A stretch of DNA of 64,000 bases. It comes from an uncultured Solirubrobacterales bacterium (GTDB lineage: Bacteria; Actinomycetota; Thermoleophilia; Solirubrobacterales; 70-9). Both the position numbers and the translations under genes were made by a program. The DNA is taken from contig CAWFRG010000001.1 in the NCBI GenBank assembly GCA_963818205.1, forward strand, positions 9,597 to 73,596, in the 5' to 3' direction. This document shows, in pieces, positions 1-64,000 of this stretch (position 1 is its first letter; the number at the start of each line of letters is the position of its first letter). The notes below the pieces were generated by a model. It was given only the letters and a program-made list of their open reading frames with translations, was not told where the DNA came from and did not search any database.

Positions 1-216
1 GCTTCGCCTCGCACTTGCGCCAGTCGTAGTCGCTCGTCCAGTAGCGAACGAGCTCCTCCATCGTCGCCAGCTGCACGCCCTGCGACCGATCTGCGACGAG
101 CTCCTTGCTGGGCCACCGCGTCGCGGCGATGCGGCGGCGAAGGTCGTCTAGGTCCTCTTCCGGGACTTCGATCTAAAGGGGCGGATTGTGTTGTCGTGTT
201 CGGAAGTCTTTGCCAT
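1..216 (-). pseudogene. epoxide hydrolase N-terminal domain protein, 5' part only (runs off the left edge), apparent 1-nt frameshift near 170-175
   Basis: Minus-strand ATG at 216..214 gives MAKTSEHDNTIRPF, then hits TAG at 150..148. Shifting one base after about 173 gives IEVPEEDLDDLRRRIAATRWPSKELVADRSQGVQLATMEELVRYWTSDYDWRKCEAK, the classic EHN signature. Confidence 0.6.
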
Positions 217-610
217 GAACCTCACCCTCCGCTCGCCGTAGCTGACTGCCGTGTGCACTGTTCGCGCCTTGTCAATCGACTGCTGCGCGAATCCGTTTCA
301 GGGTCCAGCTTACGGGGAGATGGTTAGCGACCTCGCCCGGTGTCAAACGCCTCCTTTCGCGTGCGGGGAGCCCTGCGGCGAACCGCGCTACGCGACCGCG
401 AGAGCAGTGGCCGGGACGCCGGATCGAGCCCACCTGACGGCGTTCGGCTGTGGGTGGTTCGCGGTCTCTCCGGCCGGAAACCAGGTCTCCGGTCCGGCAG
501 CTAGCTCGGGCAGCAGCACGGCCTCGGCCCCCAGCACGAGCCCGGCCCCCAGCTCGTCTAGCTCGGGCGGTGGCTATGGCTACTGATCGCAGCGAGGGTA
601 CGCTGCGGGC

Positions 611-2236
611 ATGGCCGCCAGCGACACCGACGGCGTCACCGCGGCGCTCGGACGGGTCGGCTTGCCGGCACCGATCGCGGAGCTGGCGGGGCGCGATTGG
701 GACGCCGTCGTCGTCGGTGGTGGGCACAACGGCCTAACCGCCGCCGCTTACCTCGCCAGGGCCGGTCGATCGGTGCTCGTGCTGGAGCGCCGCGACCGGC
801 TCGGCGGGGCTTGCACCCTGGAGCAGCCGTTCGGGGATGAGCGATACCTGGTCAGCCCGTGCGCCTACGTGGTCGGCCTCCTCGATCAGCTGGTCGTCCG
901 GGAGCTCGATCTGAGGGCCCATGGCTACCGGGTCCTCCTCGCCGACCCAAATCTCTGGTGCCCGTTCCCCGACGGATCCTCCTTCGGCCAGTTCCTCGAC
1001 GACGAGCGCACCGCCGCCCACATGCGGGAGAACGGCTTCTCCGAGGCCGACGTCCGGGGCGCCCTCGCCTACGAGGAGACCTTCGACCGGATCCGCCGCC
1101 TGCTTCGACATGGAGCCGCCGGCGACACCTGGCTCGGCTCCTCACCCAGCCGCGAGCGGATCGAGGAGATCCTCGACGACGAGGAGCTGATCTCGATCGT
1201 GTTCGAGGAGTCGATCGCGGAGACCCTCGGCCGCTACGTCGAGGACGAGCGGCTCGTGCACGCGCTCTTCGGGCAGGGGATCACCGGCGCCTGGGCGGGG
1301 CCGCGCGACCCGGGGACCGCCTCGGTCCACCTGATGCACGCCCAGGGTGACCTCCTCGGCCAGGGGCCGATCTGGGGGTACGTCGAGGGCGGCATGGGCC
1401 GGATCTCGTTCGCGATCGCGGAGGCAGCCCGCGAGGCCGGCGCGGAGCTCGCCACCGGAGTCCCCGTGGCCCGGATCCTCCCCGGCGAGGGGGTCGAGCT
1501 CGAGAGCGGCGAGCTCATCCGGGCCCGGGCGGTGGTCTCCAACACAGACCCCAAGCGGGTGCTCGGAATGCTCGACCCCGAGGTGCTTCCGGACAACTAC
1601 CGCGAGCGCCTCGAACGGTGGAAGGTGCGCTCGCCGGTGGTGAAGCTGAACGCGGCGCTCAGCCGCCTCCCGACCTTCACCGCGGCGGGCTCGGTCGAGC
1701 CCCACCGGGCGATGGTCACGGTCACCCGCGGCCTCGACGCCGCCCAGTTGGCGTTCGAGGCCTGCGAGCGCGGCGAGCCCCGGGTCGAGTTCGCGGAGCT
1801 CTATTTCCAGAGCGCCTACGACCCGACCGTGGCGCCGCCCGGCGCCCAGACGATGAGCGCCTTCGCCCAGTACGCCCCCTACGAGCTCGCCGACGCTGAC
1901 TGGGAGAGCCGCAGGGAGGAGATCGGTGACCAGGTCCTCGACCTGATCGAGGCCTACGCCCCCGACATCCGGGAGTGTCTTCTGGAGGTCGAGGTGCTCG
2001 GTGCGCCCGACATCGAGGCGAGGATCGGGCTCAGCGGCGGCAACATCTTCCAGGGAGAGGCTCTGCCGGATCAGATGTGGGACCGGCGCCTCGATCACCG
2101 GACGCCGATCGAGGGCCTCTATCTCTGCGGCGCGGCCACCCACCCGGCGGGGTCGGTGATCGCCCTCAACGGCCGAAACGCAGCGATCGCGGTCCTCGAG
2201 GACGCCGGCGTCGCCAGGGCGGCCGCGCCCGCCTAG
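611..2236 (+). CDS. NAD(P)/FAD-dependent oxidoreductase, phytoene desaturase (CrtI-like) family
   Basis: 541-aa ORF with N-terminal dinucleotide fold VVVGGGHNGLTAAAYLARAGRSVLVLERRDRLGG. Length and C-terminal GAATHPAGSV motif are typical of the CrtI/amine-oxidase superfamily. Confidence 0.8.
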   Translation: MAASDTDGVTAALGRVGLPAPIAELAGRDWDAVVVGGGHNGLTAAAYLARAGRSVLVLERRDRLGGACTLEQPFGDERYLVSPCAYVVGLLDQLVVRELDLRAHGYRVLLADPNLWCPFPDGSSFGQFLDDERTAAHMRENGFSEADVRGALAYEETFDRIRRLLRHGAAGDTWLGSSPSRERIEEILDDEELISIVFEESIAETLGRYVEDERLVHALFGQGITGAWAGPRDPGTASVHLMHAQGDLLGQGPIWGYVEGGMGRISFAIAEAAREAGAELATGVPVARILPGEGVELESGELIRARAVVSNTDPKRVLGMLDPEVLPDNYRERLERWKVRSPVVKLNAALSRLPTFTAAGSVEPHRAMVTVTRGLDAAQLAFEACERGEPRVEFAELYFQSAYDPTVAPPGAQTMSAFAQYAPYELADADWESRREEIGDQVLDLIEAYAPDIRECLLEVEVLGAPDIEARIGLSGGNIFQGEALPDQMWDRRLDHRTPIEGLYLCGAATHPAGSVIALNGRNAAIAVLEDAGVARAAAPA

Positions 2237-2281
2237 ACCACCGCCGAGCGGCCCGTCGAGGCGCTGGGCTCGGGGGACCGT

Positions 2282-3235
2282 CTAGCCGCTGATGTCGGTG
2301 AGCCAGACCCTCGAGAGAAGGGGGACGGCGCGGGCTGAGTCGAGCCCCCGCACCGAGCCCTCCAGGCCGATCCCCAGCTCGGGCCCGCCGACGGTGGAGA
2401 GCAGCGGGTCCTCGGCGACCGCCGCGAGCGCCGCGGGGCCGAGCGGATCGGCGACCTCGATCGCGCCGCCGTCGAGCAGCGCCAGCCGCCGGGCCTCATC
2501 CGGCTCGGCCAGGAAGGCGGCGCCGTCGAGCGCCGGCCCAAGCCCCACCGGGCTTCCCCACCAGCTGGCGCTGCGGGAGAGCTCGATCCGGGTGTCGGAG
2601 ACCGCGCCCAGCTCGAACGGCCCGCTGCCGGACCCCTCGGTCGTGCGAAGCCGCGAATTTGCTCCCCCCTGCGGCTCCAGCCCAGCCGGCGAGACGATTC
2701 CCAGCCGCGGCGAGGCGAGCCGGCTGGGGAGATCCGGGTCGGGCCCATCGAGGAGAAAGCGCACCTGGTCCGGGCGGGGCGCGTCGACGGCAAAGAGGCC
2801 CGGGAGCAGTGCGCGCCCCTTCGGCAGGGTGGTCCAGCGGCGCGAGTTTGCGAGCACCGCGGTGGCGTTGAACGGCGTCCCGTCCTGGAAGCGGACATCC
2901 CGGCGCAGGGTGAGGATCCAGACCGAGCGGTCCGGCGAGGGCTCAGCCGAGAGCGCGAGACCCGGCCGGACCGTGGTCGCGCCGTAGGGACCGGTGAGGC
3001 GAGCCACCAACGGCTCGTAGACCTGGCGGGTGATCGTCTGCGCGGTGCGGCCGCTCGCCGCGAGCGGGTCGAGGGTCGCGGGCAGCGCCGAAACGGCATA
3101 GACGAGGGTGCCGCCACCGCCGGCGGACGGCAGCCCCGATGAGCTGCCGTCGTCGTCATCTCCCCCACCGCAGCCGGCGAGCAGCAGTGCGACAGAGAGC
3201 GGCGCGAGCGCAGCGGCCTTGCGCGCTCGGCTCAG
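2282..3235 (-). CDS. family 5 (peptide/nickel type) ABC substrate-binding lipoprotein, C-terminally truncated relative to the family
   Basis: Lipobox LLLAGCGG followed by LVYAVSALPATLDPLAA...TRQVYEPLV, typical of SBP_bac_5. Only about 318 aa versus about 500 usual. No ATG/GTG/TTG start between the secG stop and the signal peptide, so the start is uncertain (possibly CTG at 3235). Confidence 0.55.
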   Translation of the reverse strand: MSRARKAAALAPLSVALLLAGCGGGDDDDGSSSGLPSAGGGGTLVYAVSALPATLDPLAASGRTAQTITRQVYEPLVARLTGPYGATTVRPGLALSAEPSPDRSVWILTLRRDVRFQDGTPFNATAVLANSRRWTTLPKGRALLPGLFAVDAPRPDQVRFLLDGPDPDLPSRLASPRLGIVSPAGLEPQGGANSRLRTTEGSGSGPFELGAVSDTRIELSRSASWWGSPVGLGPALDGAAFLAEPDEARRLALLDGGAIEVADPLGPAALAAVAEDPLLSTVGGPELGIGLEGSVRGLDSARAVPLLSRVWLTDISG

Positions 3236-3438
3236 ATCTTCAGGAGGACGATCGCGTTGAGCGCCCAGAGCACGGAGAAGAAGATGGTCCACCGGGTCAG
3301 GTTCCGCTCCACCAGCGAGCCGCCACCGAACGCGCTGCCGCCGCCTCCGATTCCGAAGGCGCCTGAGAGCCCCGTGTCCTTCCCCGAATGAAGGAGGATC
3401 AGGAAGATCAGGATCACGCAGATCGCGACCTGAACCAC
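3232..3438 (-). CDS. secG: preprotein translocase subunit SecG
   Basis: 68-aa, two-TM protein with a Gly-rich loop HSGKDTGLSGAFGIGGGGSAFGGGS. GTG start. Confidence 0.85.
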   Translation of the reverse strand: MVQVAICVILIFLILLHSGKDTGLSGAFGIGGGGSAFGGGSLVERNLTRWTIFFSVLWALNAIVLLKI

Positions 3439-3668
3439 ACCGAGCAGTGATTGCCATGGGCGCGAAGTCTAGACGGAAGGACCGGCGGGCTCTCCGTGGT
3501 CCATCCGCACGGCAATCGCGCTCGGTCCGCGCGGCAATAGTCGCGAACCGAGCGCGTTTCTCGACTGGTTACCCCTCTTGCTTGTGACATGCCCGACGAG
3601 CACGCAGACACCTTCTCGAGCAGCGATCAGGGTCGCGATCGAAGTGATCACGGCGGCGATCGCGATGA

Positions 3669-4346
3669 TCACGCTCGGCGATCGCGCGATCGCGATGGCG
3701 ATCGAGTTTTGGAAATACATGGACGCCTTCTCGCGGTGGAACAACGGACTGCCGCCACCGAGGTCCCTTCCGACATCACAGGAGGTCGCCAGCGAGGTGC
3801 CCAAGCCTTCGCCGCCACGCTCGGGGTGGTACCGACGTGGCGCTCAAATCTCGGCATGTCGGAATCCGGCTGACTGAGCGCGACCACGAGCTCCTCACCG
3901 AGCTTGCCCGGGAGCATGCCGTGGCGCTGGGGACGATGGCGAGGATGCTGGTGGTGCGTGGGGTTCGGGCCGCCGCCGAACGGAGACGACGTGGAGCGGG
4001 GCGAGTAAGCAGGCTGCGCGCGCAGCTTCAAGCGTTCGGCTCCGCGGGGTTCGCCGGGGTCGCGCAGCCGGTCGATTCGCTTCAGGATCTCGATCGCCTC
4101 GCGGCGCAGCTCTCGGTCGAGGCGCTGGAAGTCCTCGTCCGTGAGCTTGCCGGAGGCCCGGTCGGCCTCGGCGTCGCGGATCTCGCGGTACTTGGCGTCC
4201 TTCCGCGCCTCGAGCTCGGCGAGCTCGGCGTCCGCCCGTTCTACCTCCTCCCCCCGCCCATGCTCACGCCGGAAGACCGGCCAGCCGACGAAGAGGGGCA
4301 CGAGGACGAGCAGGAGGACGATCGCGGCGCCCAGGAAGAGCTCCAT
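3669..4346 (-). CDS. CcmI/CycH N-terminal-domain-like protein (TM helix plus coiled coil); only the first ~105 codons look genuine
   Basis: MELFLGAAIVLLLVLVPLFVGWPVFRR followed by AELAELEARKD...GKLTDEDFQRLDRELRREAIEILKRI matches the CcmI N-terminal pattern and sits directly after ccmF. The C-terminal 120 aa are Pro/Arg/Ser junk antisense to the RHH-like ORF. An out-of-frame TGA at 4030..4028 would be a natural end. Confidence 0.5.
   Translation of the reverse strand: MELFLGAAIVLLLVLVPLFVGWPVFRREHGRGEEVERADAELAELEARKDAKYREIRDAEADRASGKLTDEDFQRLDRELRREAIEILKRIDRLRDPGEPRGAERLKLRAQPAYSPRSTSSPFGGGPNPTHHQHPRHRPQRHGMLPGKLGEELVVALSQPDSDMPRFERHVGTTPSVAAKAWAPRWRPPVMSEGTSVAAVRCSTARRRPCISKTRSPSRSRDRRA
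3837..4008 (+). CDS. possible ribbon-helix-helix (CopG/Arc-like) small protein; needs a frame change near 3975-3985 to reach TAA 4006-4008
   Basis: The N-terminal 45 aa, VALKSRHVGIRLTERDHELLTELAREHAVALGTMARMLVVRGV, have a strand-helix-helix pattern and high GC3. GC3 collapses after about 3980 in this frame but stays high in the +1 frame (NGDDVERGE stop). As printed, the ORF runs on to 4355 antisense to the ccmI-like gene. Confidence 0.3.
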
Positions 4347-4359
4347 GGCGACTGAAAGC

Positions 4360-6501
4360 CTAGGCTCGCTTCAGCTCGCGCCCGACCCGCGCCGCGTAGG
4401 CCGCCTCGGCGCGGCGCCGCGCCTCCACCGAGGGCCAGCCGGCGAAGACGGCGCCGCCGAGAGCGATCAGGGCGCCGATCCAGATCCAGCTCACCAGCGG
4501 GTCGACGATCACCCGGAAGGTCGCCGGCGGCGGGTCCTGGGTATAGGACTCGGCGAGGGCGAGGATCGCGATCCCCTGCGCGTTCGGCCCGGCGGAGGCG
4601 AGCTGGCGGTTGCCGAGCGCGATCTGGGGATCGAGGACCGAGAGATCGGGCTGGAAGGCGGTCCAGAAGTCCTGGCCGGCGCCGGAGCGGAGGCCGACCT
4701 CGCTGGTGGACTCGCCCTCGAAGTAGCGGCCGAGCGCCCCCGCCGAGGGGTCCTGGGTCGGGTAGTAGTTGCGAGCCGGCGCCAGGGTGGCGAAGTCCTT
4801 GCCGTCCTTGTCGACGTCGAGGAGCGCGCTGAAGGCGATCCGCTCGTTCTGGGGGTCGGCGCTGATGTCCTTGTAGGTGACGGTGTAGTCGCCGACCGTC
4901 GCCGAATCGCCGACCTGGAGGCGGAGGTCGCGGTTGGTTTGGAAGCTGGATGAGGCGGCGATCCCGACGAGGACGACGGCGATCCCGATGTGGACGACGT
5001 AGCCGCCGTAGCGGCGGCGGTTGCGGGCGAGCGCCTGGGGCAGCGCCCGGACGAGCGGCTCTCCGGTGAGCGTCCGCCGCGCCGCCCCAGCCCGCCAGAA
5101 CTCCTGGCCGAGCGCCACCAGGGTGAAGGCGGCGAATGAAAAGAGGAAGAGCGCCCAGGGGTGGCCGCCGGCATCGCTCGCCACCCCCAGCACCACCGCG
5201 GTCGCGGCGGCGGCCAGGCCTGGCCAGAGCAGGAGGCGCCGGGCCGTCCCACGGCTGAGCCGACCCCAGGCGAGCAGCGGCCCGATTCCGGTGAAGAGGA
5301 CCAGCGCCACCCCGAGCGGGGTGACGTAGCGGTCGAACCAGGGAGCCCCGAGCGAGGAGCGGGTGCCGGTGAAGGCCTCGGCGATCAGGGGGAAGAAGGT
5401 GCCCCAGAAGATCACCGCCGCGAGCCCGACCAGAAGCAGGTTGTTGACCAGGAAGATCGCCTCGCGCGAGAGCAGCGAGTCGAAGTGGCGTTCGGGGCGG
5501 AGGTCGGGGAGCCGGCTGACGATCAACACCGTGGAGCCGATCGCGACGCATCCGATCAGAACCAGCAGCGGCCCGCCGACCGTTGAGGCGCCGAAGGCGT
5601 GGATCGACTGGAGGATCCCCGAGCGCACCAGGAAGGTGCCGAGCAGCGAGAGGCAGAAGGTCGCCGAGATCAGGCTGACGTTCCAGACCTTCAGCATCCC
5701 CCGCTTCTCCTGGACCATGATCGAGTGGATGAAGGCGGTGCCGACCAGGAACGGCATCAGCGCTGCGTTCTCGACCGGGTCCCAGCCCCAGTAGCCGCCC
5801 CAGCCGAGCTCCTCGAACGACCAGCGCGAGCCGAGCAACAGCCCGAGGCCGAGGAAGGTCCAGGCGGTGAGCGCGAAGCGCCGGGTGGAGCGGATCCAGC
5901 TGGCGTCGAGGCGGCGGGTGTAGAGCGCCGCGACGCAGAAGGCGAACGGGATCGACCAGAGGACGTAGCCCGTGTAGAGCATCGGCGGGTGGATCGCCAT
6001 GTAGGGGTTGCGGAGCAGCGGGGTCAGCCCGGCGCCCTCGGCGGGGGCGGGGCTGAGCGCGGCGAACGGCTGGGCGGCGAAGATCATCAGCCCGATGAAG
6101 AAGGCGCCCAGCCCCATCAGAACCGCGGTTGCGTAGGGGGCGAGCTCCCGGTGCCGGCGCCGGGTCAGGTAGAGCACCCCGCTCGAGGCGAGCGAGAGGA
6201 CCCAGGCCCAGAGCAGCAGCGAGCCCTCCTGGCTCGACCACATCGCGGTCAGCTTGTAAAAGGTGGGGGTGGTGGTCGAGGAGTGATTGGCGACCACCTC
6301 GAAGCCGAAGTCGTCGCTGAGGAAGGCCGACTCGAGCACCAGGACCGCGGCGGTGAGCAGCGCCGCCAGGGCATAGACCGCGCGGCGCGACGAGGTGACC
6401 CAACGGCGATCGCCGGTCCTCGCGCCGTAGAGCGCCGCCCCCGCCGCGTAGAGCGCCACCAGCAGCGAGGCGGCGATCGTCGCCGAGCCCAGGGTGGTCA
6501 C
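4360..6501 (-). CDS. ccmF: heme lyase CcmF/NrfE family subunit (System I cytochrome c maturation)
   Basis: 713-aa polytopic membrane protein with the WWD motif WGGYWGWDPVENAALMPF. 4-nt overlap with ccmE. Confidence 0.9.
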   Translation of the reverse strand: MTTLGSATIAASLLVALYAAGAALYGARTGDRRWVTSSRRAVYALAALLTAAVLVLESAFLSDDFGFEVVANHSSTTTPTFYKLTAMWSSQEGSLLLWAWVLSLASSGVLYLTRRRHRELAPYATAVLMGLGAFFIGLMIFAAQPFAALSPAPAEGAGLTPLLRNPYMAIHPPMLYTGYVLWSIPFAFCVAALYTRRLDASWIRSTRRFALTAWTFLGLGLLLGSRWSFEELGWGGYWGWDPVENAALMPFLVGTAFIHSIMVQEKRGMLKVWNVSLISATFCLSLLGTFLVRSGILQSIHAFGASTVGGPLLVLIGCVAIGSTVLIVSRLPDLRPERHFDSLLSREAIFLVNNLLLVGLAAVIFWGTFFPLIAEAFTGTRSSLGAPWFDRYVTPLGVALVLFTGIGPLLAWGRLSRGTARRLLLWPGLAAAATAVVLGVASDAGGHPWALFLFSFAAFTLVALGQEFWRAGAARRTLTGEPLVRALPQALARNRRRYGGYVVHIGIAVVLVGIAASSSFQTNRDLRLQVGDSATVGDYTVTYKDISADPQNERIAFSALLDVDKDGKDFATLAPARNYYPTQDPSAGALGRYFEGESTSEVGLRSGAGQDFWTAFQPDLSVLDPQIALGNRQLASAGPNAQGIAILALAESYTQDPPPATFRVIVDPLVSWIWIGALIALGGAVFAGWPSVEARRRAEAAYAARVGRELKRA

Positions 6502-6920
6502 TGGATCACGACGTGCTCGGGATCCTGCTCGGCCTCATCGCTGAACTTCGACGGGCACTTGGTGATCAGGCTGTCGTGCTCGGCGACGAAGGTCCCGTCA
6601 TCGAGCTTGCCAGTGACGATCACCTCGCGGCCGTCCCGGAACGGATCGGGGACGGTGCCGGTGTAGGTCACCGGCAGGCTCTCGGAGCCATCGCGGTCAG
6701 CGATCCTGAAGCGCAGATCGCCGTCGGTGCGCTGGATCGTCCCCGGCACCACCTTCCCGGTGAGGTCGTAGGTGCCGGTCGCGTTCGACGAGACCAGATC
6801 GGACGGCTGCTTGGCCTCGGTCGAGGCGCTGAAGGACGTGTAGACGAGCCCGGCCGCCAGCAGCACTGCCGCGGAGAGCGCGACGATCAGGCGGATCTTT
6901 CGCTTCCGGGCGGGATCCAC
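6498..6920 (-). CDS. ccmE: cytochrome c maturation heme chaperone CcmE, Cys-variant
   Basis: 140 aa with an N-terminal TM anchor and OB-fold body (YDLTGKVVPGT...LRFRIAD...VTYTGTVPDPFRDGREVIVTGKL). The C-terminal motif is LITKCPSKF instead of the canonical HxxxY. Confidence 0.9.
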   Translation of the reverse strand: MDPARKRKIRLIVALSAAVLLAAGLVYTSFSASTEAKQPSDLVSSNATGTYDLTGKVVPGTIQRTDGDLRFRIADRDGSESLPVTYTGTVPDPFRDGREVIVTGKLDDGTFVAEHDSLITKCPSKFSDEAEQDPEHVVIQ

Positions 6921-7026
6921 AGCGGGTGAATTATCGCAACGTGGGGCTTAGGTCCGGCCCCCCAGCCTCCCTACACACCCGCTGGCATACGATGCGCCGG
7001 CCTCGTCCACTCGACCAGGAGGAGCC

Positions 7027-7485
7027 TTGCCTCGACCCGCGACCGCCGGCCTCGTGCTGCTCGCCGCCGCCTCCCTCGGCCTCGCCGCCTGCGGCGACAC
7101 CGCCGAGAAGAACGACTACGTCGACGAGGTCAACAAGGTCACCTCCACCCTGCAAAGCGGCCTCACCGAGGTCGGCAGCGGTGCCACGGCCAACTCGCCC
7201 GATCAGGCGGCGGCGGTGTTCGATCAGTTCGCCGGGCAGCTTGGGACTGGAACAACGGACCTGGAGGAGATCACCGCACCCGAGGACGTCGCCGACCTCC
7301 AGGACGAGATCGTCCAGAACCTGCGGGCGCTCGAAGACGAGGCGACGGGCGCCGCCGAGGAGATCAGGAGCGGTGGGGCGGCGGCGATCGCCGGCGTGGT
7401 CGCGCAGTTCCTCACCGAGGCGAACAGGATCGGAATCGAAATCGACTCGACGATCGGCGAGATCAACTCGATGCTGCAGGGCTAG
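7027..7485 (+). CDS. hypothetical lipoprotein
   Basis: TTG start, lipobox LGLAACG, helical Asp/Glu-rich body. No family recognised. Confidence 0.55.
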   Translation: MPRPATAGLVLLAAASLGLAACGDTAEKNDYVDEVNKVTSTLQSGLTEVGSGATANSPDQAAAVFDQFAGQLGTGTTDLEEITAPEDVADLQDEIVQNLRALEDEATGAAEEIRSGGAAAIAGVVAQFLTEANRIGIEIDSTIGEINSMLQG

Positions 7486-7820
7486 CGGCGACTCTTCCCG
7501 GTGCGCCGCCGGAGGGCGAACTCGATCGTCCGCCCCACAGGGCGGAACGGGATCACGATCGTGGCGACGCTCCCCGCCAGCTCGATGGGGCCGAGCTTCT
7601 CGAGCAGCATCCCGAGCTCATCGGCCTCTCGCTCGCTGAGCTTCGAGGGCCGCCCCTTCGACTTCCGGACAAGCTTGATGAACCGCGCCCGCTCGTCGGG
7701 ATCGAGCCGCCTCCAGTGCCGCCGAGTGGTCAGAGCCACCTCGGCTGCGGCGATCAGCCACAGCCGCCGCGCAAACCAGCGGCTTCGCCGGAGGGTCCGC
7801 CTGCCGATGCCGCCGATCAA
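7482..7820 (-). CDS. hypothetical small basic protein
   Basis: The part of the 181-aa ORF that lies downstream of the tRNA (RRHWRRLDPDERARFIKLVRKSKGRPSKLSEREADELGMLLEKL...). Start uncertain (TTG 7820 or an internal GTG). Confidence 0.3.
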   Translation of the reverse strand: MIGGIGRRTLRRSRWFARRLWLIAAAEVALTTRRHWRRLDPDERARFIKLVRKSKGRPSKLSEREADELGMLLEKLGPIELAGSVATIVIPFRPVGRTIEFALRRRTGKSRR

Positions 7821-7828
7821 GCTCAAGA

Positions 7829-7901
7829 AGCGGACGACGGGTCTCGAACCCGCTACCTCGAGCTTGGGAAGCTCGCGCTCTACCAGGTGAGCTACGTCCG
7901 C
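7829..7901 (-). tRNA. tRNA-Gly (anticodon CCC)
   Basis: The reverse complement GCGGACGTAGCTCACCTGGTAGAGCGCGAGCTTCCCAAGCTCGAGGTAGCGGGTTCGAGACCCGTCGTCCGCT folds as a cloverleaf: 7-bp acceptor, D arm GCTC/GAGC, anticodon stem CGAGC/GCTCG with loop TTCCCAA, T arm GCGGG/CCCGT with TTCGAGA loop. CCA is not encoded. Confidence 0.92.
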
Positions 7902-7950
7902 GTTGCCCGCACATTCTAGGTTCGGAGCGCGCTCTCTACGCTTGCGGCGT

Positions 7951-8472
7951 ATGAGCGCGAAGACCTTGGTTGCCGTGATCGCGGTGCTGGCCGTGATCGG
8001 CCTGCTTGGCTTCGGCCTCTTGAGCAAGGGCGAGGCCGCGATCGCAGTGGGCGACCCGGCGCCCGATAAGGAGCTCGCCAGTCTCGACGGCGCGGGAACG
8101 GGCCGGCTCGCGGATTACCGAGGCGGTTGGGTGCTGGTCAACTTCTGGGCATCCTGGTGCGACCCCTGCCGCGATGAGGCGCCCGCGCTCGAGGCCTTTG
8201 GACAGGCGCACCAGGGAGGGGATTTCACCGTCTTGGGCATCAACCTCGACGACACCACCGACGACGCACTGGGGTTCGTGCAGGAGTACGGGCTCACCTA
8301 CCCCCAACTGAGGGACGGGGATGGGCGCGAGCGCCGCGACGCGTATGGGATGACGGGTTTCCCGGAGTCGTTCCTGGTCGATCCGAAGGGCGAGATCGCG
8401 CTGATCCGCCGGGGCCCAGTCGATGCCAGGTACCTCGAGGACGAGGTGCTGCCGGTGATCCGAAGCGGCTAG
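7951..8472 (+). CDS. ccmG: thiol:disulfide interchange protein, TlpA/DsbE/CcmG family
   Basis: N-terminal TM anchor and thioredoxin fold with WVLVNFWASWCDPCRDEAP. Followed by ccmH. Confidence 0.85.
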   Translation: MSAKTLVAVIAVLAVIGLLGFGLLSKGEAAIAVGDPAPDKELASLDGAGTGRLADYRGGWVLVNFWASWCDPCRDEAPALEAFGQAHQGGDFTVLGINLDDTTDDALGFVQEYGLTYPQLRDGDGRERRDAYGMTGFPESFLVDPKGEIALIRRGPVDARYLEDEVLPVIRSG

Positions 8473-8523
8473 CGCGGTCCCGGCCCGACGTCAGCACCTC
8501 CGAGGCGGGACTACTCTGGGTAC

Positions 8524-8964
8524 ATGAGGAGTGCGATTGGCCTGCTGGTGGCGATCGCCGTGCTGGCCCCCGGGTCGGCCGCGGCCCAGACGCGAGCCTC
8601 CCTGCCGGACATCGAAGACGAGGTGATGTGCCCGATCTGTGGCACCCTCCTCCAACTCTCGGACGCCCCTCAGGCGGAGCGGGAGCGCGAGCTGATTCGC
8701 CGCCTGATCGCAGAGGGACGGGACAAGGAGCAGATCAAGGACGCACTGGTCGCTGAGTACGGCGAGGAGGTCCTGGCAACACCCGCCTCCTCAGGCTTCG
8801 ACCTGACCGCCTGGGTTCTGCCCCTGCTGGCGCTCGGCGGCGTCGTGATCGGGTTGACCATCTGGCTTCGGCGACGCAGGCGGCTGACCGTTGCCCCGGC
8901 GCAGCCACTCGATCCGGCCGAGGCGGAGCGGCTCGAGGCCGACCTGGCTCGCCACCCCCGCTAG
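8524..8964 (+). CDS. ccmH: cytochrome c-type biogenesis protein CcmH/NrfF family
   Basis: Signal peptide, CPIC redox motif (EVMCPICGTLL), then ELIRRLIAEGRDKEQIKDALVAEYGEEVL and a C-terminal TM helix. Confidence 0.8.
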   Translation: MRSAIGLLVAIAVLAPGSAAAQTRASLPDIEDEVMCPICGTLLQLSDAPQAERERELIRRLIAEGRDKEQIKDALVAEYGEEVLATPASSGFDLTAWVLPLLALGGVVIGLTIWLRRRRRLTVAPAQPLDPAEAERLEADLARHPR

Positions 8965-8993
8965 GCGCCTTCTGGTGGTGTTTAGCTCTGCGC

Positions 8994-10634
8994 CTACATC
9001 CGCTCCGGCGCCGAGATGCCCAGCAATCCGAGCGTTCGTGCGATCGTCCGCTTGGTCAGCAGGCAGAGCCCCAGTCGCGCCTCCTCGACCCCTTCGCCCT
9101 CCGCCCCGACCACCTGGCAGTCTCGATAGAAGGCGTGGAAGTCGGCGGCGATCGCCATCCCGTAGGCGCAGAGGCGATGCGGCGCCCGGCGCGATGCCGT
9201 CTCCGAGACCTCGTCCGGTAGCTCGCAGATCCGCTTGATCAGCGCCCGCTCGGAGGGCTCGACCGGCGACGCGGCGGCCCAGAAGTCGGCCGACGCCGCC
9301 CGCTCCTCGGCGCCCTCCCCAGCCTTGCGGAGGATGCTGGCGATCCGGGCGTGCGCGTACTGGACGTAGTAGACCGGGTTCTCGGCGGACGTCCGCCTGG
9401 CCAGCTCGAGGTCGAGGTCGACCGTGGTGTCGTGGCTCCGCTGGAGCATGAAGAAGCGGGTGGCGTCGGCGCCGATGTCGTCGAGCAGCTCGTCGAGGCT
9501 GACGAACTCGCCCTTCCGCTTCGACATCTGAGCGCGCTCGCCGCCCTCGACCACGTGGACGAGCTGCATGATCGGCGCCTCGAGCCCATCGGGGTCATAG
9601 CCGAGGGCCGCCAGGCCGGCTCGCAGGCGGCCCACGTAGCCGTGATGGTCGGCACCGAGCACGTCGATCATCCGCTCCGCCCCGCGCTCGAGCTTGCTCC
9701 GGTGATACGCCAGGTCGGAGAGCAGGTAAGTCGGGTCCCCCTCCGAGCGGACCAGGACCCGGTCCTTGTCGTCGCCGAAGCTGGTGGTGCGCAGCCAGGT
9801 GGCCCCCTCACTCTCGTAGACGTGGCCCGAGTCGCGGAGGTCGGCCAGCACCTGGTCGAACGCATTCGATTCGTAGACCGCCTGCTCCGAGGTCCAGGTG
9901 TCGAAGACGACCCCGTAGCGCTTCAAGGTCTCCTCCGCCGCGGCGACCATCAGGGCGACCCCCCGCCTGCCGACCGAGGAGAGATCACCGGCGTCGATCC
10001 CCTCCTCCTTCAGGGTGGCCGCGATCTCGTTCAAGTACTCGCCTTCGTAGCCTCCCTCGGGCACCGGCTCCCCCCTCATCCGGGCGGCGATCGAGGCGGC
10101 GAAGCGCTCGATCTGGCCGCCGCGGTCATTGATGTAGTACTCGCGCTCGACCCGGTGGCCGACGAACCCGAGCACCCTCGCCACCGCGTCTCCGTAGGCG
10201 GCATGGCGCCCGCTGGCGGCGGTGAGCGGCCCGGTCGGGTTGGCGGAGACGAACTCGATGTTGATCGACTCCTGTGGCTCGGCCCCCGCCGGGCGCCCGA
10301 TCGCCTCCCCGGCGGCGGCAAGCGCCGAGGCGGCGCCTCGATACCAGTCGTCCGCGAGAAAGAGGTTGAGGAAGCCGGGGCCGGCGACCTCGACCCGCTC
10401 GAGTTGCGTCTCGAGCCGCCCCTGGAGCTCCTCGGCGAGCCGCTCTGCGATCCCCCGCGGCTGCTCGCCGAGGGTCGGCGCGAGCAGCATCGCGGCATTG
10501 GTCGAGTAGTCGCCGAACTCCGGCTTCGGCGGGCGCTCGAGCACCGGAGCCGAGGCGCCGTCCTCGGCGCCGGCAGCGAGAGTGCTTGCCGCCGCGTCCA
10601 CGGCCGCGCGCAGATCGGCTACCGGGTCGCTCAT
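8994..10634 (-). CDS. argS: arginine--tRNA ligase
   Basis: 546 aa with an N-terminal Arg_tRNA_synt_N-like region, class I core (SANPTGPL) and the typical C-terminal anticodon-binding domain ending in ...APERM. Confidence 0.95.
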   Translation of the reverse strand: MSDPVADLRAAVDAAASTLAAGAEDGASAPVLERPPKPEFGDYSTNAAMLLAPTLGEQPRGIAERLAEELQGRLETQLERVEVAGPGFLNLFLADDWYRGAASALAAAGEAIGRPAGAEPQESINIEFVSANPTGPLTAASGRHAAYGDAVARVLGFVGHRVEREYYINDRGGQIERFAASIAARMRGEPVPEGGYEGEYLNEIAATLKEEGIDAGDLSSVGRRGVALMVAAAEETLKRYGVVFDTWTSEQAVYESNAFDQVLADLRDSGHVYESEGATWLRTTSFGDDKDRVLVRSEGDPTYLLSDLAYHRSKLERGAERMIDVLGADHHGYVGRLRAGLAALGYDPDGLEAPIMQLVHVVEGGERAQMSKRKGEFVSLDELLDDIGADATRFFMLQRSHDTTVDLDLELARRTSAENPVYYVQYAHARIASILRKAGEGAEERAASADFWAAASPVEPSERALIKRICELPDEVSETASRRAPHRLCAYGMAIAADFHAFYRDCQVVGAEGEGVEEARLGLCLLTKRTIARTLGLLGISAPERM

Positions 10635-10657
10635 CGCGATCGAACCCTAGTGGTCGA

Positions 10658-11269
10658 TCACTGCGTGGCCGCTGGCCGCTGGCCGCCCTGGAACTCGATC
10701 TCGCGGATCACCTTCGCGGGGGCGCCGGCGGCGATCACCCCAGCCGGCAGGTCGCGGGTGACGACCGAGTTGGCACCGATCACGGAGCGCTCGCCGATCT
10801 GCACTCCTCCGGTGACGACGCAGCCGACACCGAACCAGCAGTTCGAGCCGATCCGGACCGGGCCCTTGGGCTCGAAGCCCTGCCAGGTGACCGGCTTGCC
10901 CGGATCGTCGTAGCGATGGTCGGCGTCGCCGACGAAGCAGTTGTTGGCGAACATCACGTGGTCGCCGATCTCGATCAGCTCCACCGCCGCCAGCATCGTG
11001 TTCCGGTTGAGGAAGCAGCCCGAGCCGATCGTGATCCGCGCCTGCGGGGAGAGCGTCAGCCAGCAGCCGGGCTCGAGCAGGGTGTCCCTGCCGATCTCGA
11101 GCCTGCCGGAGTCGAGGGCCTCGAGCACCTCCCCCTCGACCGGGTAGCGGATGAAGGCTCCCGCGTCGGCCATATGGCGGTTGATCCGCCAGCGGCGCAG
11201 CGGGCGGCGGTTGCGCTCGTACCAACGCCGCTTGATCCACCAGGTGCGCCATTGGGCAAGCGACGCCAC
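10658..11269 (-). CDS. hexapeptide-repeat (LbH) acyl/acetyltransferase
   Basis: Left-handed beta-helix repeats IGDHVMFANNCFVG...IGSNCWFGVGCVVTGGVQIGERSVIGANSVVTRDLP. Confidence 0.8.
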   Translation of the reverse strand: MASLAQWRTWWIKRRWYERNRRPLRRWRINRHMADAGAFIRYPVEGEVLEALDSGRLEIGRDTLLEPGCWLTLSPQARITIGSGCFLNRNTMLAAVELIEIGDHVMFANNCFVGDADHRYDDPGKPVTWQGFEPKGPVRIGSNCWFGVGCVVTGGVQIGERSVIGANSVVTRDLPAGVIAAGAPAKVIREIEFQGGQRPAATQ

Positions 11270-11278
11270 GCGAGGAGG

Positions 11279-11695
11279 TTAGTGGTGGTACTGCTCACCG
11301 GCGAGGATCTTGGTCGCCCGGAAGAGCTGCTCGAGGAGGACCACGCGAGCGAGCTGGTGCGCGATCGTCTGGGGCCCGAGGGCGATCCGCTCGTCGGCGA
11401 GCGCCAGGGCGTCCGGCCCCAGCCCGCGTGGCCCGCCGATCAGGAAACAGAGATCGAGCGCGTCGATCCGCCGCTCCGAGAGCCAGCTGCTCCACTCTCG
11501 GGAGCTGAGCGACCGACCGCCCCGATCCATCGCGACCACGTGCGCACGCTTGGGCACCCGCCCCCCCAGGTTGACCTCGTCGCGAACCTCGATCACCTCG
11601 ACCGGCTGGTGGCGCTGGAGCAGCTTCCGGTAGTGGGCGTCGGCCGCGATGAACGGCTCCTTCACCTTGCCGACCACGATCAGTACGACCTTCAC
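11279..11695 (-). CDS. rlmH: 23S rRNA (pseudouridine1915-N3)-methyltransferase RlmH
   Basis: SPOUT fold: VKVVLIVVGKVKEP...LCFLIGGPRGL...IALGPQTIAHQLARVVLLEQLFRA. GTG at 11695 is preceded by a GGGGG RBS; the longer ORF start at 11773 overlaps the M48 gene. Confidence 0.85.
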   Translation of the reverse strand: MKVVLIVVGKVKEPFIAADAHYRKLLQRHQPVEVIEVRDEVNLGGRVPKRAHVVAMDRGGRSLSSREWSSWLSERRIDALDLCFLIGGPRGLGPDALALADERIALGPQTIAHQLARVVLLEQLFRATKILAGEQYHH

Positions 11696-11744
11696 CGAAC
11701 CCCCGATATCCGCGAGGCGCAAGCCAAGCGGATGGCCGAATTGG

Positions 11745-13037
11745 TCAAGGACGCTCGCCCTGCTCCCACGCAAGCGCCTCGCCGATCCGTTGCATCGTCG
11801 TCGGATGGGTGCGGAGCAGGAAGCTGACCAGCCCCGGCGGGTCCGGGTCGGAGACGTTCTGCTTCGCCAGCCGCTGCTGCAACTCGATCAGCCCCTGCGG
11901 ATCGTCGGTCAGCTCGAGGGCGAAGGTGTCTGCCCTCGCCTCCACCCCCCGGGAGAGCTGGTTGCCGGCGACCCCGATGACGAAGCTGACCACGGCGACC
12001 CCGATCGCGAACGCGGGCAGGAACGAGGGCAGGCCCGGTTCGCCACCCCCTCGGCGGGCGATCGCTCCCGAGATCCCGGAGACCGCGAGCAATCCCAGCG
12101 GCGCCACGATCGCAAGAAACAGGAGGCCTCGCTGGATGTCGCGTCCCTTCACGTGCCCGAGCTCGTGGGCGATCACCGAGCGGCGCTCGCTGCGGTCGAG
12201 GTCGTTGAGCAGGGTGTCGTAGAGGACGACCCGCTTGCTCGGGCCGAGGCCATTGACGTAGGCGTTGATCGCGGTGCTCCGGCGGCTGGCGTCGACTCGA
12301 TAGACCTCGCCGATGTCGATCCCGGCGCGCTCGCCGAGCTCGAGCACGTCGTCGCGCGCCTTCCCCGGCGGGAGCTTCTCGAACTTGTTGAACACCGGGT
12401 CGAGGATCACCGGAGCGAGCCAGATGAAGACGGCTGCGGCAGCGACCGCCGCGACCGACCCGGGGATCCACCAGCGCCCGCCGTACCGCCGGATCAGGGC
12501 GAGGGCGGCGGTGCCGACGGCGCCCGCGAGCAGCGCCCCAATCCCCGCCGACTTCAGCCAGTCGACCGCCCAGTCGCCGATCTCCTGGGTTGAGAGGCCG
12601 ACGTCGACCGAGCGCTCGTGGGCGGCGACGCTGAAGGGCAGGGTGACGATCGCGACCGCGACCGAGAGCCCGGCCGCGGCGGCGGCTCCGCCCAGCACGG
12701 GGCGCCCGCCGAGGCGCTCCAGCCCGCGCCTCACCGGCGCCGGGCGGCCGGTCGCCAGCAGGACCAGCAGCACTCCCTCGGCGGCGAGGCTGCCGACGAA
12801 GAGCAGGCGCTGGCCGGAGCGAAAGTCCCGTGCCCGCTCGATCTCCCCCTGGGTGAAGAAGGCGCCCTCGTCGGCGTGGACCGGCTCGATCACGTCGCGG
12901 GGGCGCAGCAGCCACGCCGCCGCCTCGGCGACGACCACCGCGGCCACCGCCGTGGCGCCGAGCCGCAGCCATCGAGGGGCTTGTCCGGCAGACGGGCCGC
13001 GCACCGTCGCCCTACGATAGGCGACCTCTTTCACCAC
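11745..13037 (-). CDS. M48 family (Ste24/HtpX-like) membrane metalloprotease
   Basis: 430-aa polytopic protein with the HELGHVKGRD zinc motif. Confidence 0.85.
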   Translation of the reverse strand: MVKEVAYRRATVRGPSAGQAPRWLRLGATAVAAVVVAEAAAWLLRPRDVIEPVHADEGAFFTQGEIERARDFRSGQRLLFVGSLAAEGVLLVLLATGRPAPVRRGLERLGGRPVLGGAAAAAGLSVAVAIVTLPFSVAAHERSVDVGLSTQEIGDWAVDWLKSAGIGALLAGAVGTAALALIRRYGGRWWIPGSVAAVAAAAVFIWLAPVILDPVFNKFEKLPPGKARDDVLELGERAGIDIGEVYRVDASRRSTAINAYVNGLGPSKRVVLYDTLLNDLDRSERRSVIAHELGHVKGRDIQRGLLFLAIVAPLGLLAVSGISGAIARRGGGEPGLPSFLPAFAIGVAVVSFVIGVAGNQLSRGVEARADTFALELTDDPQGLIELQQRLAKQNVSDPDPPGLVSFLLRTHPTTMQRIGEALAWEQGERP

Positions 13038-13046
13038 CCCACTCAG

Positions 13047-13093
13047 GGGTCAGGTCTTGCGATACGACATGTTGCATTGCAAGACCTGACCCT
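13047..13093. repeat. 47-nt palindromic intergenic element, copy 1
   Basis: GGGGTCAGGTCTTGC-GATACGACATGTTGCATT-GCAAGACCTGACCC: perfect 14-bp stem with an 18-nt loop. Fills most of the 67-nt divergent spacer between the M48 gene and the phosphoesterase gene. Near-identical to 15606..15652. Confidence 0.9.
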
Positions 13094-13104
13094 GTCTCTT
13101 CCTC

Positions 13105-13848
13105 ATGCGCGTCGCCATCCTCACCGACATCCACAGCAACCTGCCCGCGCTCGAGGCCGTCCTCGAGGAGATCGACGACGCCGGCCTCGAGAAGCGCTGG
13201 TGCCTCGGGGACGTGGTCGGGTACGGCGCCCAGCCCGACGAATGCGCGCGGGTCGTCTCCGAGCGCTGCGAGCTGAGCCTGGTCGGCAACCACGACCTCG
13301 CCGTCACCGGCGAGATCGACACCGACGTCTTCTCGGCCTCAGCGGCGGCGGCGGTCAAGTGGACGCGCGAACACTCGAAGAGGGAGACGATCGATTTCCT
13401 CAAGAGCCTGAAGCCGGAGAACGCGGAGCACCAGGTCGGGCTCTACCACGCCTCGCCTCGGGACCCGGTCTGGGAGTACGTGCTCGCCGTCGACCAGGCC
13501 CGCGAGTGCATGGAGGAGCAGTCTGCTCGAGTCAGCTTCATCGGCCACTCGCACGTCGCCCTCTGGTTCTCGGACGGGCCCGGGCCGGGCCCGGTCGGCA
13601 ACGCCGGCGGCGGCCAGGCCGAGGGCGGACTCGAGCTCGACGTCTCCGAGAAGCGCTGGCTGCTCAACCCGGGGAGCGTCGGCCAGCCTCGAGACGGCGA
13701 TCCACGCGCCGCCTGGCTCGAGCTCGACACCGACGCCTGGAAGGTCATCTACCACCGGGTGAGCTACGACATCGACCGGGCCGCCGAGCCGATCAGGGAG
13801 GCCGGCCTCCCCGAGCACCTCGCCGACCGGCTCTACGTGGGCCAGTGA
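13105..13848 (+). CDS. metallophosphoesterase (calcineurin-like/PPP-type phosphoesterase) family protein
   Basis: MRVAILTDIHSN...GDVVGYGAQPDEC...GNHD...IGHSH...NPGSVGQPRDGD motif series. Confidence 0.85.
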   Translation: MRVAILTDIHSNLPALEAVLEEIDDAGLEKRWCLGDVVGYGAQPDECARVVSERCELSLVGNHDLAVTGEIDTDVFSASAAAAVKWTREHSKRETIDFLKSLKPENAEHQVGLYHASPRDPVWEYVLAVDQARECMEEQSARVSFIGHSHVALWFSDGPGPGPVGNAGGGQAEGGLELDVSEKRWLLNPGSVGQPRDGDPRAAWLELDTDAWKVIYHRVSYDIDRAAEPIREAGLPEHLADRLYVGQ

Positions 13849-13904
13849 TCGCGGTGCGAATGCCTGCAACGAGAGCCCAAGAGGGCATAGCTAGTATCGC
13901 CGCG

Positions 13905-14399
13905 GTGCCCAGAGCGAAGCCAATATTCGCCGTCCTCGCCCTCGCCGCCTCGCTGGCGGTCGCCGGTTGCGGCAGCGACAGCGAGGGCCAGGGCGATCTT
14001 CCGGCCGGCGACGCCGCGACCCTGCTCGGGCAGCTGCAGGAGGTCCAGGCCAACCTCGACGTCGGCAGTTGCTTCGTCGCCGCCGACGAGGCCGACAACC
14101 TGATCGCCGACATCCAGGACCTGCCCGGCGACGTCGACGGCGACCTCCGCCGGGCGCTGGAGAACGGGGCGGAGCAGCTCAGGGTGCTGCTCGAGGATCC
14201 GGACCAGTGCCAGCGGCCCACCACCACCGAGACGACCACTGAGGAGACCACCACCCAGGAGACCTCGACCGAGAAGACCACCACCGAGGAGACGACCACC
14301 GAGCCGCCGACGACCACCACCACCCCGACGCAGACCACGCCGACCACCCCCGGCTCCGGCGGCGTCGGCCCCGGCGGAACCGGGCAGGGGGGCCTGTGA
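13905..14399 (+). CDS. lipoprotein with Thr/Glu-rich repetitive C-terminal tail
   Basis: GTG 13905 gives VPRAKPIFAVLALAASLAVAGCGS (lipobox); an ATG at 13860 is an alternative start. The C-terminus is PTTTETTTEETTTQETSTEKTTTEETTTEPPTTTTTPTQTTPTTP. The stop overlaps the kinase start (GTGA). Confidence 0.6.
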   Translation: MPRAKPIFAVLALAASLAVAGCGSDSEGQGDLPAGDAATLLGQLQEVQANLDVGSCFVAADEADNLIADIQDLPGDVDGDLRRALENGAEQLRVLLEDPDQCQRPTTTETTTEETTTQETSTEKTTTEETTTEPPTTTTTPTQTTPTTPGSGGVGPGGTGQGGL

Positions 14400-15595
14400 G
14401 CCCTCGCACCCCAAAGGGAGAGCTGATCTCAGACCGCTACCGGATCGAGGACCGCCTCGGTTCGGGCGGCATGTCGAGCGTCTTCCGGGCCACCGACACG
14501 ATCCTCGAGCGCACCGTGGCGGTGAAGATCCTCGCGGAGCACCTCTCCGACGACGAGCGGTTCGTCGCCCGCTTCCGGCGCGAGGCCCTCGCGGTCGCAA
14601 AGCTGGTTCACCCGAACATCGTCCAGGTCTACGACACCGGTATCGACAGCGGGCGCCACTACATCGTCATGGAGTACGTGCAAGGCAAGTCGGGGGCGCA
14701 GCTGCTCCAGGCGGAGGGGAAGCTCGATCCGGCTACCGCCGTCGAGATCGGCGTCCAGGCCTGCGCCGGCCTCGACTATGCCCACCGCCACGGGATCATC
14801 CACCGCGACGTCAAGCCGGGCAACCTGATGGTGATCGGCGGGCCCGCCGGGGGCGGCGACATGACCGTGAAGCTCGCCGACTTCGGGATCGCCCGCGCCA
14901 GCGAGCAGACGCGGATCACGCAGGTCGGCTCCGTTGTCGGCACCGCCGCCTACCTGGCGCCGGAGCAGGCCCGCGGCGAGGAGGCCACCCCCGCCTCAGA
15001 TGTCTACTCGCTGGGGGTGGTTCTCTACCAGTTCCTCTGCGGACGGCTCCCCTACGAGGGCACCTCGCTCGCCGAGCTTGCGGTCCGCCAGCAGTCCGAG
15101 CAGCCGCTCCACCCATCTTCCTACAACGAGGAGGTCCCCGGGCCGGTGGGCGACGCGGTGCTGGTCGCGCTCGAGTCCGACCCGGCTCACCGCTTCGCGG
15201 CGGCCGGCGAGCTCGCCGACGCCCTCCGACGAGGCCTGACCGGCGAGTCGCCGAGCGCCACCGGCGCGACCCGCGTGATGGGCGGCGATACACCGACGGC
15301 CGCCACCCGGCACATGCCGCGCACCCAGACTCGGCGCCAGCGGCGCCCGGCTCCGCCGCGGCGCCAGCCGAGCCCCGTCCCCCAGCAACGCCCCCGCCGG
15401 GGTATCAGCGGCGTCGCCCGGAACCTCCTCGCCGTGATCGCCCTGCTCCTGCTCGCCGCCGCGGTCGCGGCGGCGGTCGTCGTCGCCACCGGCGACGGCG
15501 GAGGGGGAATCAACGTGGAGCAGGCCGTCAAGGACGACGTCCAGGACCAGATCAACGAGCTTCGCAACCTGATCGAGGACCACACCCAGCAGTAG
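14396..15595 (+). CDS. Hanks-type serine/threonine protein kinase with a single TM and a very short ectodomain
   Basis: GSGGMSSVFRA...AVKIL, HRDVKPGNLM, DFGIA, APE motifs. TM LLAVIALLLLAAAVAAAVVVA followed by only about 35 aa. Confidence 0.9.
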   Translation: MSPRTPKGELISDRYRIEDRLGSGGMSSVFRATDTILERTVAVKILAEHLSDDERFVARFRREALAVAKLVHPNIVQVYDTGIDSGRHYIVMEYVQGKSGAQLLQAEGKLDPATAVEIGVQACAGLDYAHRHGIIHRDVKPGNLMVIGGPAGGGDMTVKLADFGIARASEQTRITQVGSVVGTAAYLAPEQARGEEATPASDVYSLGVVLYQFLCGRLPYEGTSLAELAVRQQSEQPLHPSSYNEEVPGPVGDAVLVALESDPAHRFAAAGELADALRRGLTGESPSATGATRVMGGDTPTAATRHMPRTQTRRQRRPAPPRRQPSPVPQQRPRRGISGVARNLLAVIALLLLAAAVAAAVVVATGDGGGGINVEQAVKDDVQDQINELRNLIEDHTQQ

Positions 15596-15605
15596 GAACC
15601 GCTTC

Positions 15606-15652
15606 GGGGTCAGGTCTTGCAAGACGACATATGGCAATGCAAGACCCGACCC
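15606..15652. repeat. 47-nt palindromic intergenic element, copy 2
   Basis: GGGGTCAGGTCTTGC-AAGACGACATATGGCAAT-GCAAGACCCGACCC. Same arms as copy 1 (one mismatch) and 13/18 loop positions identical. Fills the 57-nt convergent spacer between the kinase and tgt. Confidence 0.9.
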
Positions 15653-16852
15653 TCAGGTGTTCCAGGGGGCGGCGCCGCCGAGGATCGCGTCGGAGTACGA
15701 GGCGTAGTTGCCTGCTTCGATTGCCTTGCGGGCGTGTTCGGTGAGCTCCTCCATGTAGGTGAGGTTGTGAAGGGCGAGCAGGCGAGCGCCCGTGAGCTCG
15801 CGGTGGCGGGCGAGATAGTGAAGGTAGGCGCGGCTGTAGCTGCTGCAGGCCTCGCAGGGACAGCCCTCGGCGATCGGGGCGTCGTCCTCCGCGTAGCGGG
15901 CCTTGTCGAGATCGATCCGGAAGCGCCCCTCCGGCTCGGGCGCCAAGGCCACTCCGTGGCGGGCGAGGCGGGTGGGAATCGCGCAGTCGAAGAGGTCGAT
16001 GCCGAGGGCAATGCCGGCGATCAGATCGTCGACCTCGCCGATCCCGAGCAGGTGCACGGGCGCCTCGGCGGGCAGGAGGGGCACCGTGAACCCAAGCACT
16101 TCCCGCATCTCCTCCTTCTCGCGACCAAGGGTGCCGCCGATCGCCACCCCATCGATTGCCGCCGAGGAGACCCGCTCGGCCGACTGGCGGCGGAGGTCCG
16201 CGTGGACGCCCCCCTGGACGATCCCGAAGATGGCCTGAGCCGCCGGGCCCTTTGCCTGGTGCCAGGCGAGGCAGCGGTCGAGCCAGCGGTGGGTCCGCTC
16301 GGTCGAGCGAGCGGTGTAGTCGCGGTCCGCGTGAAAGGGGGTGCACTCGTCGAAGGAGAGCGCGATGTCCGAGCCCAGCGCTGCCTGGATCGCCATCGAC
16401 TCCTCCGGGCCGAGGAAGCGATCGGAGCCGTCGAGCAGCGATTTGAAGGCAACGCCCTGTTCGGAGATCTCAACGTGAGCGCCGCCGGACGTCTCTCCCC
16501 GGCGGCCCTTGATCTCGTCGGCGACCCCGCCGTGAGCGAGCGAGAAGACCTGAAAACCGCCGGAGTCGGTGATCAGCGCGCTCCGCCAGCCCATGAAGGA
16601 GTGAAGGCCGCCCTGGCCGGCGATCAGCTCCTCGCCGGGCGCCAGGTGCAGGTGGAAGGTGTTGCCGAGCACCAGCTCGTAGCCGAGGTCGGCGACCTCG
16701 GCCGATGAGAGGCCACGAACGCTGCCCTTGGTCGCGAGGGGGATGAAAGCGGGGGTGCGCACCGCGCCGTGAGCGGTATGCATGAGGCCCGTGCGGGCGG
16801 AGCCGTCACGGGCCTCGATCGAGAATCTGAGCCTCGCCGGGTCGTTTCTCAC
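15653..16852 (-). CDS. tgt: tRNA-guanine transglycosylase (queuine tRNA-ribosyltransferase)
   Basis: 399 aa: TPAFIPLATKGSVRGL, LGNTFHL, DSGGFQV and the C-terminal zinc motif CPCEACSSYSRAYLHYL. Confidence 0.95.
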   Translation of the reverse strand: MRNDPARLRFSIEARDGSARTGLMHTAHGAVRTPAFIPLATKGSVRGLSSAEVADLGYELVLGNTFHLHLAPGEELIAGQGGLHSFMGWRSALITDSGGFQVFSLAHGGVADEIKGRRGETSGGAHVEISEQGVAFKSLLDGSDRFLGPEESMAIQAALGSDIALSFDECTPFHADRDYTARSTERTHRWLDRCLAWHQAKGPAAQAIFGIVQGGVHADLRRQSAERVSSAAIDGVAIGGTLGREKEEMREVLGFTVPLLPAEAPVHLLGIGEVDDLIAGIALGIDLFDCAIPTRLARHGVALAPEPEGRFRIDLDKARYAEDDAPIAEGCPCEACSSYSRAYLHYLARHRELTGARLLALHNLTYMEELTEHARKAIEAGNYASYSDAILGGAAPWNT

Positions 16853-16919
16853 CCGGCAAGCCTAGGGTGCGGAGTTCTTACTTCTGCTTCCCGGACCCCA
16901 GTATCAGGTCTGTGCCTGG

Positions 16920-18458
16920 CTAGGCGATCAGCGAGCGGCCGGTCATCGCCGTCGGCTGGGGAATGTCGAGCAGGTCGAGGACCGTGGGTGCGACGTCGGC
17001 GAGGATCCCGCTGTCGCGGAGCTCGAGACCGGTGGCGGTGACGATCAGCGGCACAGGGTTGGTCGAGTGGGCGGTGTTCGGCGAGCCGTCCGGCTCCAGC
17101 ATCTGCTCGCAGTTGCCGTGGTCGGCGGTGACGATGCAGGCGCCTCCCGACTCGTGCACCGCGCCCACCACCTCTCCCAGCCGCCGGTCGGTCTCCTCGA
17201 CCGCGGCGACCGCGGCCGGGATCACGCCGGTGTGCCCGACCATGTCCGGGTTGGCGAAGTTGATCAGCCCGAAGCGGTAGCCGTCGGCTCGCCAGTGCTC
17301 GGTGAACAGGCGGGCGGCGGCGGCGGCGCTCATCTCGGGCTTCTGGTCGTAGGTGGCGACGTCGCGCGGCGAGTCCGCGAGGTAGCGCTCCTCCCCGCTC
17401 CACTCCTGTTCGCGCCCGCCGTCGAAGAAGTAGGTGACGTGCGCGTATTTCTCGGTCTCGGCGACGTGGAGCTGGCGCTGGCCGTAGTCCGCGAGCAGCT
17501 CGGCGAGCGTCGTCTCGGGCACCCGCGGCGGGAAGGCGACCGGGTACGGCCAGCCGTCGTGGTACTCGGTCATCGTCGTCACCTCGAACGCCGGCGCTCC
17601 CCCGCGATCAAACTGGTCGAACTCCGGATCGCCGAGGGCCATGGTCAGCTGGCGGGCGCGGTCGGCGCGGAAGTTGATGAAGACCATCGGCTCGTCCCCG
17701 GCGGCGCCGTCGTAGTCGCCGATCACGGTCGGCTCGACGAACTCATCGGTGATCCCCTGCTCGTAGCTCTCGCGGACGGCGGCCACCGCGGACTCCGCCC
17801 GCGGCCCCTGGGCGTGGACGATCGCGTCGTAGGCCTTCTTGGTCCGGTCCCAGCGGCGGTCGCGGTCCATCCCCCAGTAGCGGCCGCCGACCGTGCCGAT
17901 CCGACCCGCCTGTCGGAGCCAGCGCTCGACCTCCTCGAGGTAGCCGGCCCCCGCGTGGGGAAGCGTGTCGCGCCCGTCGGTGAGCGCATGGAGGACGAGG
18001 TCGGTGACGCCCTCGTCGGCGGCGAGCTCGATCACCGCCTCGATGTGGCCCCAGCCCGAATGGACGCCGCCGTCGGAGACCAGCCCGATCGCGTGCAGCC
18101 GTCCGCGCCGCGACTCCCGCGCCTGAGCGCAGGCGCCCCGGAGCGCCGGGTTCTCGAAGAAGGAGCCATCGGCGATCGCGTCGTCGATCCGGGCGAGTTC
18201 CTGCTTGACGACCGCCCCGGCGCCCAAGTTGAGGTGGCCGACCTCGGAGTTCCCCATCTGGCCTGGCGGAAGGCCGACGTCGCGCCCGGAGGTCGACAGG
18301 GTGGTGCGGGGATAGTTGCCCCAGAGCTCGTCGAAGACGGGCGTGCTCGCCTGCGACACAGCGTTGCCGGGACCATCGGGCGCAAGGCCCCACCCGTCCA
18401 GCACCACCAGGGTGACCGACGGCACCGGCTCCCCGCTCGGCCCGGGCGGGAGGCTCAC
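16920..18458 (-). CDS. gpmI: 2,3-bisphosphoglycerate-independent phosphoglycerate mutase
   Basis: 512 aa: LVVLDGWG..., MGNSEVGHLNLGAG, SDGGVHS, ADHGNCE motifs. Confidence 0.95.
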   Translation of the reverse strand: MSLPPGPSGEPVPSVTLVVLDGWGLAPDGPGNAVSQASTPVFDELWGNYPRTTLSTSGRDVGLPPGQMGNSEVGHLNLGAGAVVKQELARIDDAIADGSFFENPALRGACAQARESRRGRLHAIGLVSDGGVHSGWGHIEAVIELAADEGVTDLVLHALTDGRDTLPHAGAGYLEEVERWLRQAGRIGTVGGRYWGMDRDRRWDRTKKAYDAIVHAQGPRAESAVAAVRESYEQGITDEFVEPTVIGDYDGAAGDEPMVFINFRADRARQLTMALGDPEFDQFDRGGAPAFEVTTMTEYHDGWPYPVAFPPRVPETTLAELLADYGQRQLHVAETEKYAHVTYFFDGGREQEWSGEERYLADSPRDVATYDQKPEMSAAAAARLFTEHWRADGYRFGLINFANPDMVGHTGVIPAAVAAVEETDRRLGEVVGAVHESGGACIVTADHGNCEQMLEPDGSPNTAHSTNPVPLIVTATGLELRDSGILADVAPTVLDLLDIPQPTAMTGRSLIA

Positions 18459-19210
18459 GAGGTGGCTGCGACGATCGCGGCGAAGTCGCCGGGGTCGAGG
18501 CTTGCGCCGCCGACCAGCGCCCCATCGACGTCGGGCTGGGCGAGGAGCTCGGCGGCGTTATCGGGGTTCACCGAGCCTCCGTAGAGGATCCGGACCTGGG
18601 CCGCTGCGTCGGCGGAGCGGGCGTCGATTCGCTCGCGGATCAAGGCGATCGCCTCCTCGGCCTGTTCGGGCGTGGCGGTGCGGCCGGTGCCGATCGCCCA
18701 GATCGGCTCGTAGGCGATCACCACGTCCGCAAGGCGATCCTCGGCGACATGCGCGAGGTCGGCGTCGATCTGCTGGGTCAGCAAGACGCCGGTCTCGCCA
18801 GCGTCGCGCTCCGCCTCGTTCTCGCCGACGCAGAGAATCGGCTCGAGGCCGGCGGCGAGCGCCGCGGGCAGCTTCCGGGCGAGCGCCTCGTCGGTCTCGC
18901 CGAAGTACTGGCGGCGCTCCGAATGCCCGAGGATCACGCCGTCGACGCCGAGCTCGAGCAGCATCGGGGCCGAGACCTCCCCGGTAAAGGCGCCGCTGTC
19001 GGCCTCGTGCATGTTCTGTGCCGCGACCTTCACCCGGCTCTGGGCGCAGTGCTCGACCGCCGCCTTCAGCGACGGGTAGGACGGGCAGACGACCACCTCG
19101 ACCCCGGCTTCGGGCACGCCCGGCATGAACTCGGCGAGGAAGCGCTCGGTCTCCTCGATCGTCTTGTTCATCTTCCAGTTGGCGGCGATCACCGGTATGC
19201 GCTCAGCCAT
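18455..19210 (-). CDS. tpiA: triose-phosphate isomerase
   Basis: MAERIPVIAANWKMNKT..., GHSERR, AYEPIWAIGTG, YGGSV motifs. The internal ATG at 19210 was chosen because the longer ORF start overlaps pgk. Confidence 0.95.
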   Translation of the reverse strand: MAERIPVIAANWKMNKTIEETERFLAEFMPGVPEAGVEVVVCPSYPSLKAAVEHCAQSRVKVAAQNMHEADSGAFTGEVSAPMLLELGVDGVILGHSERRQYFGETDEALARKLPAALAAGLEPILCVGENEAERDAGETGVLLTQQIDADLAHVAEDRLADVVIAYEPIWAIGTGRTATPEQAEEAIALIRERIDARSADAAAQVRILYGGSVNPDNAAELLAQPDVDGALVGGASLDPGDFAAIVAATS

Positions 19211-20406
19211 TCGCGAGCTCCTTCGCGTCCAGCAGCGCCGCAACCCCGGGCAGTTCCTTGCCTTCCATCAGCTCCAGAGAGGCGCCGCCGCCGGTCGAGA
19301 GCCAGTCCACCTCGCGGTCGAGGCCGAACTTGACCAGTGCCGCCACCGAGTCGCCCCCGCCGACCACGGTCCGGCCTGGCGCCGCGGCGACGGCCTCGGC
19401 GACCAGGCGGGTGCCGGTGGCGAAGGGCTCGAGCTCGAACGCCCCCATTGGGCCGTTCCAGAAGACCGTCCCGGCGCGCCCGATCCGCTTGCTGAAGTTG
19501 GCGGCGGTGTTGCTGCCGATGTCCAGTCCCATCCAACCCTCCGGGACGTCGACGCCGTTCAGCTCCCGGCGCTCGGTCTCGGCGCTGAACTCCCGACCGA
19601 GGACCAGGTCCTCGGGCAGCTCCAGGATCGACTCGCTGTCCTCGGCGTCGGCGAGAACCCGCTTCGCGGAGGCGACCCCCTCCTCCTCCACCAGCGAGTC
19701 CCCGGTGTCCCGACCCTCGGCCTTGAAGAAGCTGAAGCACATCGCTCCGCCGACCAGGATTTCCTCGGCGAAACCGAGGAATCGATCGATCACCCCGATC
19801 TTGTCGGTGACCTTGGCGCCGCCGAGGAGGATCACCAACGGTCGCTCGGGGTCCTCGCGCACCGAGTTCAATTCGGTCAGCTCCCGCTCGAGCAGCAGCC
19901 CGGCGTAAGCGGGGAGCTCGTGGGCAACGCCCTCGGTGCTCGCGTGGGCGCGGTGGGAGGAGCCGAAGGCATCGTTGACGTAGAGGTTCGGCGAGGCGGG
20001 CGAGCTGCTTCGCCAGCTCGGGATCGTTCTTGGTCTCGCCCGGCTCGTAGCGGCTGTTCTCGAGCAGCAGCACCTCCCCCGCGGCGAGCTCCCCGGCCAT
20101 CGTCTCCACCTCGGGCCCGACGACGGCGGGGGCCTGCTTCACCGGCGCTCCCAGCAGCTCCCCGAGCCGAGCCCCAACCGGGACAATCGAGAGCTCGGGG
20201 TCCCGGTTCCTCGGCCGGCCGAGGTGGGAGACGAGAACGATCGAGGCGCCCCGCTCGCGGAGCAGCTCGATCGTCGGCAGCGAGGCCCGGATCCGGGTGT
20301 CATCGGTCACCTTCTCCCCCTCCAGGGGGACGTTCAGGTCCGCGCGGAGCAGGACCCGGCGACCCGTTACGTCCGCGTCGCGGACGCTCGCCTTGCCGAA
20401 CCCCAC
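19203..20406 (-). pseudogene. pgk: phosphoglycerate kinase interrupted by a single-base frame change near 19987-19988
   Basis: The N-terminal 140 aa (RVLLRADLNVPL...VSHLGRP...NDPELAKQLARLA) are in one frame. The rest ([22 protein letters not shown]...PLVILLGGAKVTDKI...FWNGPMGAFE...STGGGASLE) is in the next frame. The junction reads GCCGAACCTCTACGTC where GCCGACCTCTACGTC is expected. Confidence 0.9.
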
Positions 20407-20422
20407 TCCTCCCCCCGCCGGC

Positions 20423-21822
<1,400 letters not shown>

Positions 21823-21861
21823 GAGACCAACCTTAGTGGGAAGGCCTTGGGGGGTAGGCCT

Positions 21862-22629
21862 TCAGCGTCGCGGCTCCCAGCGGAAGGCGAACAGGGCGAC
21901 CAGCAACCCGGCCACCCCCCACGCGGCGACGATCGCGAGGTCGCCCCACTCGAACCCGGCTCCAACCGTGTTCGGGTCCCAGGCCGTGAAGAAGGCCTCG
22001 AAGAAGTGGCGAATCGGGAAAAGGTCGGCAACCTTGAGAACGCCCTCCGGGATCTCGCTGTCGGGGATGAAGATTCCTGAGATGAAGTAGAGGGGCAGCA
22101 CGGTCGCGTTGGAGATCGCCGGCGCAGCGTCCTCGGAGGGGATCGCCGCGGTGAGCGCGAATCCGAGGCAGCAAAAGGCGAAGGCGCCAACCGCGAGTGT
22201 GACCAGGACGGCCGGAATCGTCTCCTCCGGCAGCGAGACGTCGTAGACGAGCTTCCCGATCACGGCCACCAGCACAACCATCAGGATCGAGACCACCAGC
22301 GAGTTCCCGACTCGCCCGGCGACGAAGACGGGCGTCGGAAGCGGAGTCCCTCGGACGCGCTTCAGCAGGCCCCGCTCGCGGTCCTGGGTCAGGTTGATCG
22401 CCAGGCTCTGGATGGTGGCCGAGATAACCGCCAGGGAGACGATCGCGGGCACGTAGTAGGTGGTCGTCTTTACGCCGCGCTCCTCGATCTCGTCGTTGCC
22501 GAAGATCGTGGCGAAGATGAAGAGGAAGATCAGAGGCAGCATCACCGTGAAGAAGACCGAGGCCGGGTTGCGCCAGAAGACCTTCTGGTCGTAGCGGAAC
22601 TGGTGCAGGGCGAGACGGGCTCCGGTCAC
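21862..22629 (-). CDS. ABC-2 type transporter permease
   Basis: 255 aa with six hydrophobic segments. 4-nt overlap with the upstream ATPase gene. Confidence 0.8.
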   Translation of the reverse strand: MTGARLALHQFRYDQKVFWRNPASVFFTVMLPLIFLFIFATIFGNDEIEERGVKTTTYYVPAIVSLAVISATIQSLAINLTQDRERGLLKRVRGTPLPTPVFVAGRVGNSLVVSILMVVLVAVIGKLVYDVSLPEETIPAVLVTLAVGAFAFCCLGFALTAAIPSEDAAPAISNATVLPLYFISGIFIPDSEIPEGVLKVADLFPIRHFFEAFFTAWDPNTVGAGFEWGDLAIVAAWGVAGLLVALFAFRWEPRR

Positions 22630-23555
22630 GACGCCAGCTCTTCAGCGCGATCGCGCTCCTCGTCTCCGGCGGTCAGCTCGAGGTAGATGTCCTCCAGGCT
22701 CGGGCGGCGAACCTCCAGGCCCGGCAGGCCGACGCCCCGCTGGGTGGCCCAGCCGGTCAGCTCCCGCAGAATCGGAACCGGGTCGTCAAGGTGGAGCGAG
22801 ACCTCCGGACCGACGATCCGGGCCCGCTCGCGGACGGAGGAGGGCAGATCCCCTTCCTGCGTTCCCCGCGGCAGCCGGAAGCTGACCTGAGTCGCCCGCT
22901 CGTCGCGATCGCCGAGCTGATCGGGTGGCCCCTCGGCGACGATCCGCCCGGCCGCCAGGATCGCCACCCGGTCAGCGAGCGCCTGCGCCTCCTCCATGTA
23001 GTGGGTGGTGAGGAAGATCGTCTTGCCGAGGTCGCGGAGGCTGCCGATCACCTCCCATGCCGAGCGGCGCGCCGCGGGATCGAATCCGGTGGTCGGCTCG
23101 TCGAGAAAGAGAAGCTCTGGGTCGCCGACCAGGGCGAGGGCGACGTCCAGCCGGCGCTGCTGGCCGCCGGAGAGCTTCGCGGTACGGACATCGGCCTTCT
23201 CGGCGAGGCCGACCAGGCCAACCGTCTCGCCCACGTCTCGGGCGGCCGAGTAGTAGCCGGCATACAGCTCGACGGCTTCGGTCACGGTCAGCTCGGGGGT
23301 AAGCCGACACTCCTGAAGGACGATCCCGATGCGTTCGCGCCAGCTCCTGTTCGGCGAGGCAGGGTCGACGCCGAGGACGCTCACCTCACCTGCGCTCCGC
23401 GCCCGATAGCCCTCGAGCACCTCGACCGTCGTCGTCTTCCCGGCGCCGTTCGGCCCGAGGAAGGCGAAGATCTCGCCCCCGCTGACCTCGAGGTCGATTC
23501 CCTTCACAGCCTCGAAGTCGCCGTAGGACTTGCGCAGGCCCCTGACGCTGATCAC
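22626..23555 (-). CDS. ABC transporter ATP-binding protein
   Basis: Walker [11 protein letters not shown], signature LSGGQQRRL, Walker B LLFLDEPT. GTG at 23555 (VISVRGLRK) is preferred; the ATG at 23633 (ATGA overlap with the rapZ stop) is an alternative start. Confidence 0.85.
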   Translation of the reverse strand: MISVRGLRKSYGDFEAVKGIDLEVSGGEIFAFLGPNGAGKTTTVEVLEGYRARSAGEVSVLGVDPASPNRSWRERIGIVLQECRLTPELTVTEAVELYAGYYSAARDVGETVGLVGLAEKADVRTAKLSGGQQRRLDVALALVGDPELLFLDEPTTGFDPAARRSAWEVIGSLRDLGKTIFLTTHYMEEAQALADRVAILAAGRIVAEGPPDQLGDRDERATQVSFRLPRGTQEGDLPSSVRERARIVGPEVSLHLDDPVPILRELTGWATQRGVGLPGLEVRRPSLEDIYLELTAGDEERDRAEELAS

Positions 23556-23632
23556 GGGGCTCGGCCACGCGGGCGATTCTAGGTTGAGGGCTTCGCGATC
23601 AGCACGCGGCTGCCTGAGGCAGCCGCTCGGCA

Positions 23633-24616
23633 TCAATCGAGCTCGACGTCGCGGTGGACGACCCGCAGCTTGACGTCGTCGCGGCCCTCGAGCTCGCCGG
23701 CGATCTTGTCGGCAACGGTGATCGAGCGATGGCGGCCGCCCGTGCACCCGACCGCGATCGTCAGGTGCTGCTTGCCCTCGGCGACGTAGGCGGGCAGGAG
23801 GAACTGCAGCAGCGGCATCAGGCGGCCGTAGAACTCTCCCGCCTGAGTGCCGGACTCGACGTACTCCTTGACCGCCTGGTCCCGCCCCGTCAGCGGTCGG
23901 AGCTCGTCCTCGTAGTGCGGGTTGGGCAGGAAGCGGACGTCGAGGGTGAGGTCCGCGTCCGAGGGCGGCCCGTTCTTGAAGCCGAAGGTGAGGATGGTGA
24001 GGGCGAGCTGGTTCTCCTCCGTTTCAAGGCCGATCAGCTCGGTGGCGATCCGCCGCCGCAGCCCTCCCCCGGTGAGGCCGGTCGTGTCGATGACCACGTC
24101 GGCGCGCTCCCGCAGCGGCGCCAGCAGCTGGTGCTCCTCACGGATCCCGTCGACGATCCGGCCGCTTCGAGCCAACGGGTGCCGCCGGCGGGTCTCCTTG
24201 TAGCGATGCAGAAGGGTCTCCTCGTCGGCCTCCAGGAAGAGCACCTTGAGGTCGAGCCCGGCGGCCTCCAGCTCCTCGATCACCGCCAGCAGGTCCTCGA
24301 AGTAGTCGCCCCCGCGCACGTCGGAAACCACAGCGGCGTGCTCGACCCCGCTGCCCTCGTGACGGAAGAGCTCGCCGAGCGCCTCGATCATCCGCGGGGG
24401 GAGGTTGTCGACGCAGAAGTAGCCGCCGTCCTCGAAGGCGGCGATCGCCTCCGACTTGCCTGCTCCGGAGTGACCGGTGATCACCACCAGCTCCACCCGC
24501 TTCTGGCCGGGGCGGCCGCCGTCCGTCGACGGCTTGCCGTTCGGCCCCTGGGCGTTGGCGGCGGCCCGGGGCTTGCCCGTCTCCCCCCTACTTGAAGCGC
24601 TGGTCCTTGGAGTCAT
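23633..24616 (-). CDS. rapZ: RNase adapter / nucleotide-binding protein RapZ (YvcJ family)
   Basis: P-loop ITGHSGAGKS, CVDNLP, C-terminal GCTGGRHRS motif. Sits downstream of uvrC, as in many Gram-positives. Confidence 0.85.
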   Translation of the reverse strand: MTPRTSASSRGETGKPRAAANAQGPNGKPSTDGGRPGQKRVELVVITGHSGAGKSEAIAAFEDGGYFCVDNLPPRMIEALGELFRHEGSGVEHAAVVSDVRGGDYFEDLLAVIEELEAAGLDLKVLFLEADEETLLHRYKETRRRHPLARSGRIVDGIREEHQLLAPLRERADVVIDTTGLTGGGLRRRIATELIGLETEENQLALTILTFGFKNGPPSDADLTLDVRFLPNPHYEDELRPLTGRDQAVKEYVESGTQAGEFYGRLMPLLQFLLPAYVAEGKQHLTIAVGCTGGRHRSITVADKIAGELEGRDDVKLRVVHRDVELD

Positions 24617-26544
24617 CCCGCTCGGTGCAGTTGCCTATGGATCTCGCGAGCGAGCTTACCGGGCACTCCGGGCACCGCTTCGAGCTCCTCGCGGCTCGCC
24701 GAGAGCAGCCGGTCGGGAGAGCCGAAATGCCGCAGCAGAGCGCGCTTTCGTGCCGGTCCGACCCCGCGCACCCCGTCGAGAACGGAGGCCGTCATCGCCT
24801 TGTCGCGACGGGTGCGGTGAAAGGTGATCGCGAACCGGTGGGCCTCGTCCCGGACCCGCTGCAGCAAGCGGAGGGCGTCCGACCCCTCCTCGAGCAGGAT
24901 CGGGTCCTTGCGACCGGGAACGAAGATCTCCTCGATCCGCTTGGCGAGGCCGACCACCGCCACCCCGCGCTCGATCAGCGGCTCCAGAGCCCGGAGGCCG
25001 GCGGAGAGCTGGCCCTTGCCGCCGTCGATCACGATCAGATCCGGGAGCGAGGCGAAGCTCGCGTCGCGGTCGGAGTCGTGCGGCGAGAGGTCGGCCTGCT
25101 GGACGTAGCGGCCGAGGCGCCGGGTGAGCACCTCGTTGATCGCAGCGAAGTCGTCAACCGGCCGGGCACCGTTTTCCTCGTCGTCGCCGCGGATCTTGAA
25201 CTTGCGGTAGTCGGACTTCTTCGGCGTGCCTCCCTCGAAGACGACCATCGAGGCCACCGTGTGGGTCTCGCCGAGGTTGGATACGTCGAAGCCCTCGATC
25301 CGCACCGGCACCCGCTCGAGCCCGAGGACGTCCTGGAGGGCGGCGAGCGATTCCACCCGCTGCTGGCGGCGGTGCTCGCGCCGGAGCTTGTCCTGGGCGA
25401 GGGCGAGGTTGGCGTTCTTGACCGCGAGCTCCCGCAGCCGCCGCAGGTCGCCTCGAGAGGCGACTCGAACCTCCACCTGCGAGTCGCGGTCGCTGCTCAG
25501 CGCCTCCGCTAGGACATCGGTCCGATCGCGCAGCTCCGGGCCGACGATCACCCTGGCCGGCACCGACGGCGCCGCGCCGTAGTACTGGAGGAGAAAGGTC
25601 TCGGCGACCTCGCCCGGATCGCGGTCCTCGTCCTCGTCTCCAGCCTCCCCCGCCAGGTAGAAGCCCTGGCGCTCGGCGAGGATCCCGTCGCGAACCTGGA
25701 ACACCTGGGCGTTGGCGTCGGTCCCCTCGACCGCCACCCCGATCAGGTCGGCGCTTCCAAGGGAACCGCCGGCGACCTGCTGGCGCTGCATCATGCTCTG
25801 GACCGCGTTCAGCCGGTCGCGAAACAGCGCCGCTCGCTCGAAATCCTCGGCCTCCGAGGCCTCCTGCATCTTCGCCTCGAGGTCGTTGGCGATGTCGCGG
25901 TAGCGGCCGGAGAGGAATCCGATGATCCGGTCGATGTTGCCGCGGTACTCCTCGCGGTCGATGTAGCCGACGCAGGGCGCCTGGCAGCGCTTGATGTAGT
26001 AGTCGAGGCAGGGAACGCCGGAGCGCCGGCCCGGCTCCGGCCCCTCGCAGGTGCGGTACTGGAAGAGCTTGCCGAGCAGATCGAGGGTCTCCCGGACCCG
26101 CTTGGCGCTGGAAAACGGGCCGAAGTAGGCGCGGTTCGGCCGGTGTCGCTCGCGGGTGAAGTAGACCCGCGGAAACTCCTCGTCGAGGCTGACCCCGACG
26201 TAGGGGTAGGACTTGTCGTCACGGAGGCGGATGTTGAAGCGCGGCCGGTAGCGCTTGATGAAGCTCTGCTCGGCGAGCAGCGCCTCGGCCTCGTTCTGGG
26301 TGACCAGGACCTCGATCGAGTCGGTCCGGTCTGTGAGCTCGGCGGTACCGCCCATCCCGGCGCCGCGCCCGCCGCCCTTGCCCGCAAAGTGGGAGGCGAC
26401 CCGTTTGCGGATCGAGTTGGCCTTGCCCACGTAGAGGGCGTTGCCACCCCTGTCACGGAACACGTAGACGCCGGGTGCGTCGGGAAGATCACGCCGCTGC
26501 TGCTCGAGCCTCTCGGCTCGCTCTGTTCTCTCGGTCTTGGCCAT
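24613..26544 (-). CDS. uvrC: excinuclease ABC subunit C
   Basis: GIY-YIG N-terminus (PGVYVFRDRGGNALYVGKA), UVR domain, endonuclease V-like and C-terminal HhH2 (GVGPARKRALLRHFGS). Confidence 0.95.
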   Translation of the reverse strand: MAKTERTERAERLEQQRRDLPDAPGVYVFRDRGGNALYVGKANSIRKRVASHFAGKGGGRGAGMGGTAELTDRTDSIEVLVTQNEAEALLAEQSFIKRYRPRFNIRLRDDKSYPYVGVSLDEEFPRVYFTRERHRPNRAYFGPFSSAKRVRETLDLLGKLFQYRTCEGPEPGRRSGVPCLDYYIKRCQAPCVGYIDREEYRGNIDRIIGFLSGRYRDIANDLEAKMQEASEAEDFERAALFRDRLNAVQSMMQRQQVAGGSLGSADLIGVAVEGTDANAQVFQVRDGILAERQGFYLAGEAGDEDEDRDPGEVAETFLLQYYGAAPSVPARVIVGPELRDRTDVLAEALSSDRDSQVEVRVASRGDLRRLRELAVKNANLALAQDKLRREHRRQQRVESLAALQDVLGLERVPVRIEGFDVSNLGETHTVASMVVFEGGTPKKSDYRKFKIRGDDEENGARPVDDFAAINEVLTRRLGRYVQQADLSPHDSDRDASFASLPDLIVIDGGKGQLSAGLRALEPLIERGVAVVGLAKRIEEIFVPGRKDPILLEEGSDALRLLQRVRDEAHRFAITFHRTRRDKAMTASVLDGVRGVGPARKRALLRHFGSPDRLLSASREELEAVPGVPGKLAREIHRQLHRAG

Positions 26545-26642
26545 GACGACAAGGGTAGGCTCCTGGCTGCCCGGCCAGACAATCACGGCGCCTCCTCAGC
26601 TTTTTTGCTTCCGGGGCGCCTCGATCCCGCCCAGGAGGACCG

Positions 26643-27492
26643 ATGCCCGAGAGCGCGACATCCGAAGTCAAGCCCCTGACCAGCGATCCACCCGAGCTCG
26701 AGACGCTCGAGATCGAGATCGACGGTCCGATCGGCACGATGACCCTGAACCGCCCGGACTCGCTCAACGCGATGAGCCCTCAGATGATCGGCGAGCTGCC
26801 GGTCGCCGCCTCCTGGCTCGCCGATCGGGCGCCGATTCGCGCCCTGATCGTCACCGGCGCCGGGCGAGCCTTCTGCTCGGGGGGCGACGTCAACTGGTTC
26901 AAGCAGGGCGTCGACGATGAGAGCGTCGACCTGCCCTCCGAGGTCCGCCGCGGCGCCGAGGTCCTCCACCAGGCGATCATCGACTTCCGCCGCCTTCCAT
27001 ACCCGACGATCGCCGCGATCAACGGTCCCGCCGCGGGCGCCGGGATGTCGCTGGCCCTCTCCTGCGACTTCCGGATCGCCTCCGAGGACGCCTTCCTGGC
27101 GATCGCCTACGGCCGGATCGGCGCCTCACCCGACGGCGGGATGACCTACTTCCTGCCGCGGGTCGTCGGGCCCTCCAAGGCGCTGGAGCTGGCGCTCAAC
27201 GACCCGAACCTGGACGCGAGGGGCGCGCTCGACAGAGGGCCTGGTGAGCGAGGTGGTGCCTGCCGAGGAGCTGATGCCGAGGGCGCGCGAGAAGGCGGCG
27301 AAGCTGGCGACAAAGGCCCCGTACTACGTGCGGATGGCGAAGCGGCTCCTGCACGAGAGCATCGAGAACTCGCTCCCGATCACCTCCAGCTCGAGCGCCA
27401 CGGGATCGCCGACAGCATGGCCACCGAGGACCTGCGCCGAGGGCGTCACCGCCTTCTTCGCCGGCGAGCAGCCGGAGTTCAAGGGCGACTAG
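26643..27492 (+). pseudogene. enoyl-CoA hydratase/isomerase (crotonase) family protein with three apparent single-base frame changes
   Basis: The crotonase core TLNRPDSLNAM...VTGAGRAFCSGGD...AAINGPAAGAGMSLAL is in frame A. The C-terminus alternates frames: LVSEVVPAEELMPRAREKAAKLA (B), DHLQLERHGIADSMATEDL (A), EGVTAFFAGEQPEFKGD (B). Switches lie near 27237-27240 (GGG run), 27374-27378 (CCC run) and 27433-27440. Confidence 0.8.
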
Positions 27493-27561
27493 AGATTTAG
27501 CCCCCGTCCGGGCCGCCGCAGGATAGAGTTGGCCCATCTGAGGCGAGAGAAAGGTGTGCCG

Positions 27562-27987
27562 ATGAGGAAGGCCCTGATTCTTACCGCCGTGGTCGCCCTG
27601 GCCGGTTTCACCCTGGCGGCCTGCGGCGGGGACGACGACGATGGCACCACCGCCGCTGCGACGACGACGACCGATACCGCCGCCGCGGGCGCCGGGGGTG
27701 GCAGCACGGTCGACGTCTCGGCGCCGGCCGACGGCGCCCTCAGCTTCGACCAGAAGGACCTGACGGCGAAGGCGGGCTCGGTGACGATCAACTTCGACAA
27801 CCCCGCGTCGATCTCTCACGACGTCAAGGTCGAGGACTCCTCGGGCTCCGAGCTCGGCGGGACCGACCTGGTCTCGCAAGGAAACGCCACGGCCACGGTC
27901 GACCTGCAGCCCGGTAGCTACACGTTCTTCTGCAGCGTGCCGGGGCATCGCGAGGCGGGGATGGAGGGGACGCTCACCGCCAACTAG
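27562..27987 (+). CDS. cupredoxin (plastocyanin/azurin-like type 1 copper) lipoprotein
   Basis: Lipobox LAACGG and a Thr/Ala linker. Copper ligands in SHDVKV and FFCSVPGHREAGMEG (Cys-x3-His-x4-Met pattern, plus the upstream His). RBS GAGAAAGG upstream of ATG 27562. Confidence 0.8.
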   Translation: MRKALILTAVVALAGFTLAACGGDDDDGTTAAATTTTDTAAAGAGGGSTVDVSAPADGALSFDQKDLTAKAGSVTINFDNPASISHDVKVEDSSGSELGGTDLVSQGNATATVDLQPGSYTFFCSVPGHREAGMEGTLTAN

Positions 27988-28031
27988 CTCCCTCCGGCGG
28001 ATGTCCCGCGATATCCGCGGTGTCAGTGGCG

Positions 28032-28499
28032 CTATTCGGGCAGCGCCCTGCCCACGCTGTCAGCAACGCAGGCGGGCTTATCCGAGCCTTCCACCTCGAC
28101 GGTGAAGCGGGTGATGATCTGCCACCAGCCGCCGCCGACGTCCTCAACCTCGGTCACCTCGGCGCTCGCCCTCACCTTCGAGCCGGCGGGGACCGGGGCG
28201 GGGAAGCGGACCCGGTTCCAGCCGTAGTTGACGCCCAGTTTGAAGCCCTGCGACGCAATCAGGTCGCGGCGGAGACCGTCGATCAGCGAGAGGGTGAGGT
28301 TGCCATGGGCGACGGTGGTGCCGAATGGGCTCTCCTTCTTCGCTCGCTCGACGTCGACGTGGATCCACTGGTCGTCGCCGGAGAGGCGCGCGAATGCGTC
28401 GATGTCCTCCTGAGTCACCTGGCGCCACTCGCTGGGCCCGACCGTCTTGCCCAGCAGCGACTTGAGGCCCTCAATCCCATCCACCTCAACCACGGCCAC
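28032..28499 (-). CDS. MaoC-like (R-specific enoyl-CoA) dehydratase
   Basis: 155-aa hot-dog fold: DIDAFARLSGDDQWIHVDVERAKKESPFGTTVAHGNLTLSL. Confidence 0.85.
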   Translation of the reverse strand: MAVVEVDGIEGLKSLLGKTVGPSEWRQVTQEDIDAFARLSGDDQWIHVDVERAKKESPFGTTVAHGNLTLSLIDGLRRDLIASQGFKLGVNYGWNRVRFPAPVPAGSKVRASAEVTEVEDVGGGWWQIITRFTVEVEGSDKPACVADSVGRALPE

Positions 28500-28543
28500 G
28501 GCCGGGCACCCTATCGCGGCAAGGGCGCGTTATAGATACACGC

Positions 28544-29377
28544 ATGCGTGGGCTCCTGGCTGCCTTCACCGGCCTGCTGCTGGTGATCGGGGTCGCCGCC
28601 TGCGGAGGCGGCGGCGATGACGGAGACGAGAGCGAGCAGCAGCGGTTCGACCTCGTGATCGGCGATCCGGCTCCGCTCAGCGGTGACCTCGCCGAGCTCG
28701 GCCCCTCGGCCGAGAAGGCGACCGATCTCGCCCTCGACCAGATCAACTCGGCGATCAGGGAGACGGGCGCTGAGGTGTCCGTCGAGATCGTGCACGGCAT
28801 CGCCGGCGGCGCCCCCGAGGCCGCGGCCCAAGCCGCAGCACGCATGGTGCAGGCCGACGACGCGAGCTGCCTGGTCGGGGGCTGGACCCCCGAGGACACG
28901 CTGGAGATCGCGCAGTCGGTCTCGATTCCCGACGGCGTCCTTCAGATCTCCCCCACCCCCAGCGACGAGCAGGTCACTGCGCTGGAGGACGACGAGTTGG
29001 TCAACAGTGTCGCCCCCGCTACCGGAGCCTTCGGCCAGGAGTCGGCCGCCTTCGATCAGCTCTTCGACTCCTCCGAGCCGACCGATGTCGAGCAGGCCCC
29101 CTTCGCCGCGGACGCCTTCGACGCGACGATCCTCTGCTATCTCGCCGCGGTCGCCGCCGGCTCGGCGGACGGCAAGGAGATGGCCCTGATGCTGATCGAC
29201 AACACCGCGCCAGCGGGCACCGAGTACAGCTGGCAGGAGCTCCCGGATGCGGTCAAGGCGCTCGAGGCCGGCGAGGACATCAACTACATGGGGGCATCCG
29301 GACCGATCGACATGGACGAGAACGGCGACGCCTCGGCGAGCAGCTCGACTACGGGCGACAGCACCAGCTCCGAGTGA
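28544..29377 (+). CDS. type I periplasmic-binding-fold (LivJ-like) lipoprotein, internally shortened remnant
   Basis: Lipobox VAACGG. N-terminal PLSGDLAELGPSAEKATDLALDQIN and C-terminal INYMGASGPIDMDENGD match branched-chain amino acid binding proteins, but about 130 aa of the middle of the fold appear to be missing and the last 14 aa are Ser/Thr junk. Confidence 0.5.
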   Translation: MRGLLAAFTGLLLVIGVAACGGGGDDGDESEQQRFDLVIGDPAPLSGDLAELGPSAEKATDLALDQINSAIRETGAEVSVEIVHGIAGGAPEAAAQAAARMVQADDASCLVGGWTPEDTLEIAQSVSIPDGVLQISPTPSDEQVTALEDDELVNSVAPATGAFGQESAAFDQLFDSSEPTDVEQAPFAADAFDATILCYLAAVAAGSADGKEMALMLIDNTAPAGTEYSWQELPDAVKALEAGEDINYMGASGPIDMDENGDASASSSTTGDSTSSE

Positions 29378-29682
29378 GCGTCAGCTGACCAGCCTCGACG
29401 ACCCAGAGCGCGTCGTCGCCGAGATCGAGCATTTCCTGGCCACAGAGCCACCGAGCAGAGTTGAGGCAGCGACGCCGTCACCACCACGAGCGACATCGCC
29501 GGCGGCGAAGGCGAACGCGCAAGCATGACGGCCACCGAGTCGGCCCCGGCGGGCCGCCGGAGCCAGCCCGCGAGTTGTCCGGAGGAAGCACTCTGTGGTA
29601 GGTTTTCGCGCTCGGAGCAGCCACCCTGATCGCCCTTTGGCGCTCTTCTATCCGGTCGGCGTGTTCATATCCCCTCGCCCCC

Positions 29683-30882
29683 ATGAGACGAACGCTGCCT
29701 CTGCTCGCCATCCTGCTGATCGCGCTGCTCGCCGCGCCGGCGAGCGCCCCTGCGATCGTCGGCGGGGCGGGGCACAACAAGCCGACGAAGAATCTGGAGG
29801 CCGCGTACAAGATCGCGCTCTACCTGCGCTCAGTCAGCGCGGACGGCTGCTATCCGCCCCCACGCAAGCTGGCCAAGGCAATCCACAGGCTCGATCCGAA
29901 ACTCAAAGTGCGCGTCGCACGGAGCCTGCGCTCGGTCCGCCGCCGGGGCATCGTCTACATCCTGCGGCAGGGCTCGAACTGCAACCGGGTCCGCATGGCC
30001 TGGCTGAGCCCGAGAGGTCTCTACGTCCTCGACTCCGCCTCGGGAAACGTCAGGGTGCACGGAAAGCACGGGCCGCGAACGCACCCGGGTCAGAGCGGAC
30101 CGGCCCGGCAGGTGAGGCTCGTGAGCAGGAGCTTCAGGTTGCAAGGTCCCGATGACACCCAGCGCCTCGACACGCTGTGCCCGCGCAGATCGTTTCCCCT
30201 GGGCGGCGGGATGATCGCCTCGCCTGGACCCAGCGCCAACGGGGAGGGAGCCTATCCACACTCCTACGAGCGCCTCGGAGCGCAGCGCGGCTGGCACATC
30301 AACGTCATTCTCTACGACCCCAATCGCAGCTCGACCACCCCTCGCGATATCACCATCCAGACCGTATGCGGCCGGTTCCTCAGGCCGTCTAATCCGACTC
30401 CCCACGCGACGATCTTCATCAAGTCGGGCGAGACCAAGTCCGCGACGGCCAGCTGCCCCAAGGGCCAGTTCCTGATCGCGGGGGGCTTTAACCGCACCAA
30501 CTTCGACAGCACCGGTGGCAACTACATCACCGAGTCCCGGGCGGACGGGCCGAGGGCCTGGCGGGTCACCGGCTCGGCCTTCGGCGGCAGCGGCGGCGGC
30601 GAGCTGACCGCGATCGCCTACTGCGTCAAGCACAGGGGACCGATCCTGACCGAGGTCTCAGCCTCCGCCCCAGTCCCGTTCGGCGCAACGGCCACGGCCA
30701 CCACGCCGCCCTGCCCGCCCGGCCTCAGACTGACATCCACGGGCTTCAGCGCGTCGCCGAGCGCCCTCTTTGCGGGCAGCTCGCTCAACCCGGACGGCAC
30801 CACCACCGCGACGGCGGTCGGCCACTTCGCCGCGGCGCCGAGTCTCACCGCGTACGGCTACTGCCTGCGGGCGAGGCGCTGA
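29683..30882 (+). CDS. secreted hypothetical protein with three Cys-bracketed repeats
   Basis: Signal peptide MRRTLPLLAILLIALLAAPASA. Three units each open with CPxxxxxxxGG(G)(F/M) and close with a Cys: TLCPRRSFPLGGGM...QTVCG, ASCPKGQFLIAGGF...IAYCV, PPCPPGLRLTSTGF...YGYCL. GC is slightly below the local level. Confidence 0.6.
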   Translation: MRRTLPLLAILLIALLAAPASAPAIVGGAGHNKPTKNLEAAYKIALYLRSVSADGCYPPPRKLAKAIHRLDPKLKVRVARSLRSVRRRGIVYILRQGSNCNRVRMAWLSPRGLYVLDSASGNVRVHGKHGPRTHPGQSGPARQVRLVSRSFRLQGPDDTQRLDTLCPRRSFPLGGGMIASPGPSANGEGAYPHSYERLGAQRGWHINVILYDPNRSSTTPRDITIQTVCGRFLRPSNPTPHATIFIKSGETKSATASCPKGQFLIAGGFNRTNFDSTGGNYITESRADGPRAWRVTGSAFGGSGGGELTAIAYCVKHRGPILTEVSASAPVPFGATATATTPPCPPGLRLTSTGFSASPSALFAGSSLNPDGTTTATAVGHFAAAPSLTAYGYCLRARR

Positions 30883-31025
30883 GGCGCCCGCAGGCCCTCA
30901 GCCGATGTTGACCATCACGAGGCAGGTCCGGCCGCTTTCCCCCCGGTGACGGTCTCTCAGCGGCGTGCGCGCACCGCTGTAGGCGATGTCCGCGCGGCGG
31001 TTGAGCGAGTACAGCAGCGCCTTAG

Positions 31026-32987
31026 TCAGCGGATCAACCGAACTTCCAGCGGCGGCGCCAGGAGCGCCCCCGCTCCGTCCGCGAGGGCGAGGATCCGGGC
31101 GACGTAGGCGCGGGTCTCGGCATAGGGCACGCAGGAGCAGGCTCCGACCGCGCCGGAGCCCGCGTTGTAGGCGGCGAGGGCGAGCGGCACCGAGTGAAAG
31201 CGCCGGAGGAGGTCCGACATCAGGTGCGCCTGGGAGTCGATCGCGGCGACCGGGTCGAACGGATCGCGAAGGCCGTACCCGGCGGCGGTCCCGGGCATGA
31301 ACTGGGCGATCCCCTGGGCGCCGGCCGGCGAGACCGCCTCCGGGTTGAAGCCAGACTCCGCCATCAGCTGCGCCGCGAGCAACCCCGGCGAGACGTTCCA
31401 GCGCGCCGCCGAGCGGATGATCGGGTCGCGGAAGCGGGCGGGGACGAAGGAGGGCAGCCCAGGCGCCCCCTCCCGCGCCCCGGAGACGGCTGTGCCGACC
31501 GCGTTTCCGGCGCCCGAACAGGGCGGCGGACCGCGGTCGAAGCCGAAATGCCAGGCCTCCCAGGAATAGCGGCGGACGAAGCCGAAGCGAGGCGCGTTCG
31601 CGGCCAGCCAGCCGTAGGCGGAGGCGGGTCCGAGGTCGAGCTCGGTGGCGCAGCGGTGCAGCGAGTGGCCCGGCGGGGCGACCCAGTGAGGGTCGGGGTG
31701 CCGGGCGAAGAGCTCCGCCTGCTCGGCGTCGGATCGAAACCCCGAGCTGACCACCAACGAATGTCCCGCGCGCCTCGCCGCCGCCGCCATCCGGTCATAG
31801 GCCGCGGCGACGTCCGGCCGCATCCCCTCGCCGTTGCGGTAGACCAGCGGCCCCGAGTAGCCCCCTCCGCTCGCCACCCCCGGCATCCCCGTCCAGGAAC
31901 CGGCGGGAGGGGCTGCCTCGGCGACGGCGGAGGCGGCGACCTCGATCGGGCGGCTCCCGGCCGCCTCGAGTCGCTCCCCGCCCGGAAGCCCCTCGGGTTC
32001 GATCTCGGCGCTCACCCGGGCGCGCACCCGCAGCGGCGGCTCCCCGCTGAGGTCGGGAAAGTCGATCCGCAGACGGGCCGGATCGACGCCGTTGCGGCGA
32101 GCGGCGTCGGTGGCCGCCGCCCGGGCGCGGCTGAGATAGGCGACGCGGGAGAGGCGCCGCGGATTGAGGGTCCCGTCCGGGAGCGTCCGCGGCTCGGCCA
32201 GCCGCGGCATGTCGTCGCGCATGCTGCGGGCGGCCGAGAGCGCCGCCAGGTCGGCAGCCCGCTGCACCCGGCCCTTTCCGGTCACCGCCCCGCCGATCGC
32301 GGCGAGCAGCAGCGCCACCATGATCAGGATCGTGCCCGCGCCGAGCAGCGCCGGCAGAGCCTGACCGCGCTCGCCGGGGCGCTCCGCGCCGCGATCTGCA
32401 CCGATCCCGAGGAGGGCCGCGGCGATCCCCTTCGCCACGCTCGACCGGCGTCCGCCGGGGCGGGCCCCGGCGAGGGCTCGCCGCGCCGCAAATGGCGAGG
32501 GAGTGGCCGAGGCGACCTTTACTCCCAGGCCTCGAGCCCGGAGCTGGTCAACGGCGAGCGCCGCCAGCGAGCGCTCCCGCGGCAGCTCGACCACGATCAG
32601 GCCTCCGAGCGCCCCGATCTCGTCCGAATCGAGCGCCGGAACCCAGAGGGCGGCGGGCAAATGCGCGACCACCAGCTCCGCCCCGCCCTCCAGCATCGTC
32701 TCGCCGAGCGCGTCGAGCGGCTGGCCACCGGTGCCGAGTGCGAGGTGACAGAGGTGGCCGCGTGCCGAACCCGACCAGCCCGCGATTCGCAGGGAATCCT
32801 CCAGCTCTCGGGCGGCCGGGGTCGAGAGCAGGGTCGCCCCCCGGCGCCGGCTGCCCTCCGCGACCTCGGCCAGCAGGGTGCGGGCGCCGGTCGCCGCGGC
32901 GGCCTCGACCGCGACCGCCGCGGCCAGGGCGAGGCTTCCGCGCCGGCCGGTGCCGGTGCCGGTGGCGAGGATCGTCGCCGCGGTCAC
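31026..32987 (-). CDS. multidomain protein: unknown N-domain + TadG/TadE-like pseudopilin segment + VanY/M15 D,D-peptidase + SLT lytic transglycosylase
   Basis: aa ~205-255: GQALPALLGAGTILIMVALLLAAIGG...RAADLAALSAARS. aa ~410-485: SGFRSDAEQAELF...PGHSLHRCATELD...SWEAWHF. aa ~520-630: AQLMAESGFNPEAVSPAGAQGIAQFMPGT...AAYNAGSGAV. The GTG start overlaps the upstream stop (GTGA). High GC3 throughout. Confidence 0.8.
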   Translation of the reverse strand: MTAATILATGTGTGRRGSLALAAAVAVEAAAATGARTLLAEVAEGSRRRGATLLSTPAARELEDSLRIAGWSGSARGHLCHLALGTGGQPLDALGETMLEGGAELVVAHLPAALWVPALDSDEIGALGGLIVVELPRERSLAALAVDQLRARGLGVKVASATPSPFAARRALAGARPGGRRSSVAKGIAAALLGIGADRGAERPGERGQALPALLGAGTILIMVALLLAAIGGAVTGKGRVQRAADLAALSAARSMRDDMPRLAEPRTLPDGTLNPRRLSRVAYLSRARAAATDAARRNGVDPARLRIDFPDLSGEPPLRVRARVSAEIEPEGLPGGERLEAAGSRPIEVAASAVAEAAPPAGSWTGMPGVASGGGYSGPLVYRNGEGMRPDVAAAYDRMAAAARRAGHSLVVSSGFRSDAEQAELFARHPDPHWVAPPGHSLHRCATELDLGPASAYGWLAANAPRFGFVRRYSWEAWHFGFDRGPPPCSGAGNAVGTAVSGAREGAPGLPSFVPARFRDPIIRSAARWNVSPGLLAAQLMAESGFNPEAVSPAGAQGIAQFMPGTAAGYGLRDPFDPVAAIDSQAHLMSDLLRRFHSVPLALAAYNAGSGAVGACSCVPYAETRAYVARILALADGAGALLAPPLEVRLIR

Positions 32988-33340
32988 CTCCGCGCCTCTC
33001 TTGCGGGACGCGCCCAGGCTTCGGAGCTGACCTCGAGCCGCTCCGCCAGGGCAGCCAGGGGCGCGGGCGGCCGCAGCTCCACGATCACCCGGCCGGCGTC
33101 AGAACTGACCGTGGCGCGACCGCGGGCCCAGGCGGGGAGCGACTCCCGCGCTGCCTGCTCCGGGTCGTTGCCCGCCGCCGCCGCCAGAGCACCCGCCTCG
33201 GCGGCGCCGTCGGCGAGGGTCAGGGAGTAGCCGGTGAGCAGAAGCTGGAGGGCGACGAATCCGGCCAGCGCCAGTGCCGGCAGCCCAGCGAGCAGCTCCA
33301 CCGAAGCCTGGCCTCCCTCATGGTCAGCGCGAGGAGCCAT
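32984..33340 (-). CDS. TadE-like (Flp pilus assembly pseudopilin) protein
   Basis: MAPRADHEGGQASVELLAGLPALALAGFVALQLLL: TadE N-terminal motif plus a hydrophobic helix. About 118 aa. Confidence 0.7.
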   Translation of the reverse strand: MAPRADHEGGQASVELLAGLPALALAGFVALQLLLTGYSLTLADGAAEAGALAAAAGNDPEQAARESLPAWARGRATVSSDAGRVIVELRPPAPLAALAERLEVSSEAWARPAREARR

Positions 33341-33713
33341 CCGGATCGGGCTCGAGCCTGGACGCCGCCACGATCGAACCCAGGGAGACGCCGGGCAACA
33401 GTGAGGGCACCGCGACCTTGACCCGGACACCGTCCTCGTTCGTAACCGCGGCGTCCTCGCGCAGCCGACCCGGAAGCGCCCGCCGCGCCGCGGCCTCGCC
33501 ATCGCCGCCGACGTGCTCCGCCCGGGCGCCGGCGCGGGCGGCGTTGCCGGCCGTCCACAGCGCCCAGCCGGCGGCGGCCGCCTGGGCGGCGAGCAACACG
33601 CAGACCGCGAGCGCCGGCAGGATCGCGACCAGCTCCACCGAGGCCTGCCCCGGGGCCCCGCAGATCCGGCGGCGGTGTTTGTGGCCGCCGCATGTGTAGC
33701 TCTCGATCGCCAC
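33324..33713 (-). CDS. TadE-like (Flp pilus assembly pseudopilin) protein
   Basis: ...GAPGQASVELVAILPALAVCVLLAAQAAAAGWALW: the same motif class. 129 aa. Confidence 0.7.
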   Translation of the reverse strand: MAIESYTCGGHKHRRRICGAPGQASVELVAILPALAVCVLLAAQAAAAGWALWTAGNAARAGARAEHVGGDGEAAARRALPGRLREDAAVTNEDGVRVKVAVPSLLPGVSLGSIVAASRLEPDPDGSSR

Positions 33714-33785
33714 CTCGCGAACCTAGGAGCGGGCGGCGCGCGGAAAGCGCGCGGATCGTGCCGAGTCAGTGGTGTTGGGTGACCC

Positions 33786-34142
33786 CTAGGTGTAGGTGCT
33801 GGCCTCGCGCCAGACCAAGAAGATCGCCAGCAGCGCCCCGAGCATCAGCACCAGCCAGACGGCGAACCCGCCGGCCCACTCGGTGAACTCCTCGAAGCCG
33901 ACGATCAGGAGCGCAATCGCGCCGACGGCGCCGAAGAGGATCGCCCGGCGGCCATCGGAGAGGGTCAGCATCGTCATCTGCTGCTCGCGGTAGAGGCGGT
34001 AGACGAAGAAGGCGATTGCCGCGAGGAAGGCCATCGAGATCGCCGTCAACACCGTCTCCGCGGCGGCGCCGCCGCCGGGCAAGACCGCGATCGCCAGCGC
34101 CACCACGGCGATGATCGCGACGTTCCTCAGCGTCGGCAGCAT
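33786..34142 (-). CDS. hypothetical four-TM membrane protein
   Basis: MLPTLRNVAIIAVVALAIAVLPGG... has four hydrophobic segments. The internal ATG at 34142 was chosen. Same strand as, and directly upstream of, the TadE-like genes. Confidence 0.5.
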   Translation of the reverse strand: MLPTLRNVAIIAVVALAIAVLPGGGAAAETVLTAISMAFLAAIAFFVYRLYREQQMTMLTLSDGRRAILFGAVGAIALLIVGFEEFTEWAGGFAVWLVLMLGALLAIFLVWREASTYT

Positions 34143-34253
34143 CGATGAGATTCTACGGACGCCGGGCACCCGCTCCGCTTCGCGGCCATTATCAGATCTG
34201 CAACCCCATTTCCTCGCTACTAGCGAATTTTTGATCCGCATCGAGCGAGGTTC

Positions 34254-34282
34254 TTGTCATCCTTCGCCCCCGCCGGTAGGGT
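34254..34282 (+). promoter_or_regulatory. candidate sigma-70-type promoter for the HD-domain gene
   Basis: TTGTCA (34254-34259), 17-nt spacer, TAGGGT (34277-34282, TANNNT class). Immediately followed by the direct repeat TTCACAC-CG-TTTACAC (34284-34299). Confidence 0.35.
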
Positions 34283-34326
34283 CTTCACACCGTTTACACA
34301 ACGCCCCGCGTGCTACCAAGAGAGTG

Positions 34327-34926
34327 ATGGCGAACATCTCGACGCGAGTCGAGCCTCGTACCGACTCCGATCTGGCCACCACGGCCCTCCGCTTCGCGCG
34401 CCGCGCCCATCTCGGCCAGCATCGCAAGCAGACCCACGAGCAGTTCGTCGAGCACCCGATCGCGGTGGCGAAGCTGATCTCGGAGGAGGGCTTGAACGGC
34501 TCGATCCTCGCCGCTGCCTACCTCCACGACGTGGTCGAGAAGTCCGAGGTCGAGCCCGCCGAGATCAGGGAGCGCTTCGGGCCGGAGGTCGCGGGGATGG
34601 TCGAGGCGCTCACCGACGACGACTCGGTCGAGGGCTACGTCGAGCGCAAGCGGGCACTGCGCCGCCAGGTGATCCACTCCAGTCAGGAGTCGGTGCTGAT
34701 CTACGCGGCCGACCGGGTCGCCAACATGCGCGACTGGCGCAAGGTGGCGCCGGAGCAGCGTACGGAGATCGGGGAGCGCCTCGGCACCACCCTGGACGAA
34801 CGGCTCGACCTGTGGGCCGAGGATCTCGACGAACTCAGCGCCTACGACCCCGAGCTCCCCTTCCTCGCCGAGATCGAGTTGGAGCTGCGGGCCCTGCGCA
34901 GCGAAGCGCCCGATCGCCCGAGCTAG
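34327..34926 (+). CDS. HD domain protein, RelA/SpoT-type (p)ppGpp hydrolase fold (small alarmone hydrolase-like)
   Basis: ALRFARRAHLGQHRKQTHEQFVEHPIAVAKLI...AAYLHDVVEKS...GPEVAGMVEALT. Confidence 0.75.
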   Translation: MANISTRVEPRTDSDLATTALRFARRAHLGQHRKQTHEQFVEHPIAVAKLISEEGLNGSILAAAYLHDVVEKSEVEPAEIRERFGPEVAGMVEALTDDDSVEGYVERKRALRRQVIHSSQESVLIYAADRVANMRDWRKVAPEQRTEIGERLGTTLDERLDLWAEDLDELSAYDPELPFLAEIELELRALRSEAPDRPS

Positions 34927-35408
34927 CGCTCCTCCTCGCTCAGCTGGGCCCTCCGATAGAGCGGCAGGATCCCCCAGAGGACGACGAAGGTGAGACCGGA
35001 CGCCACCGTGAACACCACGGTGGCCGGTGTCTTGAAGAGGATGTCACTGATCAGGAGCACCGCCCCTGTGAGGGCGACGGCCAGGACCGCAAGCCCCGCC
35101 AGGGTAAGACGGTTCGAGATCCGAACCAGATGCTCCTTTTGGCGCTGGCGAAACAGCAGGCGGTGATTCGCGGTAGGTGCGATCAGCAGGGCGGTCGATA
35201 GCGCTGTGCAGAGCAGCACCCCGAAGTAGAGCTCGCGCTGCACCGGCTCCAGCGAGTCGAATCCCTGGCTGAACGGAACGGTGAGCAGAAACGCGAACAG
35301 CACCTGTACCCCCGGGAGGGCAACCCGCAGCTCCTGGAGAAGCTCGTTGAGATTGCGGTCGGCGCGCTCCTCGGGCGTCTCGTCGCGACCGCTGCTCGCC
35401 GTCACCAA
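34923..35408 (-). CDS. DUF6328-like membrane protein
   Basis: ERADRNLNELLQELRVALPGVQVLFAFLLTVPFSQGF pattern followed by three TM segments, as in the actinobacterial DUF6328 family (recognised from memory). Confidence 0.6.
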   Translation of the reverse strand: MVTASSGRDETPEERADRNLNELLQELRVALPGVQVLFAFLLTVPFSQGFDSLEPVQRELYFGVLLCTALSTALLIAPTANHRLLFRQRQKEHLVRISNRLTLAGLAVLAVALTGAVLLISDILFKTPATVVFTVASGLTFVVLWGILPLYRRAQLSEEER

Positions 35409-35482
35409 ACGGGTCGCTCCTCACCCATTAAGCGGGTCGCTCCTTCGGAGCGCCCTTGGACGATCGGAGCGCCCTCGCATCC

Positions 35483-36103
35483 CTAGGTGTGCTTGACGGC
35501 GATCGCCTCGATCTTGTGAGCGGCGGTCTCGGTCGAATCGATCGCCCGCTCCAGCAGCCCGAAGATGTCCTTCCAGCGGATCACCACCATCGGGTCGATG
35601 CCGTTGGAGAAAAGCGACGCGAGCGCCTCGCGCCAGACCCGATCGCCCTCGTTCTCGAGCCGATGGATCTCGACCCAGTAGTGCTCGAGCTCGGTGAACC
35701 CGCGCAGGTTGGTGAGCGCCCCGCTCACCTGCTCGCATGACTGGGCGAGGATGTTGGCGAGGGTATGGGCCTGCTCCATCGGCGCCTCGATCTTGAACAG
35801 CCCCATGAAGTCGGCGGCCTCCTCGATGTCATCGACGATGTCGTCCAGCTGGGTGGCGAGCCCATAGACCTCGGAGGCGTCGAGGGTGCGGACCGGCTCG
35901 GAGTTGAGGCGACGGACGATCTCCTGGGTGATCCGGTCGCCCTCCTGCTCCGTCTTGAGGATGTCGCGGGCGACCCCGGTCTCCTCGGGCCAGGTCTCGA
36001 ACATGTGCTCGAGCAGCTGAGCGGCGCGGAGGATGTTGACGCCGGCCTCCGAGAGGAGCTCGAAATAGACCGCGTCCCTGGATATCACCGAGCGCAGCGG
36101 CAC
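35483..36103 (-). CDS. DUF47 family (PhoU-like, YkaA-type) protein
   Basis: 206-aa all-helical protein: FELLSEAGVNILRAAQLL...EQEGDRITQEIVRRLN...LENEGDRVWREALASLF. Confidence 0.85.
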   Translation of the reverse strand: MPLRSVISRDAVYFELLSEAGVNILRAAQLLEHMFETWPEETGVARDILKTEQEGDRITQEIVRRLNSEPVRTLDASEVYGLATQLDDIVDDIEEAADFMGLFKIEAPMEQAHTLANILAQSCEQVSGALTNLRGFTELEHYWVEIHRLENEGDRVWREALASLFSNGIDPMVVIRWKDIFGLLERAIDSTETAAHKIEAIAVKHT

Positions 36104-36196
36104 CGTTTCGCCAAGCTACCAGCCAGCCCCCGCCCGCCGCAGGATGAGTGACGCCACGGCCGTGATCAAGGCGTGCATGGTCGTGGGGTCACTCAT

Positions 36197-38410
36197 CTAG
36201 CCGGCGACCGGCGCCCTCTCCTCCGAGCGCGCTGCGTGCACCTTCATCAGTTCGCGCTGGAGGTTCCGGGGCTCGTTTCCGTTGGGCGTGAGCCGCGACC
36301 AGAGCCCGTCGGGCTGGAGCCGCCAGGAGCTGGTGTTGTCGGCGAAAGAGCGGTCGAGGACGTCGCTGAGCTGATCCTTGAGCGCCTCCTCGGTGACCGG
36401 CGCCAGCAGCTCGACCCGCTTGTAGAGGTTGCGGGGCATCAGGTCGGCCGAGCCGATGAAGATCCGCTGCTCGTCGGGTCGCTCGAAGGAGAAGATCCGT
36501 GAGTGCTCGAGGAAGCGATCGACGATCGAGACCACGTTGATGTTCTCCGAGACGCCGGGGACGCCGGGGCGCAGGGCGCAGATGCCGCGGATGTTGAGCT
36601 CGACCGCGACGCCCGCCTGCGAGGCTCGGTAGAGCGCCCGGATACAGGGCGCGTCGAGGAGCGAGTTCATCTTCAGCCGGATCCGCGCCGGGCGCTCAGG
36701 CGAATGCGCCTCGATCGTCCGCTCGATCTCGGTGAGGATCCCCTCCTTCAGGTTGAAGGGCGCGACCAGCACCTTGCGGTAGCCCTCCGGCCTCGCGTAG
36801 CCGGTCAGGTAGTTGAACATCTCGGCGATGTCCTCGCCGATCTCGACGTCGGCGGTGAAGAGGCCGATGTCGGTGTAGAGGCGGGCCGTCTTCGGGTTGT
36901 AGTTGCCGGTGCCGATGTGGATGTAGTGGCGGACGCCGTCGCCCTCGCGGCGGGCGATGAGCACGCACTTGACGTGGGTCTTCAGCCCGGGGATCCCGTA
37001 GACGACGTGAACGCCGGCCTCCTCGAGCGACTTCGCCCAGCGGATGTTGGCGCTCTCGTCGAAGCGCGCCTTCAGCTCCACCAGGCAGACCGCCTGCTTG
37101 CCCCGCTCCGAGGCCTCGATCAGGGCCGGAACCAGCGGCGAGTCGGCGCTGGTCCGGTAGACGGTCTGCTTGATCGCCAGCACATCGGGGTCATCGACCG
37201 CCTGACGGACGAAGCGCTCGACCGAGCCGGCGAATGAGTCGTAGGGGTGGTGGACGAGGATGTCGCCCTTGCGCATCGCCGCCAGCACGTCGACCTCGCG
37301 GTGGGTCTGGCCCTGCTGAAGCTGCGGTGGGGTCACCGGCTGCCACCGCGGATAGCGGAGCTCGCGAAACCCCGGTAGCGAGACGATGTCCATCAGGTCG
37401 TCGAGCCCGAGCAGGCCGGCCTCCTCGTAGACCTGGCGCTCCTCGAGCTTCAGCGCCTCGACCAGCACCCCGCGCAGGCCGGGGTCCATGTCGGGAGCGA
37501 CCTCGATCCGGACCACCTCGCCGAAGCGGCGCCGCCGGACCTCCTCCTCGACCGCCTGGAGGAGATCGTCGGCCTCGTCCGAGACGTCGTAGTCGGTGTC
37601 CCGGGTCACCCGGAAGAGGGACTGGTGAACGATCTCCATCCCCGGGAACAGATCGTCGAGGTTCGCCGTGATCACCTGCTCGAGCGGCACGAAGGTGAGC
37701 CCGTCGCCGATCGAGAGGAAGCGGCGGAGGAGCTCCTTCGGCACCTTCACCCTCGCGGTCACCTCCTCGTCCTTCTCCGGGTTGCGGAGCAGCACCGCGA
37801 TGCTCAGCGAGAGGTTGGAGATGTAGGGGAAGGGCCGGCCGCGGCCGATCACCAGCGGAGTGAGCGCCGGGAACACCTGACGCTGGAAGAGTCGCTCGAT
37901 TTCCTCTCGCTCCTCGGCGCTGGCGTCGCTGAGCGAGATCACCCGGATTCCGTGCTCGGCGAGGCCGGGGCGAAGATCGTCCGAGAAGCAGCGCCCCAGC
38001 CGCTCACGCAGCTCCGCCACCCGGTCGCGAATCCGGTCGATCACCTCGCTCGGCGCCATCCCGTCCGCTCCCCGCGCGTCGATCTTCCCCTCGACCGACT
38101 CATGGAGCCCGGCGACCCGGACCATGAAGAACTCGTCGAGGTTGTCCTCGTAGATCGCGGCGAACTTGAGCCTCTCCAGCAGCGGGAGACGAGGATCCTC
38201 GGCCAGCTGGAGGACACGATCATTGAAGTCGAGCCAGGAGAGCTCGCGGTTGAAGTAGAGGGAGCTGTCGGTGAGATCGGCCTCGGCGCCGCGCTCCGGC
38301 GGGACCCTGGCGGTTACCGCCATCTGTCCGTCGCCGGCAGGTCGCTCCCGCCCGTCGCCCGAGGGCTGCTCGGTGGCTTCGGTGCTTTTCTCAGCGGTTT
38401 CGTCGGTCAT
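36197..38410 (-). CDS. ppk: polyphosphate kinase 1
   Basis: About 737 aa: YFNRELSWLDFNDRVLQLA, FAAIYEDNLDEFFMVRV, two PLD-like HKD regions (LKTHVKCVLIARRE..., FLEHSRIFSF). ATG 38410 was chosen. Confidence 0.95.
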   Translation of the reverse strand: MTDETAEKSTEATEQPSGDGRERPAGDGQMAVTARVPPERGAEADLTDSSLYFNRELSWLDFNDRVLQLAEDPRLPLLERLKFAAIYEDNLDEFFMVRVAGLHESVEGKIDARGADGMAPSEVIDRIRDRVAELRERLGRCFSDDLRPGLAEHGIRVISLSDASAEEREEIERLFQRQVFPALTPLVIGRGRPFPYISNLSLSIAVLLRNPEKDEEVTARVKVPKELLRRFLSIGDGLTFVPLEQVITANLDDLFPGMEIVHQSLFRVTRDTDYDVSDEADDLLQAVEEEVRRRRFGEVVRIEVAPDMDPGLRGVLVEALKLEERQVYEEAGLLGLDDLMDIVSLPGFRELRYPRWQPVTPPQLQQGQTHREVDVLAAMRKGDILVHHPYDSFAGSVERFVRQAVDDPDVLAIKQTVYRTSADSPLVPALIEASERGKQAVCLVELKARFDESANIRWAKSLEEAGVHVVYGIPGLKTHVKCVLIARREGDGVRHYIHIGTGNYNPKTARLYTDIGLFTADVEIGEDIAEMFNYLTGYARPEGYRKVLVAPFNLKEGILTEIERTIEAHSPERPARIRLKMNSLLDAPCIRALYRASQAGVAVELNIRGICALRPGVPGVSENINVVSIVDRFLEHSRIFSFERPDEQRIFIGSADLMPRNLYKRVELLAPVTEEALKDQLSDVLDRSFADNTSSWRLQPDGLWSRLTPNGNEPRNLQRELMKVHAARSEERAPVAG

Positions 38411-38490
38411 CGGCTTTGCCGCCCCTGCCAGGCGTCTGGTCAATGCTAGTGGCACACCAGCAGCGCGGAGCATCGATTCGATCAGCGGCC

Positions 38491-39304
38491 TCAGCAGGTG
38501 GCATCAGCGCGTGCCCGGGGCACCAGCTCGTCGTAGCTGACCGCCCGCCGGGGGCGGGCGCGGCGGAGCAGAGCCTCGATCGCCCGTCGATGCGAGCGGC
38601 GCTCGAAGTCCGCCGGGTGGATGTCGATCCGCATCAGCGGGCCGGGGTGGCGGCCGGCGGCGCCGACCAGCGCCGGCGAGGTGAGGCGCTTGAGCGTGGT
38701 CGAGCTCCCCAGGCAGAGGGCCAGGCTCCTGATCTGAGACTCGCCGCGCAGGTGCACCCCCGAGAGCCCGGCCCACCAGTCGAAGCTGCGCCCCAGCACC
38801 CGCCGCAGCGCGGGGCTGTAGGCATAGGCGGGGGCGACGAAGCCGCGCGCTTCAAGCCCCGCCTCGGCGAGGATCTCCCTGCCCCGGCCGACGGCGGCCT
38901 CGCTCTCCCGCGTTCCGAGGCCCGCGAATTCGGCGCCGTGGCCGCCCCGCAGGTGGGCGAGGAGCGAGCTCGGGCCCCGGACGCGCCCACGGCGGGCGTG
39001 CTCGAGGCCGTGCTGGGCGATCGCATCACCCCTGGCCACCCGCGCCCGGAGCCAGGCCGGCGTCTCTGGAGCATTGGCGATGAAACGCTTCACCGCCCGG
39101 AGCTGGGATCGCCAGCAACGTCGCCCGATCGATTCGCCAGTCGTCGAGCGTCTCCCGGATCGCGACGCAGTCGTCCAGGGTCGCCGGGGTGACGTCGTGG
39201 ATGGCCACAGCGACGCGGTTCACGGCTTCGCCATCAGACGGGTCGCGCTGTCGCGCGCCCTCGCATGACGCTACCTGCAAGGACGAAACCGGCCGATCGC
39301 TCAC
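38491..39304 (-). pseudogene. DUF2334 / polysaccharide-deacetylase-like protein with one frame change near 39060-39095
   Basis: The N-terminal piece VAVAIHDVTPATLDDCVAIRETLDDWRIDRATLLAIPAPGG (ORF 39026..39304) continues in another frame as KRFIANAPETPAWLRARVARGDAIAQHGLEH...FVAPAYAY (ORF 38491..39093). Confidence 0.5.
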
Positions 39305-39315
39305 TTGTCGCGGGC

Positions 39316-40495
39316 CTATGCGACGTGGAGGATGCGGGGACCGGCCTCTTCCTCGAGCGCGGGAGGCTCGAGCAGCGCCCCGTAGCCGTCGGCGAGCTCG
39401 CCCATCGCCGCCTCCCAGGTGCGGGAGCGCGCGGCGGCGATCGCCCGGCGGCCGAGCTTCGCCCGCCAGGCGGGGGCGTCGGCCATCTGAAGAACGGCGG
39501 CGGCGAGGATCTCCGGGTCGGGCTCGCAGAGGCGGCCGGTCTCCCCGTCGATCACGATCGAGGTCGGACCGCCCTCGGCGACCGCGACGGCCGGGACGCC
39601 GCTGGCACCGGCCTCGACCAGGACCTGGCCGAAGGTATCGGTGCGGCTGCAGAAGAGGAAGATGTCGGCGCTCGCGTAGGCCCGGGGAAGGTCATCGCCA
39701 CCGAGCCAGCCGAGGAAGGTCGCCGAGTCGCCGAGTCGCTCGCGCAGCACCTCCTCCTCGGGCCCGCCGCCGGCCAGCAGCAGGTGCAGCCTCGGGTCGG
39801 CCTCGCGCGCGCGAAGGAAGGAATTGGCGAGCAAGTCGATTCCCTTCTCCTTGGTGAGGCGGCCCGCGTAGAGCACCTTGACCTCGCCGGGGTAGGCGTC
39901 GGCCTGGGAGAGGGCGGGATCGAAGCGAGCGGTGTCAACGCCGCGGCCCCAGCGCCCGATCCGGTCGCGCTCGACGCCGAGGCGGGCGAGCGAGTCGTCG
40001 CTTGCCGGGCTCGGCGAGAGGACGCGGCCGCACTGGCGATAGAAGAGCGAGAGGGCGATCTGCATGCCCCGCTCCAGCTCGGGCGAGGCCGAGCGCATTC
40101 CCGCGTAGACGCCGAGCTCGGTGTGCCAGCTGCCGAGCAGCGGCAGCTCCATGATCCGCGCGATCAGGGTGGCGACCACGCCGGCCGGGCCGGGTGCGGT
40201 GACGTGGACGAGCTCGAAGCGGCCCTCCGCCAGCACCTCGACCATCCCGGGGAGGCTGGGAATCCCGATCTCGAGCCCGGCGTAGAAGGGGATCTCGACC
40301 TCGGCGACCGCGGGCAGCCGCAGGTCGACCTCGCGGTCGGTGCCGATCACCTCGACCTCGTAGCCGGGGACGCCGAGCTCGCGGATCTCGCTCGATCGTG
40401 TGGCTCACCCCGTGGACGCCGCCGATCGCGTCGGCGATCAGCGCGATCCGCTTCGGACCCTCGACCGGGTTGAGCTTCGCCTTTTCCTTCCCCAA
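39316..40495 (-). pseudogene. GT4-family glycosyltransferase with one frame change near 40385-40392
   Basis: KRIALIADAIGGVHGVSHTIE (one frame), then EIRELGVPGYEVEVIGTDREVDL...LVHVTAPGPAG...LYAGRLTKEKGIDLL...LFCSRTDTFGQVLVEAGASGVPAVA (EX7E-type GT-B C-domain). TTG start at 40495 is tentative. Confidence 0.7.
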
Positions 40496-40585
40496 GAAAG
40501 CGGCTGCCGGTGCATACGGGACGGCCGGGATCGCGGCTCGAAGAGCTCGCGGCCGGTCTCCACCGCGCGGGCGGCAAGATCCTCT

Positions 40586-41669
40586 CATCGCCCTCGCTTC
40601 GAAGCCTCGACGGTCCGCTCGACCACCTCGCGCAGACGGCGATCATGGGCGCGGCGGGCGCGGCGGGCCAGCTCGGCATGGCTGAACTCGTCGTCCTGCA
40701 TGTAGGTCGACCAGGGCGCGGCCGCGCATCTCGCAGGCCGACCGAGTCGACGAAGGCGTCGAGGAGGGCGCGGGCGTCTTCGGGGCCGAGGTCGCCGGCG
40801 ACCGCCCCTTGCGGACGTTGCCCTCGCTCATCACCCGCTCGGCCATCTTCAGGACCGCGTCGGGATCCGTCATCTCGCAGTCCTCGGCCGCTCGGCAGCG
40901 GGCTTCCATCAGGGCAGCCGCCGGCGCTCGCGTCCTTGAGAAGAGCGCCCGGGTAGAGAGGGCCATCGCCGCGTGCGCCCACTTGGCGGCGCTCCCCTGC
41001 TCGCCGCGCGCCTCGGCGCGACCCTCGCGGACGTGGCGCAGAAACTCTTCCGGCGTGGCCGAGGGCGGGGTCTCGGTGAAGGTCCGCCCGATGTCCACGC
41101 CGGCGTGATCGTCGGAGCCGCCGGTGCCGGTGCCGCCGTGGGTCTCGATGTAGATCGCGGCGGGCATGTTGAGCTCGCGGGCGCGGGAGCCGTTGCGGGT
41201 CTCCCAGACGGGGAAGAGCTCGGCCAGGCGGCGGCGGTGCGCGCGGCGGTCAGCGGCGCCTCGACGGCATAGAAGGGATGTGCGAGCGAGCAGGCAATCT
41301 CGATCGGAGTGCAGGTACTCGGCGCAGGCCTCGAGATCGCGAGCGTTCTCCTGAAGCCAGCTCGTGATCGTCGGGGGTGATGCCGAGGCAGAGGACGTGG
41401 ACGGCCTGGGGCTCGCCGCGGAACCAGGCGGTGAGCTCTTCGGAGATGAAGACGTCGGGCGCATCGGCGATCTCGAGGCAGCCGGCGATCGTGTCGTGAT
41501 CGGTGATCGTCACGAACTCCATCCCGCGCCGCTTGGCGAGCTCGTAGACCTCCTCGGGAGGCGTCGCGCACTCCGGCAGCCCGAGGCTGCGCTGGATCCC
41601 CAGCTTCGAGATCTCAGAGGCGGTCGAGTGACAGTGCAGATCCACCCGATTGGTGGCAATCGGGTTCAT
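40586..41669 (-). pseudogene. PHP (polymerase/histidinol phosphatase) domain protein with at least five frame changes
   Basis: MNPIATNRVDLHCHSTASE...FVTITDHDTIAG...VHVLCLGITPDDHE, then pieces spread over all three frames: WLQENARDLEACAEYLHSDR / IACSLAHPFYAVEAPLTAA / HRRRLAELFPVWETRNG...GGSDDHAG... / AVAGDLGPEDARALLDAFVDSVGL / YMQDDEFSHAELARRARRAHDRRLREVVE. Confidence 0.65.
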
Positions 41670-41912
41670 CTGGCCTCCCCGTGGATTGGCTCCCATTTCA
41701 CTGCCAAGGGTGCGCGATTGCAGGCGAAAACCGGTTACCGGGTGGTCAACCGTGCGTAAAGAGGTCGTGAAGTGCGGCGCTGCCAGACTGGCTCAATCGC
41801 CGTGATGTCCGGGAGAGGAACGGAGGACGCGCTCGCGCTCGCCCGCGACCGGCTCGCTCTCGCACTCGGCGCCGCCGGCCCTCGTGCTCACTGTCGCGAG
41901 GGATGACCGCGC

Positions 41913-44087
41913 GTGGCTCCGGCGCTGGAGCTGTGGGCCTGCCCGGCGACCGCACGGGACGAGCTGATCACCCTCACCGAGGGCGTCCTCCCCCACGAGG
42001 AGCGCGGCCCGCCGGAGCCCATCGAGATCGCCGCCGCTCAGCGGACCGGCGAGACGATCGAGCTGGAGGCGAGCTCGGCCTCGCCCCCGGGTCGCCGCCC
42101 GGATCTCGACCCCGGCGCCCGACCGGGTGCTGATCGAGCTCGAGCCCCTCGAAGGCCGGCCACTCCGCCTCGGCGCGCGCTGGCCGCTGGCCGAGGGAGA
42201 GCGCCTCACCGGCCTCGGGGCGCGGCACGGCCTTCACTTCGACCAGCGCGGCCGCGCAGGTGGCCCTCGGCGCCGACCGGCGCTACACCGGCCCCGACTG
42301 CCCGCCCGAGTTCCTCGAGGACGGGGGGATCCCGCAGGGCGACTACGCCCCGGTGCCCTGGCTGCTCTCCTCGGCGGGGTGGTCCGCCTGGCTCGAGACC
42401 TCGGGGCCCGGAGTCGAGGCCGACCTCGCGCGAGGACCGTGCCTCCCTCTCACTCCGGGTGGCCGCCGGCCCGCTCCGCCTTCACCTCTTCTGCCAACCC
42501 ACCCCGGCGGCCCGCCTGCGGGCCTTCGTCGTGAGACCGGCCGGCCGGCGATCCTGCCCGAGTGGGCCTACGGGCACTGGAAGAGCCGCGACGTCTACGA
42601 GCACCAGGAGGACGTCGAGGACGACTGGCGGGGGTACCGCGACAACGAGCTGCCACTCGACGCGATCGTCATCGACTCTCCGTGGGAGACCCAGTACAAC
42701 ACCTGGCGGTTCAACCCCCACCAGTTCCCCGATGCCCCCGGGCTGGTCCGGGGGATGCGCGACGATGGCGTGCGGACGGTGGTCTGGGTGACGCCCTGGG
42801 TCAACCTCGAGTCGATCGACGGCCAGCGCCCGCCCGACACCGCCTCGGAGAAGCTGCATCGCGAGCCCGCGGAGAACTACGCCGAGGGCGCCGAGGCGGG
42901 CCACTATGTCCGCGCCGCCGACGGCGGGCCCACGTGGGGCGCTGGTGGATGGGGACCGGCTCGATCGTCGACTTCACCTCCGACGGGGCCCGGAAGTGGT
43001 GGCGGGACCTGGCCCGGAACGTGTTCGAGCTCGGGGTCGAGGGGGTCAAGGCGGACGACGGCGAGGGCTACTACTTTCCGCCGGACTTCGCTGCTCGCCG
43101 ACGGCCGCAATGGCGCTCGAGTTCGCCTGGGAGTACGGGCGGCTCTACCGAGAGACCACCCAGAGAGGCCCTCGACGAGGTCCACGGCGACGGCCGGGGG
43201 GTTGTCTTCGGGCGCTCGGGCTGGTCCGGCCAGCAGGCGGTGGGGATGCTCTGGGGCGGAGACCAGGCCTCCGACTTCTGGTCGATGCGGGCTCTGGTCG
43301 CCTCCCTGCTGACCGCCGCCGCCAGCGGCTTCTCCAACCTCTCGCACGACGTCGGCGGCTACCTGGGGCGCGCGGCTCGCCGAGCGCTGCGAGCCCGAGC
43401 TGCTGGTTCGCTGGGCCCAGCTCGGGGCGCTGTCGCCGCTGATGCAGGCTCACGGCCGCTTCCAGCAGGAGGCCTGGACCTACGACCAGCGCGGTGCTCG
43501 ACCTCTACCGGGAGGCCGTCCTCCTGCACGAGCGGCTGGTCCCCTACATCCGGGCGGCGGCGGCGACCGCCCGGCGCAGCGGGCTGCCGATCATGCGGCC
43601 GCTCTGCCTCGCCGATCCCGGCGACCCGGAAGGCTGGGCGATCGCCGACTGCTTTCTCTTCGGGCCGGCCCTCTGGGTAGCGCCGGTGCTCGACGAGGGG
43701 GCGGTGGAACGGCGCACCTACCTGCCGCGGGGGGACTGGATCTGCTGGTGGAGCGGCGAGCGGCTCGAGGGCGGCCGCTGGATCGAGGCGGAGGCGCCGC
43801 TCGAGCGGATCCCGCTCTGGGTGCGAGCCGGCTCGATCGTCGTCACCTACCCGGAATCCGAGATCGCCCGCGGGCTCGGCGAGGACGACCCGCTCAGGCC
43901 CTGGAAGCGACGCTCTGGGGCGAGCCCCGGCTCGGCCACACCGCCGCCCGGCTCGCCGACGGAAGCCGGATCAGTTGGCGTCCGCGGCATCGTTTCAGCC
44001 ACTCCGGCGATGGAACGGTGGGTCAGTTGGAGGGGCGGCGACTGGTCCGCCGAGCCCGAGCGCCGGGTCGCCTTCGAGAGGCGCTGA
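41913..44087 (+). pseudogene. glycoside hydrolase family 31 (alpha-glucosidase/xylosidase-like) with at least six frame changes
   Basis: Recognisable pieces lie in three frames: PEWAYGHWKSRDVYEHQEDVEDDWRGYRDNELPLDAIVIDSPWETQYNTWRFN, VWVTPWVN, FTSDGARKWWRDL...GVEGVKADDGEG, VVFGRSGWSGQQAVGMLWGGDQASDFWSMRALV...SHDVGGY, LLHERLVPYIRAAA...LPRGDWICWWSGE. Confidence 0.7.
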
Positions 44088-44765
44088 GCCGGGCGCGGTC
44101 CTTCTCCTGCTCGGCACGCTCTGCGCGAGCGGCGGCTTCCTGGCGGGCTTGTTCGGCGGCCTCCAGCCGCTCCTGCGCCTTCGCGGCCTGCTTGGCCGCC
44201 CGCCGCGCCTCTCGGGCGCGATCGAGAGACTTTCCACCGACCGCTCGAGGCGCGGCCAGGTGCCGGTCTCCTCCTGGCGGCGCCAGAAGGCGACGAAGCG
44301 GTCGGAGAGCAGCTGGCGCCGCGCCTCCAGGTAGACGGCGAGCACGTCGAGCCCGCGATAGGCGGTCCGGTGGGGCGACTGGGCGGCGAGGCGCGGATCG
44401 AGGTCGGGGGTCTCCCCCGCCTTCTTCCGGACAACCTGGGCGTCGGCTCGCTGCAGCTCCTTCAGGTGCCGGCGGACGCGAGGGAGCATCACGTCGCAGT
44501 CGTGGATCTCCCCGAGGATGTCCTGGAGGTCCCGGGCCCGGCGGCGGGCGGTGTCGGCCGGACGGCCGAAGCAGAACCCCGTGACCTCGAGCACGTAGCG
44601 CAACCGCTTGGCGGCGATCCGCATGTCGTGCTGGTCCTTGGTCCGGCCCTCCAAGGCCTTGGGGGCGAAGGAGAGCATCTCGTCGAGCCGCACCTGGATG
44701 ATCCGGGCGGCGTTCTCACCGAGCGCCCGGCTCGGGTCGAGCTTCTTCACCGGGCGCGCCTTCAC
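43995..44765 (-). CDS. CHAD domain protein (second half-domain); the C-terminus is probably frameshifted
   Basis: DQHDMRIAAKRLRYVLEVTGFCFG...DLQDILGEIHDCDV. After about 44215 the printed frame turns Pro/Arg-rich, whereas the neighbouring frame reads ARRAAKQAAKAQERLEAAEQARQEAAARAERAEQEKDRAR. Confidence 0.7.
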   Translation of the reverse strand: MKARPVKKLDPSRALGENAARIIQVRLDEMLSFAPKALEGRTKDQHDMRIAAKRLRYVLEVTGFCFGRPADTARRRARDLQDILGEIHDCDVMLPRVRRHLKELQRADAQVVRKKAGETPDLDPRLAAQSPHRTAYRGLDVLAVYLEARRQLLSDRFVAFWRRQEETGTWPRLERSVESLSIAPERRGGRPSRPRRRRSGWRPPNKPARKPPLAQSVPSRRRTAPGSAPLEGDPALGLGGPVAAPPTDPPFHRRSG

Positions 44766-45247
44766 ACCCTCTCCTCCCGCGCTGCGGCGACCAGCTCGTT
44801 GAGGCTCTCGCGGATCGCGGTCAGGTTCTGCTCCTCGACCAGCGGCGCGAGCGCCAGATTCGCCTCCGCCTGCTCCTCGCGGAGGCGCTCGATCAAGGAG
44901 GAGATCCCGCGCCGGTCCGGCGCCGCCATCTGGTCGTTGAAGCCGTGCATCGCGGAGATCGCCACGTCTCGGTCGCGGCGCTCGCCGAGGCCATCGGCCA
45001 GCCGTTTGACCTCACCCAGCGCCCGCGCGTAGGGCTTCCGGGGGAAGCACGGCTCGAACACCTCGAGGGCGGCGCGGAGGCGCCTGGTGGCAACCCGCAT
45101 GTCGTGGACGCGCTCGATATCGCCGGTGTCGAGCACGCCGCGAGCGTGCGCCGTGAGCTCGCCGGAGCGGACCGAGATGATCTTTGCGGCCGCCTCGGCG
45201 TAGCTGTCGTCGGCGGAGAGATCGTTGATCGGCTTCGGCTTCGCCAT
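44762..45247 (-). CDS. CHAD domain protein (first half-domain)
   Basis: ERVHDMRVATRRLRAALEVFEPCF...LGERRDRDV. The stop overlaps the next start (GTGA at 44762-44765). Confidence 0.7.
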   Translation of the reverse strand: MAKPKPINDLSADDSYAEAAAKIISVRSGELTAHARGVLDTGDIERVHDMRVATRRLRAALEVFEPCFPRKPYARALGEVKRLADGLGERRDRDVAISAMHGFNDQMAAPDRRGISSLIERLREEQAEANLALAPLVEEQNLTAIRESLNELVAAAREERV

Positions 45248-45305
45248 CGGCCGTGAACCCTAACGGGCGGAGTTCCGGCTTAGCTAGGATCGGGCCGAGC
45301 CCGGG

Positions 45306-46295
45306 ATGAGCTCACCTTCCACACTCGCGGTCGAGGCCTCAGGCCTCGAGAAGTCGTTCGGCGACACCCTCGCCGTCGACGGCATCGATCTCGCCGTTCG
45401 GCGCGGCTCCGTCTACGGCGTCCTCGGCCCGAACGGCGCCGGGAAGACGACGACGATCCGGATGCTCGCGACCCTGCTGCGCCCCGACGCAGGCACTGCG
45501 CGGGTGCTCGGCTACGACATCGTCGAGGAGGCCGACGAGGTACGGGGCGCAGTCAGCCTCACCGGTCAGCTCGCCTCTGTCGACGAGGAACTGACCGGGC
45601 GCGAGAACCTGGTCCTGATCGCGCGCCTGCTGGGCCTGCAGCGGGCCCCGGCCAAGGAGCGTGCGACGGAGCTGCTCGAGGCCTTCGGCCTCGCCGAGGC
45701 GGCGGGCCGGCTGGTTAAGAACTACTCCGGTGGGATGCGCCGCCGGCTCGACATCGCCGCCAGCATCGTCGTCACCCCCGAGCTGATGTTCCTCGACGAG
45801 CCGACGACCGGGCTCGACCCGCGCTCGCGCAACCAGGTCTGGGGCATCATCCGGGCGCTCGTCGCCGAGGGAACGACGATCCTGCTCTGCACCCAGTACC
45901 TCGACGAGGCCGACCAGCTCGCCGATGGGATCGCCGTGATCGACCATGGCAAGGTGATCGCGGAGGGAACACCGGCCCAGCTCAAGGCCTCGGTCGGCTC
46001 CGGGGCCCTCCACGTGCGGCTGCTCGATCCCGACCAGCGGCCCGAGGCCGAGCGCGTCCTCGAGCGCGAGCTGGACAGCATCTACCTGGAGCCCGATCCG
46101 GCGGCGCTCTCGGCTCAGTGCGCCGACTCCGATCGGGCCGCCGAGGCGATCGCCGCTCTCGCTCGATCCGGGATCACGGTCGCCGGCTTCTCCCTCGGCC
46201 AGCCGAGTCTCGACGAGGTCTTCCTCGCCCTCACCGGGCACCCGGCCGAGGAGGAGACGCCGGAGGAAGCTGTCGACGAGGAGCGGGCCGCATGA
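45306..46295 (+). CDS. daunorubicin-resistance-type (DrrA-like) ABC transporter ATP-binding protein
   Basis: [38 protein letters not shown], plus a C-terminal regulatory extension. Confidence 0.9.
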
Positions 46296-47146
46296 GTACG
46301 CCCCCTACCACCCGACCGCTCGCCGAGTCCGCCGCCGAGGAGGAGGCACTGCGCAAGGCGCTGTCCTCCGCCCCTCGCCCGCCGCGGGCGAGCGCCGCTT
46401 CGGCGGCGCTGACCTTTGGCTGGCGCGGAATGCTGAAGGTCAAGCACGTCCCCGAGCAGCTCGTCGACGTCACGATCACGCCGGTGCTGTTCGTGGTGAT
46501 GTTCACCTATATCTTCGGCGGCGCGATCGCCGGGTCGACGGGCGACTACCTGGACTACATCCTCCCCGGAATCCTGGTGATGTCGGTCCTGTTCACGACC
46601 GTGTACTCGGGCGTTGCGCTGAACACGGACCTGACCAAGGGTGTCGTCGACCGCTTTCGCTCGCTGCCGATCTGGCGGCCGGCGCCACTGGTCGGATCCC
46701 TGCTCGGCGACAGCGTCCGCTACCTGGTCGGCGGAACCGTGATCATCGTCCTCGGTGTGGTCCTGGGCTTCCGCCCGGACGCCGGGGTCCCCGGGGTGAT
46801 CGCGGCGCTGGCGCTGGTGGTCGTCTTCGCCTTCGGCCTCTCCTGGGTCTTCATGACCATGGGCCTCCTCCTGCGTTCACCAAACGCCGTGATGAACGCC
46901 GGCTTCATGAGCATCTTCCCGCTCACCTTCCTCAGCAATGTGTTCGTCGAGCCGGACACCCTGCCAAGCGCGCTCGAGGCATTCGTGAACGTCAATCCGG
47001 TCTCCGTCCTCGCAACCGCGTCGCGTGGACTGATGCAGGGAGGCGTGGAGGCCGGAGACATCGGCATCGTCCTCGCCACGGCCGCTGGACTGACCGCGGT
47101 CTTCGCGCCCCTCACCACCCACCTCTACCGCACCAGAAGCGCCTAG
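46292..47146 (+). CDS. ABC-2 type (DrrB-like) transporter permease
   Basis: ATGA overlap with the ATPase gene. Six TM segments; [36 protein letters not shown]. Confidence 0.85.
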
Positions 47147-47166
47147 GCGAGGATCAGTCGGAGCCG

Positions 47167-48078
47167 CTAGGCCGCTAGCGCCTTCGACGGCGAGCCGTTG
47201 GCGCTGCCGTTGTTGAGCAGGGTGAGGATGATCCCCTCGCGGAGGCCGCCCTTGCCGATCTGCAGGGGCCGGCCGAGGAGCTGCGAGAACTTCTCCAGCA
47301 GCAAGACCCCGGCGGGCAGCAGCTTCACCCGGCGGGAGTCGAGCTCGAAGCGCTTCGCCACCTCCGATATCTCGGCGCTGGAGAGGACCCTGACCGCCCG
47401 CTCGAGCGTCTCGTACTCGAGCACCGCGCCGACCAGTGTCCGCAGCGAGGTGGCGCTGCCGCCGACCGCCACCGCCTGGTCGGCCGGCTCCAGCTCGACC
47501 CCGTCGAAGAAATCAGAGATGTGGTCGCGCAGGTTGCGGATCTCGGCGGCGGAGGGTGGGTCGCTCTCCAGGTGATCTTCGGTGAGCAGACCGGAGCCGA
47601 TCTTGAAGGAGTGCACCTTGGAGACGCCCCCGGCGACGGTCCCGAAGATCGCCTCGGATGAGCCGCCGCCGACGTCGACCACCGCAACCGTGCCCTCGAC
47701 CGGGTGGCCCAGCGACTTGGTGGCGCCGATGAAAGCGAGCCTTCCCTCCTCCTCTTCGCTGAGGACGTCGACCCGGACTCCGGCCGCCTCCTCGATCTCC
47801 CGGACAACCTTGGCGCGGTTCTTCGACTCGCGGATCGCCGCCGTCGCCACCGCCTTGATCACCTCGGCGCCCATCTCCTCCGCGAGGCGAACCTGGGTGG
47901 TCACCGCCTCGGCGACCTCGGCGACCTTCTCGGCGGTGATCGACCCGTCCTTGCGCGCGTCCTTGCCGATCCGGGTGTACGCACGCTGCTCCATCACCTT
48001 GCGGAGCTGGCCCTCCTGTGGCTCGGCAACCAAGAGGCGAGTGGTGTTGGAGCCGATATCGATCGCCCCGCAGAGCAC
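47167..48078 (-). CDS. Ppx/GppA family phosphatase (exopolyphosphatase / pppGpp phosphohydrolase), short form
   Basis: AIDIGSNTTRLLVAE...VVDVGGGSSE...GKGGLREG: ASKHA-fold N-terminal domains only (303 aa). Confidence 0.85.
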   Translation of the reverse strand: MLCGAIDIGSNTTRLLVAEPQEGQLRKVMEQRAYTRIGKDARKDGSITAEKVAEVAEAVTTQVRLAEEMGAEVIKAVATAAIRESKNRAKVVREIEEAAGVRVDVLSEEEEGRLAFIGATKSLGHPVEGTVAVVDVGGGSSEAIFGTVAGGVSKVHSFKIGSGLLTEDHLESDPPSAAEIRNLRDHISDFFDGVELEPADQAVAVGGSATSLRTLVGAVLEYETLERAVRVLSSAEISEVAKRFELDSRRVKLLPAGVLLLEKFSQLLGRPLQIGKGGLREGIILTLLNNGSANGSPSKALAA

Positions 48079-48157
48079 TTGGCGTGATATTCGCAGAGCG
48101 GCCGGATAAGCCCGGCTCGCGAACCCGGTCTATGCGTCCAACCGTGCTCCCGCCGGC

Positions 48158-48541
48158 CTATAGCTCAATCCCCAACTGATGCGTCCGCTTCAGGTTGTCC
48201 TCGAGGCCGAACGCGGACGTCAGCCGCCCGTCGCGGACCTCGAAAATGTAGATCTCGTCGACGTTCTCGAAGCGGCGGCCCGTCGGCTCGACCCCGCGCC
48301 ACTCGCCTCGATGAGTGCCCGAGCAGCGGAAGTGGGCCGCGACCTTGTCGCCCTCGGCCACCAGCTCGACGACCTCCATGCGGAAGTCGGGGAAGGCATC
48401 GCGAAAGGGGCCGATCCACCGCCGTGCGGTGGCGGCGAACTCGTCGTCGGCAAGCCCGTCGATCGGCCTCGGGTCCCGGGCATTCACGACCTCCTCGATC
48501 AGGCGCCGGATCAGGGCCTTGTTCTCGTCCGGGGTGCTCAC
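48158..48541 (-). CDS. SnoaL-like / ester cyclase family protein
   Basis: 127 aa: [15 protein letters not shown]...[32 protein letters not shown]...[22 protein letters not shown]. Confidence 0.8.
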
Positions 48542-49377
48542 CCCGAGTCAAGGGGGGCGCCGATCAGGATCAGACGGCGGTTGAGCGCCCCCAGCCCGTA
48601 CTCGGCCAGCTCGCCCGGCTCGACCCCGAGCGCCGCGGAGATGTCCCGGTCGCTTGGGGAGAGCGTCTCGGCCGCGGCCGGCAGCAGGTCGAGCAGGCGC
48701 CCCCGCACCACCTCGCCCATCGCCGGATCCTCGGCCACCGCCTCCCGGAGGAACCAGGTGCCGTAGGCGATGTGCCGCTGCTCGTCAGCGGCGATCAGAC
48801 CGTAGCCCTCGGCGAAGCCCGGGAGCAGCTCCCGCTCCCGCAGCAGGCCGAGCAGGAAATGGGAGGTGACGATCCCCAGGGTCCCCTCCAGCAGCATGTG
48901 GTAGATCGTCACGAAGTCGACCTTCGCCTCCCGGTTGGCCGGGTCGGCGCGCAGACGGTCGTGGGCCTCCACCAGTCCCTCGTCGAAGAGCTTCCGGAAC
49001 GGCGCCCCGAGCTGCTCGCGGGCTCGGCCGACGTGATCGGCGATCGCCGCCGGGTCGGCAACGACCTCGTTCTGAAAGCGGGCATAGAACTGCATGTGGC
49101 GGACCTCGTCGACCAGCTGGGTGGAGAGGAAGCTGCCCTCCTCCTCATCGTCCTGGGCGAGGACCAGCCCGCAGAACTGGGTCGAGATCCGCTCCTCGGC
49201 CACCATCAAAGCGCTGAGCGCGAACTGAAGGAGCTCCCTATCGGAGAGGTCGAGGGAGGGCCACTGATCGACGTCGCGCGAGAGATCGACGTCCTGGGCG
49301 GCCCAATGAGCGTGCTCCCAATCGAGGTAGAGCTGCTGCGGGTCCTTGAGCGCGACTGTCTGCGAGGCGGCGCTCAC
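48538..49377 (-). CDS. ferritin-like di-metal carboxylate protein, ribonucleotide reductase R2-like
   Basis: About 279 aa from GTG 49377 (GTGA overlap with the arsM stop). Two ExxH motifs ([11 protein letters not shown] and [12 protein letters not shown]), each with an upstream carboxylate ([16 protein letters not shown]). Confidence 0.7.
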
Positions 49378-50168
49378 GCGGCGACCCGGGCGCGGACGAT
49401 CGCCGAGCCCGCGTGCTCGTGCACGCGATGGGTCTCCTCGATCTCGATCGCCTCGAATCCGGCACGCCCAAGCTCGCGCCTGAAGCTCTCCTCGGTCAGG
49501 GCGCCGGCGATGCAACCGGTCCACTGCTCCACGTCTCCGCGCGTCGCCTCGTCCATCTCGGGGTCGGCAACGACGTCTGTCACGGCGAAGCGCCCGCCGG
49601 GTCGCAGGACCCGCGCCGCCTCGCGGAAGACCGCGGCCTTGTCGGCCGAGAGGTTGATCACGCAGTTGGAGATGATCACGTCGACCGAGTCGTCGGGCAG
49701 CGGCACCGCCTCGATCGTTCCCTTCAGGAACTCGACGTTCTCGACCCCGGCCTCGCGCTGGTTGGCCCGGGCCAGCTCGAGCATCTCGTCGGTCATGTCG
49801 AGGCCATAGGCCTTGCCGCCCGGCCCGACCCGCCGCGCAGAGAGCAGTACATCTATGCCACCGCCCGAGCCGAGGTCGAGCACCGTCTCACCGTCGCCAA
49901 GCTCGGCGACCGCGGTCGGGTTGCCGCAGCCGAGCGAGGCGAGCTGGGCGGCGCCTGGGAGCTCACCGCGCTCCCCCTCGGAGTAGAGCTCGGCGCCGAA
50001 GTCCTTGAACCCCTGCTCGATTCCAATCGGTTCAGTGGGCCCGCAGCCGCAGGAGCCCGCGCCGCCGCAGGACGCCTCGCCGCCCGCGGCCGCACTTCGC
50101 GCCGCCTCCGCGTAGCGCTCGCGTACGGTCTCCCGAATCTCGTCCTTGCTCTTCAGTTGCTCAGCCAT
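49374..50168 (-). CDS. arsM: arsenite S-adenosylmethionine methyltransferase
   Basis: Cys-rich N-terminus [20 protein letters not shown] motif [26 protein letters not shown]. Confidence 0.85.
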
Positions 50169-50509
50169 CCGCTCATTTCCTCCAATGCCTCGGGGTTGAC
50201 GTAGTAGTAGGCCCAGAGGCCCCGGCGCTCGGAGCCGACGATGCCGGCGTTGCGGAGAACCTTGAGGTGGTGTGAGACCGTCGGCTGGGAGAGGTCGAAG
50301 AGCGGGACGAGCTCGCAGACGCAGACCTTGCCGGCGTGCTTTCTTAGTACGTCGACGAGCTGCATCCGGATCGGGTCGCCGAGCGCCTTCGCGATCGCGC
50401 CCATCCGCTCGGCCGCCTCTCGCTCGATATCGGGATAGACAACCGGCTCGCAGCAGGGCTCACCGACCGGGCGCTTCTGCTTCGGCGCGAGTTGCAGATC
50501 GACAGCCAT
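50153..50509 (-). CDS. arsR: ArsR/SmtB family metalloregulator
   Basis: ALGDPIRMQLVDVLRKHAGKVCVCELVPLFDLSQPTVSHHLKVLRNAGIV; the CVC metal(loid) site is present. Confidence 0.85.
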   Translation of the reverse strand: MAVDLQLAPKQKRPVGEPCCEPVVYPDIEREAAERMGAIAKALGDPIRMQLVDVLRKHAGKVCVCELVPLFDLSQPTVSHHLKVLRNAGIVGSERRGLWAYYYVNPEALEEMSGWLSN

Positions 50510-50522
50510 CAATTTGAGTCTA

Positions 50523-50535
50523 TCGATTGAATCGA
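50523..50535. promoter_or_regulatory. candidate ArsR operator palindrome in the arsR/arsC divergent spacer
   Basis: Perfect inverted repeat TCGATT-G-AATCGA centred in the 76-nt spacer (50510-50585). Confidence 0.35.
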
Positions 50536-50585
50536 GCCATGTCAATGGATACTCTCGCGTCACAAAGCAGCCCAGGAGGCGCACA

Positions 50586-51230
50586 ATGAGCGAGGACTAC
50601 GAGTCGATAGCCGATCACCGCCGGGAGCAGGCAATCTCGGAAATGGTCGACCAATTCCAGGGGATCTGGCCCCGAGAGACGATCGACCGGTTCCTGCAGG
50701 AGTCCGAGCAGGCGCTCAGTGAGGAGGGCGGCGGCCTCAGCTTCCTCCCATTGAGGGCGCCCAGCTTCGCCCGCGAGCGGCTGATGGCCCTCGCGCAGGT
50801 CGAGGAGCAGATCCCGAAGGCTCAGCCCGAGGTCCTCTTCGTCTGCGTTCGGAACGCGGGCCGGTCGCAGATGGCGGCGGCCCTCACCGAGCAAATCTCG
50901 CAAGGAAAGGTCTCGGTGCGATCCGCCGGCTCCCTCCCGGGCGATCAGATCCATCCGGTTGTTGCCGAGGCGATGGCCGAGCTCGGCCTCGATCTGCAGG
51001 AGAGCTTCCCGAAGCCGCTCAGCGACGAGGTCGTGCGAGCCGCGGACGTGGTGATAACGATGGGTTGCGGAGACGCTTGTCCCCTCTACCCCGGCAAGCA
51101 CTACGAGGACTGGGTGATCGACGACCCGGCCGGCCAGCCCCTCGCTGTGGTTCGCGAGATCCGCAATCAGATCGCCGGCAGGGTCGTTGCCCTGGTCGCC
51201 GAGCTCTCACCCGAGCCGGCCGCGACCTGA
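50586..51230 (+). CDS. arsC: arsenate reductase, LMW-PTP (thioredoxin/mycoredoxin-coupled) type, with an ~80-aa N-terminal helical extension
   Basis: VLFVCVRNAGRSQMAAAL P-loop, GSLPGDQIHP, VITMGCGDACP. RBS AGGAGG upstream of ATG 50586. Confidence 0.85.
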   Translation: MSEDYESIADHRREQAISEMVDQFQGIWPRETIDRFLQESEQALSEEGGGLSFLPLRAPSFARERLMALAQVEEQIPKAQPEVLFVCVRNAGRSQMAAALTEQISQGKVSVRSAGSLPGDQIHPVVAEAMAELGLDLQESFPKPLSDEVVRAADVVITMGCGDACPLYPGKHYEDWVIDDPAGQPLAVVREIRNQIAGRVVALVAELSPEPAAT

Positions 51231-51246
51231 TGGGATCCAGCGTCTG

Positions 51247-51285
51247 GTGAGCGTCCGCGTCGGCATCAACGGCTTCGGCCCAGGG
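51247..51285 (+). pseudogene. 5' stub of a second GAPDH gene
   Basis: GTG 51247 reads VSVRVGINGFG, then loses all similarity. 51259-51278 is identical (20/20) to the reverse complement of 21411-21430 in the intact gap gene. Confidence 0.55.
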
Positions 51286-51524
51286 GGAACGTCCGTTGAC
51301 GACTACGGGGAGAAGTCAATGATTCTCGCCCGCGGCTCCGGATTCACACCCTGTTCACGGGATTCGCCGGCGCGCGCCGTACCTTCGAGGCGTGGAGTCA
51401 GCACAGCTCGAAGCAGCGCCTCGGCCTCAACATTCCCTACGAATGGTGGCCGGCGGCGCCGGTCCTGAAGCAGATCGAGGCCGCAGGCTTCAGCTGGGTC
51501 CAGGTCCCCTCTCCCCCGCCGTCG

Positions 51525-52457
51525 GTGCTGACCAACCCGCGCCTCGCCTCGCGTCACGCGAGCGGCCTCAGCGAGGTCCTCGGTACCTCGGGGCTGCGCC
51601 CGATCCTCCACGGCCCCGGTGAGATCCGGGCCGGAACCTCCGAGGATGACCGGGTGCTCGAGGGCCTGCTCGGCTACGCCGCCGAGACCGGCGCCGAGCG
51701 GGTCGTCTACCACGCCGCCAACCACCCGGACGAGCCGGCGAGCGAGGACAAGCTCCTGGCCGAGACCCGCTCCCTCGCTCGGCTCGCCAGCCGTGCCGAG
51801 AGCCTCGGGATCATCATCGCGCTCGAGAACCTCGCCCCGGTCTTCCCTGGGCCCGAGGCGCTCTCGTTCAAGCCGCTGCTCCTGCGGACGATGGCGAAGC
51901 GGATCAGCTCCCCGTCCGTGGGCCTCTGCCTCGATATCGGCCACGCCAACGTCGTCGCCGGCCTCCACGGCAGCGACCCGATCGAGCTGATCGAGCCCGC
52001 GCTCGACCGGACGGTGCTCTTCCATCTCCACGACAACCTCGGCGCGCGCCGCGGCTACGACGAGGCGCCCGAGATCGACCCGCTCCGGCTCGACCTCCAC
52101 CTGCCGCCGGGGCGCGGCACGGTCCCCTGGGACCGCCTGGCGCCGCTGCTCGCCCGCCGGCAGGCGCCGCTGCTGCTCGAGGTGCACCCGCCGCACCGGC
52201 CCTCGCCGGCACACCTGTTCGAGGCGGCGGTCAGGGTCCTGCGACTGCCAGGCCGCTCGCTGTCGGAGCGGAGGCGCAGCCGTAGCGACTTAAGCGGGGC
52301 GGCCGCCTGCAGCCGCGACCTGATGTTTGCCGGCTCCCTGCCCCCGCTTAGCTCGCCCGCTGGCGCTAGTTGCGGAGCGCCGCCCGGAGCTTCTTATTGC
52401 GCTCGGACCGCTTCGCCCGCTGCGCCTTCCGCGCCTCGCGGGCGACTGCGCTGGTGA
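51525..52457 (+). CDS. sugar phosphate isomerase/epimerase (xylose isomerase-like TIM barrel) family protein; 5' end unresolved
   Basis: ERVVYHAANHP, IIIALENL, LCLDIGHANV, LFHLHDN motifs. The same frame is open back to 51300 and already encodes RLGLNIPYEWWPAAPVLKQIEAAGFSWVQV but has no ATG/GTG/TTG. The 3' 150 nt are Pro/Ala/Ser-rich and overlap the convergent gene. Confidence 0.6.
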   Translation: MLTNPRLASRHASGLSEVLGTSGLRPILHGPGEIRAGTSEDDRVLEGLLGYAAETGAERVVYHAANHPDEPASEDKLLAETRSLARLASRAESLGIIIALENLAPVFPGPEALSFKPLLLRTMAKRISSPSVGLCLDIGHANVVAGLHGSDPIELIEPALDRTVLFHLHDNLGARRGYDEAPEIDPLRLDLHLPPGRGTVPWDRLAPLLARRQAPLLLEVHPPHRPSPAHLFEAAVRVLRLPGRSLSERRRSRSDLSGAAACSRDLMFAGSLPPLSSPAGASCGAPPGASYCARTASPAAPSAPRGRLRW

Positions 52458-53763
52458 CGCCGGCCGCGCGGGTGAGGGAACCCTGCCCTGCGCCTGGTCG
52501 TCTGCGCCGACCGATCCCGTGGTCACTGCCGATCCCGTTGATGCTGAAGGTCGCCGAGGACCCCAACCCGCTCAGGTCGAAGCTGACCATCACCGGCTGG
52601 CCTTCGAAGAGCTTGCTCTGGTCGATCCCGGGCCCGACTGCGAGTGGATTCAGGTCGCGCAACGACTCCCGGGTGTCATCGGCAGAGAGGATCATCTCGC
52701 TGTCGTTGGGGCAGCGGCGCTGGATTACCGCCTCGAGAGTGCCCCCCGCCACCGCGCCGGCCGGGGTGAGGGAGCTCTGTGTGAGCATCGCGGTCGGGGT
52801 CATCGGAGGCTGGGGGAAGATCTGGCTGGGGCCGCCATCGCACTCCAGTGGCGGGTCTGTCGGCGCCGCTGGGCCCGTCTGGCGACTGATTGATCTGAAC
52901 CGTGGTTGTGACCAGCTGGCCCACCTTGGGCACGGTGGTGTCAGAGGCGGAGGGCACGCTGACGAGGACGGATGAGCCGACGGTCGAGACCGTGTAGGCG
53001 TATCCCGGATCCGCGAGGTCCGGCGCATCACAGTTGCCCGGCGGGGTGCCGTCGGTGTCGGCGCAGTAGGTGACGGTCCCGGAGAAGCCCGCCGAGGTCG
53101 CCGAGCCCTGCGCGGTGCGCTGGCCGTTCTCCGCGTAGGTGCCGTTTCTGAGCGGCCTCACCGGGACGGTGAGGTCGGTACCGACCGTCGGCAGCGTCTC
53201 TGGAGCGGCGGTGTGGATCGACCTCAGGTTGCCGAGGGACGCGATCGTGTAGCTGACCGCGACCGGGTTCACGTGCACCACCACCCCGGCGAGCGTATCC
53301 ACCTGGTTCTTCTTCTTTTTCTTCTTCTTCTTCCTGTTCTCGTCTCCGCCGCCCCCCGGCCCGCCTCCGGAGGAGACCGTGGGCGCTGCGACCGCCGAGG
53401 ATGCTGGGGCGGGCGCCGGACCTCCTCCGCCACCTCCCCCCAGCGGCGCCGGGGCGGAGGGCTCCTCGGTGGTGGGCGCCTGGACAACCGGGGGCGCCGA
53501 GGCGATGATCCCCGAGAGGTTGGGACTGATCGCGGTGCCGATCACGACCCCGAAGCCGAGCGCGATCGCCGCGAAGGTGGTCGCCGTCTGCAGCGGTACC
53601 GGGAGCACGAAGCGAGCTTTCCCTGCCTCCTCGGCCCCGGCACCGAGGTCAGGTAGGGGAGCGCGATCGGCGGGCCCACCCGGGTGCCGCATTCGATGCA
53701 GTAGCGCTGATCGGTGGCAAGTGGGGCCCCGCAGTTCGAACAGGGCCCTCGCAGGTTGTTCAT
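52366..53763 (-). pseudogene. N-terminal zinc-ribbon, single-TM protein with a large ectodomain; two frame changes (about 53655 and about 52890)
   Basis: CSNCGAPLATDQRYCIECGTRV (ORF 53542..53763), then AEEAGKARFVLPVPLQTATTFAAIALGFGVVIG plus a Gly/Pro/Lys linker and VHVNPVAVSYTIASLG...TVTYCADTDGTPPGNC (ORF 52676..53692), then PLECDGGPSQIF...VMVSFDLSGLGSSATFSING (ORF 52366..53031). Confidence 0.6.
53309..53332 (-). repeat. (AAG)n lysine-codon microsatellite inside the zinc-ribbon gene
   Basis: AAG AAG AAG AAG AAA AAG AAG AAG encodes K8. An AT-rich trinucleotide run in a roughly 70% GC context. Confidence 0.9.
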
Positions 53764-53785
53764 ACCGAGGTCGCCCCCGCTCCCG

Positions 53786-54277
53786 CTACTCCGCGGGCTT
53801 CTGGCTCGGCTTCGAGGCGGGCTTCAGCTCGTTGCCGCACTGCCAGCAGAAGACCGCGCCGCGCGCCTGGAGGGCGCCGCAGGCGGGGCAGGTGCCGGCG
53901 GCCCCAGCCTCGTCCAGCGCCAGTACCCGCTCGATCTGACCGAGCTGGGCGTCGACCTCCTGGAGCCTCGCCGCCTGCTTGTTGAGCACATCGAGGCGGA
54001 AGTGGTCGCGGCTCGCCATCTCGTAGGTCATCCCGCCCAGATCCCACTGGAGCTCGGCGAACCGGTGCGCGAGTTCCTCGCGCTCCTTCAACAGCTGCGG
54101 CTCGCCCACCGCCGTGCCGTTGGAAGCAGCGGCCGCGGCGGCCATAGACGCCTTTCTCCCGCCCTTGCGGCGTGCCCCTTTGCCGCGGCCGGCGGCGCCT
54201 CGTCTGTCCGGGGGCTTCCAGCCCTCGCGAAGGACGTCGGCGAAGCTCGGGCTCTTTCGCCGTGGTGCGGCCATCAA
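53786..54277 (-). CDS. basic/coiled-coil protein with a C-terminal zinc ribbon
   Basis: Arg/Lys-rich N-terminus, heptad-like LLKEREELAHRFAELQWDL...LNKQAARLQEVDAQLGQIERVL, then CPACGALQARGAVFCWQCG. 4-nt overlap with the upstream gene. Confidence 0.65.
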   Translation of the reverse strand: MMAAPRRKSPSFADVLREGWKPPDRRGAAGRGKGARRKGGRKASMAAAAAASNGTAVGEPQLLKEREELAHRFAELQWDLGGMTYEMASRDHFRLDVLNKQAARLQEVDAQLGQIERVLALDEAGAAGTCPACGALQARGAVFCWQCGNELKPASKPSQKPAE

Positions 54278-54927
54278 CAGCCGATGCAGGTCGCGTCGCT
54301 GCCCCCGCCCGCCGGTCCGCTGGGATCGAGCTTCTCCGGTTCACCCTGAGTGGCGACCTGGCCGGGGCCGTTCTTCGCGTTCTCGAGGACCGAGCCTCCG
54401 CCCTGCCTGCTCACATCCGCGGCCGCGACGCCCTCGGTCGAGCCGGAGCCGCCTTGCTCAACGTTGCCCTGGCCGGCCGCGGTCGAGGCTGCAGTCGAGG
54501 CTGCAGCCTTCTTCGGGGCAGGAGCCGCAGCGGGGGCCTTGGTGGGGGTGGTCTCGGTCGGTGTGGACGCGACAGTGGGAGCGGCGGCGCCCGCAACCAC
54601 CTGCTGGCCATCGTTGTCGTTGCCGATCAGCACACCGAGAAGCAGCATCACGCCGAGGACGGCGATCGCACCGATCGCCACGATCGGACTGCTCCATTGC
54701 GGTGCCGCAGCCGCCGGCGCCGACCCGGGGATTCCGCCAGCGGGCTGGGCGGCGTTCCCGGCAAGCTGCCGCTGATAGTCGACCCTTGTCTCGGATCTGC
54801 GTGTCCCGCAGTTGACGCAGTAGCGCTGATCAGCCGCGAGCACCGAGCCGCACTGAGAGCAGACGTCGCCCTCCTGCCCCACGGTCGGCAGGTTGACCGT
54901 CTCCGCTGTCTCATCTGTCCTAGCCAT
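54274..54927 (-). CDS. N-terminal zinc-ribbon, single-TM protein with a low-complexity ectodomain
   Basis: CSQCGSVLAADQRYCVNCGTR, TM IVAIGAIAVLGVMLLLGVLIG, Ala/Thr/Pro-rich tail ending in CIGC. Confidence 0.7.
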   Translation of the reverse strand: MARTDETAETVNLPTVGQEGDVCSQCGSVLAADQRYCVNCGTRRSETRVDYQRQLAGNAAQPAGGIPGSAPAAAAPQWSSPIVAIGAIAVLGVMLLLGVLIGNDNDGQQVVAGAAAPTVASTPTETTPTKAPAAAPAPKKAAASTAASTAAGQGNVEQGGSGSTEGVAAADVSRQGGGSVLENAKNGPGQVATQGEPEKLDPSGPAGGGSDATCIGC

Positions 54928-54939
54928 TGCGTCCTCCTT

Positions 54940-55672
54940 CTATTCCAAAACCGTCGGCGGGGCCTTCACCGTCACGTCCGCCCCCCTCGGATCGCCGATG
55001 AAGAAGATGTTGTAAGTGCCGGGGCGAGCCTCGACCTTGAGTGCCTTGATCTGGCCCCGACCGGCGGCAACCATCTTTCCGCCCGACCGAGCGACTGCGA
55101 ACAGTACGAGCTTCTTCTGATCGAGTTGCGACTTGTTGGTGACCTTGCCCTCGACCTCTACCCCGATCGGGTTGTCGTGCAGGGTCGGCTCCTCCACTTC
55201 GATCTCGGGCAGCTGAGCCGGCGCCTTCTCGGTCGGTCACCCCCACCGTCACCTTTGCCGACTTCGGCACCCCGTTCGGCGATAGCTGGTCGTTGACCCA
55301 CTCGAAGGTCTCTCCGGGCTTCAGCAGCGGGATGTGGTTGAGGCTGGGCTCGATCCCGAAGGTGTCGTTCATGAAGATCGATTTTCCTTGGGCGTCGCGC
55401 AGGTCGACCAGGATCGGCACATTGACCAGCGTTTCCTTGGAGGTGTTCTGGACCTCGACCACGATCGCGTCTCCGTTCTCGTCGTGGAGCAGGGTCGTGC
55501 CGAGCACCTTGACCTCCTTGCTCGGCTGATCGATCGTCAGCGGCACCTGGGTGGCGGCGATCGCCGCGCCCTGCTCCTGCAGCTCGCGGGCCTTGTCCTG
55601 GGTCGACTCGCAGGCGGTGAGAAGAGACCCCGCCACGACCGCCAGTGCGAGCGTGACCGGCCATCGAATCAA
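54940..55672 (-). pseudogene. hypothetical lipoprotein, one frame change near 55230-55237
   Basis: TTG start overlapping the pstB stop (TTGA). Lipobox SLLTACES. N-part ...VVEVQNTSKETLVNVPILVDLRDAQGKSIFMNDTFGIEPSLNHIPLLKPGETFEWVNDQ; C-part (ORF 54940..55197) EEPTLHDNPIGVEVEGKVTNKSQ...YNIFFIGDPRG. Confidence 0.55.
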
Positions 55673-56586
55673 CCGAACCCTCCGCTGACGTACTCGCGGG
55701 TCCGCTTCGCCCTCGGGGCGCTGAACACCTGGTCCGCCTTGCCGTACTCCACCAGGTCGCCCAGATACATGAAGCCGACCCGGTCGGCGACCCGGTAGGC
55801 CTGCTGGAGGTTGTGGGTGACGATCACGATCGCCACCTCGTTCCGCAGCTTGATGATCAGGTCCTCGATGATCGCGGTGGAACGGGGATCGAGCGCCGAG
55901 CAGGGCTCGTCGAGGAGCAGCACCTCCGGGTCCACAGCCAGCGAGCGCGCAATGCAGAGCCGCTGCTGCTGGCCGCCCGAGAGGCGCAGCGCCGGGTGGC
56001 CGAGGTTGTCCTTGACCTCCTCGAGGAGTCCGGCGCGTTCGAGCGCCTCCTCCACCGCCGGGCGCAGGGCCTGGCGGGACGGCCGCCGGGAGCCCCGCTC
56101 GCGCAGCCCGTAGGCGACGTTGTCGAAGACGCTCATCGGGAACGGGTTGGGCTGCTGGAAGACCATCCCCACCTTGCGGCGAAGCTCGGTGACGTCGTGG
56201 AGATCGACGTCCTCGCCGTCGAGCAGGATCGTCCCGCTCCGGGTCGCGGTCGGCGTCTGGTCGACGAGGCGGTTGAGCGAGCGCAGCAGCGTCGTCTTGC
56301 CGCAGCCGGAGGGACCGATCAGCCCGAGGACCTCGCCCTGGCTGACGGTCAGGTCGACCCCCTTGACGGCGGGCTTGCCGGCATAGGCGACGCTCAGCTC
56401 CTCGGTCTGCATCCGCTCGGTGACCTTGCCCCGCTTGCCGTTGATCCGCCTGGGAGCGCTGAGCAGCCCCGAGGCCGCCGACTTCGCCGCCTCGGCAGCA
56501 CCGCCGGACTTCGGCGGGGCGACCGTGGTCGGCTCCTCGTCGACGACGATCCGACGGACGGGCGGAGGCTTCTTCAGCGGGCCCAT
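55669..56586 (-). CDS. pstB: phosphate ABC transporter ATP-binding protein PstB (copy 1) with an ~60-aa N-terminal extension
   Basis: [54 protein letters not shown]. Confidence 0.9.
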   Translation of the reverse strand: MGPLKKPPPVRRIVVDEEPTTVAPPKSGGAAEAAKSAASGLLSAPRRINGKRGKVTERMQTEELSVAYAGKPAVKGVDLTVSQGEVLGLIGPSGCGKTTLLRSLNRLVDQTPTATRSGTILLDGEDVDLHDVTELRRKVGMVFQQPNPFPMSVFDNVAYGLRERGSRRPSRQALRPAVEEALERAGLLEEVKDNLGHPALRLSGGQQQRLCIARSLAVDPEVLLLDEPCSALDPRSTAIIEDLIIKLRNEVAIVIVTHNLQQAYRVADRVGFMYLGDLVEYGKADQVFSAPRAKRTREYVSGGFG

Positions 56587-57604
56587 GTGTCACTCCTTCT
56601 GCGCGAGAGCAGGTCGACGGCGAAGTTCATGATGATCACGACCATCAGCAGGAGGAACGCGGCGGCGTAGGCCTGCTCGGGGGCGTTGCCCTCACCGGAA
56701 GGGGAGTTCGTGTAGACGTAGCTGGTCAGGGTGCTGCCGGTTCCGGTGAGGAAGCTGAGGATTGGCGTCTCGCCCTGCGCCTCATTGGTCAGGGTGGCGC
56801 CGAGGAGGATGATCACGATCGCGGTGTCGCCGGCGATCCGGCCCATCCCCAGGGTGACCCCGGTGGCGATCGCCCTTGCGGGAGGCGGGAAGCAGCACCC
56901 GGCGGATGGTGGAGATCTTGTCCTTGCCGAGGGCGTAGGACGCTTCGCGGACGTGGGTGGGGATCGACTGGAGCGCCTCCCGGGTGGCGCCGACGATCAG
57001 GGGAAGCGCGATCAGCGACATCATGATCCCGGCGATGAAGAAGGAGCGGCCGAAGACCGCGCCGCCCTCGGCGGTGAAGGAGAGGAAGCCGAAGGCTCCC
57101 TGCGAGAAGATCAGAAGGCCGAAGATCGCGAGGACGATGGTCGGCGTGCCGGCGACGATCTCGACGCCCGACTCGACCGCGCGGGCGAGCCCAGCGGGCT
57201 TGCCGTACTCGCTCAGCCAGACCGCCGTGCGCCACCCCGACCGGGAAGGCGATCAGGGTGCCGAGCGCGTCAGGACCAGGGTGCCCACGATCGGATCGAG
57301 GTAGCCGCCGGCTGTGCTGGTGATTTCGGTTGTCGACGAGATGACCGGGTGTTGCCCGAGCGCGTCGATGGTTGACGTACTGGAGTCCACGAAACAGCAT
57401 GTAGATCACGATCGCGCCGGCGATCGCGCAGAGCAGGAGGCCGGCCGCCCAGCAGGCGGCGACACCGAGCCGGTCGATGACTGACCAGGCGACGATCTCC
57501 TCCTCCCGGAGCTGCTCGTGGCGCCGCCGCCTCCGCGGCCCTCGGGGCAGAGCAGGGCCGCCGGAGCGACGGACGGCGCAGGCCGAATCGCCTTCTCTGC
57601 GCAT
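56574..57604 (-). pseudogene. pstA: phosphate ABC transporter permease PstA (copy 1), at least four frame changes
   Basis: Pieces in three frames: WSVIDRLGVAACWAAGLLLCAIAGAIVIYMLFRGLQYV / IDALGQHPVISSTTEITSTAGGYLDPIVGTLVL / LGTLIAFPVGVA / MSLIALPLIVGATREALQSIPTHVREASYALGKDKISTIRRVLLPA / GRIAGDTAIVIILLGAT...AAFLLLMVVIIMNFAVDLL. Confidence 0.7.
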
Positions 57605-57610
57605 GGGTGC

Positions 57611-58617
57611 TCATATCGCGGTGAGGGTGTAGCGGCGGAGCCTGCGCCTCACGTACCAGCCCACGAAGGACATGAAAGCGGCGGAGACCAGAAGCACCGC
57701 GGCGAATGCGTACATGGTCTGGGCGAGCGGCTCAACCGAGAGCCCCTCCGAGTAGTCGACGATCGTGGCGGCGAGCGGCCTGGCCGGTTCGGCGAAGAAG
57801 ATCAGCCCGTCGAGCGGGTTCGGCGCGAAGGCGACCGAGCCGGTCACCATCGCCAGCATGATCGCCTCGCCCAGGGCGCGGGCGGTGGCGAGCACCGCCG
57901 CGGCGACGATCGCCGGGCGAGCGGCGCTGTACCCCGACGGTCCACAGGGCCCGGAAGCGATTGACTCCGAGCGCCACCGCCCCGTCGCGCCAGTCCTGCG
58001 GCACGGCCCGGAGCGCGTCGACCACGATCGCGATCATGATCGGGGTGATCATCACGGTCAGGATCAGGATCCCGACCCCGACGCTCGATGCCGCTGAGCG
58101 CGATGATCCCGGCGACCGATTCCTTGGCGCTGTCGGAGATGAGGTGGTTGCCGACGAAGGGGACGATCACGAGGATCCCGATCAGCCCGTAGATCACCGA
58201 GGGCACCGCCGCCAGCAGCCGGACCACCGGCTCGAGCACGCGGCGGATCGGCTCGGGGGCGAACTCGACGATGAACATCGCCGAGAGCAGCGCGACCACG
58301 GTGCCGATGATCACCGAGGTGATCGTGATCAGGGCGGTGGCCCAGATCAGCGGCCAGGCGTGGAAGGTGTAGACGTACTCGGAGGGATCGGCGGGCGAGC
58401 GGAAGATCGCCTCGAGCTGCTGATCCGACGTTGCCGCCGGATCCGAACCAGGCGAGCCCGTTGTGCGAGAAGGAGGGCCAGGCCTTCTGGAAGACGAAGA
58501 TGATCATCCCGGCGATCAGCGCCAGGACGACGCAGGCCAGCGCGCCGAGCAAAAGCTCGGCGCGCTGGTCACTGCGGTTCCTCGGTCCCGCCTTTTGAGG
58601 ACCGAATCTGATCTTTT
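57611..58617 (-). pseudogene. pstC: phosphate ABC transporter permease PstC (copy 1), at least three frame changes; start unresolved
   Basis: Pieces: LLLGALACVVLALIAGMIIFVFQKAWPSF / QQLEAIFRSPADPSEYVYTFHAWPLIWATALITITSVIIGTVVALLSAMFIVEFAP...AAVPSVIYGLIG / MITPIMIAIVVDALRAVPQDWRDGAVALGVNRFRALW / LATARALGEAIMLAMVTG...AAVLLVSAAFMSFVGWYV. Confidence 0.7.
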
Positions 58618-58620
58618 TCG

Positions 58621-59451
58621 CTAGTGAAGCGGGACCCATTCCGAGGCGATGATGTTGTTCGCCCGGCGGCTCTTCAGGATCCACTTGATGCACTTCTTGA
58701 CGCCACCCGTCGGTGCACCCCGGGTGACGAGGTAGAAGCTCCGCACTCCGCCGTACTGGAACGACTGCGCGTTCCGCAGGGTGCAGGCGACCCCGTTGTA
58801 GTCGACGACGTGGACGCCGGCGCTGAACGCCAGCGAGACGTAGCCGATCGCCTGCGGGTCACTCTTGACGCCCTGCTGGACGAGACCGTTGCCGGCCTTG
58901 CCCGCGACCTGGGTCCCCTGGCTCGTGTTGCTGCCGTCGAACCTGAGGAAGATGTCGCGGAAGGCGTCGTGCGTCCCCGAGGTCGGGGCACGCCCGATCG
59001 CGGTGATCGCCCCGCTGAACGGGAGCCCACTCGTCCCCCACTGCTGGATCGTCGGGCTGGTCTTGAAGATCCCCTGGACCTGCTGCGAGGAGATGTTCCC
59101 CAGCGGGTTGGCGTTGTTGGTGATGATGCAGAGCGCATCGCGAGAGATCCGGGTGAACACCAGGCCTCCTGGGTCGCTGGCGGCAGGGTCGCGTGAGGAC
59201 CCGCCGATCGAGACGCGGCCCTTGGAGACGTCGGAAACACCGACGTTCGACCCGCCCTGGAGGATCTTGAAGCCGTACTTCTTGCCTTGCTTGGTCTTGA
59301 TCCAGGCGCGCGCCAGCTTGACCTCGAGCGGGTAGACGGAAGTAGATCCACTGATCGTGATGATCTTCTTCGCCTGCGCCGTCGCCGGCACGGCCGCGAT
59401 CATCGCCACCGCGCAGGCAAGCGCGGTCAGGCGAATTCGCTTTCGTGACAC
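58621..59451 (-). CDS. pstS: phosphate ABC transporter substrate-binding protein PstS family (copy 1)
   Basis: Signal peptide VSRKRIRLTALACAVAMIAAVPATAQA, ITISGSTSVYPL, GGSNVG..., APTSGTHDAF. GTG 59451 is preceded by AAAGGAG; the ORF track start at 59472 is TTG. Confidence 0.8.
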   Translation of the reverse strand: MSRKRIRLTALACAVAMIAAVPATAQAKKIITISGSTSVYPLEVKLARAWIKTKQGKKYGFKILQGGSNVGVSDVSKGRVSIGGSSRDPAASDPGGLVFTRISRDALCIITNNANPLGNISSQQVQGIFKTSPTIQQWGTSGLPFSGAITAIGRAPTSGTHDAFRDIFLRFDGSNTSQGTQVAGKAGNGLVQQGVKSDPQAIGYVSLAFSAGVHVVDYNGVACTLRNAQSFQYGGVRSFYLVTRGAPTGGVKKCIKWILKSRRANNIIASEWVPLH

Positions 59452-59535
59452 AGGTACTCCTTTCGGTCTCAAACGAGGACCGCGGGAGTCTCGCGACGGC
59501 GCGGCTGGGTCGTGTGACTAGCGCGTGATCAGGCG

Positions 59536-59552
59536 GTAAACGAGTTGTAAAC
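59536..59552 (-). promoter_or_regulatory. candidate PHO-box-like direct repeat upstream of pstS
   Basis: On the pstS strand: TGTTTACAACTCGTTTACCG. Two GTTTAC hexamers with 11-nt (one helical turn) periodicity, about 85-100 nt upstream of the pstS start. Confidence 0.35.
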
Positions 59553-59652
59553 ACGCTCAAGAGCAGGGAAAACCGTGCGGACTACCCGGGACTCGGTACT
59601 CCAAACCCGATCCGGTCCACCTCTCCTCCGAACTTGCGCCCGGAGCGAGAAC

Positions 59653-59680
59653 GACGGCCGCGCCTGCTGGCGCGGCCGTC
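59653..59680 (-). terminator. strong GC hairpin downstream of the secreted two-module protein gene
   Basis: GACGGCCGCGCC-TGCT-GGCGCGGCCGTC: perfect 12-bp stem with a 4-nt loop, about 75 nt after the stop at 59757. No clear U-tract. Confidence 0.55.
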
Positions 59681-59756
59681 GTCTCGAAAGGAGTGGCTTT
59701 CGCCTTGATGCGAGGGTCCTCCGAAGCGAACCGAGGAGGAACCCGCTTTGTGATGG

Positions 59757-61125
59757 TTACTTCTTCTTCCCGCCGCCCTTGTTCTTGGGCTTCGGACACT
59801 GCCCCTTGCCGTACCCCGTCAGGGCCAGCTGGAAGGGCTCGCTGAGAAACTCACCCGTGGTGGGGGCGCCGCCGTCGGTCGGAGTGATCGTCGGCTCGTT
59901 CATCGCGATCACCCAGACCTTGAGCTTCGGCGTCCCGGGCTCGCGCCTGCACGGGCTCTGCGGGAACGCCGATCTCACCGGTGAGGACGTTGCCGGCGCT
60001 CAACCTCCGCCCGTACGGGTTAGAGGTGCTGGTGGTGCCCTGGCGATCCGGGAACCCGCAGCCGAATCCGATGTAGGGGATCGGACCCTCGCACTGATGC
60101 GCGGCGCTCTCGCCCTCGGCACACTGCGCCGGCGTGAGTGGCGGAGTAGGCGGCGGCGGATTGGCGCATGGCACGGAGTTCGTGCCCGGCCCGGACACCT
60201 CACCCTCGCCGCCGACGAGGTCGATCGGCTTGTTGGTGACGATCGCGTAGGTGCGGATGTTCGCGCTGCATCCGAACGCGTACTTGGCGTCGACGTCCGG
60301 CTTGCCCGGAACCTTCGGCGACACCGTGCCGGTGCAGCTGAGCGGGTTGATGTTGACGCCACCGACGGCCGCGGCCTGCGCGCTCGCGCCCTTGCCCTTG
60401 CCCTTGCCCGATGCCTTCTTCGACCCGCCGGGCTGGCACCCGGAGTAGCCCTTCAGCTTCAGCTTGAACGGTTCCGACGCGTACTCGCCCACGGTCGTGC
60501 TGTCGCCTCTGACGGTGAAGGAGCTGATCGGCGGCTCGCCACCGACGACCACCGTCATCTGCAGCGGGTCCTTCGGCTTGAACGTGCACGGGTTTGCCGC
60601 CAGGGTCACGTCCTGCGTGACAAAGAGACCAGCCGGGATGATCTGTGAGCAGGGCGGGCCTGTGATCCCGTTAACCGCAGGCGGCTGGCCGTTGGGCCCT
60701 GCAGGCAGCACGGCGCTGGACCGCCCGCAGCTGGTCGAGCCCCCGGTGCTTGGGTTGGTCTGGGTGCCCGGGGCGGCGCGATTGGTAACCCCACAGCCGA
60801 AGCCGGCGTTACCTGCCGCGGTGCTGCACTGGAGGAAACTCATCGGCGACGCGCCGACCAGGGGGTCCGAGAAGCTCGTGATCGCCTTGTTGCTGACGAT
60901 GCTGTACGCCCGGATCTCGTTGCTGCACGAGAACGAGAGCTTCGCCGCCTTGCCCGGGTTGCCCTTGGACTTGGCTGCGACCGAGCCCTTGCAGAGGGTG
61001 AAGCCCGCCGAGGCGGTACCCGCCGAACCAAGAGAGATGACCCCGAAGACTGCAACGACTGAGACGAGAACCACGATCCGCCGCCTGTCCCACCAGCCGC
61101 GCTCGGACCGAATTGAATTGATCAC
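59757..61125 (-). pseudogene. secreted Cys-rich protein made of two homologous ~190-aa modules, Lys/Gly tail; one frame change near 59960-59975
   Basis: TM/signal IVVLVSVVAVFGVISLGSAGTASA. Module A: FTLCKGSV...LSFSCSNEIRAYSIVSNKAI...GFGCGV...PCTFKPKDPLQMTVVVGGEPPISSF...GEYASEPFKLKLKGYSGCQP. Module B: LSCTGTV...YAFGCSANIRTYAIVTNKPI...GFGCGF... continues in ORF 59757..59978 as PCRREPGTPKLKVWVIAMNEPTITP...GEFLSEPFQLALTGYGKGQCPKPKNKGGGKKK. Confidence 0.6.
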
Positions 61126-61296
61126 TTGAGAGGCTCCTTCACGATTGCGTTTGCATCCGCCTAGGCGGACGGACGCGCGGCAGTCTCTCTGCGCGCGACG
61201 GCCCGGATGTTGCGATCCCGTGTACAGGATGTAAACGGGATCCGGTAGAGCTCGCCCGGAAGGATCCTCAGTCCTGATGCAACAGGCCCGCGAAAC

Positions 61297-62001
61297 CTAG
61301 GGCGCCGGCGCGGGGGTCTCGCCGGGGTGCGAGGCGTCCTCGAACTCGCGGAAGAGCCCGGTGACGACGAAGGCGACCTGCTCGCCGATGTCGACCGCGT
61401 TGTCGCCGATCCGCTCCAGGGCCCGGGCGACCAGCATCATCGTCATCGCCCACTCCCGGGTGTCGTGATCGTCCCCGACCTCGACCGCGATCTGGAAGGT
61501 CTCCTTGTTGAGGTCGTCGATCAGGTCGTCCTGGCGGACCAGGTCGCGGGCGAGCTGGATATCGCGGGCCTCGAAGGCCTTCTTCGACTGCGACACCTGC
61601 GAGCGCGCCTGCCGCCCCATGCGAAGGATCCGGTCGAGCATCTCCGGGCGCTGGGGGGCGTCGTAGCCGGTGAGCGGGATCAGCTTGCAGATATTCACGC
61701 ACTGATCGCCCATCCGCTCCATGCACTTCATCACGTGCAGAAGAGCCGAGATCAGCCTCAGGTCGGTGGCCACCGGGGCCTGGGTGGCGAGCAGGGTGAG
61801 GATCTCCTGGTGGACCTCGAGATAGCGGCCGTCGATCCGGTCGTCGTCGGCGATCACCAGCTCGGAGAGCTCGATGTCCTGGTGCTCGACCGCCTCCATC
61901 GTCCGGTCGAGGCTCTGCACGACCAGGTCGAGACCGCCGAGGGCGCGATTCTCGAGCTCCTCGAGCTCCTCCGAGTAGTGGAGGCGGGTGCGCTCAGGCA
62001 T
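61297..62001 (-). CDS. phoU: phosphate signalling complex protein PhoU
   Basis: 234 aa from ATG 62001 (ATGA overlap with the pstB stop). Two PhoU repeats (DDRIDGRYLEVHQEILTLLATQ; DDLIDDLNKETFQIAV...RALERIGDNAVDIGE). Confidence 0.9.
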   Translation of the reverse strand: MPERTRLHYSEELEELENRALGGLDLVVQSLDRTMEAVEHQDIELSELVIADDDRIDGRYLEVHQEILTLLATQAPVATDLRLISALLHVMKCMERMGDQCVNICKLIPLTGYDAPQRPEMLDRILRMGRQARSQVSQSKKAFEARDIQLARDLVRQDDLIDDLNKETFQIAVEVGDDHDTREWAMTMMLVARALERIGDNAVDIGEQVAFVVTGLFREFEDASHPGETPAPAP

Positions 62002-62903
62002 CAGCCCACCTTCCCGGTGACGTAGTCCTCGGTCCGAGGGTCGGAGGGGTTGGTGAAGAGCTTGTCGGTGTCGTCGTACTCGACAAGCCGACCCCACCGG
62101 CTCGCCTCGTCCGCGTCGAGCTCGACGATGAAAAACGCGGTTCGGTTGGAGACGCGGGCTGCCTGCTGCATGTTGTGGGTGACGATCACGATCGAGAACT
62201 GCTCCTGGAGCTCCAGCATCAGGTCCTCGATCTTCCCGGTCGAGATCGGGTCGAGGGCCGAGCAGGGCTCGTCCATCAGGATCACGTCGGGGTCGACGGC
62301 GATGCAGCGGGCGATGCAGAGACGCTGCTGCTGGCCGCCGGACATGCCGTAGGCGTTCTGGTCGAGGCGGTCCTTGACCTCGTCCCAGAGCGCGGCGCCG
62401 CGGAGAGCCTTCTCGACTCGATCCTTGACGTCGGGCATCCCAAGCACCCGGGGACCAAACGCGATGTTGTCGAAGATCGACTTCGGGAAGGGGTTCGGCT
62501 TCTGGAAGACCATCCCGATTCGCTTCCGGACCTCGACCGGGTCGACCTCACGGCCGTAGAGGTCCTGGTCATGGTAGAAGCAGTGGCCCTCGACGGTCGC
62601 CGTCGGGATCAGATCGTTCATCCGGTTGAGGCAGCGGATCAGGGTGCTCTTGCCGACGCCGGAGGGGCCGATCAGCGCCGTGATCTCCTTTTCGTGGATG
62701 TCCATCGAGACATCCCTGACCGCCGGCTTGCCATTGAAGGAGACGCTCAGGTCCTGGAGCTTGAAGACGGTGTTGCTGCCTGCCTTCCCCTTCCCGTGCC
62801 CCGCGCCCTCGGTGACGCCGGAGACGTCGATCTCGGGCCCGCTCTGCCGACCGGTCGCCGCACCGGCCGCGTTCTTTGCCTGTTCAGCCACCTTGTCCAA
62901 CAC
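62001..62903 (-). CDS. pstB: phosphate ABC transporter ATP-binding protein PstB (copy 2) with an ~45-aa N-terminal extension
   Basis: [57 protein letters not shown]. Confidence 0.95.
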
Positions 62904-62940
62904 TATCGACCATCACTTTCGTTGAAGTGTCGTTGGTTCG

Positions 62941-63885
62941 TTACCACTGCTGCTCGTATCGATTCCGCAGCCAGATCGCGAACGAGTTCATCGCCAAGAG
63001 CACGATCAGCAGGACGACCACGCCCGCCGCGGCCAGCACCTTGAATTCATCCTGCGGCCGCAGCGCGTAGTTGAAGATCAGCACCGGCATCGCCGAATAG
63101 CCGTCCTGTCCGAAAAATGTCGGGTTGAAGGTCACGAACTGGGCGGCCCCGACCAGGATCAGCGGCGCCGCCTCGCCGAGCGCCCGGGAGACCGCGAGGA
63201 TCACCCCGGTCGCGATCCCCGGAATCGCCGCCGGCAACACCTGCCTCCGGGTCGTCTGCCACTTGGTCGCGCCGAGCGCCAAGGAGCCCTCGCGGATCGA
63301 GGGGGGCACGGCGCGGATCGCCTCTCGCCCCGCCAGGATCACCGTGGGCAGCACCAGCAATGCAAGCGTCAGGGAGCCGGCGGCGAGGACGAAACCGAGG
63401 TCGAGAGGCCCGCGGACGATGAACGCTAGTCCGAGGATCCCGTAGATGATCGAGGGGACGCCGGCGAGGTTCTGGATGTTGAGCTCGATCAGCCGGTTCC
63501 ACCAGCGGGTCCCGTCCGCGTATTCCTCCATGTAGACCGCCGCCCCGACGCCGAGCGGCACGATCAGGATGATCACCCCGACGATCAGGTAGAGACTGCC
63601 GATGAGTGCCGGCTTGAATCCCGCGTTCTCCGGGTTGATCGTCGAAGGCCCCTCGGTGAGCAGGCTCGTTCCGAAGGCGGGGGCGCCCTTGATCGCCGAC
63701 TGCACGATCAGCGCCACCAGCCCCAGCAGGGCGAGACCGACTGCAAACAGCAGGAGCGCGAAAAAGACATTGCCGCGCACCTTGTCGCCGCGCGGTTGTT
63801 CGCGGAGCGAACTGGCCACCGCGGCGTGCGCGCCCGCCGTCGCCAGCCGGGTGCGCTCGGACATCGGCTCGGGCATCCGCGGCAT
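62941..63885 (-). CDS. pstA: phosphate ABC transporter permease PstA (copy 2)
   Basis: 314-aa intact ORF: IIGSLYLIVGVIILIVPLGVGAAVYMEEY, EAIRAVPPSIREGSLALGATKWQT, six TM segments. Confidence 0.9.
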   Translation of the reverse strand: MPRMPEPMSERTRLATAGAHAAVASSLREQPRGDKVRGNVFFALLLFAVGLALLGLVALIVQSAIKGAPAFGTSLLTEGPSTINPENAGFKPALIGSLYLIVGVIILIVPLGVGAAVYMEEYADGTRWWNRLIELNIQNLAGVPSIIYGILGLAFIVRGPLDLGFVLAAGSLTLALLVLPTVILAGREAIRAVPPSIREGSLALGATKWQTTRRQVLPAAIPGIATGVILAVSRALGEAAPLILVGAAQFVTFNPTFFGQDGYSAMPVLIFNYALRPQDEFKVLAAAGVVVLLIVLLAMNSFAIWLRNRYEQQW

Positions 63886-64000
63886 TACTCGTAGACCTCG
63901 CGGAAGCGCCGGACAAGGCGGATCGCGAACAGGTTCATGACCAGAGTCATCACGAACAGCAGCGATGCCGACCGCGAAGATCGTGTCGTAGGGAATCGTG
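63885..64000 (-). CDS. pstC: phosphate ABC transporter permease PstC (copy 2), 3' end only; possible frame change near 63958-63962
   Basis: Ends LLFVMTLVMNLFAIRLVRRFREVYE with a TAA overlapping the pstA ATG (TAATG). Upstream of about 63960 the hydrophobic reading TIPYDTIFAVGIAA is in a different frame. Confidence 0.6.
   Translation of the reverse strand, partial: RFPTTRSSRSASLLFVMTLVMNLFAIRLVRRFREVYE

Follow-up and report, generated by a model that had tools for sequence, protein, structure and literature searches.

A conserved gene module of Solirubrobacterales predicted to join TadE-type minor pilins with a TadG-like protein carrying two peptidoglycan hydrolase domains

The window analyzed here, a whole stretch of 64 kb from an uncultured Solirubrobacterales bacterium, contains a module of four genes that is conserved in Solirubrobacterales and related Thermoleophilia. 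Its predicted products are a small membrane protein, two TadE-type minor pilins, and one large TadG-like pilin-type protein of 653 amino acids (aa). According to Pfam, NCBIfam, and its homologues, the large protein (31026 to 32987, minus strand) is composed of four parts: a pseudo-ParA domain, a TadG-like pilin-type segment, a VanY domain, and an SLT domain. Comparison of related loci indicates that the fusion of these four parts is kept stably in a large clade and is not an indel artifact.

Results

Three of the genes had been placed on the minus strand in a preliminary description, and the open reading frame (ORF) listing contains them at the same positions: gene 1 at 33324 to 33713, gene 2 at 32984 to 33340, and gene 3 at 31026 to 32987. 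Both overlaps were confirmed in the sequence, 17 nucleotides (nt) between genes 1 and 2 (33324 to 33340) and the 4-nt GTGA between genes 2 and 3 (32984 to 32987). The motifs quoted in that description were all found: GQASVEL in both small products, RAADLAALSAARS, SGFRS..EQ, PGHSLH....ELD, EAWHF, AESGFNP, GIAQFMPGT, and AYNAG. Genes 1 and 3 have GC3 values of 0.90 to 0.91, typical for real genes in this window of 70% GC. A 678-aa ORF on the opposite strand (31194 to 33230) was treated as a shadow ORF, because it failed the GC3/GC2 filter and because homologues match the minus-strand product.

Synteny and alignments add a small polytopic membrane protein of about 118 aa, counted from a conserved Met (33786 to 34142, minus strand; the longest ORF extends to 34241). 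Its gene probably opens the module and lies directly upstream on the same strand in nearly all of about 80 related loci. The protein carries RN(V/I)AII...PGGG motifs that are conserved in alignments, and a Pfam search gave no match. It does not look like an A24 peptidase, since no Asp pair is conserved in the alignment.

Genes 1 and 2 encode putative TadE-like minor (pseudo)pilins of 129 aa and, counted from the ATG at 33340, 118 aa, assigned by ORF, motif, and family scores. The second is a paralogue of the first. Both keep G↓QASVE(L/F) (the arrow marks the prepilin-type junction), in gene 1 as G↓QASVEL followed by a hydrophobic helix and in gene 2 orthologues as G↓QAS(V/I)EL. Of 162 small proteins collected from about 80 species, 160 have the pattern (G/A)↓(Q/T)A(S/A)xE(L/F), with Glu at +5. 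In Pfam, gene 1 scored 21.9 bits with TadE (PF07811), just below the cutoff of 22.9, and no TadE match was obtained for gene 2. NF041390 (TadE_Rv3655c) matched both products over almost the entire model (positions 1 to 93 of 101, E = 3.4e-3, for gene 1; positions 1 to 98 of 101, E = 7.7e-4, for gene 2), with 18 to 20 bits against a cutoff of 40. When a profile of the small proteins was compared with TadE of complete Tad loci, the hhalign probability was 87% (E = 3.7e-6). The TadE signature reported earlier is thus backed by motif conservation and by the profile comparison, whereas the PF07811 and NF041390 scores stay under their cutoffs. At the sequence level, a TadE-type nature of both small proteins is supported.

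The 653-aa protein was matched by Tad (PF13400) at residues 208 to 254, with 25.9 bits (cutoff, 22.3) and a match that begins exactly at G208. Eleven of 12 diverse members of the large-protein family also match PF13400, in line with the earlier view of this hydrophobic segment as TadG/TadE-like. Residues 208 to 237 (32277 to 32366, minus strand) comprise the junction G208↓Q209 and a single predicted transmembrane helix, and their N-terminal part aligns in register with GQASVEL of the small proteins. The segment is prepilin-like in that G↓Q is kept, but it lacks Glu5. Among the 85 loci compared at this junction, fused or split, 84 show the site and 84 keep G↓Q. Residues 238 to 372 (31872 to 32276, minus strand) are predicted to form a pilin-like head built from a continuation of alpha-1, one helix, and a three-stranded sheet. 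The full-length AF2 model accordingly contains one long helix (residues 211 to 263) and then a small alpha/beta head (helix, 281 to 298; strands, 306 to 359), with a pLDDT of about 80 to 90. TIGR03816 (Rv3654c family) matches the N-terminal half, below its curated cutoff, and a PDB sequence search returned no relative of the head. In hhalign comparisons with canonical TadG, no significant alignment was obtained past the N-terminal motif; similarity is confined to the N-terminal ~50 residues.

Residues 1 to 200 (32388 to 32987, minus strand), in which a degenerate TadZ/ParA-like module had been suspected, are predicted to form a cytoplasmic domain of the ParA/MinD fold. Pfam and PDB sequence searches gave no match. 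The AF2 model of this N-domain (pLDDT, 87.7; pTM, 0.88) found its best Foldseek matches in Soj, ParF, BcsQ, NifH, MinD, and FlhG. In the model, the Gly-rich loop ATGTGTGRRGS occupies the P-loop position, where the pattern is TG(T/S)(D/G)R(R/G)xS, and an amphipathic helix (residues 179 to 193) closes the domain. Because the Walker A lysine is missing, the N-domain is probably a pseudo-ATPase that has lost the nucleotide-binding signature. Thus, the suspected kinship is retained at the level of the ParA fold but not for TadZ specifically, since no sequence similarity to TadZ of canonical loci was found. The N-domain also exists as a stand-alone gene in other lineages.

Both enzyme cores named in the preliminary description were recovered by Pfam, and their catalytic residues appear complete from the sequence; both are predicted to lie outside the membrane. 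The VanY/M15B zinc peptidase domain (residues 388 to 480; 31548 to 31826, minus strand; PF02557, E = 3.6e-13) has D-Ala-D-Ala carboxypeptidases as PDB relatives, and all 85 loci compared have its S-x-H-x6-D and E-x-W-H motifs. The SLT (GH23) lytic transglycosylase domain (residues 522 to 615; 31143 to 31424, minus strand; PF01464, E = 2.8e-20) has conserved E-S, G-(I/L)-A-Q, and Y-N-A-G motifs and is related in the PDB to Slt70-type enzymes and a phage tape-measure SLT domain. Its best NCBIfam match is NF047373 (Borrelia BB0259 flagellar lytic transglycosylase), covering the SLT core only, with 63.7 bits against a family cutoff of 234. The two enzyme domains are among the most conserved parts of the large protein.

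Full-length homologues of the 653-aa protein form more than 120 protein clusters (67 to 93% identity, 98 to 100% coverage), and at least 556 stretches related to its gene were found in species genomes. The order small membrane protein, two TadE-like proteins, N-domain, pilin-like segment, VanY, and SLT is kept in about 80 species genomes, all of which belong to Solirubrobacterales or related Thermoleophilia. The N-domain and the pilin-like segment share one ORF in 71 of 85 loci. About 12% of loci encode the N-domain in a gene of its own, overlapping and translationally coupled; the hydrolase protein then begins MRDRRFERG↓QAAP, with a prepilin-type leader that has nine residues, is basic, and ends in G. 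Fusion and fission of the N-domain occur at the same site. The overlapping genes, the identical order, and this shared site indicate that the operon is a unit. Every locus that holds the pilin-like segment, VanY, and SLT has them in a single ORF, broken at most by an apparent frameshift. Thus, orthologues encoded as separate genes, which the preliminary description had named as evidence against a genuine fusion, exist for the N-domain only.

A frameshifted C-terminal extension had been suggested at 30898 to 31025. This could not be sustained: the 22 aligned homologues all share the end ...LEVRL(V/I)x of the window protein, and the proposed peptide had no tblastn match in 86 related loci. The stretch is a spacer between two convergent genes. 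Sequence folding placed a GC-rich hairpin with an 11-bp stem 3' of the 653-aa gene (30863 to 30895, minus strand), overlapping the stop of the convergent gene (29683 to 30882). It is possibly a bidirectional terminator; the folding energy of the 76-nt hairpin stretch is not unusual for its composition (z = -0.87), which makes this assignment weak.

Motif scans, Pfam searches on about 40 ORFs, and phmmer searches with canonical Tad proteins detected no T2SSE, T2SSF, Flp, or A24 genes in the 64-kb window. Likewise, no Tad motor ATPase, platform protein, Flp pilin, or prepilin peptidase gene was found within 10 kb of the module in the 86 related loci, so the term orphan, applied to the operon before, is appropriate in both settings. 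The complete Tad loci that we retrieved carry their own TadE, TadG, and TadZ; if those of Solirubrobacterales are alike, the module would not be needed to complete them. It is present in a single copy per locus, in core-genome synteny with ppk ... uvrC-rapZ-gap-pgk.

Discussion

The explanation that we favor, as a tentative one, is that the module specifies a minor-pilin priming or tip complex whose cap opens the thick wall of the cell itself by peptidoglycan hydrolases. The pilin-like proteins would form the priming/tip complex of a type IVc (Tad-like) filament or of a short pseudopilus, assembled by a motor encoded elsewhere in the genome. Tip subunits such as GspK lack Glu5. Since the large subunit lacks it too, it would cap the complex, and this would place the two hydrolase domains at the leading end of the fibre, where they may cleave the glycan strands of the wall and shorten its stem peptides during fibre growth. 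The ParA-like domain, remaining on the cytoplasmic side, would act like TadZ by docking the complex at the assembly site. Where it is fused, it may be retained as an anchor or be removed at G208↓Q209; such cleavage would yield the same two products as in the split-gene lineages.

Known systems share parts of this design. In Mycobacterium tuberculosis, Rv3655c and Rv3654c stand at the end of the flp-tad locus, beside tadZ-tadA-tadB-tadC-flp. The order is the same, small TadE-like proteins and then an Rv3654c-like protein, and among NCBIfam models NF041390 fits the small proteins best and TIGR03816 the pilin-type segment of the large one, all below cutoffs; Rv3654c, however, is small and without enzyme domains. 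FlgJ of beta- and gammaproteobacteria is a flagellar rod cap fused to a muramidase. Like FlgJ and BB0259, the module would bring a wall-cutting enzyme to the leading end of a growing axial structure, but this would be a type IV filament instead of a flagellar type III structure, and with two enzyme activities. PrgK (pCF10) and TraG (pIP501) are VirB1-like bifunctional hydrolases of Gram-positive conjugation systems. They too have an N-terminal membrane anchor followed by SLT and peptidase domains and open a thick wall for a trans-envelope machine, but their peptidases are CHAP or LytM, their anchor is ordinary, and they reside in conjugation clusters. The 653-aa protein instead has a pilin-type anchor and an M15B peptidase, and Pfam scans revealed no conjugation genes nearby. 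The N-domain resembles TadZ/CpaE, MinD, FlhG/FleN, and Soj in overall fold, C-terminal amphipathic helix, and association with pilin-type genes. In contrast to TadZ/CpaE and MinD/ParA ATPases, it lacks the KGGxGK[ST] Walker A and a receiver-like N-terminal domain, and in most lineages it forms one polypeptide with a membrane protein.

In Myxococcus, TadE/F/G-like tip operons form clusters apart from the kil cluster, and their large TadG-like subunit bears a modular domain (PMC12075869). Like these KilL/KilM/KilN "Tip" clusters, the module combines, in one operon that can be apart from machinery genes, small TadE-type pilins and a large TadG-type subunit with an extra module, with prepilin-type N termini. 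It differs in that the extra module is a pair of peptidoglycan hydrolases and not an adhesion or unknown domain, and in that a 200-residue cytoplasmic ParA-like domain precedes the prepilin-like site. [quoted passage not shown] LytF is likewise proposed to help a pilus through such a wall, but it is secreted as an enzyme in its own right, belongs to another family, and is not built into a pilin-like protein.

Several points count against the tip-complex reading: the missing machinery in the window and within 10 kb in the 86 loci, the presence of TadE, TadG, and TadZ in the retrieved complete Tad loci themselves, the TadE scores under curated cutoffs, and a head with neither a solved-structure relative nor an alignment to TadG past the N-terminal motif. 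To our knowledge, there is no precedent for a folded 200-residue domain ahead of a prepilin cleavage site. VanY-type enzymes are mostly carboxypeptidases, which trim stems and do not open cross-links, and this also speaks against it. Finally, universal presence in the core genome fits a housekeeping wall enzyme equally well.

Such an enzyme is the subject of a somewhat less probable alternative, a stand-alone membrane-anchored autolysin complex that acts in growth or turnover of the cell's own wall or in septum splitting and forms no filament. The pilin-like segments would be membrane anchors and partner subunits only, and the cytoplasmic pseudo-ParA/MinD domain would act from inside to position or gate the external hydrolases, comparable to the control of PcsB/RipC-type hydrolases by FtsEX. 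This agrees with a universal, single-copy module that is syntenic among housekeeping genes, with the absence of filament machinery near 86 loci, and with the strongly conserved enzyme domains; positioning is a typical function of MinD/ParA-type folds, and the N-domain ends with a MinD-like amphipathic helix. However, anchoring alone does not account for Gly at -1 and Glu at +5 being kept in the small proteins of about 80 species, it leaves the retention of G↓Q at the large-protein junction unexplained, and the split form begins with a short prepilin leader of textbook type.

By analogy with the Kil pilus tips of Myxococcus, the hydrolase subunit could instead be carried by the tip of an extended Tad-type pilus and attack the wall of neighboring cells as a contact-dependent antibacterial device. 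TadEFG-like tip operons that are encoded separately and include modular TadG-like subunits are indeed used for killing (PMC12075869), and both enzyme types occur in phage and secretion-system wall-piercing proteins. We nevertheless consider this improbable: each locus has one copy, variable "adaptable" versions are absent, the enzyme domains belong to the best conserved parts, no immunity gene is obvious, the neighborhood is housekeeping and not an island, and any target with an outer membrane would have its wall shielded. That neighboring genes were merely joined by an indel in the assembly, or that the locus is a decaying Tad remnant, is barely credible and largely refuted: broken genes do occur in the window (a PHP-GT4 gene spread over three frames and a binding-protein gene cut short), frameshifts lie inside the 653-aa gene in some related MAG loci, and some lineages have a separate N-domain gene, but most loci are fused, homologues of nearly full length are numerous and similar, the gene has kept its start, its stop, and the codons for the catalytic residues, and its GC3 is 0.90.

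Public data already contain automatic annotations of this architecture, which is common among Solirubrobacterales; literature text searches, whose terms did not name the architecture, found no paper on the module. The four-gene operon is present throughout soil Solirubrobacterales. If it indeed encodes a hydrolase-capped tip complex, its single copy, core-genome synteny, and very high enzyme-domain conservation argue that the target would be the cell's own wall and that the enzymes would not serve as a weapon.

Gene layout and conservation of the 653-aa protein

The G+C content of the window is about 70%. Three minus-strand ORFs were found where the preliminary description had placed them, namely g1 (33324-33713, 129 aa), g2 (32984-33340, 118 aa counted from the ATG at 33340), and g3 (31026-32987, 653 aa). 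In the DNA, g1 and g2 overlap by 17 nt, and the g2 stop shares GTGA with the g3 start; GC3 is 0.90-0.91 in g1 and g3. We treated an opposite-strand ORF of 678 aa (31194-33230) as a shadow ORF due to the high G+C content, since it did not satisfy the composition filter and it is the minus-strand product that the homologues match. A promoter and terminator scan of 30700-34400 gave no signal over the shuffled expectation.

The 653-aa product of g3, which consists of an N-domain, a pilin-like segment, a VanY domain, and an SLT domain, has more than 120 cluster representatives with 67-93% identity and 98-100% length coverage. The few named representatives come from Solirubrobacterales metagenome-assembled genomes (MAGs). 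When one genome per species was scanned, at least 556 stretches encoding g3 relatives were detected; the best 80 of them are nearly all in MAGs labeled Solirubrobacterales, Thermoleophilia, or Actinomycetes. The closest relative among the species-genome matches listed is 94% identical. We aligned 22 homologues and found conserved start and end points, including the C-terminus ...LEVRL(V/I)x. An assembly artifact as the origin of the fusion was rejected in view of the widespread full-length homologues, the relatives in species genomes, and the loci in which g3 is a single ORF.

A start-less frame at 30898-31025 had been suggested as a frameshifted C-terminal extension of g3. This was rejected, since the homologues share the conserved g3 C-terminus. 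The frame had no counterpart in 86 related loci (blastn and tblastn). The stretch separates two convergent genes, and a GC-rich hairpin comes after it. The gene convergent with g3 (29683-30882, plus strand) lies between the module and MaoC; its 399-aa product has a signal peptide and matched no Pfam family. No such gene was called at that position in the related loci L001 and L002.

Neighborhood and absence of filament machinery

To each of the related loci we applied local HMMs, one per part, run on six-frame ORFs. The gene order was the same in virtually every locus: a small membrane protein, two TadE-like proteins, the N-domain, the pilin-like segment, VanY, and SLT follow each other on one strand. 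The gene of the small polytopic membrane protein (33786-34142, minus strand; conserved RN(V/I)AII...PGGG motifs) is located just upstream of the TadE-like genes and has the same position in about 80 loci. Its product has no Pfam match and no family assignment. A TadV-type prepilin peptidase was considered and rejected, because the Pfam match, the conserved Asp pair, and the GxGD motif are all missing. One module-bearing contig with 59% identity and full synteny (L046, CAWJDB010000002.1) is from a MAG labeled Pirellulales. The label is probably a binning or labeling error and not a true occurrence outside Actinomycetota.

Among the related loci, the module is always found in housekeeping surroundings. 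It is flanked on one side by ppk, PhoU-like, DUF6328, and HD domain genes, and on the other side by MaoC, cupredoxin, enoyl-CoA hydratase, uvrC, rapZ, ABC transporter, gap, and pgk genes. The remainder of the window is of housekeeping type too (cytochrome c maturation, argS, tgt, pgm, tpi, ppx, and pst/phoU). The module lies within a large phosphate/polyphosphate neighborhood (36197-38473, 43995-45247, 47167-48078, and 58621-63885) with ppk, ppx, a phosphate-binding protein gene, phoU, and a PhoU-like DUF47 gene. Synteny with L003 suggests that two adjacent ORFs in this neighborhood encode CHAD proteins, and an ABC-type ATPase motif may correspond to pstB.

Several other genes of the window differ from their relatives or are interrupted. 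A PHP-domain and GT4 glycosyltransferase gene (39316-41696, minus strand) is distributed over three frames, with shifts near 41360 and 40700 according to tblastn. It is intact in L001 (765 aa), and a similar GT4 gene (751 aa) is present in L003; the broken copy is either a pseudogene or the result of assembly indels. A Peripla_BP_6 gene (28544-29377, plus strand) lacks approximately residues 169-301 of the 443-aa L002 orthologue. A glycoside hydrolase family 31-like sequence (42260-44087, plus strand) extends over at least two ORFs or frames and corresponds to two genes in L001 too.

We searched for Tad machinery by a motif scan and by phmmer with the proteins of two complete Tad loci. Within the 64-kb window, neither search revealed a type II/IV secretion ATPase, a platform protein, Flp, RcpC, TadZ, or an A24 peptidase, and the same holds up to 10 kb from the module in 86 loci (1.65 Mb). 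Thus, the operon, described as an orphan from the window alone, is an orphan in the related loci as well, and this status applies, at least locally, to the clade as a whole. Literature searches for Tad machinery of Solirubrobacterales yielded nothing specific, and the module-bearing genera are not listed in the supplements of a type IV filament survey. A search for such machinery with a hand-written CpaF consensus matched CpaF of other or unassigned taxa.

The two complete canonical Tad loci, L087 (4939-13495) and L088 (5837-14264), are located on two MFD MAG contigs with a GC content of 69-72%. In L087, the order is A24 peptidase, Flp, TadE, Tad/TadG, RcpC, ParA/TadZ, T2SSE, and two T2SSF. 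In L088, the A24 gene was not called, and vWA domains are fused to one of the platform proteins. Both loci bring their own TadE, TadG, and TadZ. They were used as the canonical reference for comparisons.

The small proteins have prepilin-type N-termini

The g1 and g2 products both contain G-QASVEL, a prepilin-type N-terminus with Gly at -1, Glu at +5, and a hydrophobic helix thereafter. The motif (G/A)-(Q/T)A(S/A)xE(L/F) was detected in 160 of 162 orthologous small proteins from about 80 species, and Glu is at +5 in every motif found. Neither small protein passed the Pfam cut-off for TadE: g1 reached 21.9 bits with PF07811, just under the cut-off of 22.9, and g2 had no Pfam match, PF07811 included. 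With NF041390 (TadE_Rv3655c), g1 and g2 scored 17.9 and 20.0 bits versus a cut-off of 40, and nearly the whole model was covered. When 155 TadE-like sequences of the module were compared with TadE of the two canonical loci by hhalign, a match over 59 columns was obtained (probability 87%, E 3.7e-6). Moderate support thus exists, at the level of sequence profiles, for a relation of this family to TadE of complete Tad loci.

A pilin-like segment in the large protein

The TadG-like character proposed for the hydrophobic segment of g3 was supported by the Tad model PF13400, which matched residues 208-254 above the cut-off of 22.3 bits (25.9 bits with the whole protein, 28.7 bits with the isolated segment). 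The model also matched 11 of 12 diverse g3 orthologues. TIGR03816 (Rv3654c family) gave 29.8-32.7 bits at residues 206-259 versus an equivalog cut-off of 50.95, and this match covers model positions 1-54 of 109 only.

The PF13400 match begins exactly at the junction Gly. In g3 of the window, 207 residues precede the hydrophobic segment and there is no short leader. A split orthologue starts with MRDRRFERG-QAAPAVLGG, that is, with a short basic leader ending in Gly. Gly-Gln is present in 84 of the 85 junctions listed, fused or split, followed by approximately 22 hydrophobic residues and then TGKGRVQRAADLAA. In a profile comparison, the N-termini of the small and large proteins align in register, weakly (E 1e-3).

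The AlphaFold2 (AF2) model of full-length g3 is poor in the enzyme half (overall pLDDT 59). Residues 211-263 form one long helix; a further helix and a three-stranded sheet come next (pLDDT approximately 80-90). As modeled, the long helix and the head have the general shape of a pilin. When the profile of the head was compared with the PDB, only chance matches to a transmembrane helix were obtained.

The large protein lacks Glu at +5. GspK, the tip pseudopilin of type II secretion, lacks Glu5 too, and by this analogy the Glu5-less large subunit would fit a cap position. Other TadG proteins carry vWA-type domains; in the g3 product, the large extracytoplasmic part has VanY and SLT as its added module.

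Two predicted peptidoglycan hydrolases, probably outside the membrane

Both enzyme domains recognized from their motifs scored well above the Pfam cut-offs: VanY/M15B (PF02557) at residues 388-480 with 49.9 bits (cut-off 25, E 3.6e-13) and SLT/GH23 (PF01464) at residues 522-615 with 72.5 bits (cut-off 21.3, E 2.8e-20). The M15B zinc ligands and catalytic Glu (H444, D451, E477, and H480) are invariant in the g3 alignment, and the patterns S-x-H-x6-D and E-x-W-H occur in all 85 loci. In the SLT domain, E544-S545, G559-I-A-Q, and Y607-N-A-G show no or hardly any variation, and the catalytic Glu E544 is invariant. Every locus with a full domain has the enzyme motifs. The nearest PDB relatives of VanY are VanY-type D-Ala-D-Ala carboxypeptidases; those of SLT are Slt70-type transglycosylases, MltE/EmtA, and a phage tape-measure SLT domain. 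Judged by these residues, both active sites are intact and the domains are predicted hydrolases. Since the protein has one transmembrane helix and the N-domain has no signal peptide, we infer a cytoplasmic location for the ParA-like domain and an external one for the enzymes.

The N-domain has a predicted ParA-like fold

Residues 1-200 had no Pfam or NCBIfam match, and their profile had no sequence match in the PDB. An AF2 model of these residues, built with 21 homologues, shows alternating strands and helices (pLDDT 87.7, pTM 0.88). All top Foldseek matches of this model are NTPases of the ParA/MinD class (Soj, ParF, BcsQ, NifH, and MinD), with E values of 2e-4 to 3e-3 and query-normalized TM-scores of 0.37-0.59. 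The full-length model additionally had a ParA family ATPase and FlhG among its top matches, which were otherwise ParA-like again. These comparisons of models support a SIMIBI-class alpha/beta domain with the general ParA/MinD fold.

The loop after strand 1, the expected site of the deviant Walker A motif KGGxGK[ST], reads TG(T/S)(D/G)R(R/G)xS; the lysine is missing, and the loop of stand-alone N-domain homologues is no less degenerate. The strand at 105-110 ends with H109-L-P (LAVVHLPG) and has no Asp; its assignment as Walker B is by strand order only. The fold matches and the degenerate loop together support, at the level of the fold, the degenerate ParA-like module suggested in the preliminary description. 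The more specific identity as TadZ is unsupported: comparison with TadZ of L087 and L088 gave an hhalign probability of 0.1%, the PDB profile search was blank, and TadZ is absent from the top Foldseek matches. The last helix of the N-domain (residues 179-193; 32409-32453, minus strand) has the consensus ARRIARRLLGLGR, which is kept in stand-alone N-domain proteins. By sequence, it resembles the amphipathic membrane-targeting helix of MinD.

In the P-loop-like loop of the window gene, TGTGTG is encoded by three tandem copies of ACCGGC (32946-32963, minus strand). The loop is two residues shorter (e.g., ATGSGRRGS) in all 21 aligned homologues, the closest one included, which points to a hexanucleotide repeat expansion in the window gene.

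Fused and split versions of the N-domain

The profile of g3 residues 1-375 was compared with 1.84 billion representatives (E up to 0.001), yielding 622 relatives, which were sorted with local HMMs, one per part. Three forms were found: four-part proteins, stand-alone N-domain proteins of 205-230 aa, and proteins of 420-450 aa beginning at the pilin-like segment. Proteins seemingly consisting of the pilin-like segment only were inspected as a candidate stand-alone TadG-like family and proved to be copies of the hydrolase protein truncated by frameshifts.

Context look-ups showed that the split versions are located at the same chromosomal site as the fused ones. In L005, for example, the pilin-like segment, VanY, and SLT are encoded by a 439-aa gene, which a 207-aa N-domain gene overlaps by ATGA. 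In L003, the stand-alone N-domain gene is separated from the hydrolase gene by an inserted PIN-domain gene and lipoprotein gene (10915-11786). The N-domain and the pilin-like segment are in one ORF in 71 of 85 loci; approximately 12 of the 85 are truly split or have an apparent frameshift. Separate genes in orthologous loci, which the preliminary description had named as evidence against a genuine fusion, were thus found for the N-domain but not for the pilin-like segment, VanY, and SLT. The pilin-like segment is linked to both enzymes in every locus holding them.

DISCUSSION

What the analysis shows is the gene content of the module, its conservation, the motifs, the modeled folds, and the intact active sites; its function is a matter of interpretation. 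We tentatively favor, at somewhat less than even confidence, the view that the module encodes a minor-pilin priming or tip complex. Its cap would carry enzymes that cut the peptidoglycan of the producing cell itself, and the complex would cooperate with type IV filament machinery encoded at another site in the genome. The flagellar rod cap FlgJ bears a muramidase and may serve as a mechanistic analogue of such an enzyme-bearing cap, the muramidase being that of FlgJ. In Myxococcus, TadE/F/G-like tip operons form clusters apart from the kil cluster, and the TadG-like subunit is modular (PMC12075869). The passage of type IV filaments through thick peptidoglycan in single-membrane bacteria is acknowledged as unexplained (PMC6916266). 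In S. sanguinis, the LytF hydrolase aids Com pilus extrusion, the first such hint, from 2025 (PMC12424861).

The main rival is a filament-independent, membrane-anchored autolysin that would be controlled from the cytoplasm. The core-genome location fits such an enzyme, but the strict conservation of Gly-1 and Glu5 would be left unexplained, and we consider this explanation possible but rather unlikely.

A more elaborate version of the pilin-like cap, which we regard as doubtful, takes the ParA-like domain as a folded prepilin leader. A prepilin peptidase would cut between G208 and Q209, freeing a TadZ-like docking protein inside and leaving outside a Glu5-less cap with a lytic transglycosylase and an M15B peptidase. 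The filament would then pass through a channel that this cap bores in the thick wall. If true, a folded domain would act as a prepilin leader for the first time, and type IV filaments of single-membrane bacteria would have their first dedicated device for opening the wall. A Kil-like antibacterial tip is improbable, being a poor fit with single-copy, highly conserved enzyme domains.

The architecture is already present in public data, auto-annotated through Pfam domains; no paper on it was found with literature queries that did not name the architecture itself. It is a new combination of known kinds: a modular TadG-like minor pilin, wall hydrolases as in trans-envelope machines, and a ParA-like placement module. 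Of the Tad components, the two membrane-associated ones, TadZ-like and TadG-like, substitute for each other in those actinobacterial systems that have been studied (PMC6916266); here, one polypeptide would unite counterparts of both. The natural fused and split versions offer a ready comparison for the role of the ParA-like part.

Under the favored priming or tip complex, the module is a candidate for wall passage, in which a pilin-type subunit would bring together a glycan-cutting and a peptide-cutting enzyme. Throughout an order that is abundant in soil, this hydrolase subunit and its two small pilin partners are conserved. Should the link to a filament fail, the module would still represent an autolysin of a new type, with a cytoplasmic tether, from a lineage that has received little study.

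Follow-up and report, generated by a model that had tools for sequence, protein, structure and literature searches.

The R2-like gene of the arsR-arsM-R2-like-SnoaL-like array described here encodes a protein that, judged from its sequence, belongs to a distinct, ars-specific clade of R2lox-like di-metal oxidases, with metal content and activity being predicted. The array itself is predicted to form one operon under the control of ArsR, and a strong genomic link ties the clade non-randomly to ars operons. An arsenic-related function of the clade appears highly probable to us. Our overall reading, to which we assign a probability of about 0.4, is that of an ArsR-controlled, R2lox-type, O2-activating Mn/Fe or Fe/Fe oxidase that would act on trivalent arsenicals, most plausibly by converting methylarsenite to methylarsenate.

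Organization and Putative Control of the Operon

An earlier note on this DNA had described four minus-strand genes that overlap head to tail, and within the window (the whole 64-kb stretch of DNA that was analyzed) the coordinates as well as the overlaps of 16, 4, and 4 nt all hold (Table 1). The stop codon of arsR (50155-50153) is located 16 nt within arsM, the GTGA at 49377-49374 is common to the TGA stop of arsM and the GTG start of the R2-like gene, and a second GTGA at 48541-48538 joins the TGA stop of the R2-like gene to the GTG start of the SnoaL-like gene in the same way. Both GTG starts are supported by agreement with the lengths of the homologs, which are 275-279 aa for the relatives of the R2-like protein and 127 aa for those of the SnoaL-like protein. 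The 4-nt overlap between arsM and the R2-like gene recurs at 37 of 47 arsM-R2 junctions and is also present at 8 of 12 arsI-R2 and at both of the two arsC-R2 junctions. Given this recurrence across junctions, the overlap upstream of the R2-like gene is no accident.

Table 1. Genes and control region of the ars locus; positions refer to the window.
Feature	Position	Strand	Length	Remarks
SnoaL-like gene (NTF2-fold)	48158..48541	-	127 aa	GTG start
R2-like di-metal carboxylate gene	48538..49377	-	279 aa	GTG start
arsM	49374..50168	-	264 aa	ATG start at 50168
arsR	50153..50509	-	118 aa	ATG start at 50509
arsR/arsC divergent control region	50510..50585	.	76 bp	spacer
arsC	50586..51230	+		ATG start at 50586, AGGAGG ahead; divergent from arsR

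The product of arsR matches Pfam HTH_5 (56.6 bits) and the NCBIfam model HTH_metalloreg (NF033788, 92.9 bits versus a cut-off of 55) and carries Cys19-Cys20 and Cys63/Cys65 as candidate As(III)-binding cysteines; we assign it to the ArsR/SmtB metalloregulators. The arsM product scores 309 bits with the arsenite methyltransferase model NF008823 (cut-off 263) and contains C81 in LGCGNP, C169 in SNCVINL, and C219 in GCIAGA in addition to an N-terminal Cys cluster. By these features it is an As(III) S-adenosylmethionine methyltransferase, which places an arsenic-handling gene in the same predicted transcription unit. For the divergent arsC, matches to Pfam LMWPc (74 bits) and PF21234, together with matches to the NCBIfam arsenate reductase models at E 3e-24 that stay below the cut-offs of these models, indicate an arsenate reductase of the LMW-PTP type with an N-terminal phosphatase-like domain.

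The spacer between arsR and arsC had also been said to contain a perfect palindrome. We located it at 50523-50535: TCGATTGAATCGA comprises 13 bp with 6-nt arms and one central base, and it occurs once in the window, versus 0.09 copies expected by chance. On the arsR strand it is positioned between a -35 element TTGACA (50545-50540) and a -10 element TAGACT (50522-50517), and we regard it as a putative ArsR operator. As the ATG of arsR begins only 7 nt past the -10 element, the arsR mRNA is probably leaderless. Promoter and palindrome recur at an unchanged spacing to the arsR ATG in the majority of some 65 related loci, with the shared arrangement TTGACA-N5-(T/A)C(T/G/A)ATTCAAT(C/T)GATAT(A/C).

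No intrinsic terminator was found in the sequence 3' of the SnoaL-like gene, and therefore read-through into ppx may occur. Furthermore, no arsenite pump adjoins the operon in the window, so that methylation would be the sole detoxification step encoded at the operon. The genes adjoining the ars locus include pst genes. Scanning the window for Rfam families and tRNAs revealed nothing relevant; one tRNA-Gly was placed at 7829-7901.

The R2-Like Protein Is Related to R2lox

The R2-like protein clearly exceeds the cut-off of Pfam PF00268 (62.5 versus 33.6 bits) and shows weak matches to AurF and phenol/methane hydroxylase. Its scores with the NCBIfam R2lox models reach 110 bits at best (NF006200, cut-off 194) and 71-103 bits for the other models (cut-offs 274-346), compared to 20-26 bits with the NrdB equivalog models (cut-offs 309-310). 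Sequence matches in the PDB have E-values of 1e-20 to 1e-14 for R2lox, with 7qbp as the best match (E 3.5e-20), and of 5e-7 or weaker for NrdB. An AF2 model, which is of moderate confidence only (pTM 0.73, pLDDT 72), retrieved R2lox structures for all of the top 34 Foldseek matches in the PDB (TM 0.72-0.79) and NrdB from rank 35 onward; the fold as modeled is ferritin-like and of the R2lox type. A flavin fold (NADPH-FMN reductase or FAD monooxygenase) did not match the protein in Pfam or NCBIfam, where only the ferritin-like R2, AurF, and phenol hydroxylase families were hit.

The earlier note had considered a ribonucleotide reductase (RNR) role unlikely, and the gene indeed does not encode an RNR subunit, because the NrdB scores are far under the cut-offs and no RNR alpha gene is nearby. 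None of the six reading frames of the window (64 kb) contains the alpha motif NLCxE[IV], nor do those of 80 related loci with 6-kb flanks, and there is no RNR alpha cluster among the recurrent neighbors of the R2-like gene. NrdB/NrdF proteins, including the Mn/Fe class Ic R2c, share with the R2-like protein the PF00268 domain, the ligand pattern, and the Tyr at the class Ia radical position, but they are set apart by E-values of 5e-7 or worse, the lack of an alpha subunit nearby, and the ars operon setting.

Both ExxH motifs, the paired carboxylates, and the Tyr after the first His, all of which had been noticed before, are indeed present, and they are invariant in 80 of 80 clade members. The predicted metal ligands are E61, E91, H94, E164, E199, and H202 and complete the pattern E/ExxH/E/ExxH. 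Tyr98, four residues past His94, occupies the position of the class Ia RNR radical Tyr; this residue is Tyr in 80 of 80 clade members, whereas 7qbp and each of the 77 sister-clade sequences have Phe. At position 64, which corresponds to the cross-link Val of R2lox, every clade member has Ile and every outgroup sequence Val. The counterpart of the R2lox cross-link Tyr is present as Tyr159.

Among known proteins, the R2-like protein comes closest to R2lox, as represented by the proteins of M. tuberculosis (Rv0233, 3EE4), Geobacillus kaustophilus (R2loxI, 4HR0), and Saccharopolyspora erythraea (7QBP). The R2-like protein is similar to them in the R2 fold, the six metal ligands, the cross-linking Tyr, the size, and the missing RNR partner, but is only 22-26% identical in sequence. 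Besides Ile for the cross-link Val and Tyr for Phe at the radical position, it has Ala for Gly ahead of the first ligand, lacks about 25-40 N-terminal residues, and possesses an invariant acidic loop (residues 69-82).

The protein has a sole Cys, Cys69, and 16 of the 80 members carry V, S, T, or A in its place. The Cys does not follow ars linkage: V, S, or T stands at this position in 12 ars-linked members, and the Cys persists in 5 unlinked ones. We therefore rejected it as an arsenical-binding residue. With a single, non-essential Cys, the protein lacks the thiol-based mode of arsenical binding that ars enzymes typically use.

The Link to ars Operons Across the Clade

Neighborhood counts were based on 80 species-representative genomes chosen from 452 genome hits, with neighboring genes assigned by tblastn; 78 of the clade members had enough upstream flank. 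Loci of the sister clade were taken from a metagenome scan with four sister-clade sequences. The co-occurrence with ars genes, which the earlier note had left to such statistics, turned out to be pronounced: an ars gene is located directly upstream in 69 of 78 clade loci versus 0 of 50 sister-clade R2lox-like loci (Fisher p = 1e-26), the latter adjoining TetR regulators or housekeeping genes instead.

A tie of the R2-like gene to arsM in particular, as had been claimed, was upheld only in part. The gene is usually coupled translationally to arsM, which is directly upstream in 44 of 80 loci and in 5 more with a gap (about 50), but it also follows an ArsI/CadI lyase gene (12/80) or arsR alone (7-8/80). 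Eight operons consist of arsR and the R2-like gene with neither arsM nor arsI. A same-strand arsR is found upstream in 70 of the 80 loci, arsC adjoins in 59, and GAPDH-ArsJ pairs are present in 11-12 of the 80 islands. No ArsH-, ArsV-, ArsP-, or ArsK-like gene is among the recurrent neighbors, and no reductase partner is encoded near the R2-like gene.

On the clade tree, the ars linkage is found on either side of the deepest split and outlasts many rearrangements, and the arsI-type and arsR-only architectures have repeated origins. The genes downstream of the R2-like gene vary widely while the upstream ars link stays. Nearly all soil-metagenome genomes with the clade gene are assigned to Solirubrobacterales, and in nearly every soil Solirubrobacterales genome examined the clade resides inside ars operons. 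Part of the linkage therefore reflects shared ancestry, as almost all members come from this one order; in the few members from outside the order (bins of Dormibacterota and Solibacter), the ars link is missing.

The SnoaL-Like Gene Is an Accessory Add-On

The SnoaL-like product scores 74 bits with Pfam SnoaL (PF07366, cut-off 28.4) but only 30.5 bits with the NCBIfam model SnoaL_meth_ester (cut-off 200), and is therefore to be read as a member of the fold and not as an equivalog. Its sequence matches in the PDB are IdmH, SnoL, and AclR (E 3e-11 to 9e-9). With SnoaL, SnoaL2/SnoL, AclR, and IdmH it shares an NTF2-like/SnoaL domain above threshold and a similar size. In contrast to the SnoaL-type polyketide cyclases and hydroxylases, however, there are no polyketide genes nearby, and the 127-aa subclade forms the 3' end of arsR-arsM operons.

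The coupling of the R2-like and SnoaL-like genes that had been claimed exists here in the form of the GTGA overlap, but it does not extend to a conserved pair: the SnoaL-like gene adjoins the R2-like gene in only 1 of 80 loci, and a further copy, in locus L024, lies at a distance of about 4 kb. Orthologs with 74-92% identity close arsR-arsM(-R2) operons at the 3' end in 5 of 8 contexts examined, and arsR-arsM-SnoaL operons without an R2 gene exist. An obligate pair of R2-like and SnoaL-like genes was rejected for these reasons, and the SnoaL-like gene is an accessory add-on that is independent of the R2-like gene and confined to a narrow lineage. One arsR-arsM-SnoaL locus lies beside Rieske and molybdopterin (Aio-like) genes.

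Proposed Function of the R2-Like Protein and Alternatives

Methylarsenite is the product of ArsM and the substrate of ArsI; it is toxic and also released by other microbes, and methylarsenate is far less toxic. Both recurrent enzyme partners of the R2-like gene, ArsM and ArsI, handle methylarsenite. In our proposal, ArsR would be freed by As(III) and the R2-like protein produced alongside ArsM; the protein would build a Mn/Fe or Fe/Fe center, activate O2, and then act on a trivalent arsenical. The likeliest reaction would be oxygen-atom transfer to methylarsenite, giving methylarsenate, and the protein would thus fill the role of the flavoproteins ArsH/ArsV of other bacteria. That methylarsenite specifically is oxidized remains a tentative proposal, for which we see roughly one chance in three. 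O2 activation is plausible, since R2lox with Ile at the cross-link position (V72I) still forms the Tyr cross-link (PMC6060897). Counting against the proposal, R2lox itself binds fatty acids and has no known catalytic turnover (PMC9314684), no reductase partner is encoded nearby, and a Cys-based arsenical site is missing. The substrate of the R2-like protein need not be methylated, because the eight arsR-R2 operons contain neither arsM nor arsI.

Like the methylarsenite oxidases ArsH and ArsV, the R2-like protein would convert MAs(III) to MAs(V) in an O2-dependent reaction from within an ArsR-regulated operon, but ArsH is a flavoprotein of the NADPH-FMN type and ArsV a monooxygenase that uses flavin, whereas the R2-like protein belongs to the di-metal carboxylate proteins and contains no domain that would bind flavin or nucleotides. 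It can also be likened to the Fe(II)-dependent C-As lyase ArsI, an ars-encoded, O2-dependent enzyme with a non-heme metal that handles methylarsenite. ArsI differs in its VOC/glyoxalase fold, mononuclear Fe, and Cys pair; the R2-like protein has no such Cys pair and combines a ferritin-like fold with a predicted dinuclear site. We also considered the ferritin-like oxygenase BioE, which cleaves fatty acids, as a characterized relative and set it aside; neither R2lox nor any R2-like protein is mentioned in the BioE paper.

Indirect protection without any transformation of arsenic seems rather improbable to us, although it is the alternative that survives best. The R2-like protein would either be an arsenic-insensitive stand-in for a sensitive di-iron enzyme or relieve stress by O2/peroxide handling or metal buffering. 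Non-arsenical enzymes in ars operons have a precedent in folE, which gives resistance via raised output of a targeted pathway (PMC9144182). No housekeeping paralog was identified that the R2-like protein could replace. The lack of Cys pairs for arsenical binding, the operons with only arsR and R2, and the lack of a demonstrated turnover substrate of R2lox are in line with a protective role; the translational coupling to both enzymes that make or cleave methylarsenite is not, nor are the clade-specific substitutions right at the metal site, which suggest an altered substrate rather than a generic role.

Oxidation of inorganic As(III) to As(V) at the di-metal center, followed by tolerance or export, e.g., as 1-arseno-3-phosphoglycerate via GAPDH-ArsJ, is unlikely. 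This reaction would suit all three architectures, As(III) being common to them, and the GAPDH-ArsJ pairs and the Aio-like genes beside a related arsR-arsM-SnoaL locus are compatible with it. However, a futile cycle would result, because ArsC, whose gene adjoins in most loci and is divergently co-regulated in the window, returns As(V) to As(III). As(V) is also no less problematic in cells that import it via Pst, and pst genes adjoin the locus.

Other organoarsenical chemistry is about equally doubtful. It could take the form of oxidative C-As cleavage, in which methyl hydroxylation would yield formaldehyde and As(III), or the protein could degrade aromatic arsenicals or oxidize di- and trimethyl products. 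C-H hydroxylation and heteroatom oxygenation are common among ferritin-like di-iron enzymes, the R2-like protein has weak matches to AurF and phenol/methane hydroxylase, and the R2-like gene co-occurs with an ArsI/CadI lyase gene in 12 loci; but a second lyase would be redundant where ArsI is present, and a demethylase straight behind ArsM would reverse the work of ArsM. We give no better odds to a new arsenic-transforming metalloenzyme whose redox-active Tyr at the former RNR radical site and Mn/Fe or Fe/Fe center would cleave or form C-As bonds on a bound ligand by radical or high-valent-metal chemistry, which to our knowledge is performed by no known ars enzyme. Given that long-chain fatty acids are bound by R2lox, the protein could even take part in making arsenic-containing lipids instead of simply oxidizing MAs(III).

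A single capture beside an ars operon in a Solirubrobacterales ancestor, kept by synteny and without arsenic function, is very improbable. The near restriction of the clade to one order would fit, as would ppx, CHAD, and ABC genes downstream, which are also syntenic in many loci and have no obvious arsenic role, but mere hitch-hiking does not account for an upstream ars link that is retained while the downstream neighbors differ, for 4-nt overlaps with three different ars genes, or for the repeated origin of the arsI-type and arsR-only architectures. Finally, a true class I RNR small subunit, as current automatic annotation has it on the strength of PF00268 and in keeping with the Tyr at the radical position, can practically be dismissed, as the NrdB equivalog scores are minimal, the protein is short and closer to R2lox in sequence and fold, the alpha motif is missing, and the gene is embedded in ars operons.

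Significance

Oxidation of a trivalent arsenical by an R2lox-type enzyme would be new to the field. The earlier note had called a di-metal oxidase coupled to ArsM an undescribed solution, and we likewise found no published link between the R2-like family and arsenic: the literature on R2lox, ferritin-like proteins, or ribonucleotide reductase with arsenic, and on new MAs(III) oxidases, does not report the family, and a curated arsenic gene database of 59 families makes no mention of it (PMC9623898). Our sequence comparisons suggest that the ars-clade R2-like protein is an undescribed arsenic-detoxifying enzyme. If this is true, the ars repertoire would gain its first di-metal enzyme with a ferritin-like fold, encoded by a widespread gene family. 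Surveys of soils that count arsM may then misjudge what becomes of MAs(III), the toxic product. Thousands of entries named "ribonucleoside-diphosphate reductase beta chain", which is also the IMG name of this family, are probably misannotated. The physiological function of R2lox has been a riddle ever since these proteins were discovered and was still called unknown in a structures review of 2022 (PMC9314684). The ars clade, a sister group that is altered at defined active-site positions and locked into ars operons, offers a concrete substrate class for R2lox relatives, and our data suggest that through this clade, relatives of the orphan R2lox family are placed in a biological context for the first time.

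Operon Organization and Control Region

Four genes are arranged head to tail on the minus strand between positions 48158 and 50509. The order described in the earlier note, with arsR, arsM, the R2-like gene and the SnoaL-like gene overlapping, was found again at the same coordinates. Judged by the family models, the identity of arsM, arsR and the LMW-PTP-type arsenate reductase is firm. Both GTG starts could be confirmed as the lengths of homologues match, with 275-279 aa for relatives of the R2-like protein and 127 aa for those of the SnoaL-like protein.

Features of the ars operon, its control region and its surroundings in the window
Feature	Position	Strand	Remarks
arsR	50153-50509	-	118 aa, ATG start; metalloregulator model 92.9 bits (cut-off 55)
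arsM	49374-50168	-	ATG 16 nt inside arsR; NCBIfam NF008823 309 bits (cut-off 263)
R2-like gene	48538-49377	-	279 aa; GTG start, GTGA shared with arsM stop
SnoaL-like gene	48158-48541	-	127 aa; GTG start within GTGA shared with R2-like stop
arsC (arsenate reductase, LMW-PTP-type)	ATG 50586	divergent from arsR	Pfam/NCBIfam
-35 TTGACA	50545-50540	arsR strand	part of sigma-70-like promoter
-10 TAGACT	50522-50517	arsR strand	17-nt spacer from -35
Palindrome TCGATTGAATCGA	50523-50535		inside 17-nt promoter spacer; putative operator
ppx (exopolyphosphatase)	47167-48078	same as operon	79 bp past SnoaL-like gene
Gly/Pro/Ala-rich low-complexity long ORF	52676-53692	-	nine-lysine run KKKKKKKKK
Zinc-ribbon-like ORF	53542-53763		beside low-complexity ORF
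tRNA-Gly (CCC)	7829-7901	-	sole Rfam/ARAGORN match in the 64-kb window

Within the 76-bp spacer between arsR and arsC, the arsR strand carries a sigma-70-like promoter. The palindrome already noticed in this spacer is unique in the window, with 0.09 occurrences expected by chance. When the 60-nt stretches preceding arsR in about 65 related loci were aligned, TTGACA, a palindromic ATTCAAT(C/T)GAT core and a TATAC-like -10 element were seen to recur at constant spacing, and the conserved palindrome is a candidate operator, presumably bound by ArsR. As the arsR ATG is located only about 7 nt downstream of the -10 element, the transcript is probably leaderless.

The operon lies within a conserved phosphate/polyphosphate neighbourhood (43494-48078 and 51525-52457 in the window, and the related ars-clade loci L001-L080). 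No terminator was found in the 79-bp gap between the SnoaL-like gene and ppx, which is followed by two CHAD-domain genes and an ABC transporter. In the relatives pstA, pstB, phoU and ppk are also close to the ars operon, and about 29 of 80 loci have ppx downstream of the R2-like gene. Synteny alone may explain this, or arsenate and phosphate handling may be connected.

The R2-Like Protein Is Related to R2lox

These proteins are publicly annotated as 'ribonucleoside-diphosphate reductase beta chain'. The R2-like protein belongs to PF00268 (RNR small chain family, Pfam, 62.5 bits), but reached only 20-26 bits with NrdB models (cut-offs near 310) and 71-110 bits with the NCBIfam R2lox models, well below the cut-offs of 194-346. 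In a sequence comparison with the PDB, R2lox entries were on top (E 3.5e-20 to 2e-14) and RNR R2 proteins followed from 5e-7. Similarly, the first 34 Foldseek matches of the AlphaFold2 model (pLDDT 71.9, pTM 0.73) were all R2lox (TM 0.72-0.79, 22-26% identity), with NrdB not before rank 35. The RNR alpha-subunit motif NLCxE[IV] is absent from all frames of the 64-kb window and of the 80 related loci. Based on scores, modelled fold and the missing motif, the protein is a relative of R2lox and not an RNR subunit, in line with the doubts of the earlier note. It is also not R2lox proper, as it stays below the family cut-offs and lacks the Phe at the radical position.

All six metal ligands (E61, E91, H94, E164, E199, H202) are intact, and Tyr159 aligns with the cross-linking Tyr of R2lox. 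The di-metal oxidase site encoded in the ArsR-controlled operon is complete. Ile64 and Tyr98 are present in 80/80 ars-clade genomes and 3/3 ars-clade metagenome loci, whereas all 77 outgroup sequences carry the classical R2lox pattern Val and Phe, so that the active-site split coincides with the split in genomic context. Tyr98, whose position four residues after the first His had been pointed out before, occupies the site of the class Ia RNR radical Tyr. Since the R2lox variant V72I still forms the Tyr cross-link (PMC6060897), O2 activation by ars-clade proteins is plausible by analogy. In the alignment, ars-clade proteins also have a shorter N-terminus, Ala instead of Gly before the first ligand and Gly168 at a channel position that is Ala in the outgroup sequences. 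An acidic loop (residues 69-82) is invariant in the clade and modelled with low confidence. Cys69, the only cysteine, is not an essential arsenical ligand because it is substituted in 16 of 80 members without relation to ars linkage.

Linkage of the Clade to ars Genes

Scanning one genome per GTDB species yielded 452 relatives, of which the best 80 were analyzed (56-90% identity, nearly all Solirubrobacterales or Thermoleophilia MAGs). Neighbourhoods were counted by tblastn with the window proteins and other ars proteins. In 70 of 80 loci, the R2-like gene is preceded by a same-strand arsR. Directly upstream of the R2-like gene we found arsM in 44 loci (with a gap in 5 more) and an ArsI/CadI gene in 12 (NCBIfam cut-off passed, 147 bits vs 116); arsR itself adjoins it in 7 and arsC in 1-2. 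Counted over the wider islands, the genes are arsC (59 loci), aquaporin (30), GAPDH-ArsJ (11-12), metallophosphoesterase (10) and Acr3 (8). The proposed translational coupling recurs as an exact 4-nt stop/start overlap in 37/47 arsM-R2, 8/12 arsI-R2 and 2/2 arsC-R2 junctions. In a neighbour-joining tree both branches of the deepest split in the clade include the arsM architecture, and loci with arsR alone or without ars linkage are scattered over the tree; what lies downstream is highly variable. Therefore, the ars link was retained through many rearrangements.

In an exhaustive HMMER search covering 1.8 billion representative proteins, the full-length relatives next in line were at most 41% identical and likewise stayed under the NCBIfam R2lox cut-offs. 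An alignment of four such sister relatives, used to search metagenome contigs, recovered 80 loci. Of these, 77 are 33-47% identical to the window protein; the other three (55-56%) are ars-clade members, all with arsR, arsC or arsJ adjacent. The neighbourhood statistics proposed in the earlier note show co-occurrence with ars genes: under one shared criterion, an ars gene is located upstream in 69/78 ars-clade loci and in 0/50 sister-clade loci, the latter having an upstream flank of 800 bp or more (Fisher p = 1e-26, without phylogenetic correction). In a single sister-clade locus (L116) the opposite strand carries an arsR, about 1.8 kb downstream. The genes around the sister-clade loci encode TetR regulators, flavin reductases and housekeeping functions. 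The sister-clade loci (L081-L160), with the classical Val/Phe signature and often a divergent TetR-family regulator or flavin reductase, seem to form a large, so far uncharacterised radiation near R2lox.

The few members outside the Solirubrobacterales (L067, L068, L073; Candidatus Solibacter and Dormibacterota bins) form one branch, are not ars-linked and retain Ile/Tyr, with Cys69 replaced by Val or Ala. Horizontal transfer in which the context was lost, or an error in binning, could account for this. About 10 of 80 islands carry a YfcE-like metallophosphoesterase gene (~240 aa, several Cys pairs) between the aquaporin/arsC gene and arsR (loci L016, L025, L029, L047, L057, L058, L071, L072, L074, L075, L171), to our knowledge not a named ars gene. 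Three related metagenome contigs (L161-L163) have a 46-47-aa ORF with no Pfam match about 30 bp past the arsC stop codon (e.g. L161, 1948-2091), followed by a gene of the AP_endonuc_2 family, a xylose isomerase-like TIM barrel.

The SnoaL-like gene, a genuine PF07366 member, adjoins the R2-like gene only in L002 of the 80 species-representative loci, and in L024 a copy is about 4 kb away. Among eight orthologues, three are part of arsR-arsM-SnoaL without an R2 gene (82-88% identity), two of arsR-arsM-R2-SnoaL or R2-SnoaL at a contig start (74-83%) and three of unrelated contexts (70-79%). Both genes thus stand behind arsM as suggested, but not as a fixed pair. As the SnoaL-like gene occurs with and without R2, the two genes were placed behind arsM independently of each other in this lineage, which hints that the product of ArsM requires additional processing. 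In L169 (metagenome contig Ga0672931_0000084, 1808-6384), the arsR-arsM-SnoaL operon has no R2-like gene. It precedes another arsR, which is encoded on the opposite strand, and then come genes for Rieske and molybdopterin subunits that resemble an AioBA-type arsenite oxidase.

Possible Function

ArsM makes methylarsenite (MAs(III)) and ArsI cleaves it, and the ars clade is linked and translationally coupled to the genes of both. We assign a probability of roughly 85% to an arsenic-related function of the clade. The R2-like protein would probably activate O2 at a Mn/Fe or Fe/Fe centre and use a trivalent arsenical as substrate. Oxidation of MAs(III) to methylarsenate would be compatible with all three architectures and, as a specific activity, is our tentative proposal. 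Elsewhere this role is filled by the flavoproteins ArsH and ArsV, and no ArsH/ArsV-type gene is among the recurrent neighbours of the R2-like loci. Indirect protection or target replacement, for which folE is a precedent (PMC9144182), is a rival reading, as is other C-As chemistry. The same holds for oxidation of inorganic arsenite, which, unlike that of MAs(III), would create a futile cycle with ArsC, and for mere synteny with the ars genes.

The function of R2lox was described in 2022 as not established (PMC9314684). The only co-mention of R2lox and arsenic in the literature searched was an irrelevant materials-chemistry paper. Likewise, nothing turned up in searches for new MAs(III) oxidases or for ars-cluster proteins of the ferritin-like or di-iron type. 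The AsgeneDB paper with 59 curated arsenic gene families mentions neither ribonucleotide reductase nor ferritin nor SnoaL (PMC9623898). The genomic evidence for the ars link of the R2-like clade is strong. While the ars operon itself is a known kind of system, the new part would be an accessory enzyme of a class that had gone unrecognised.
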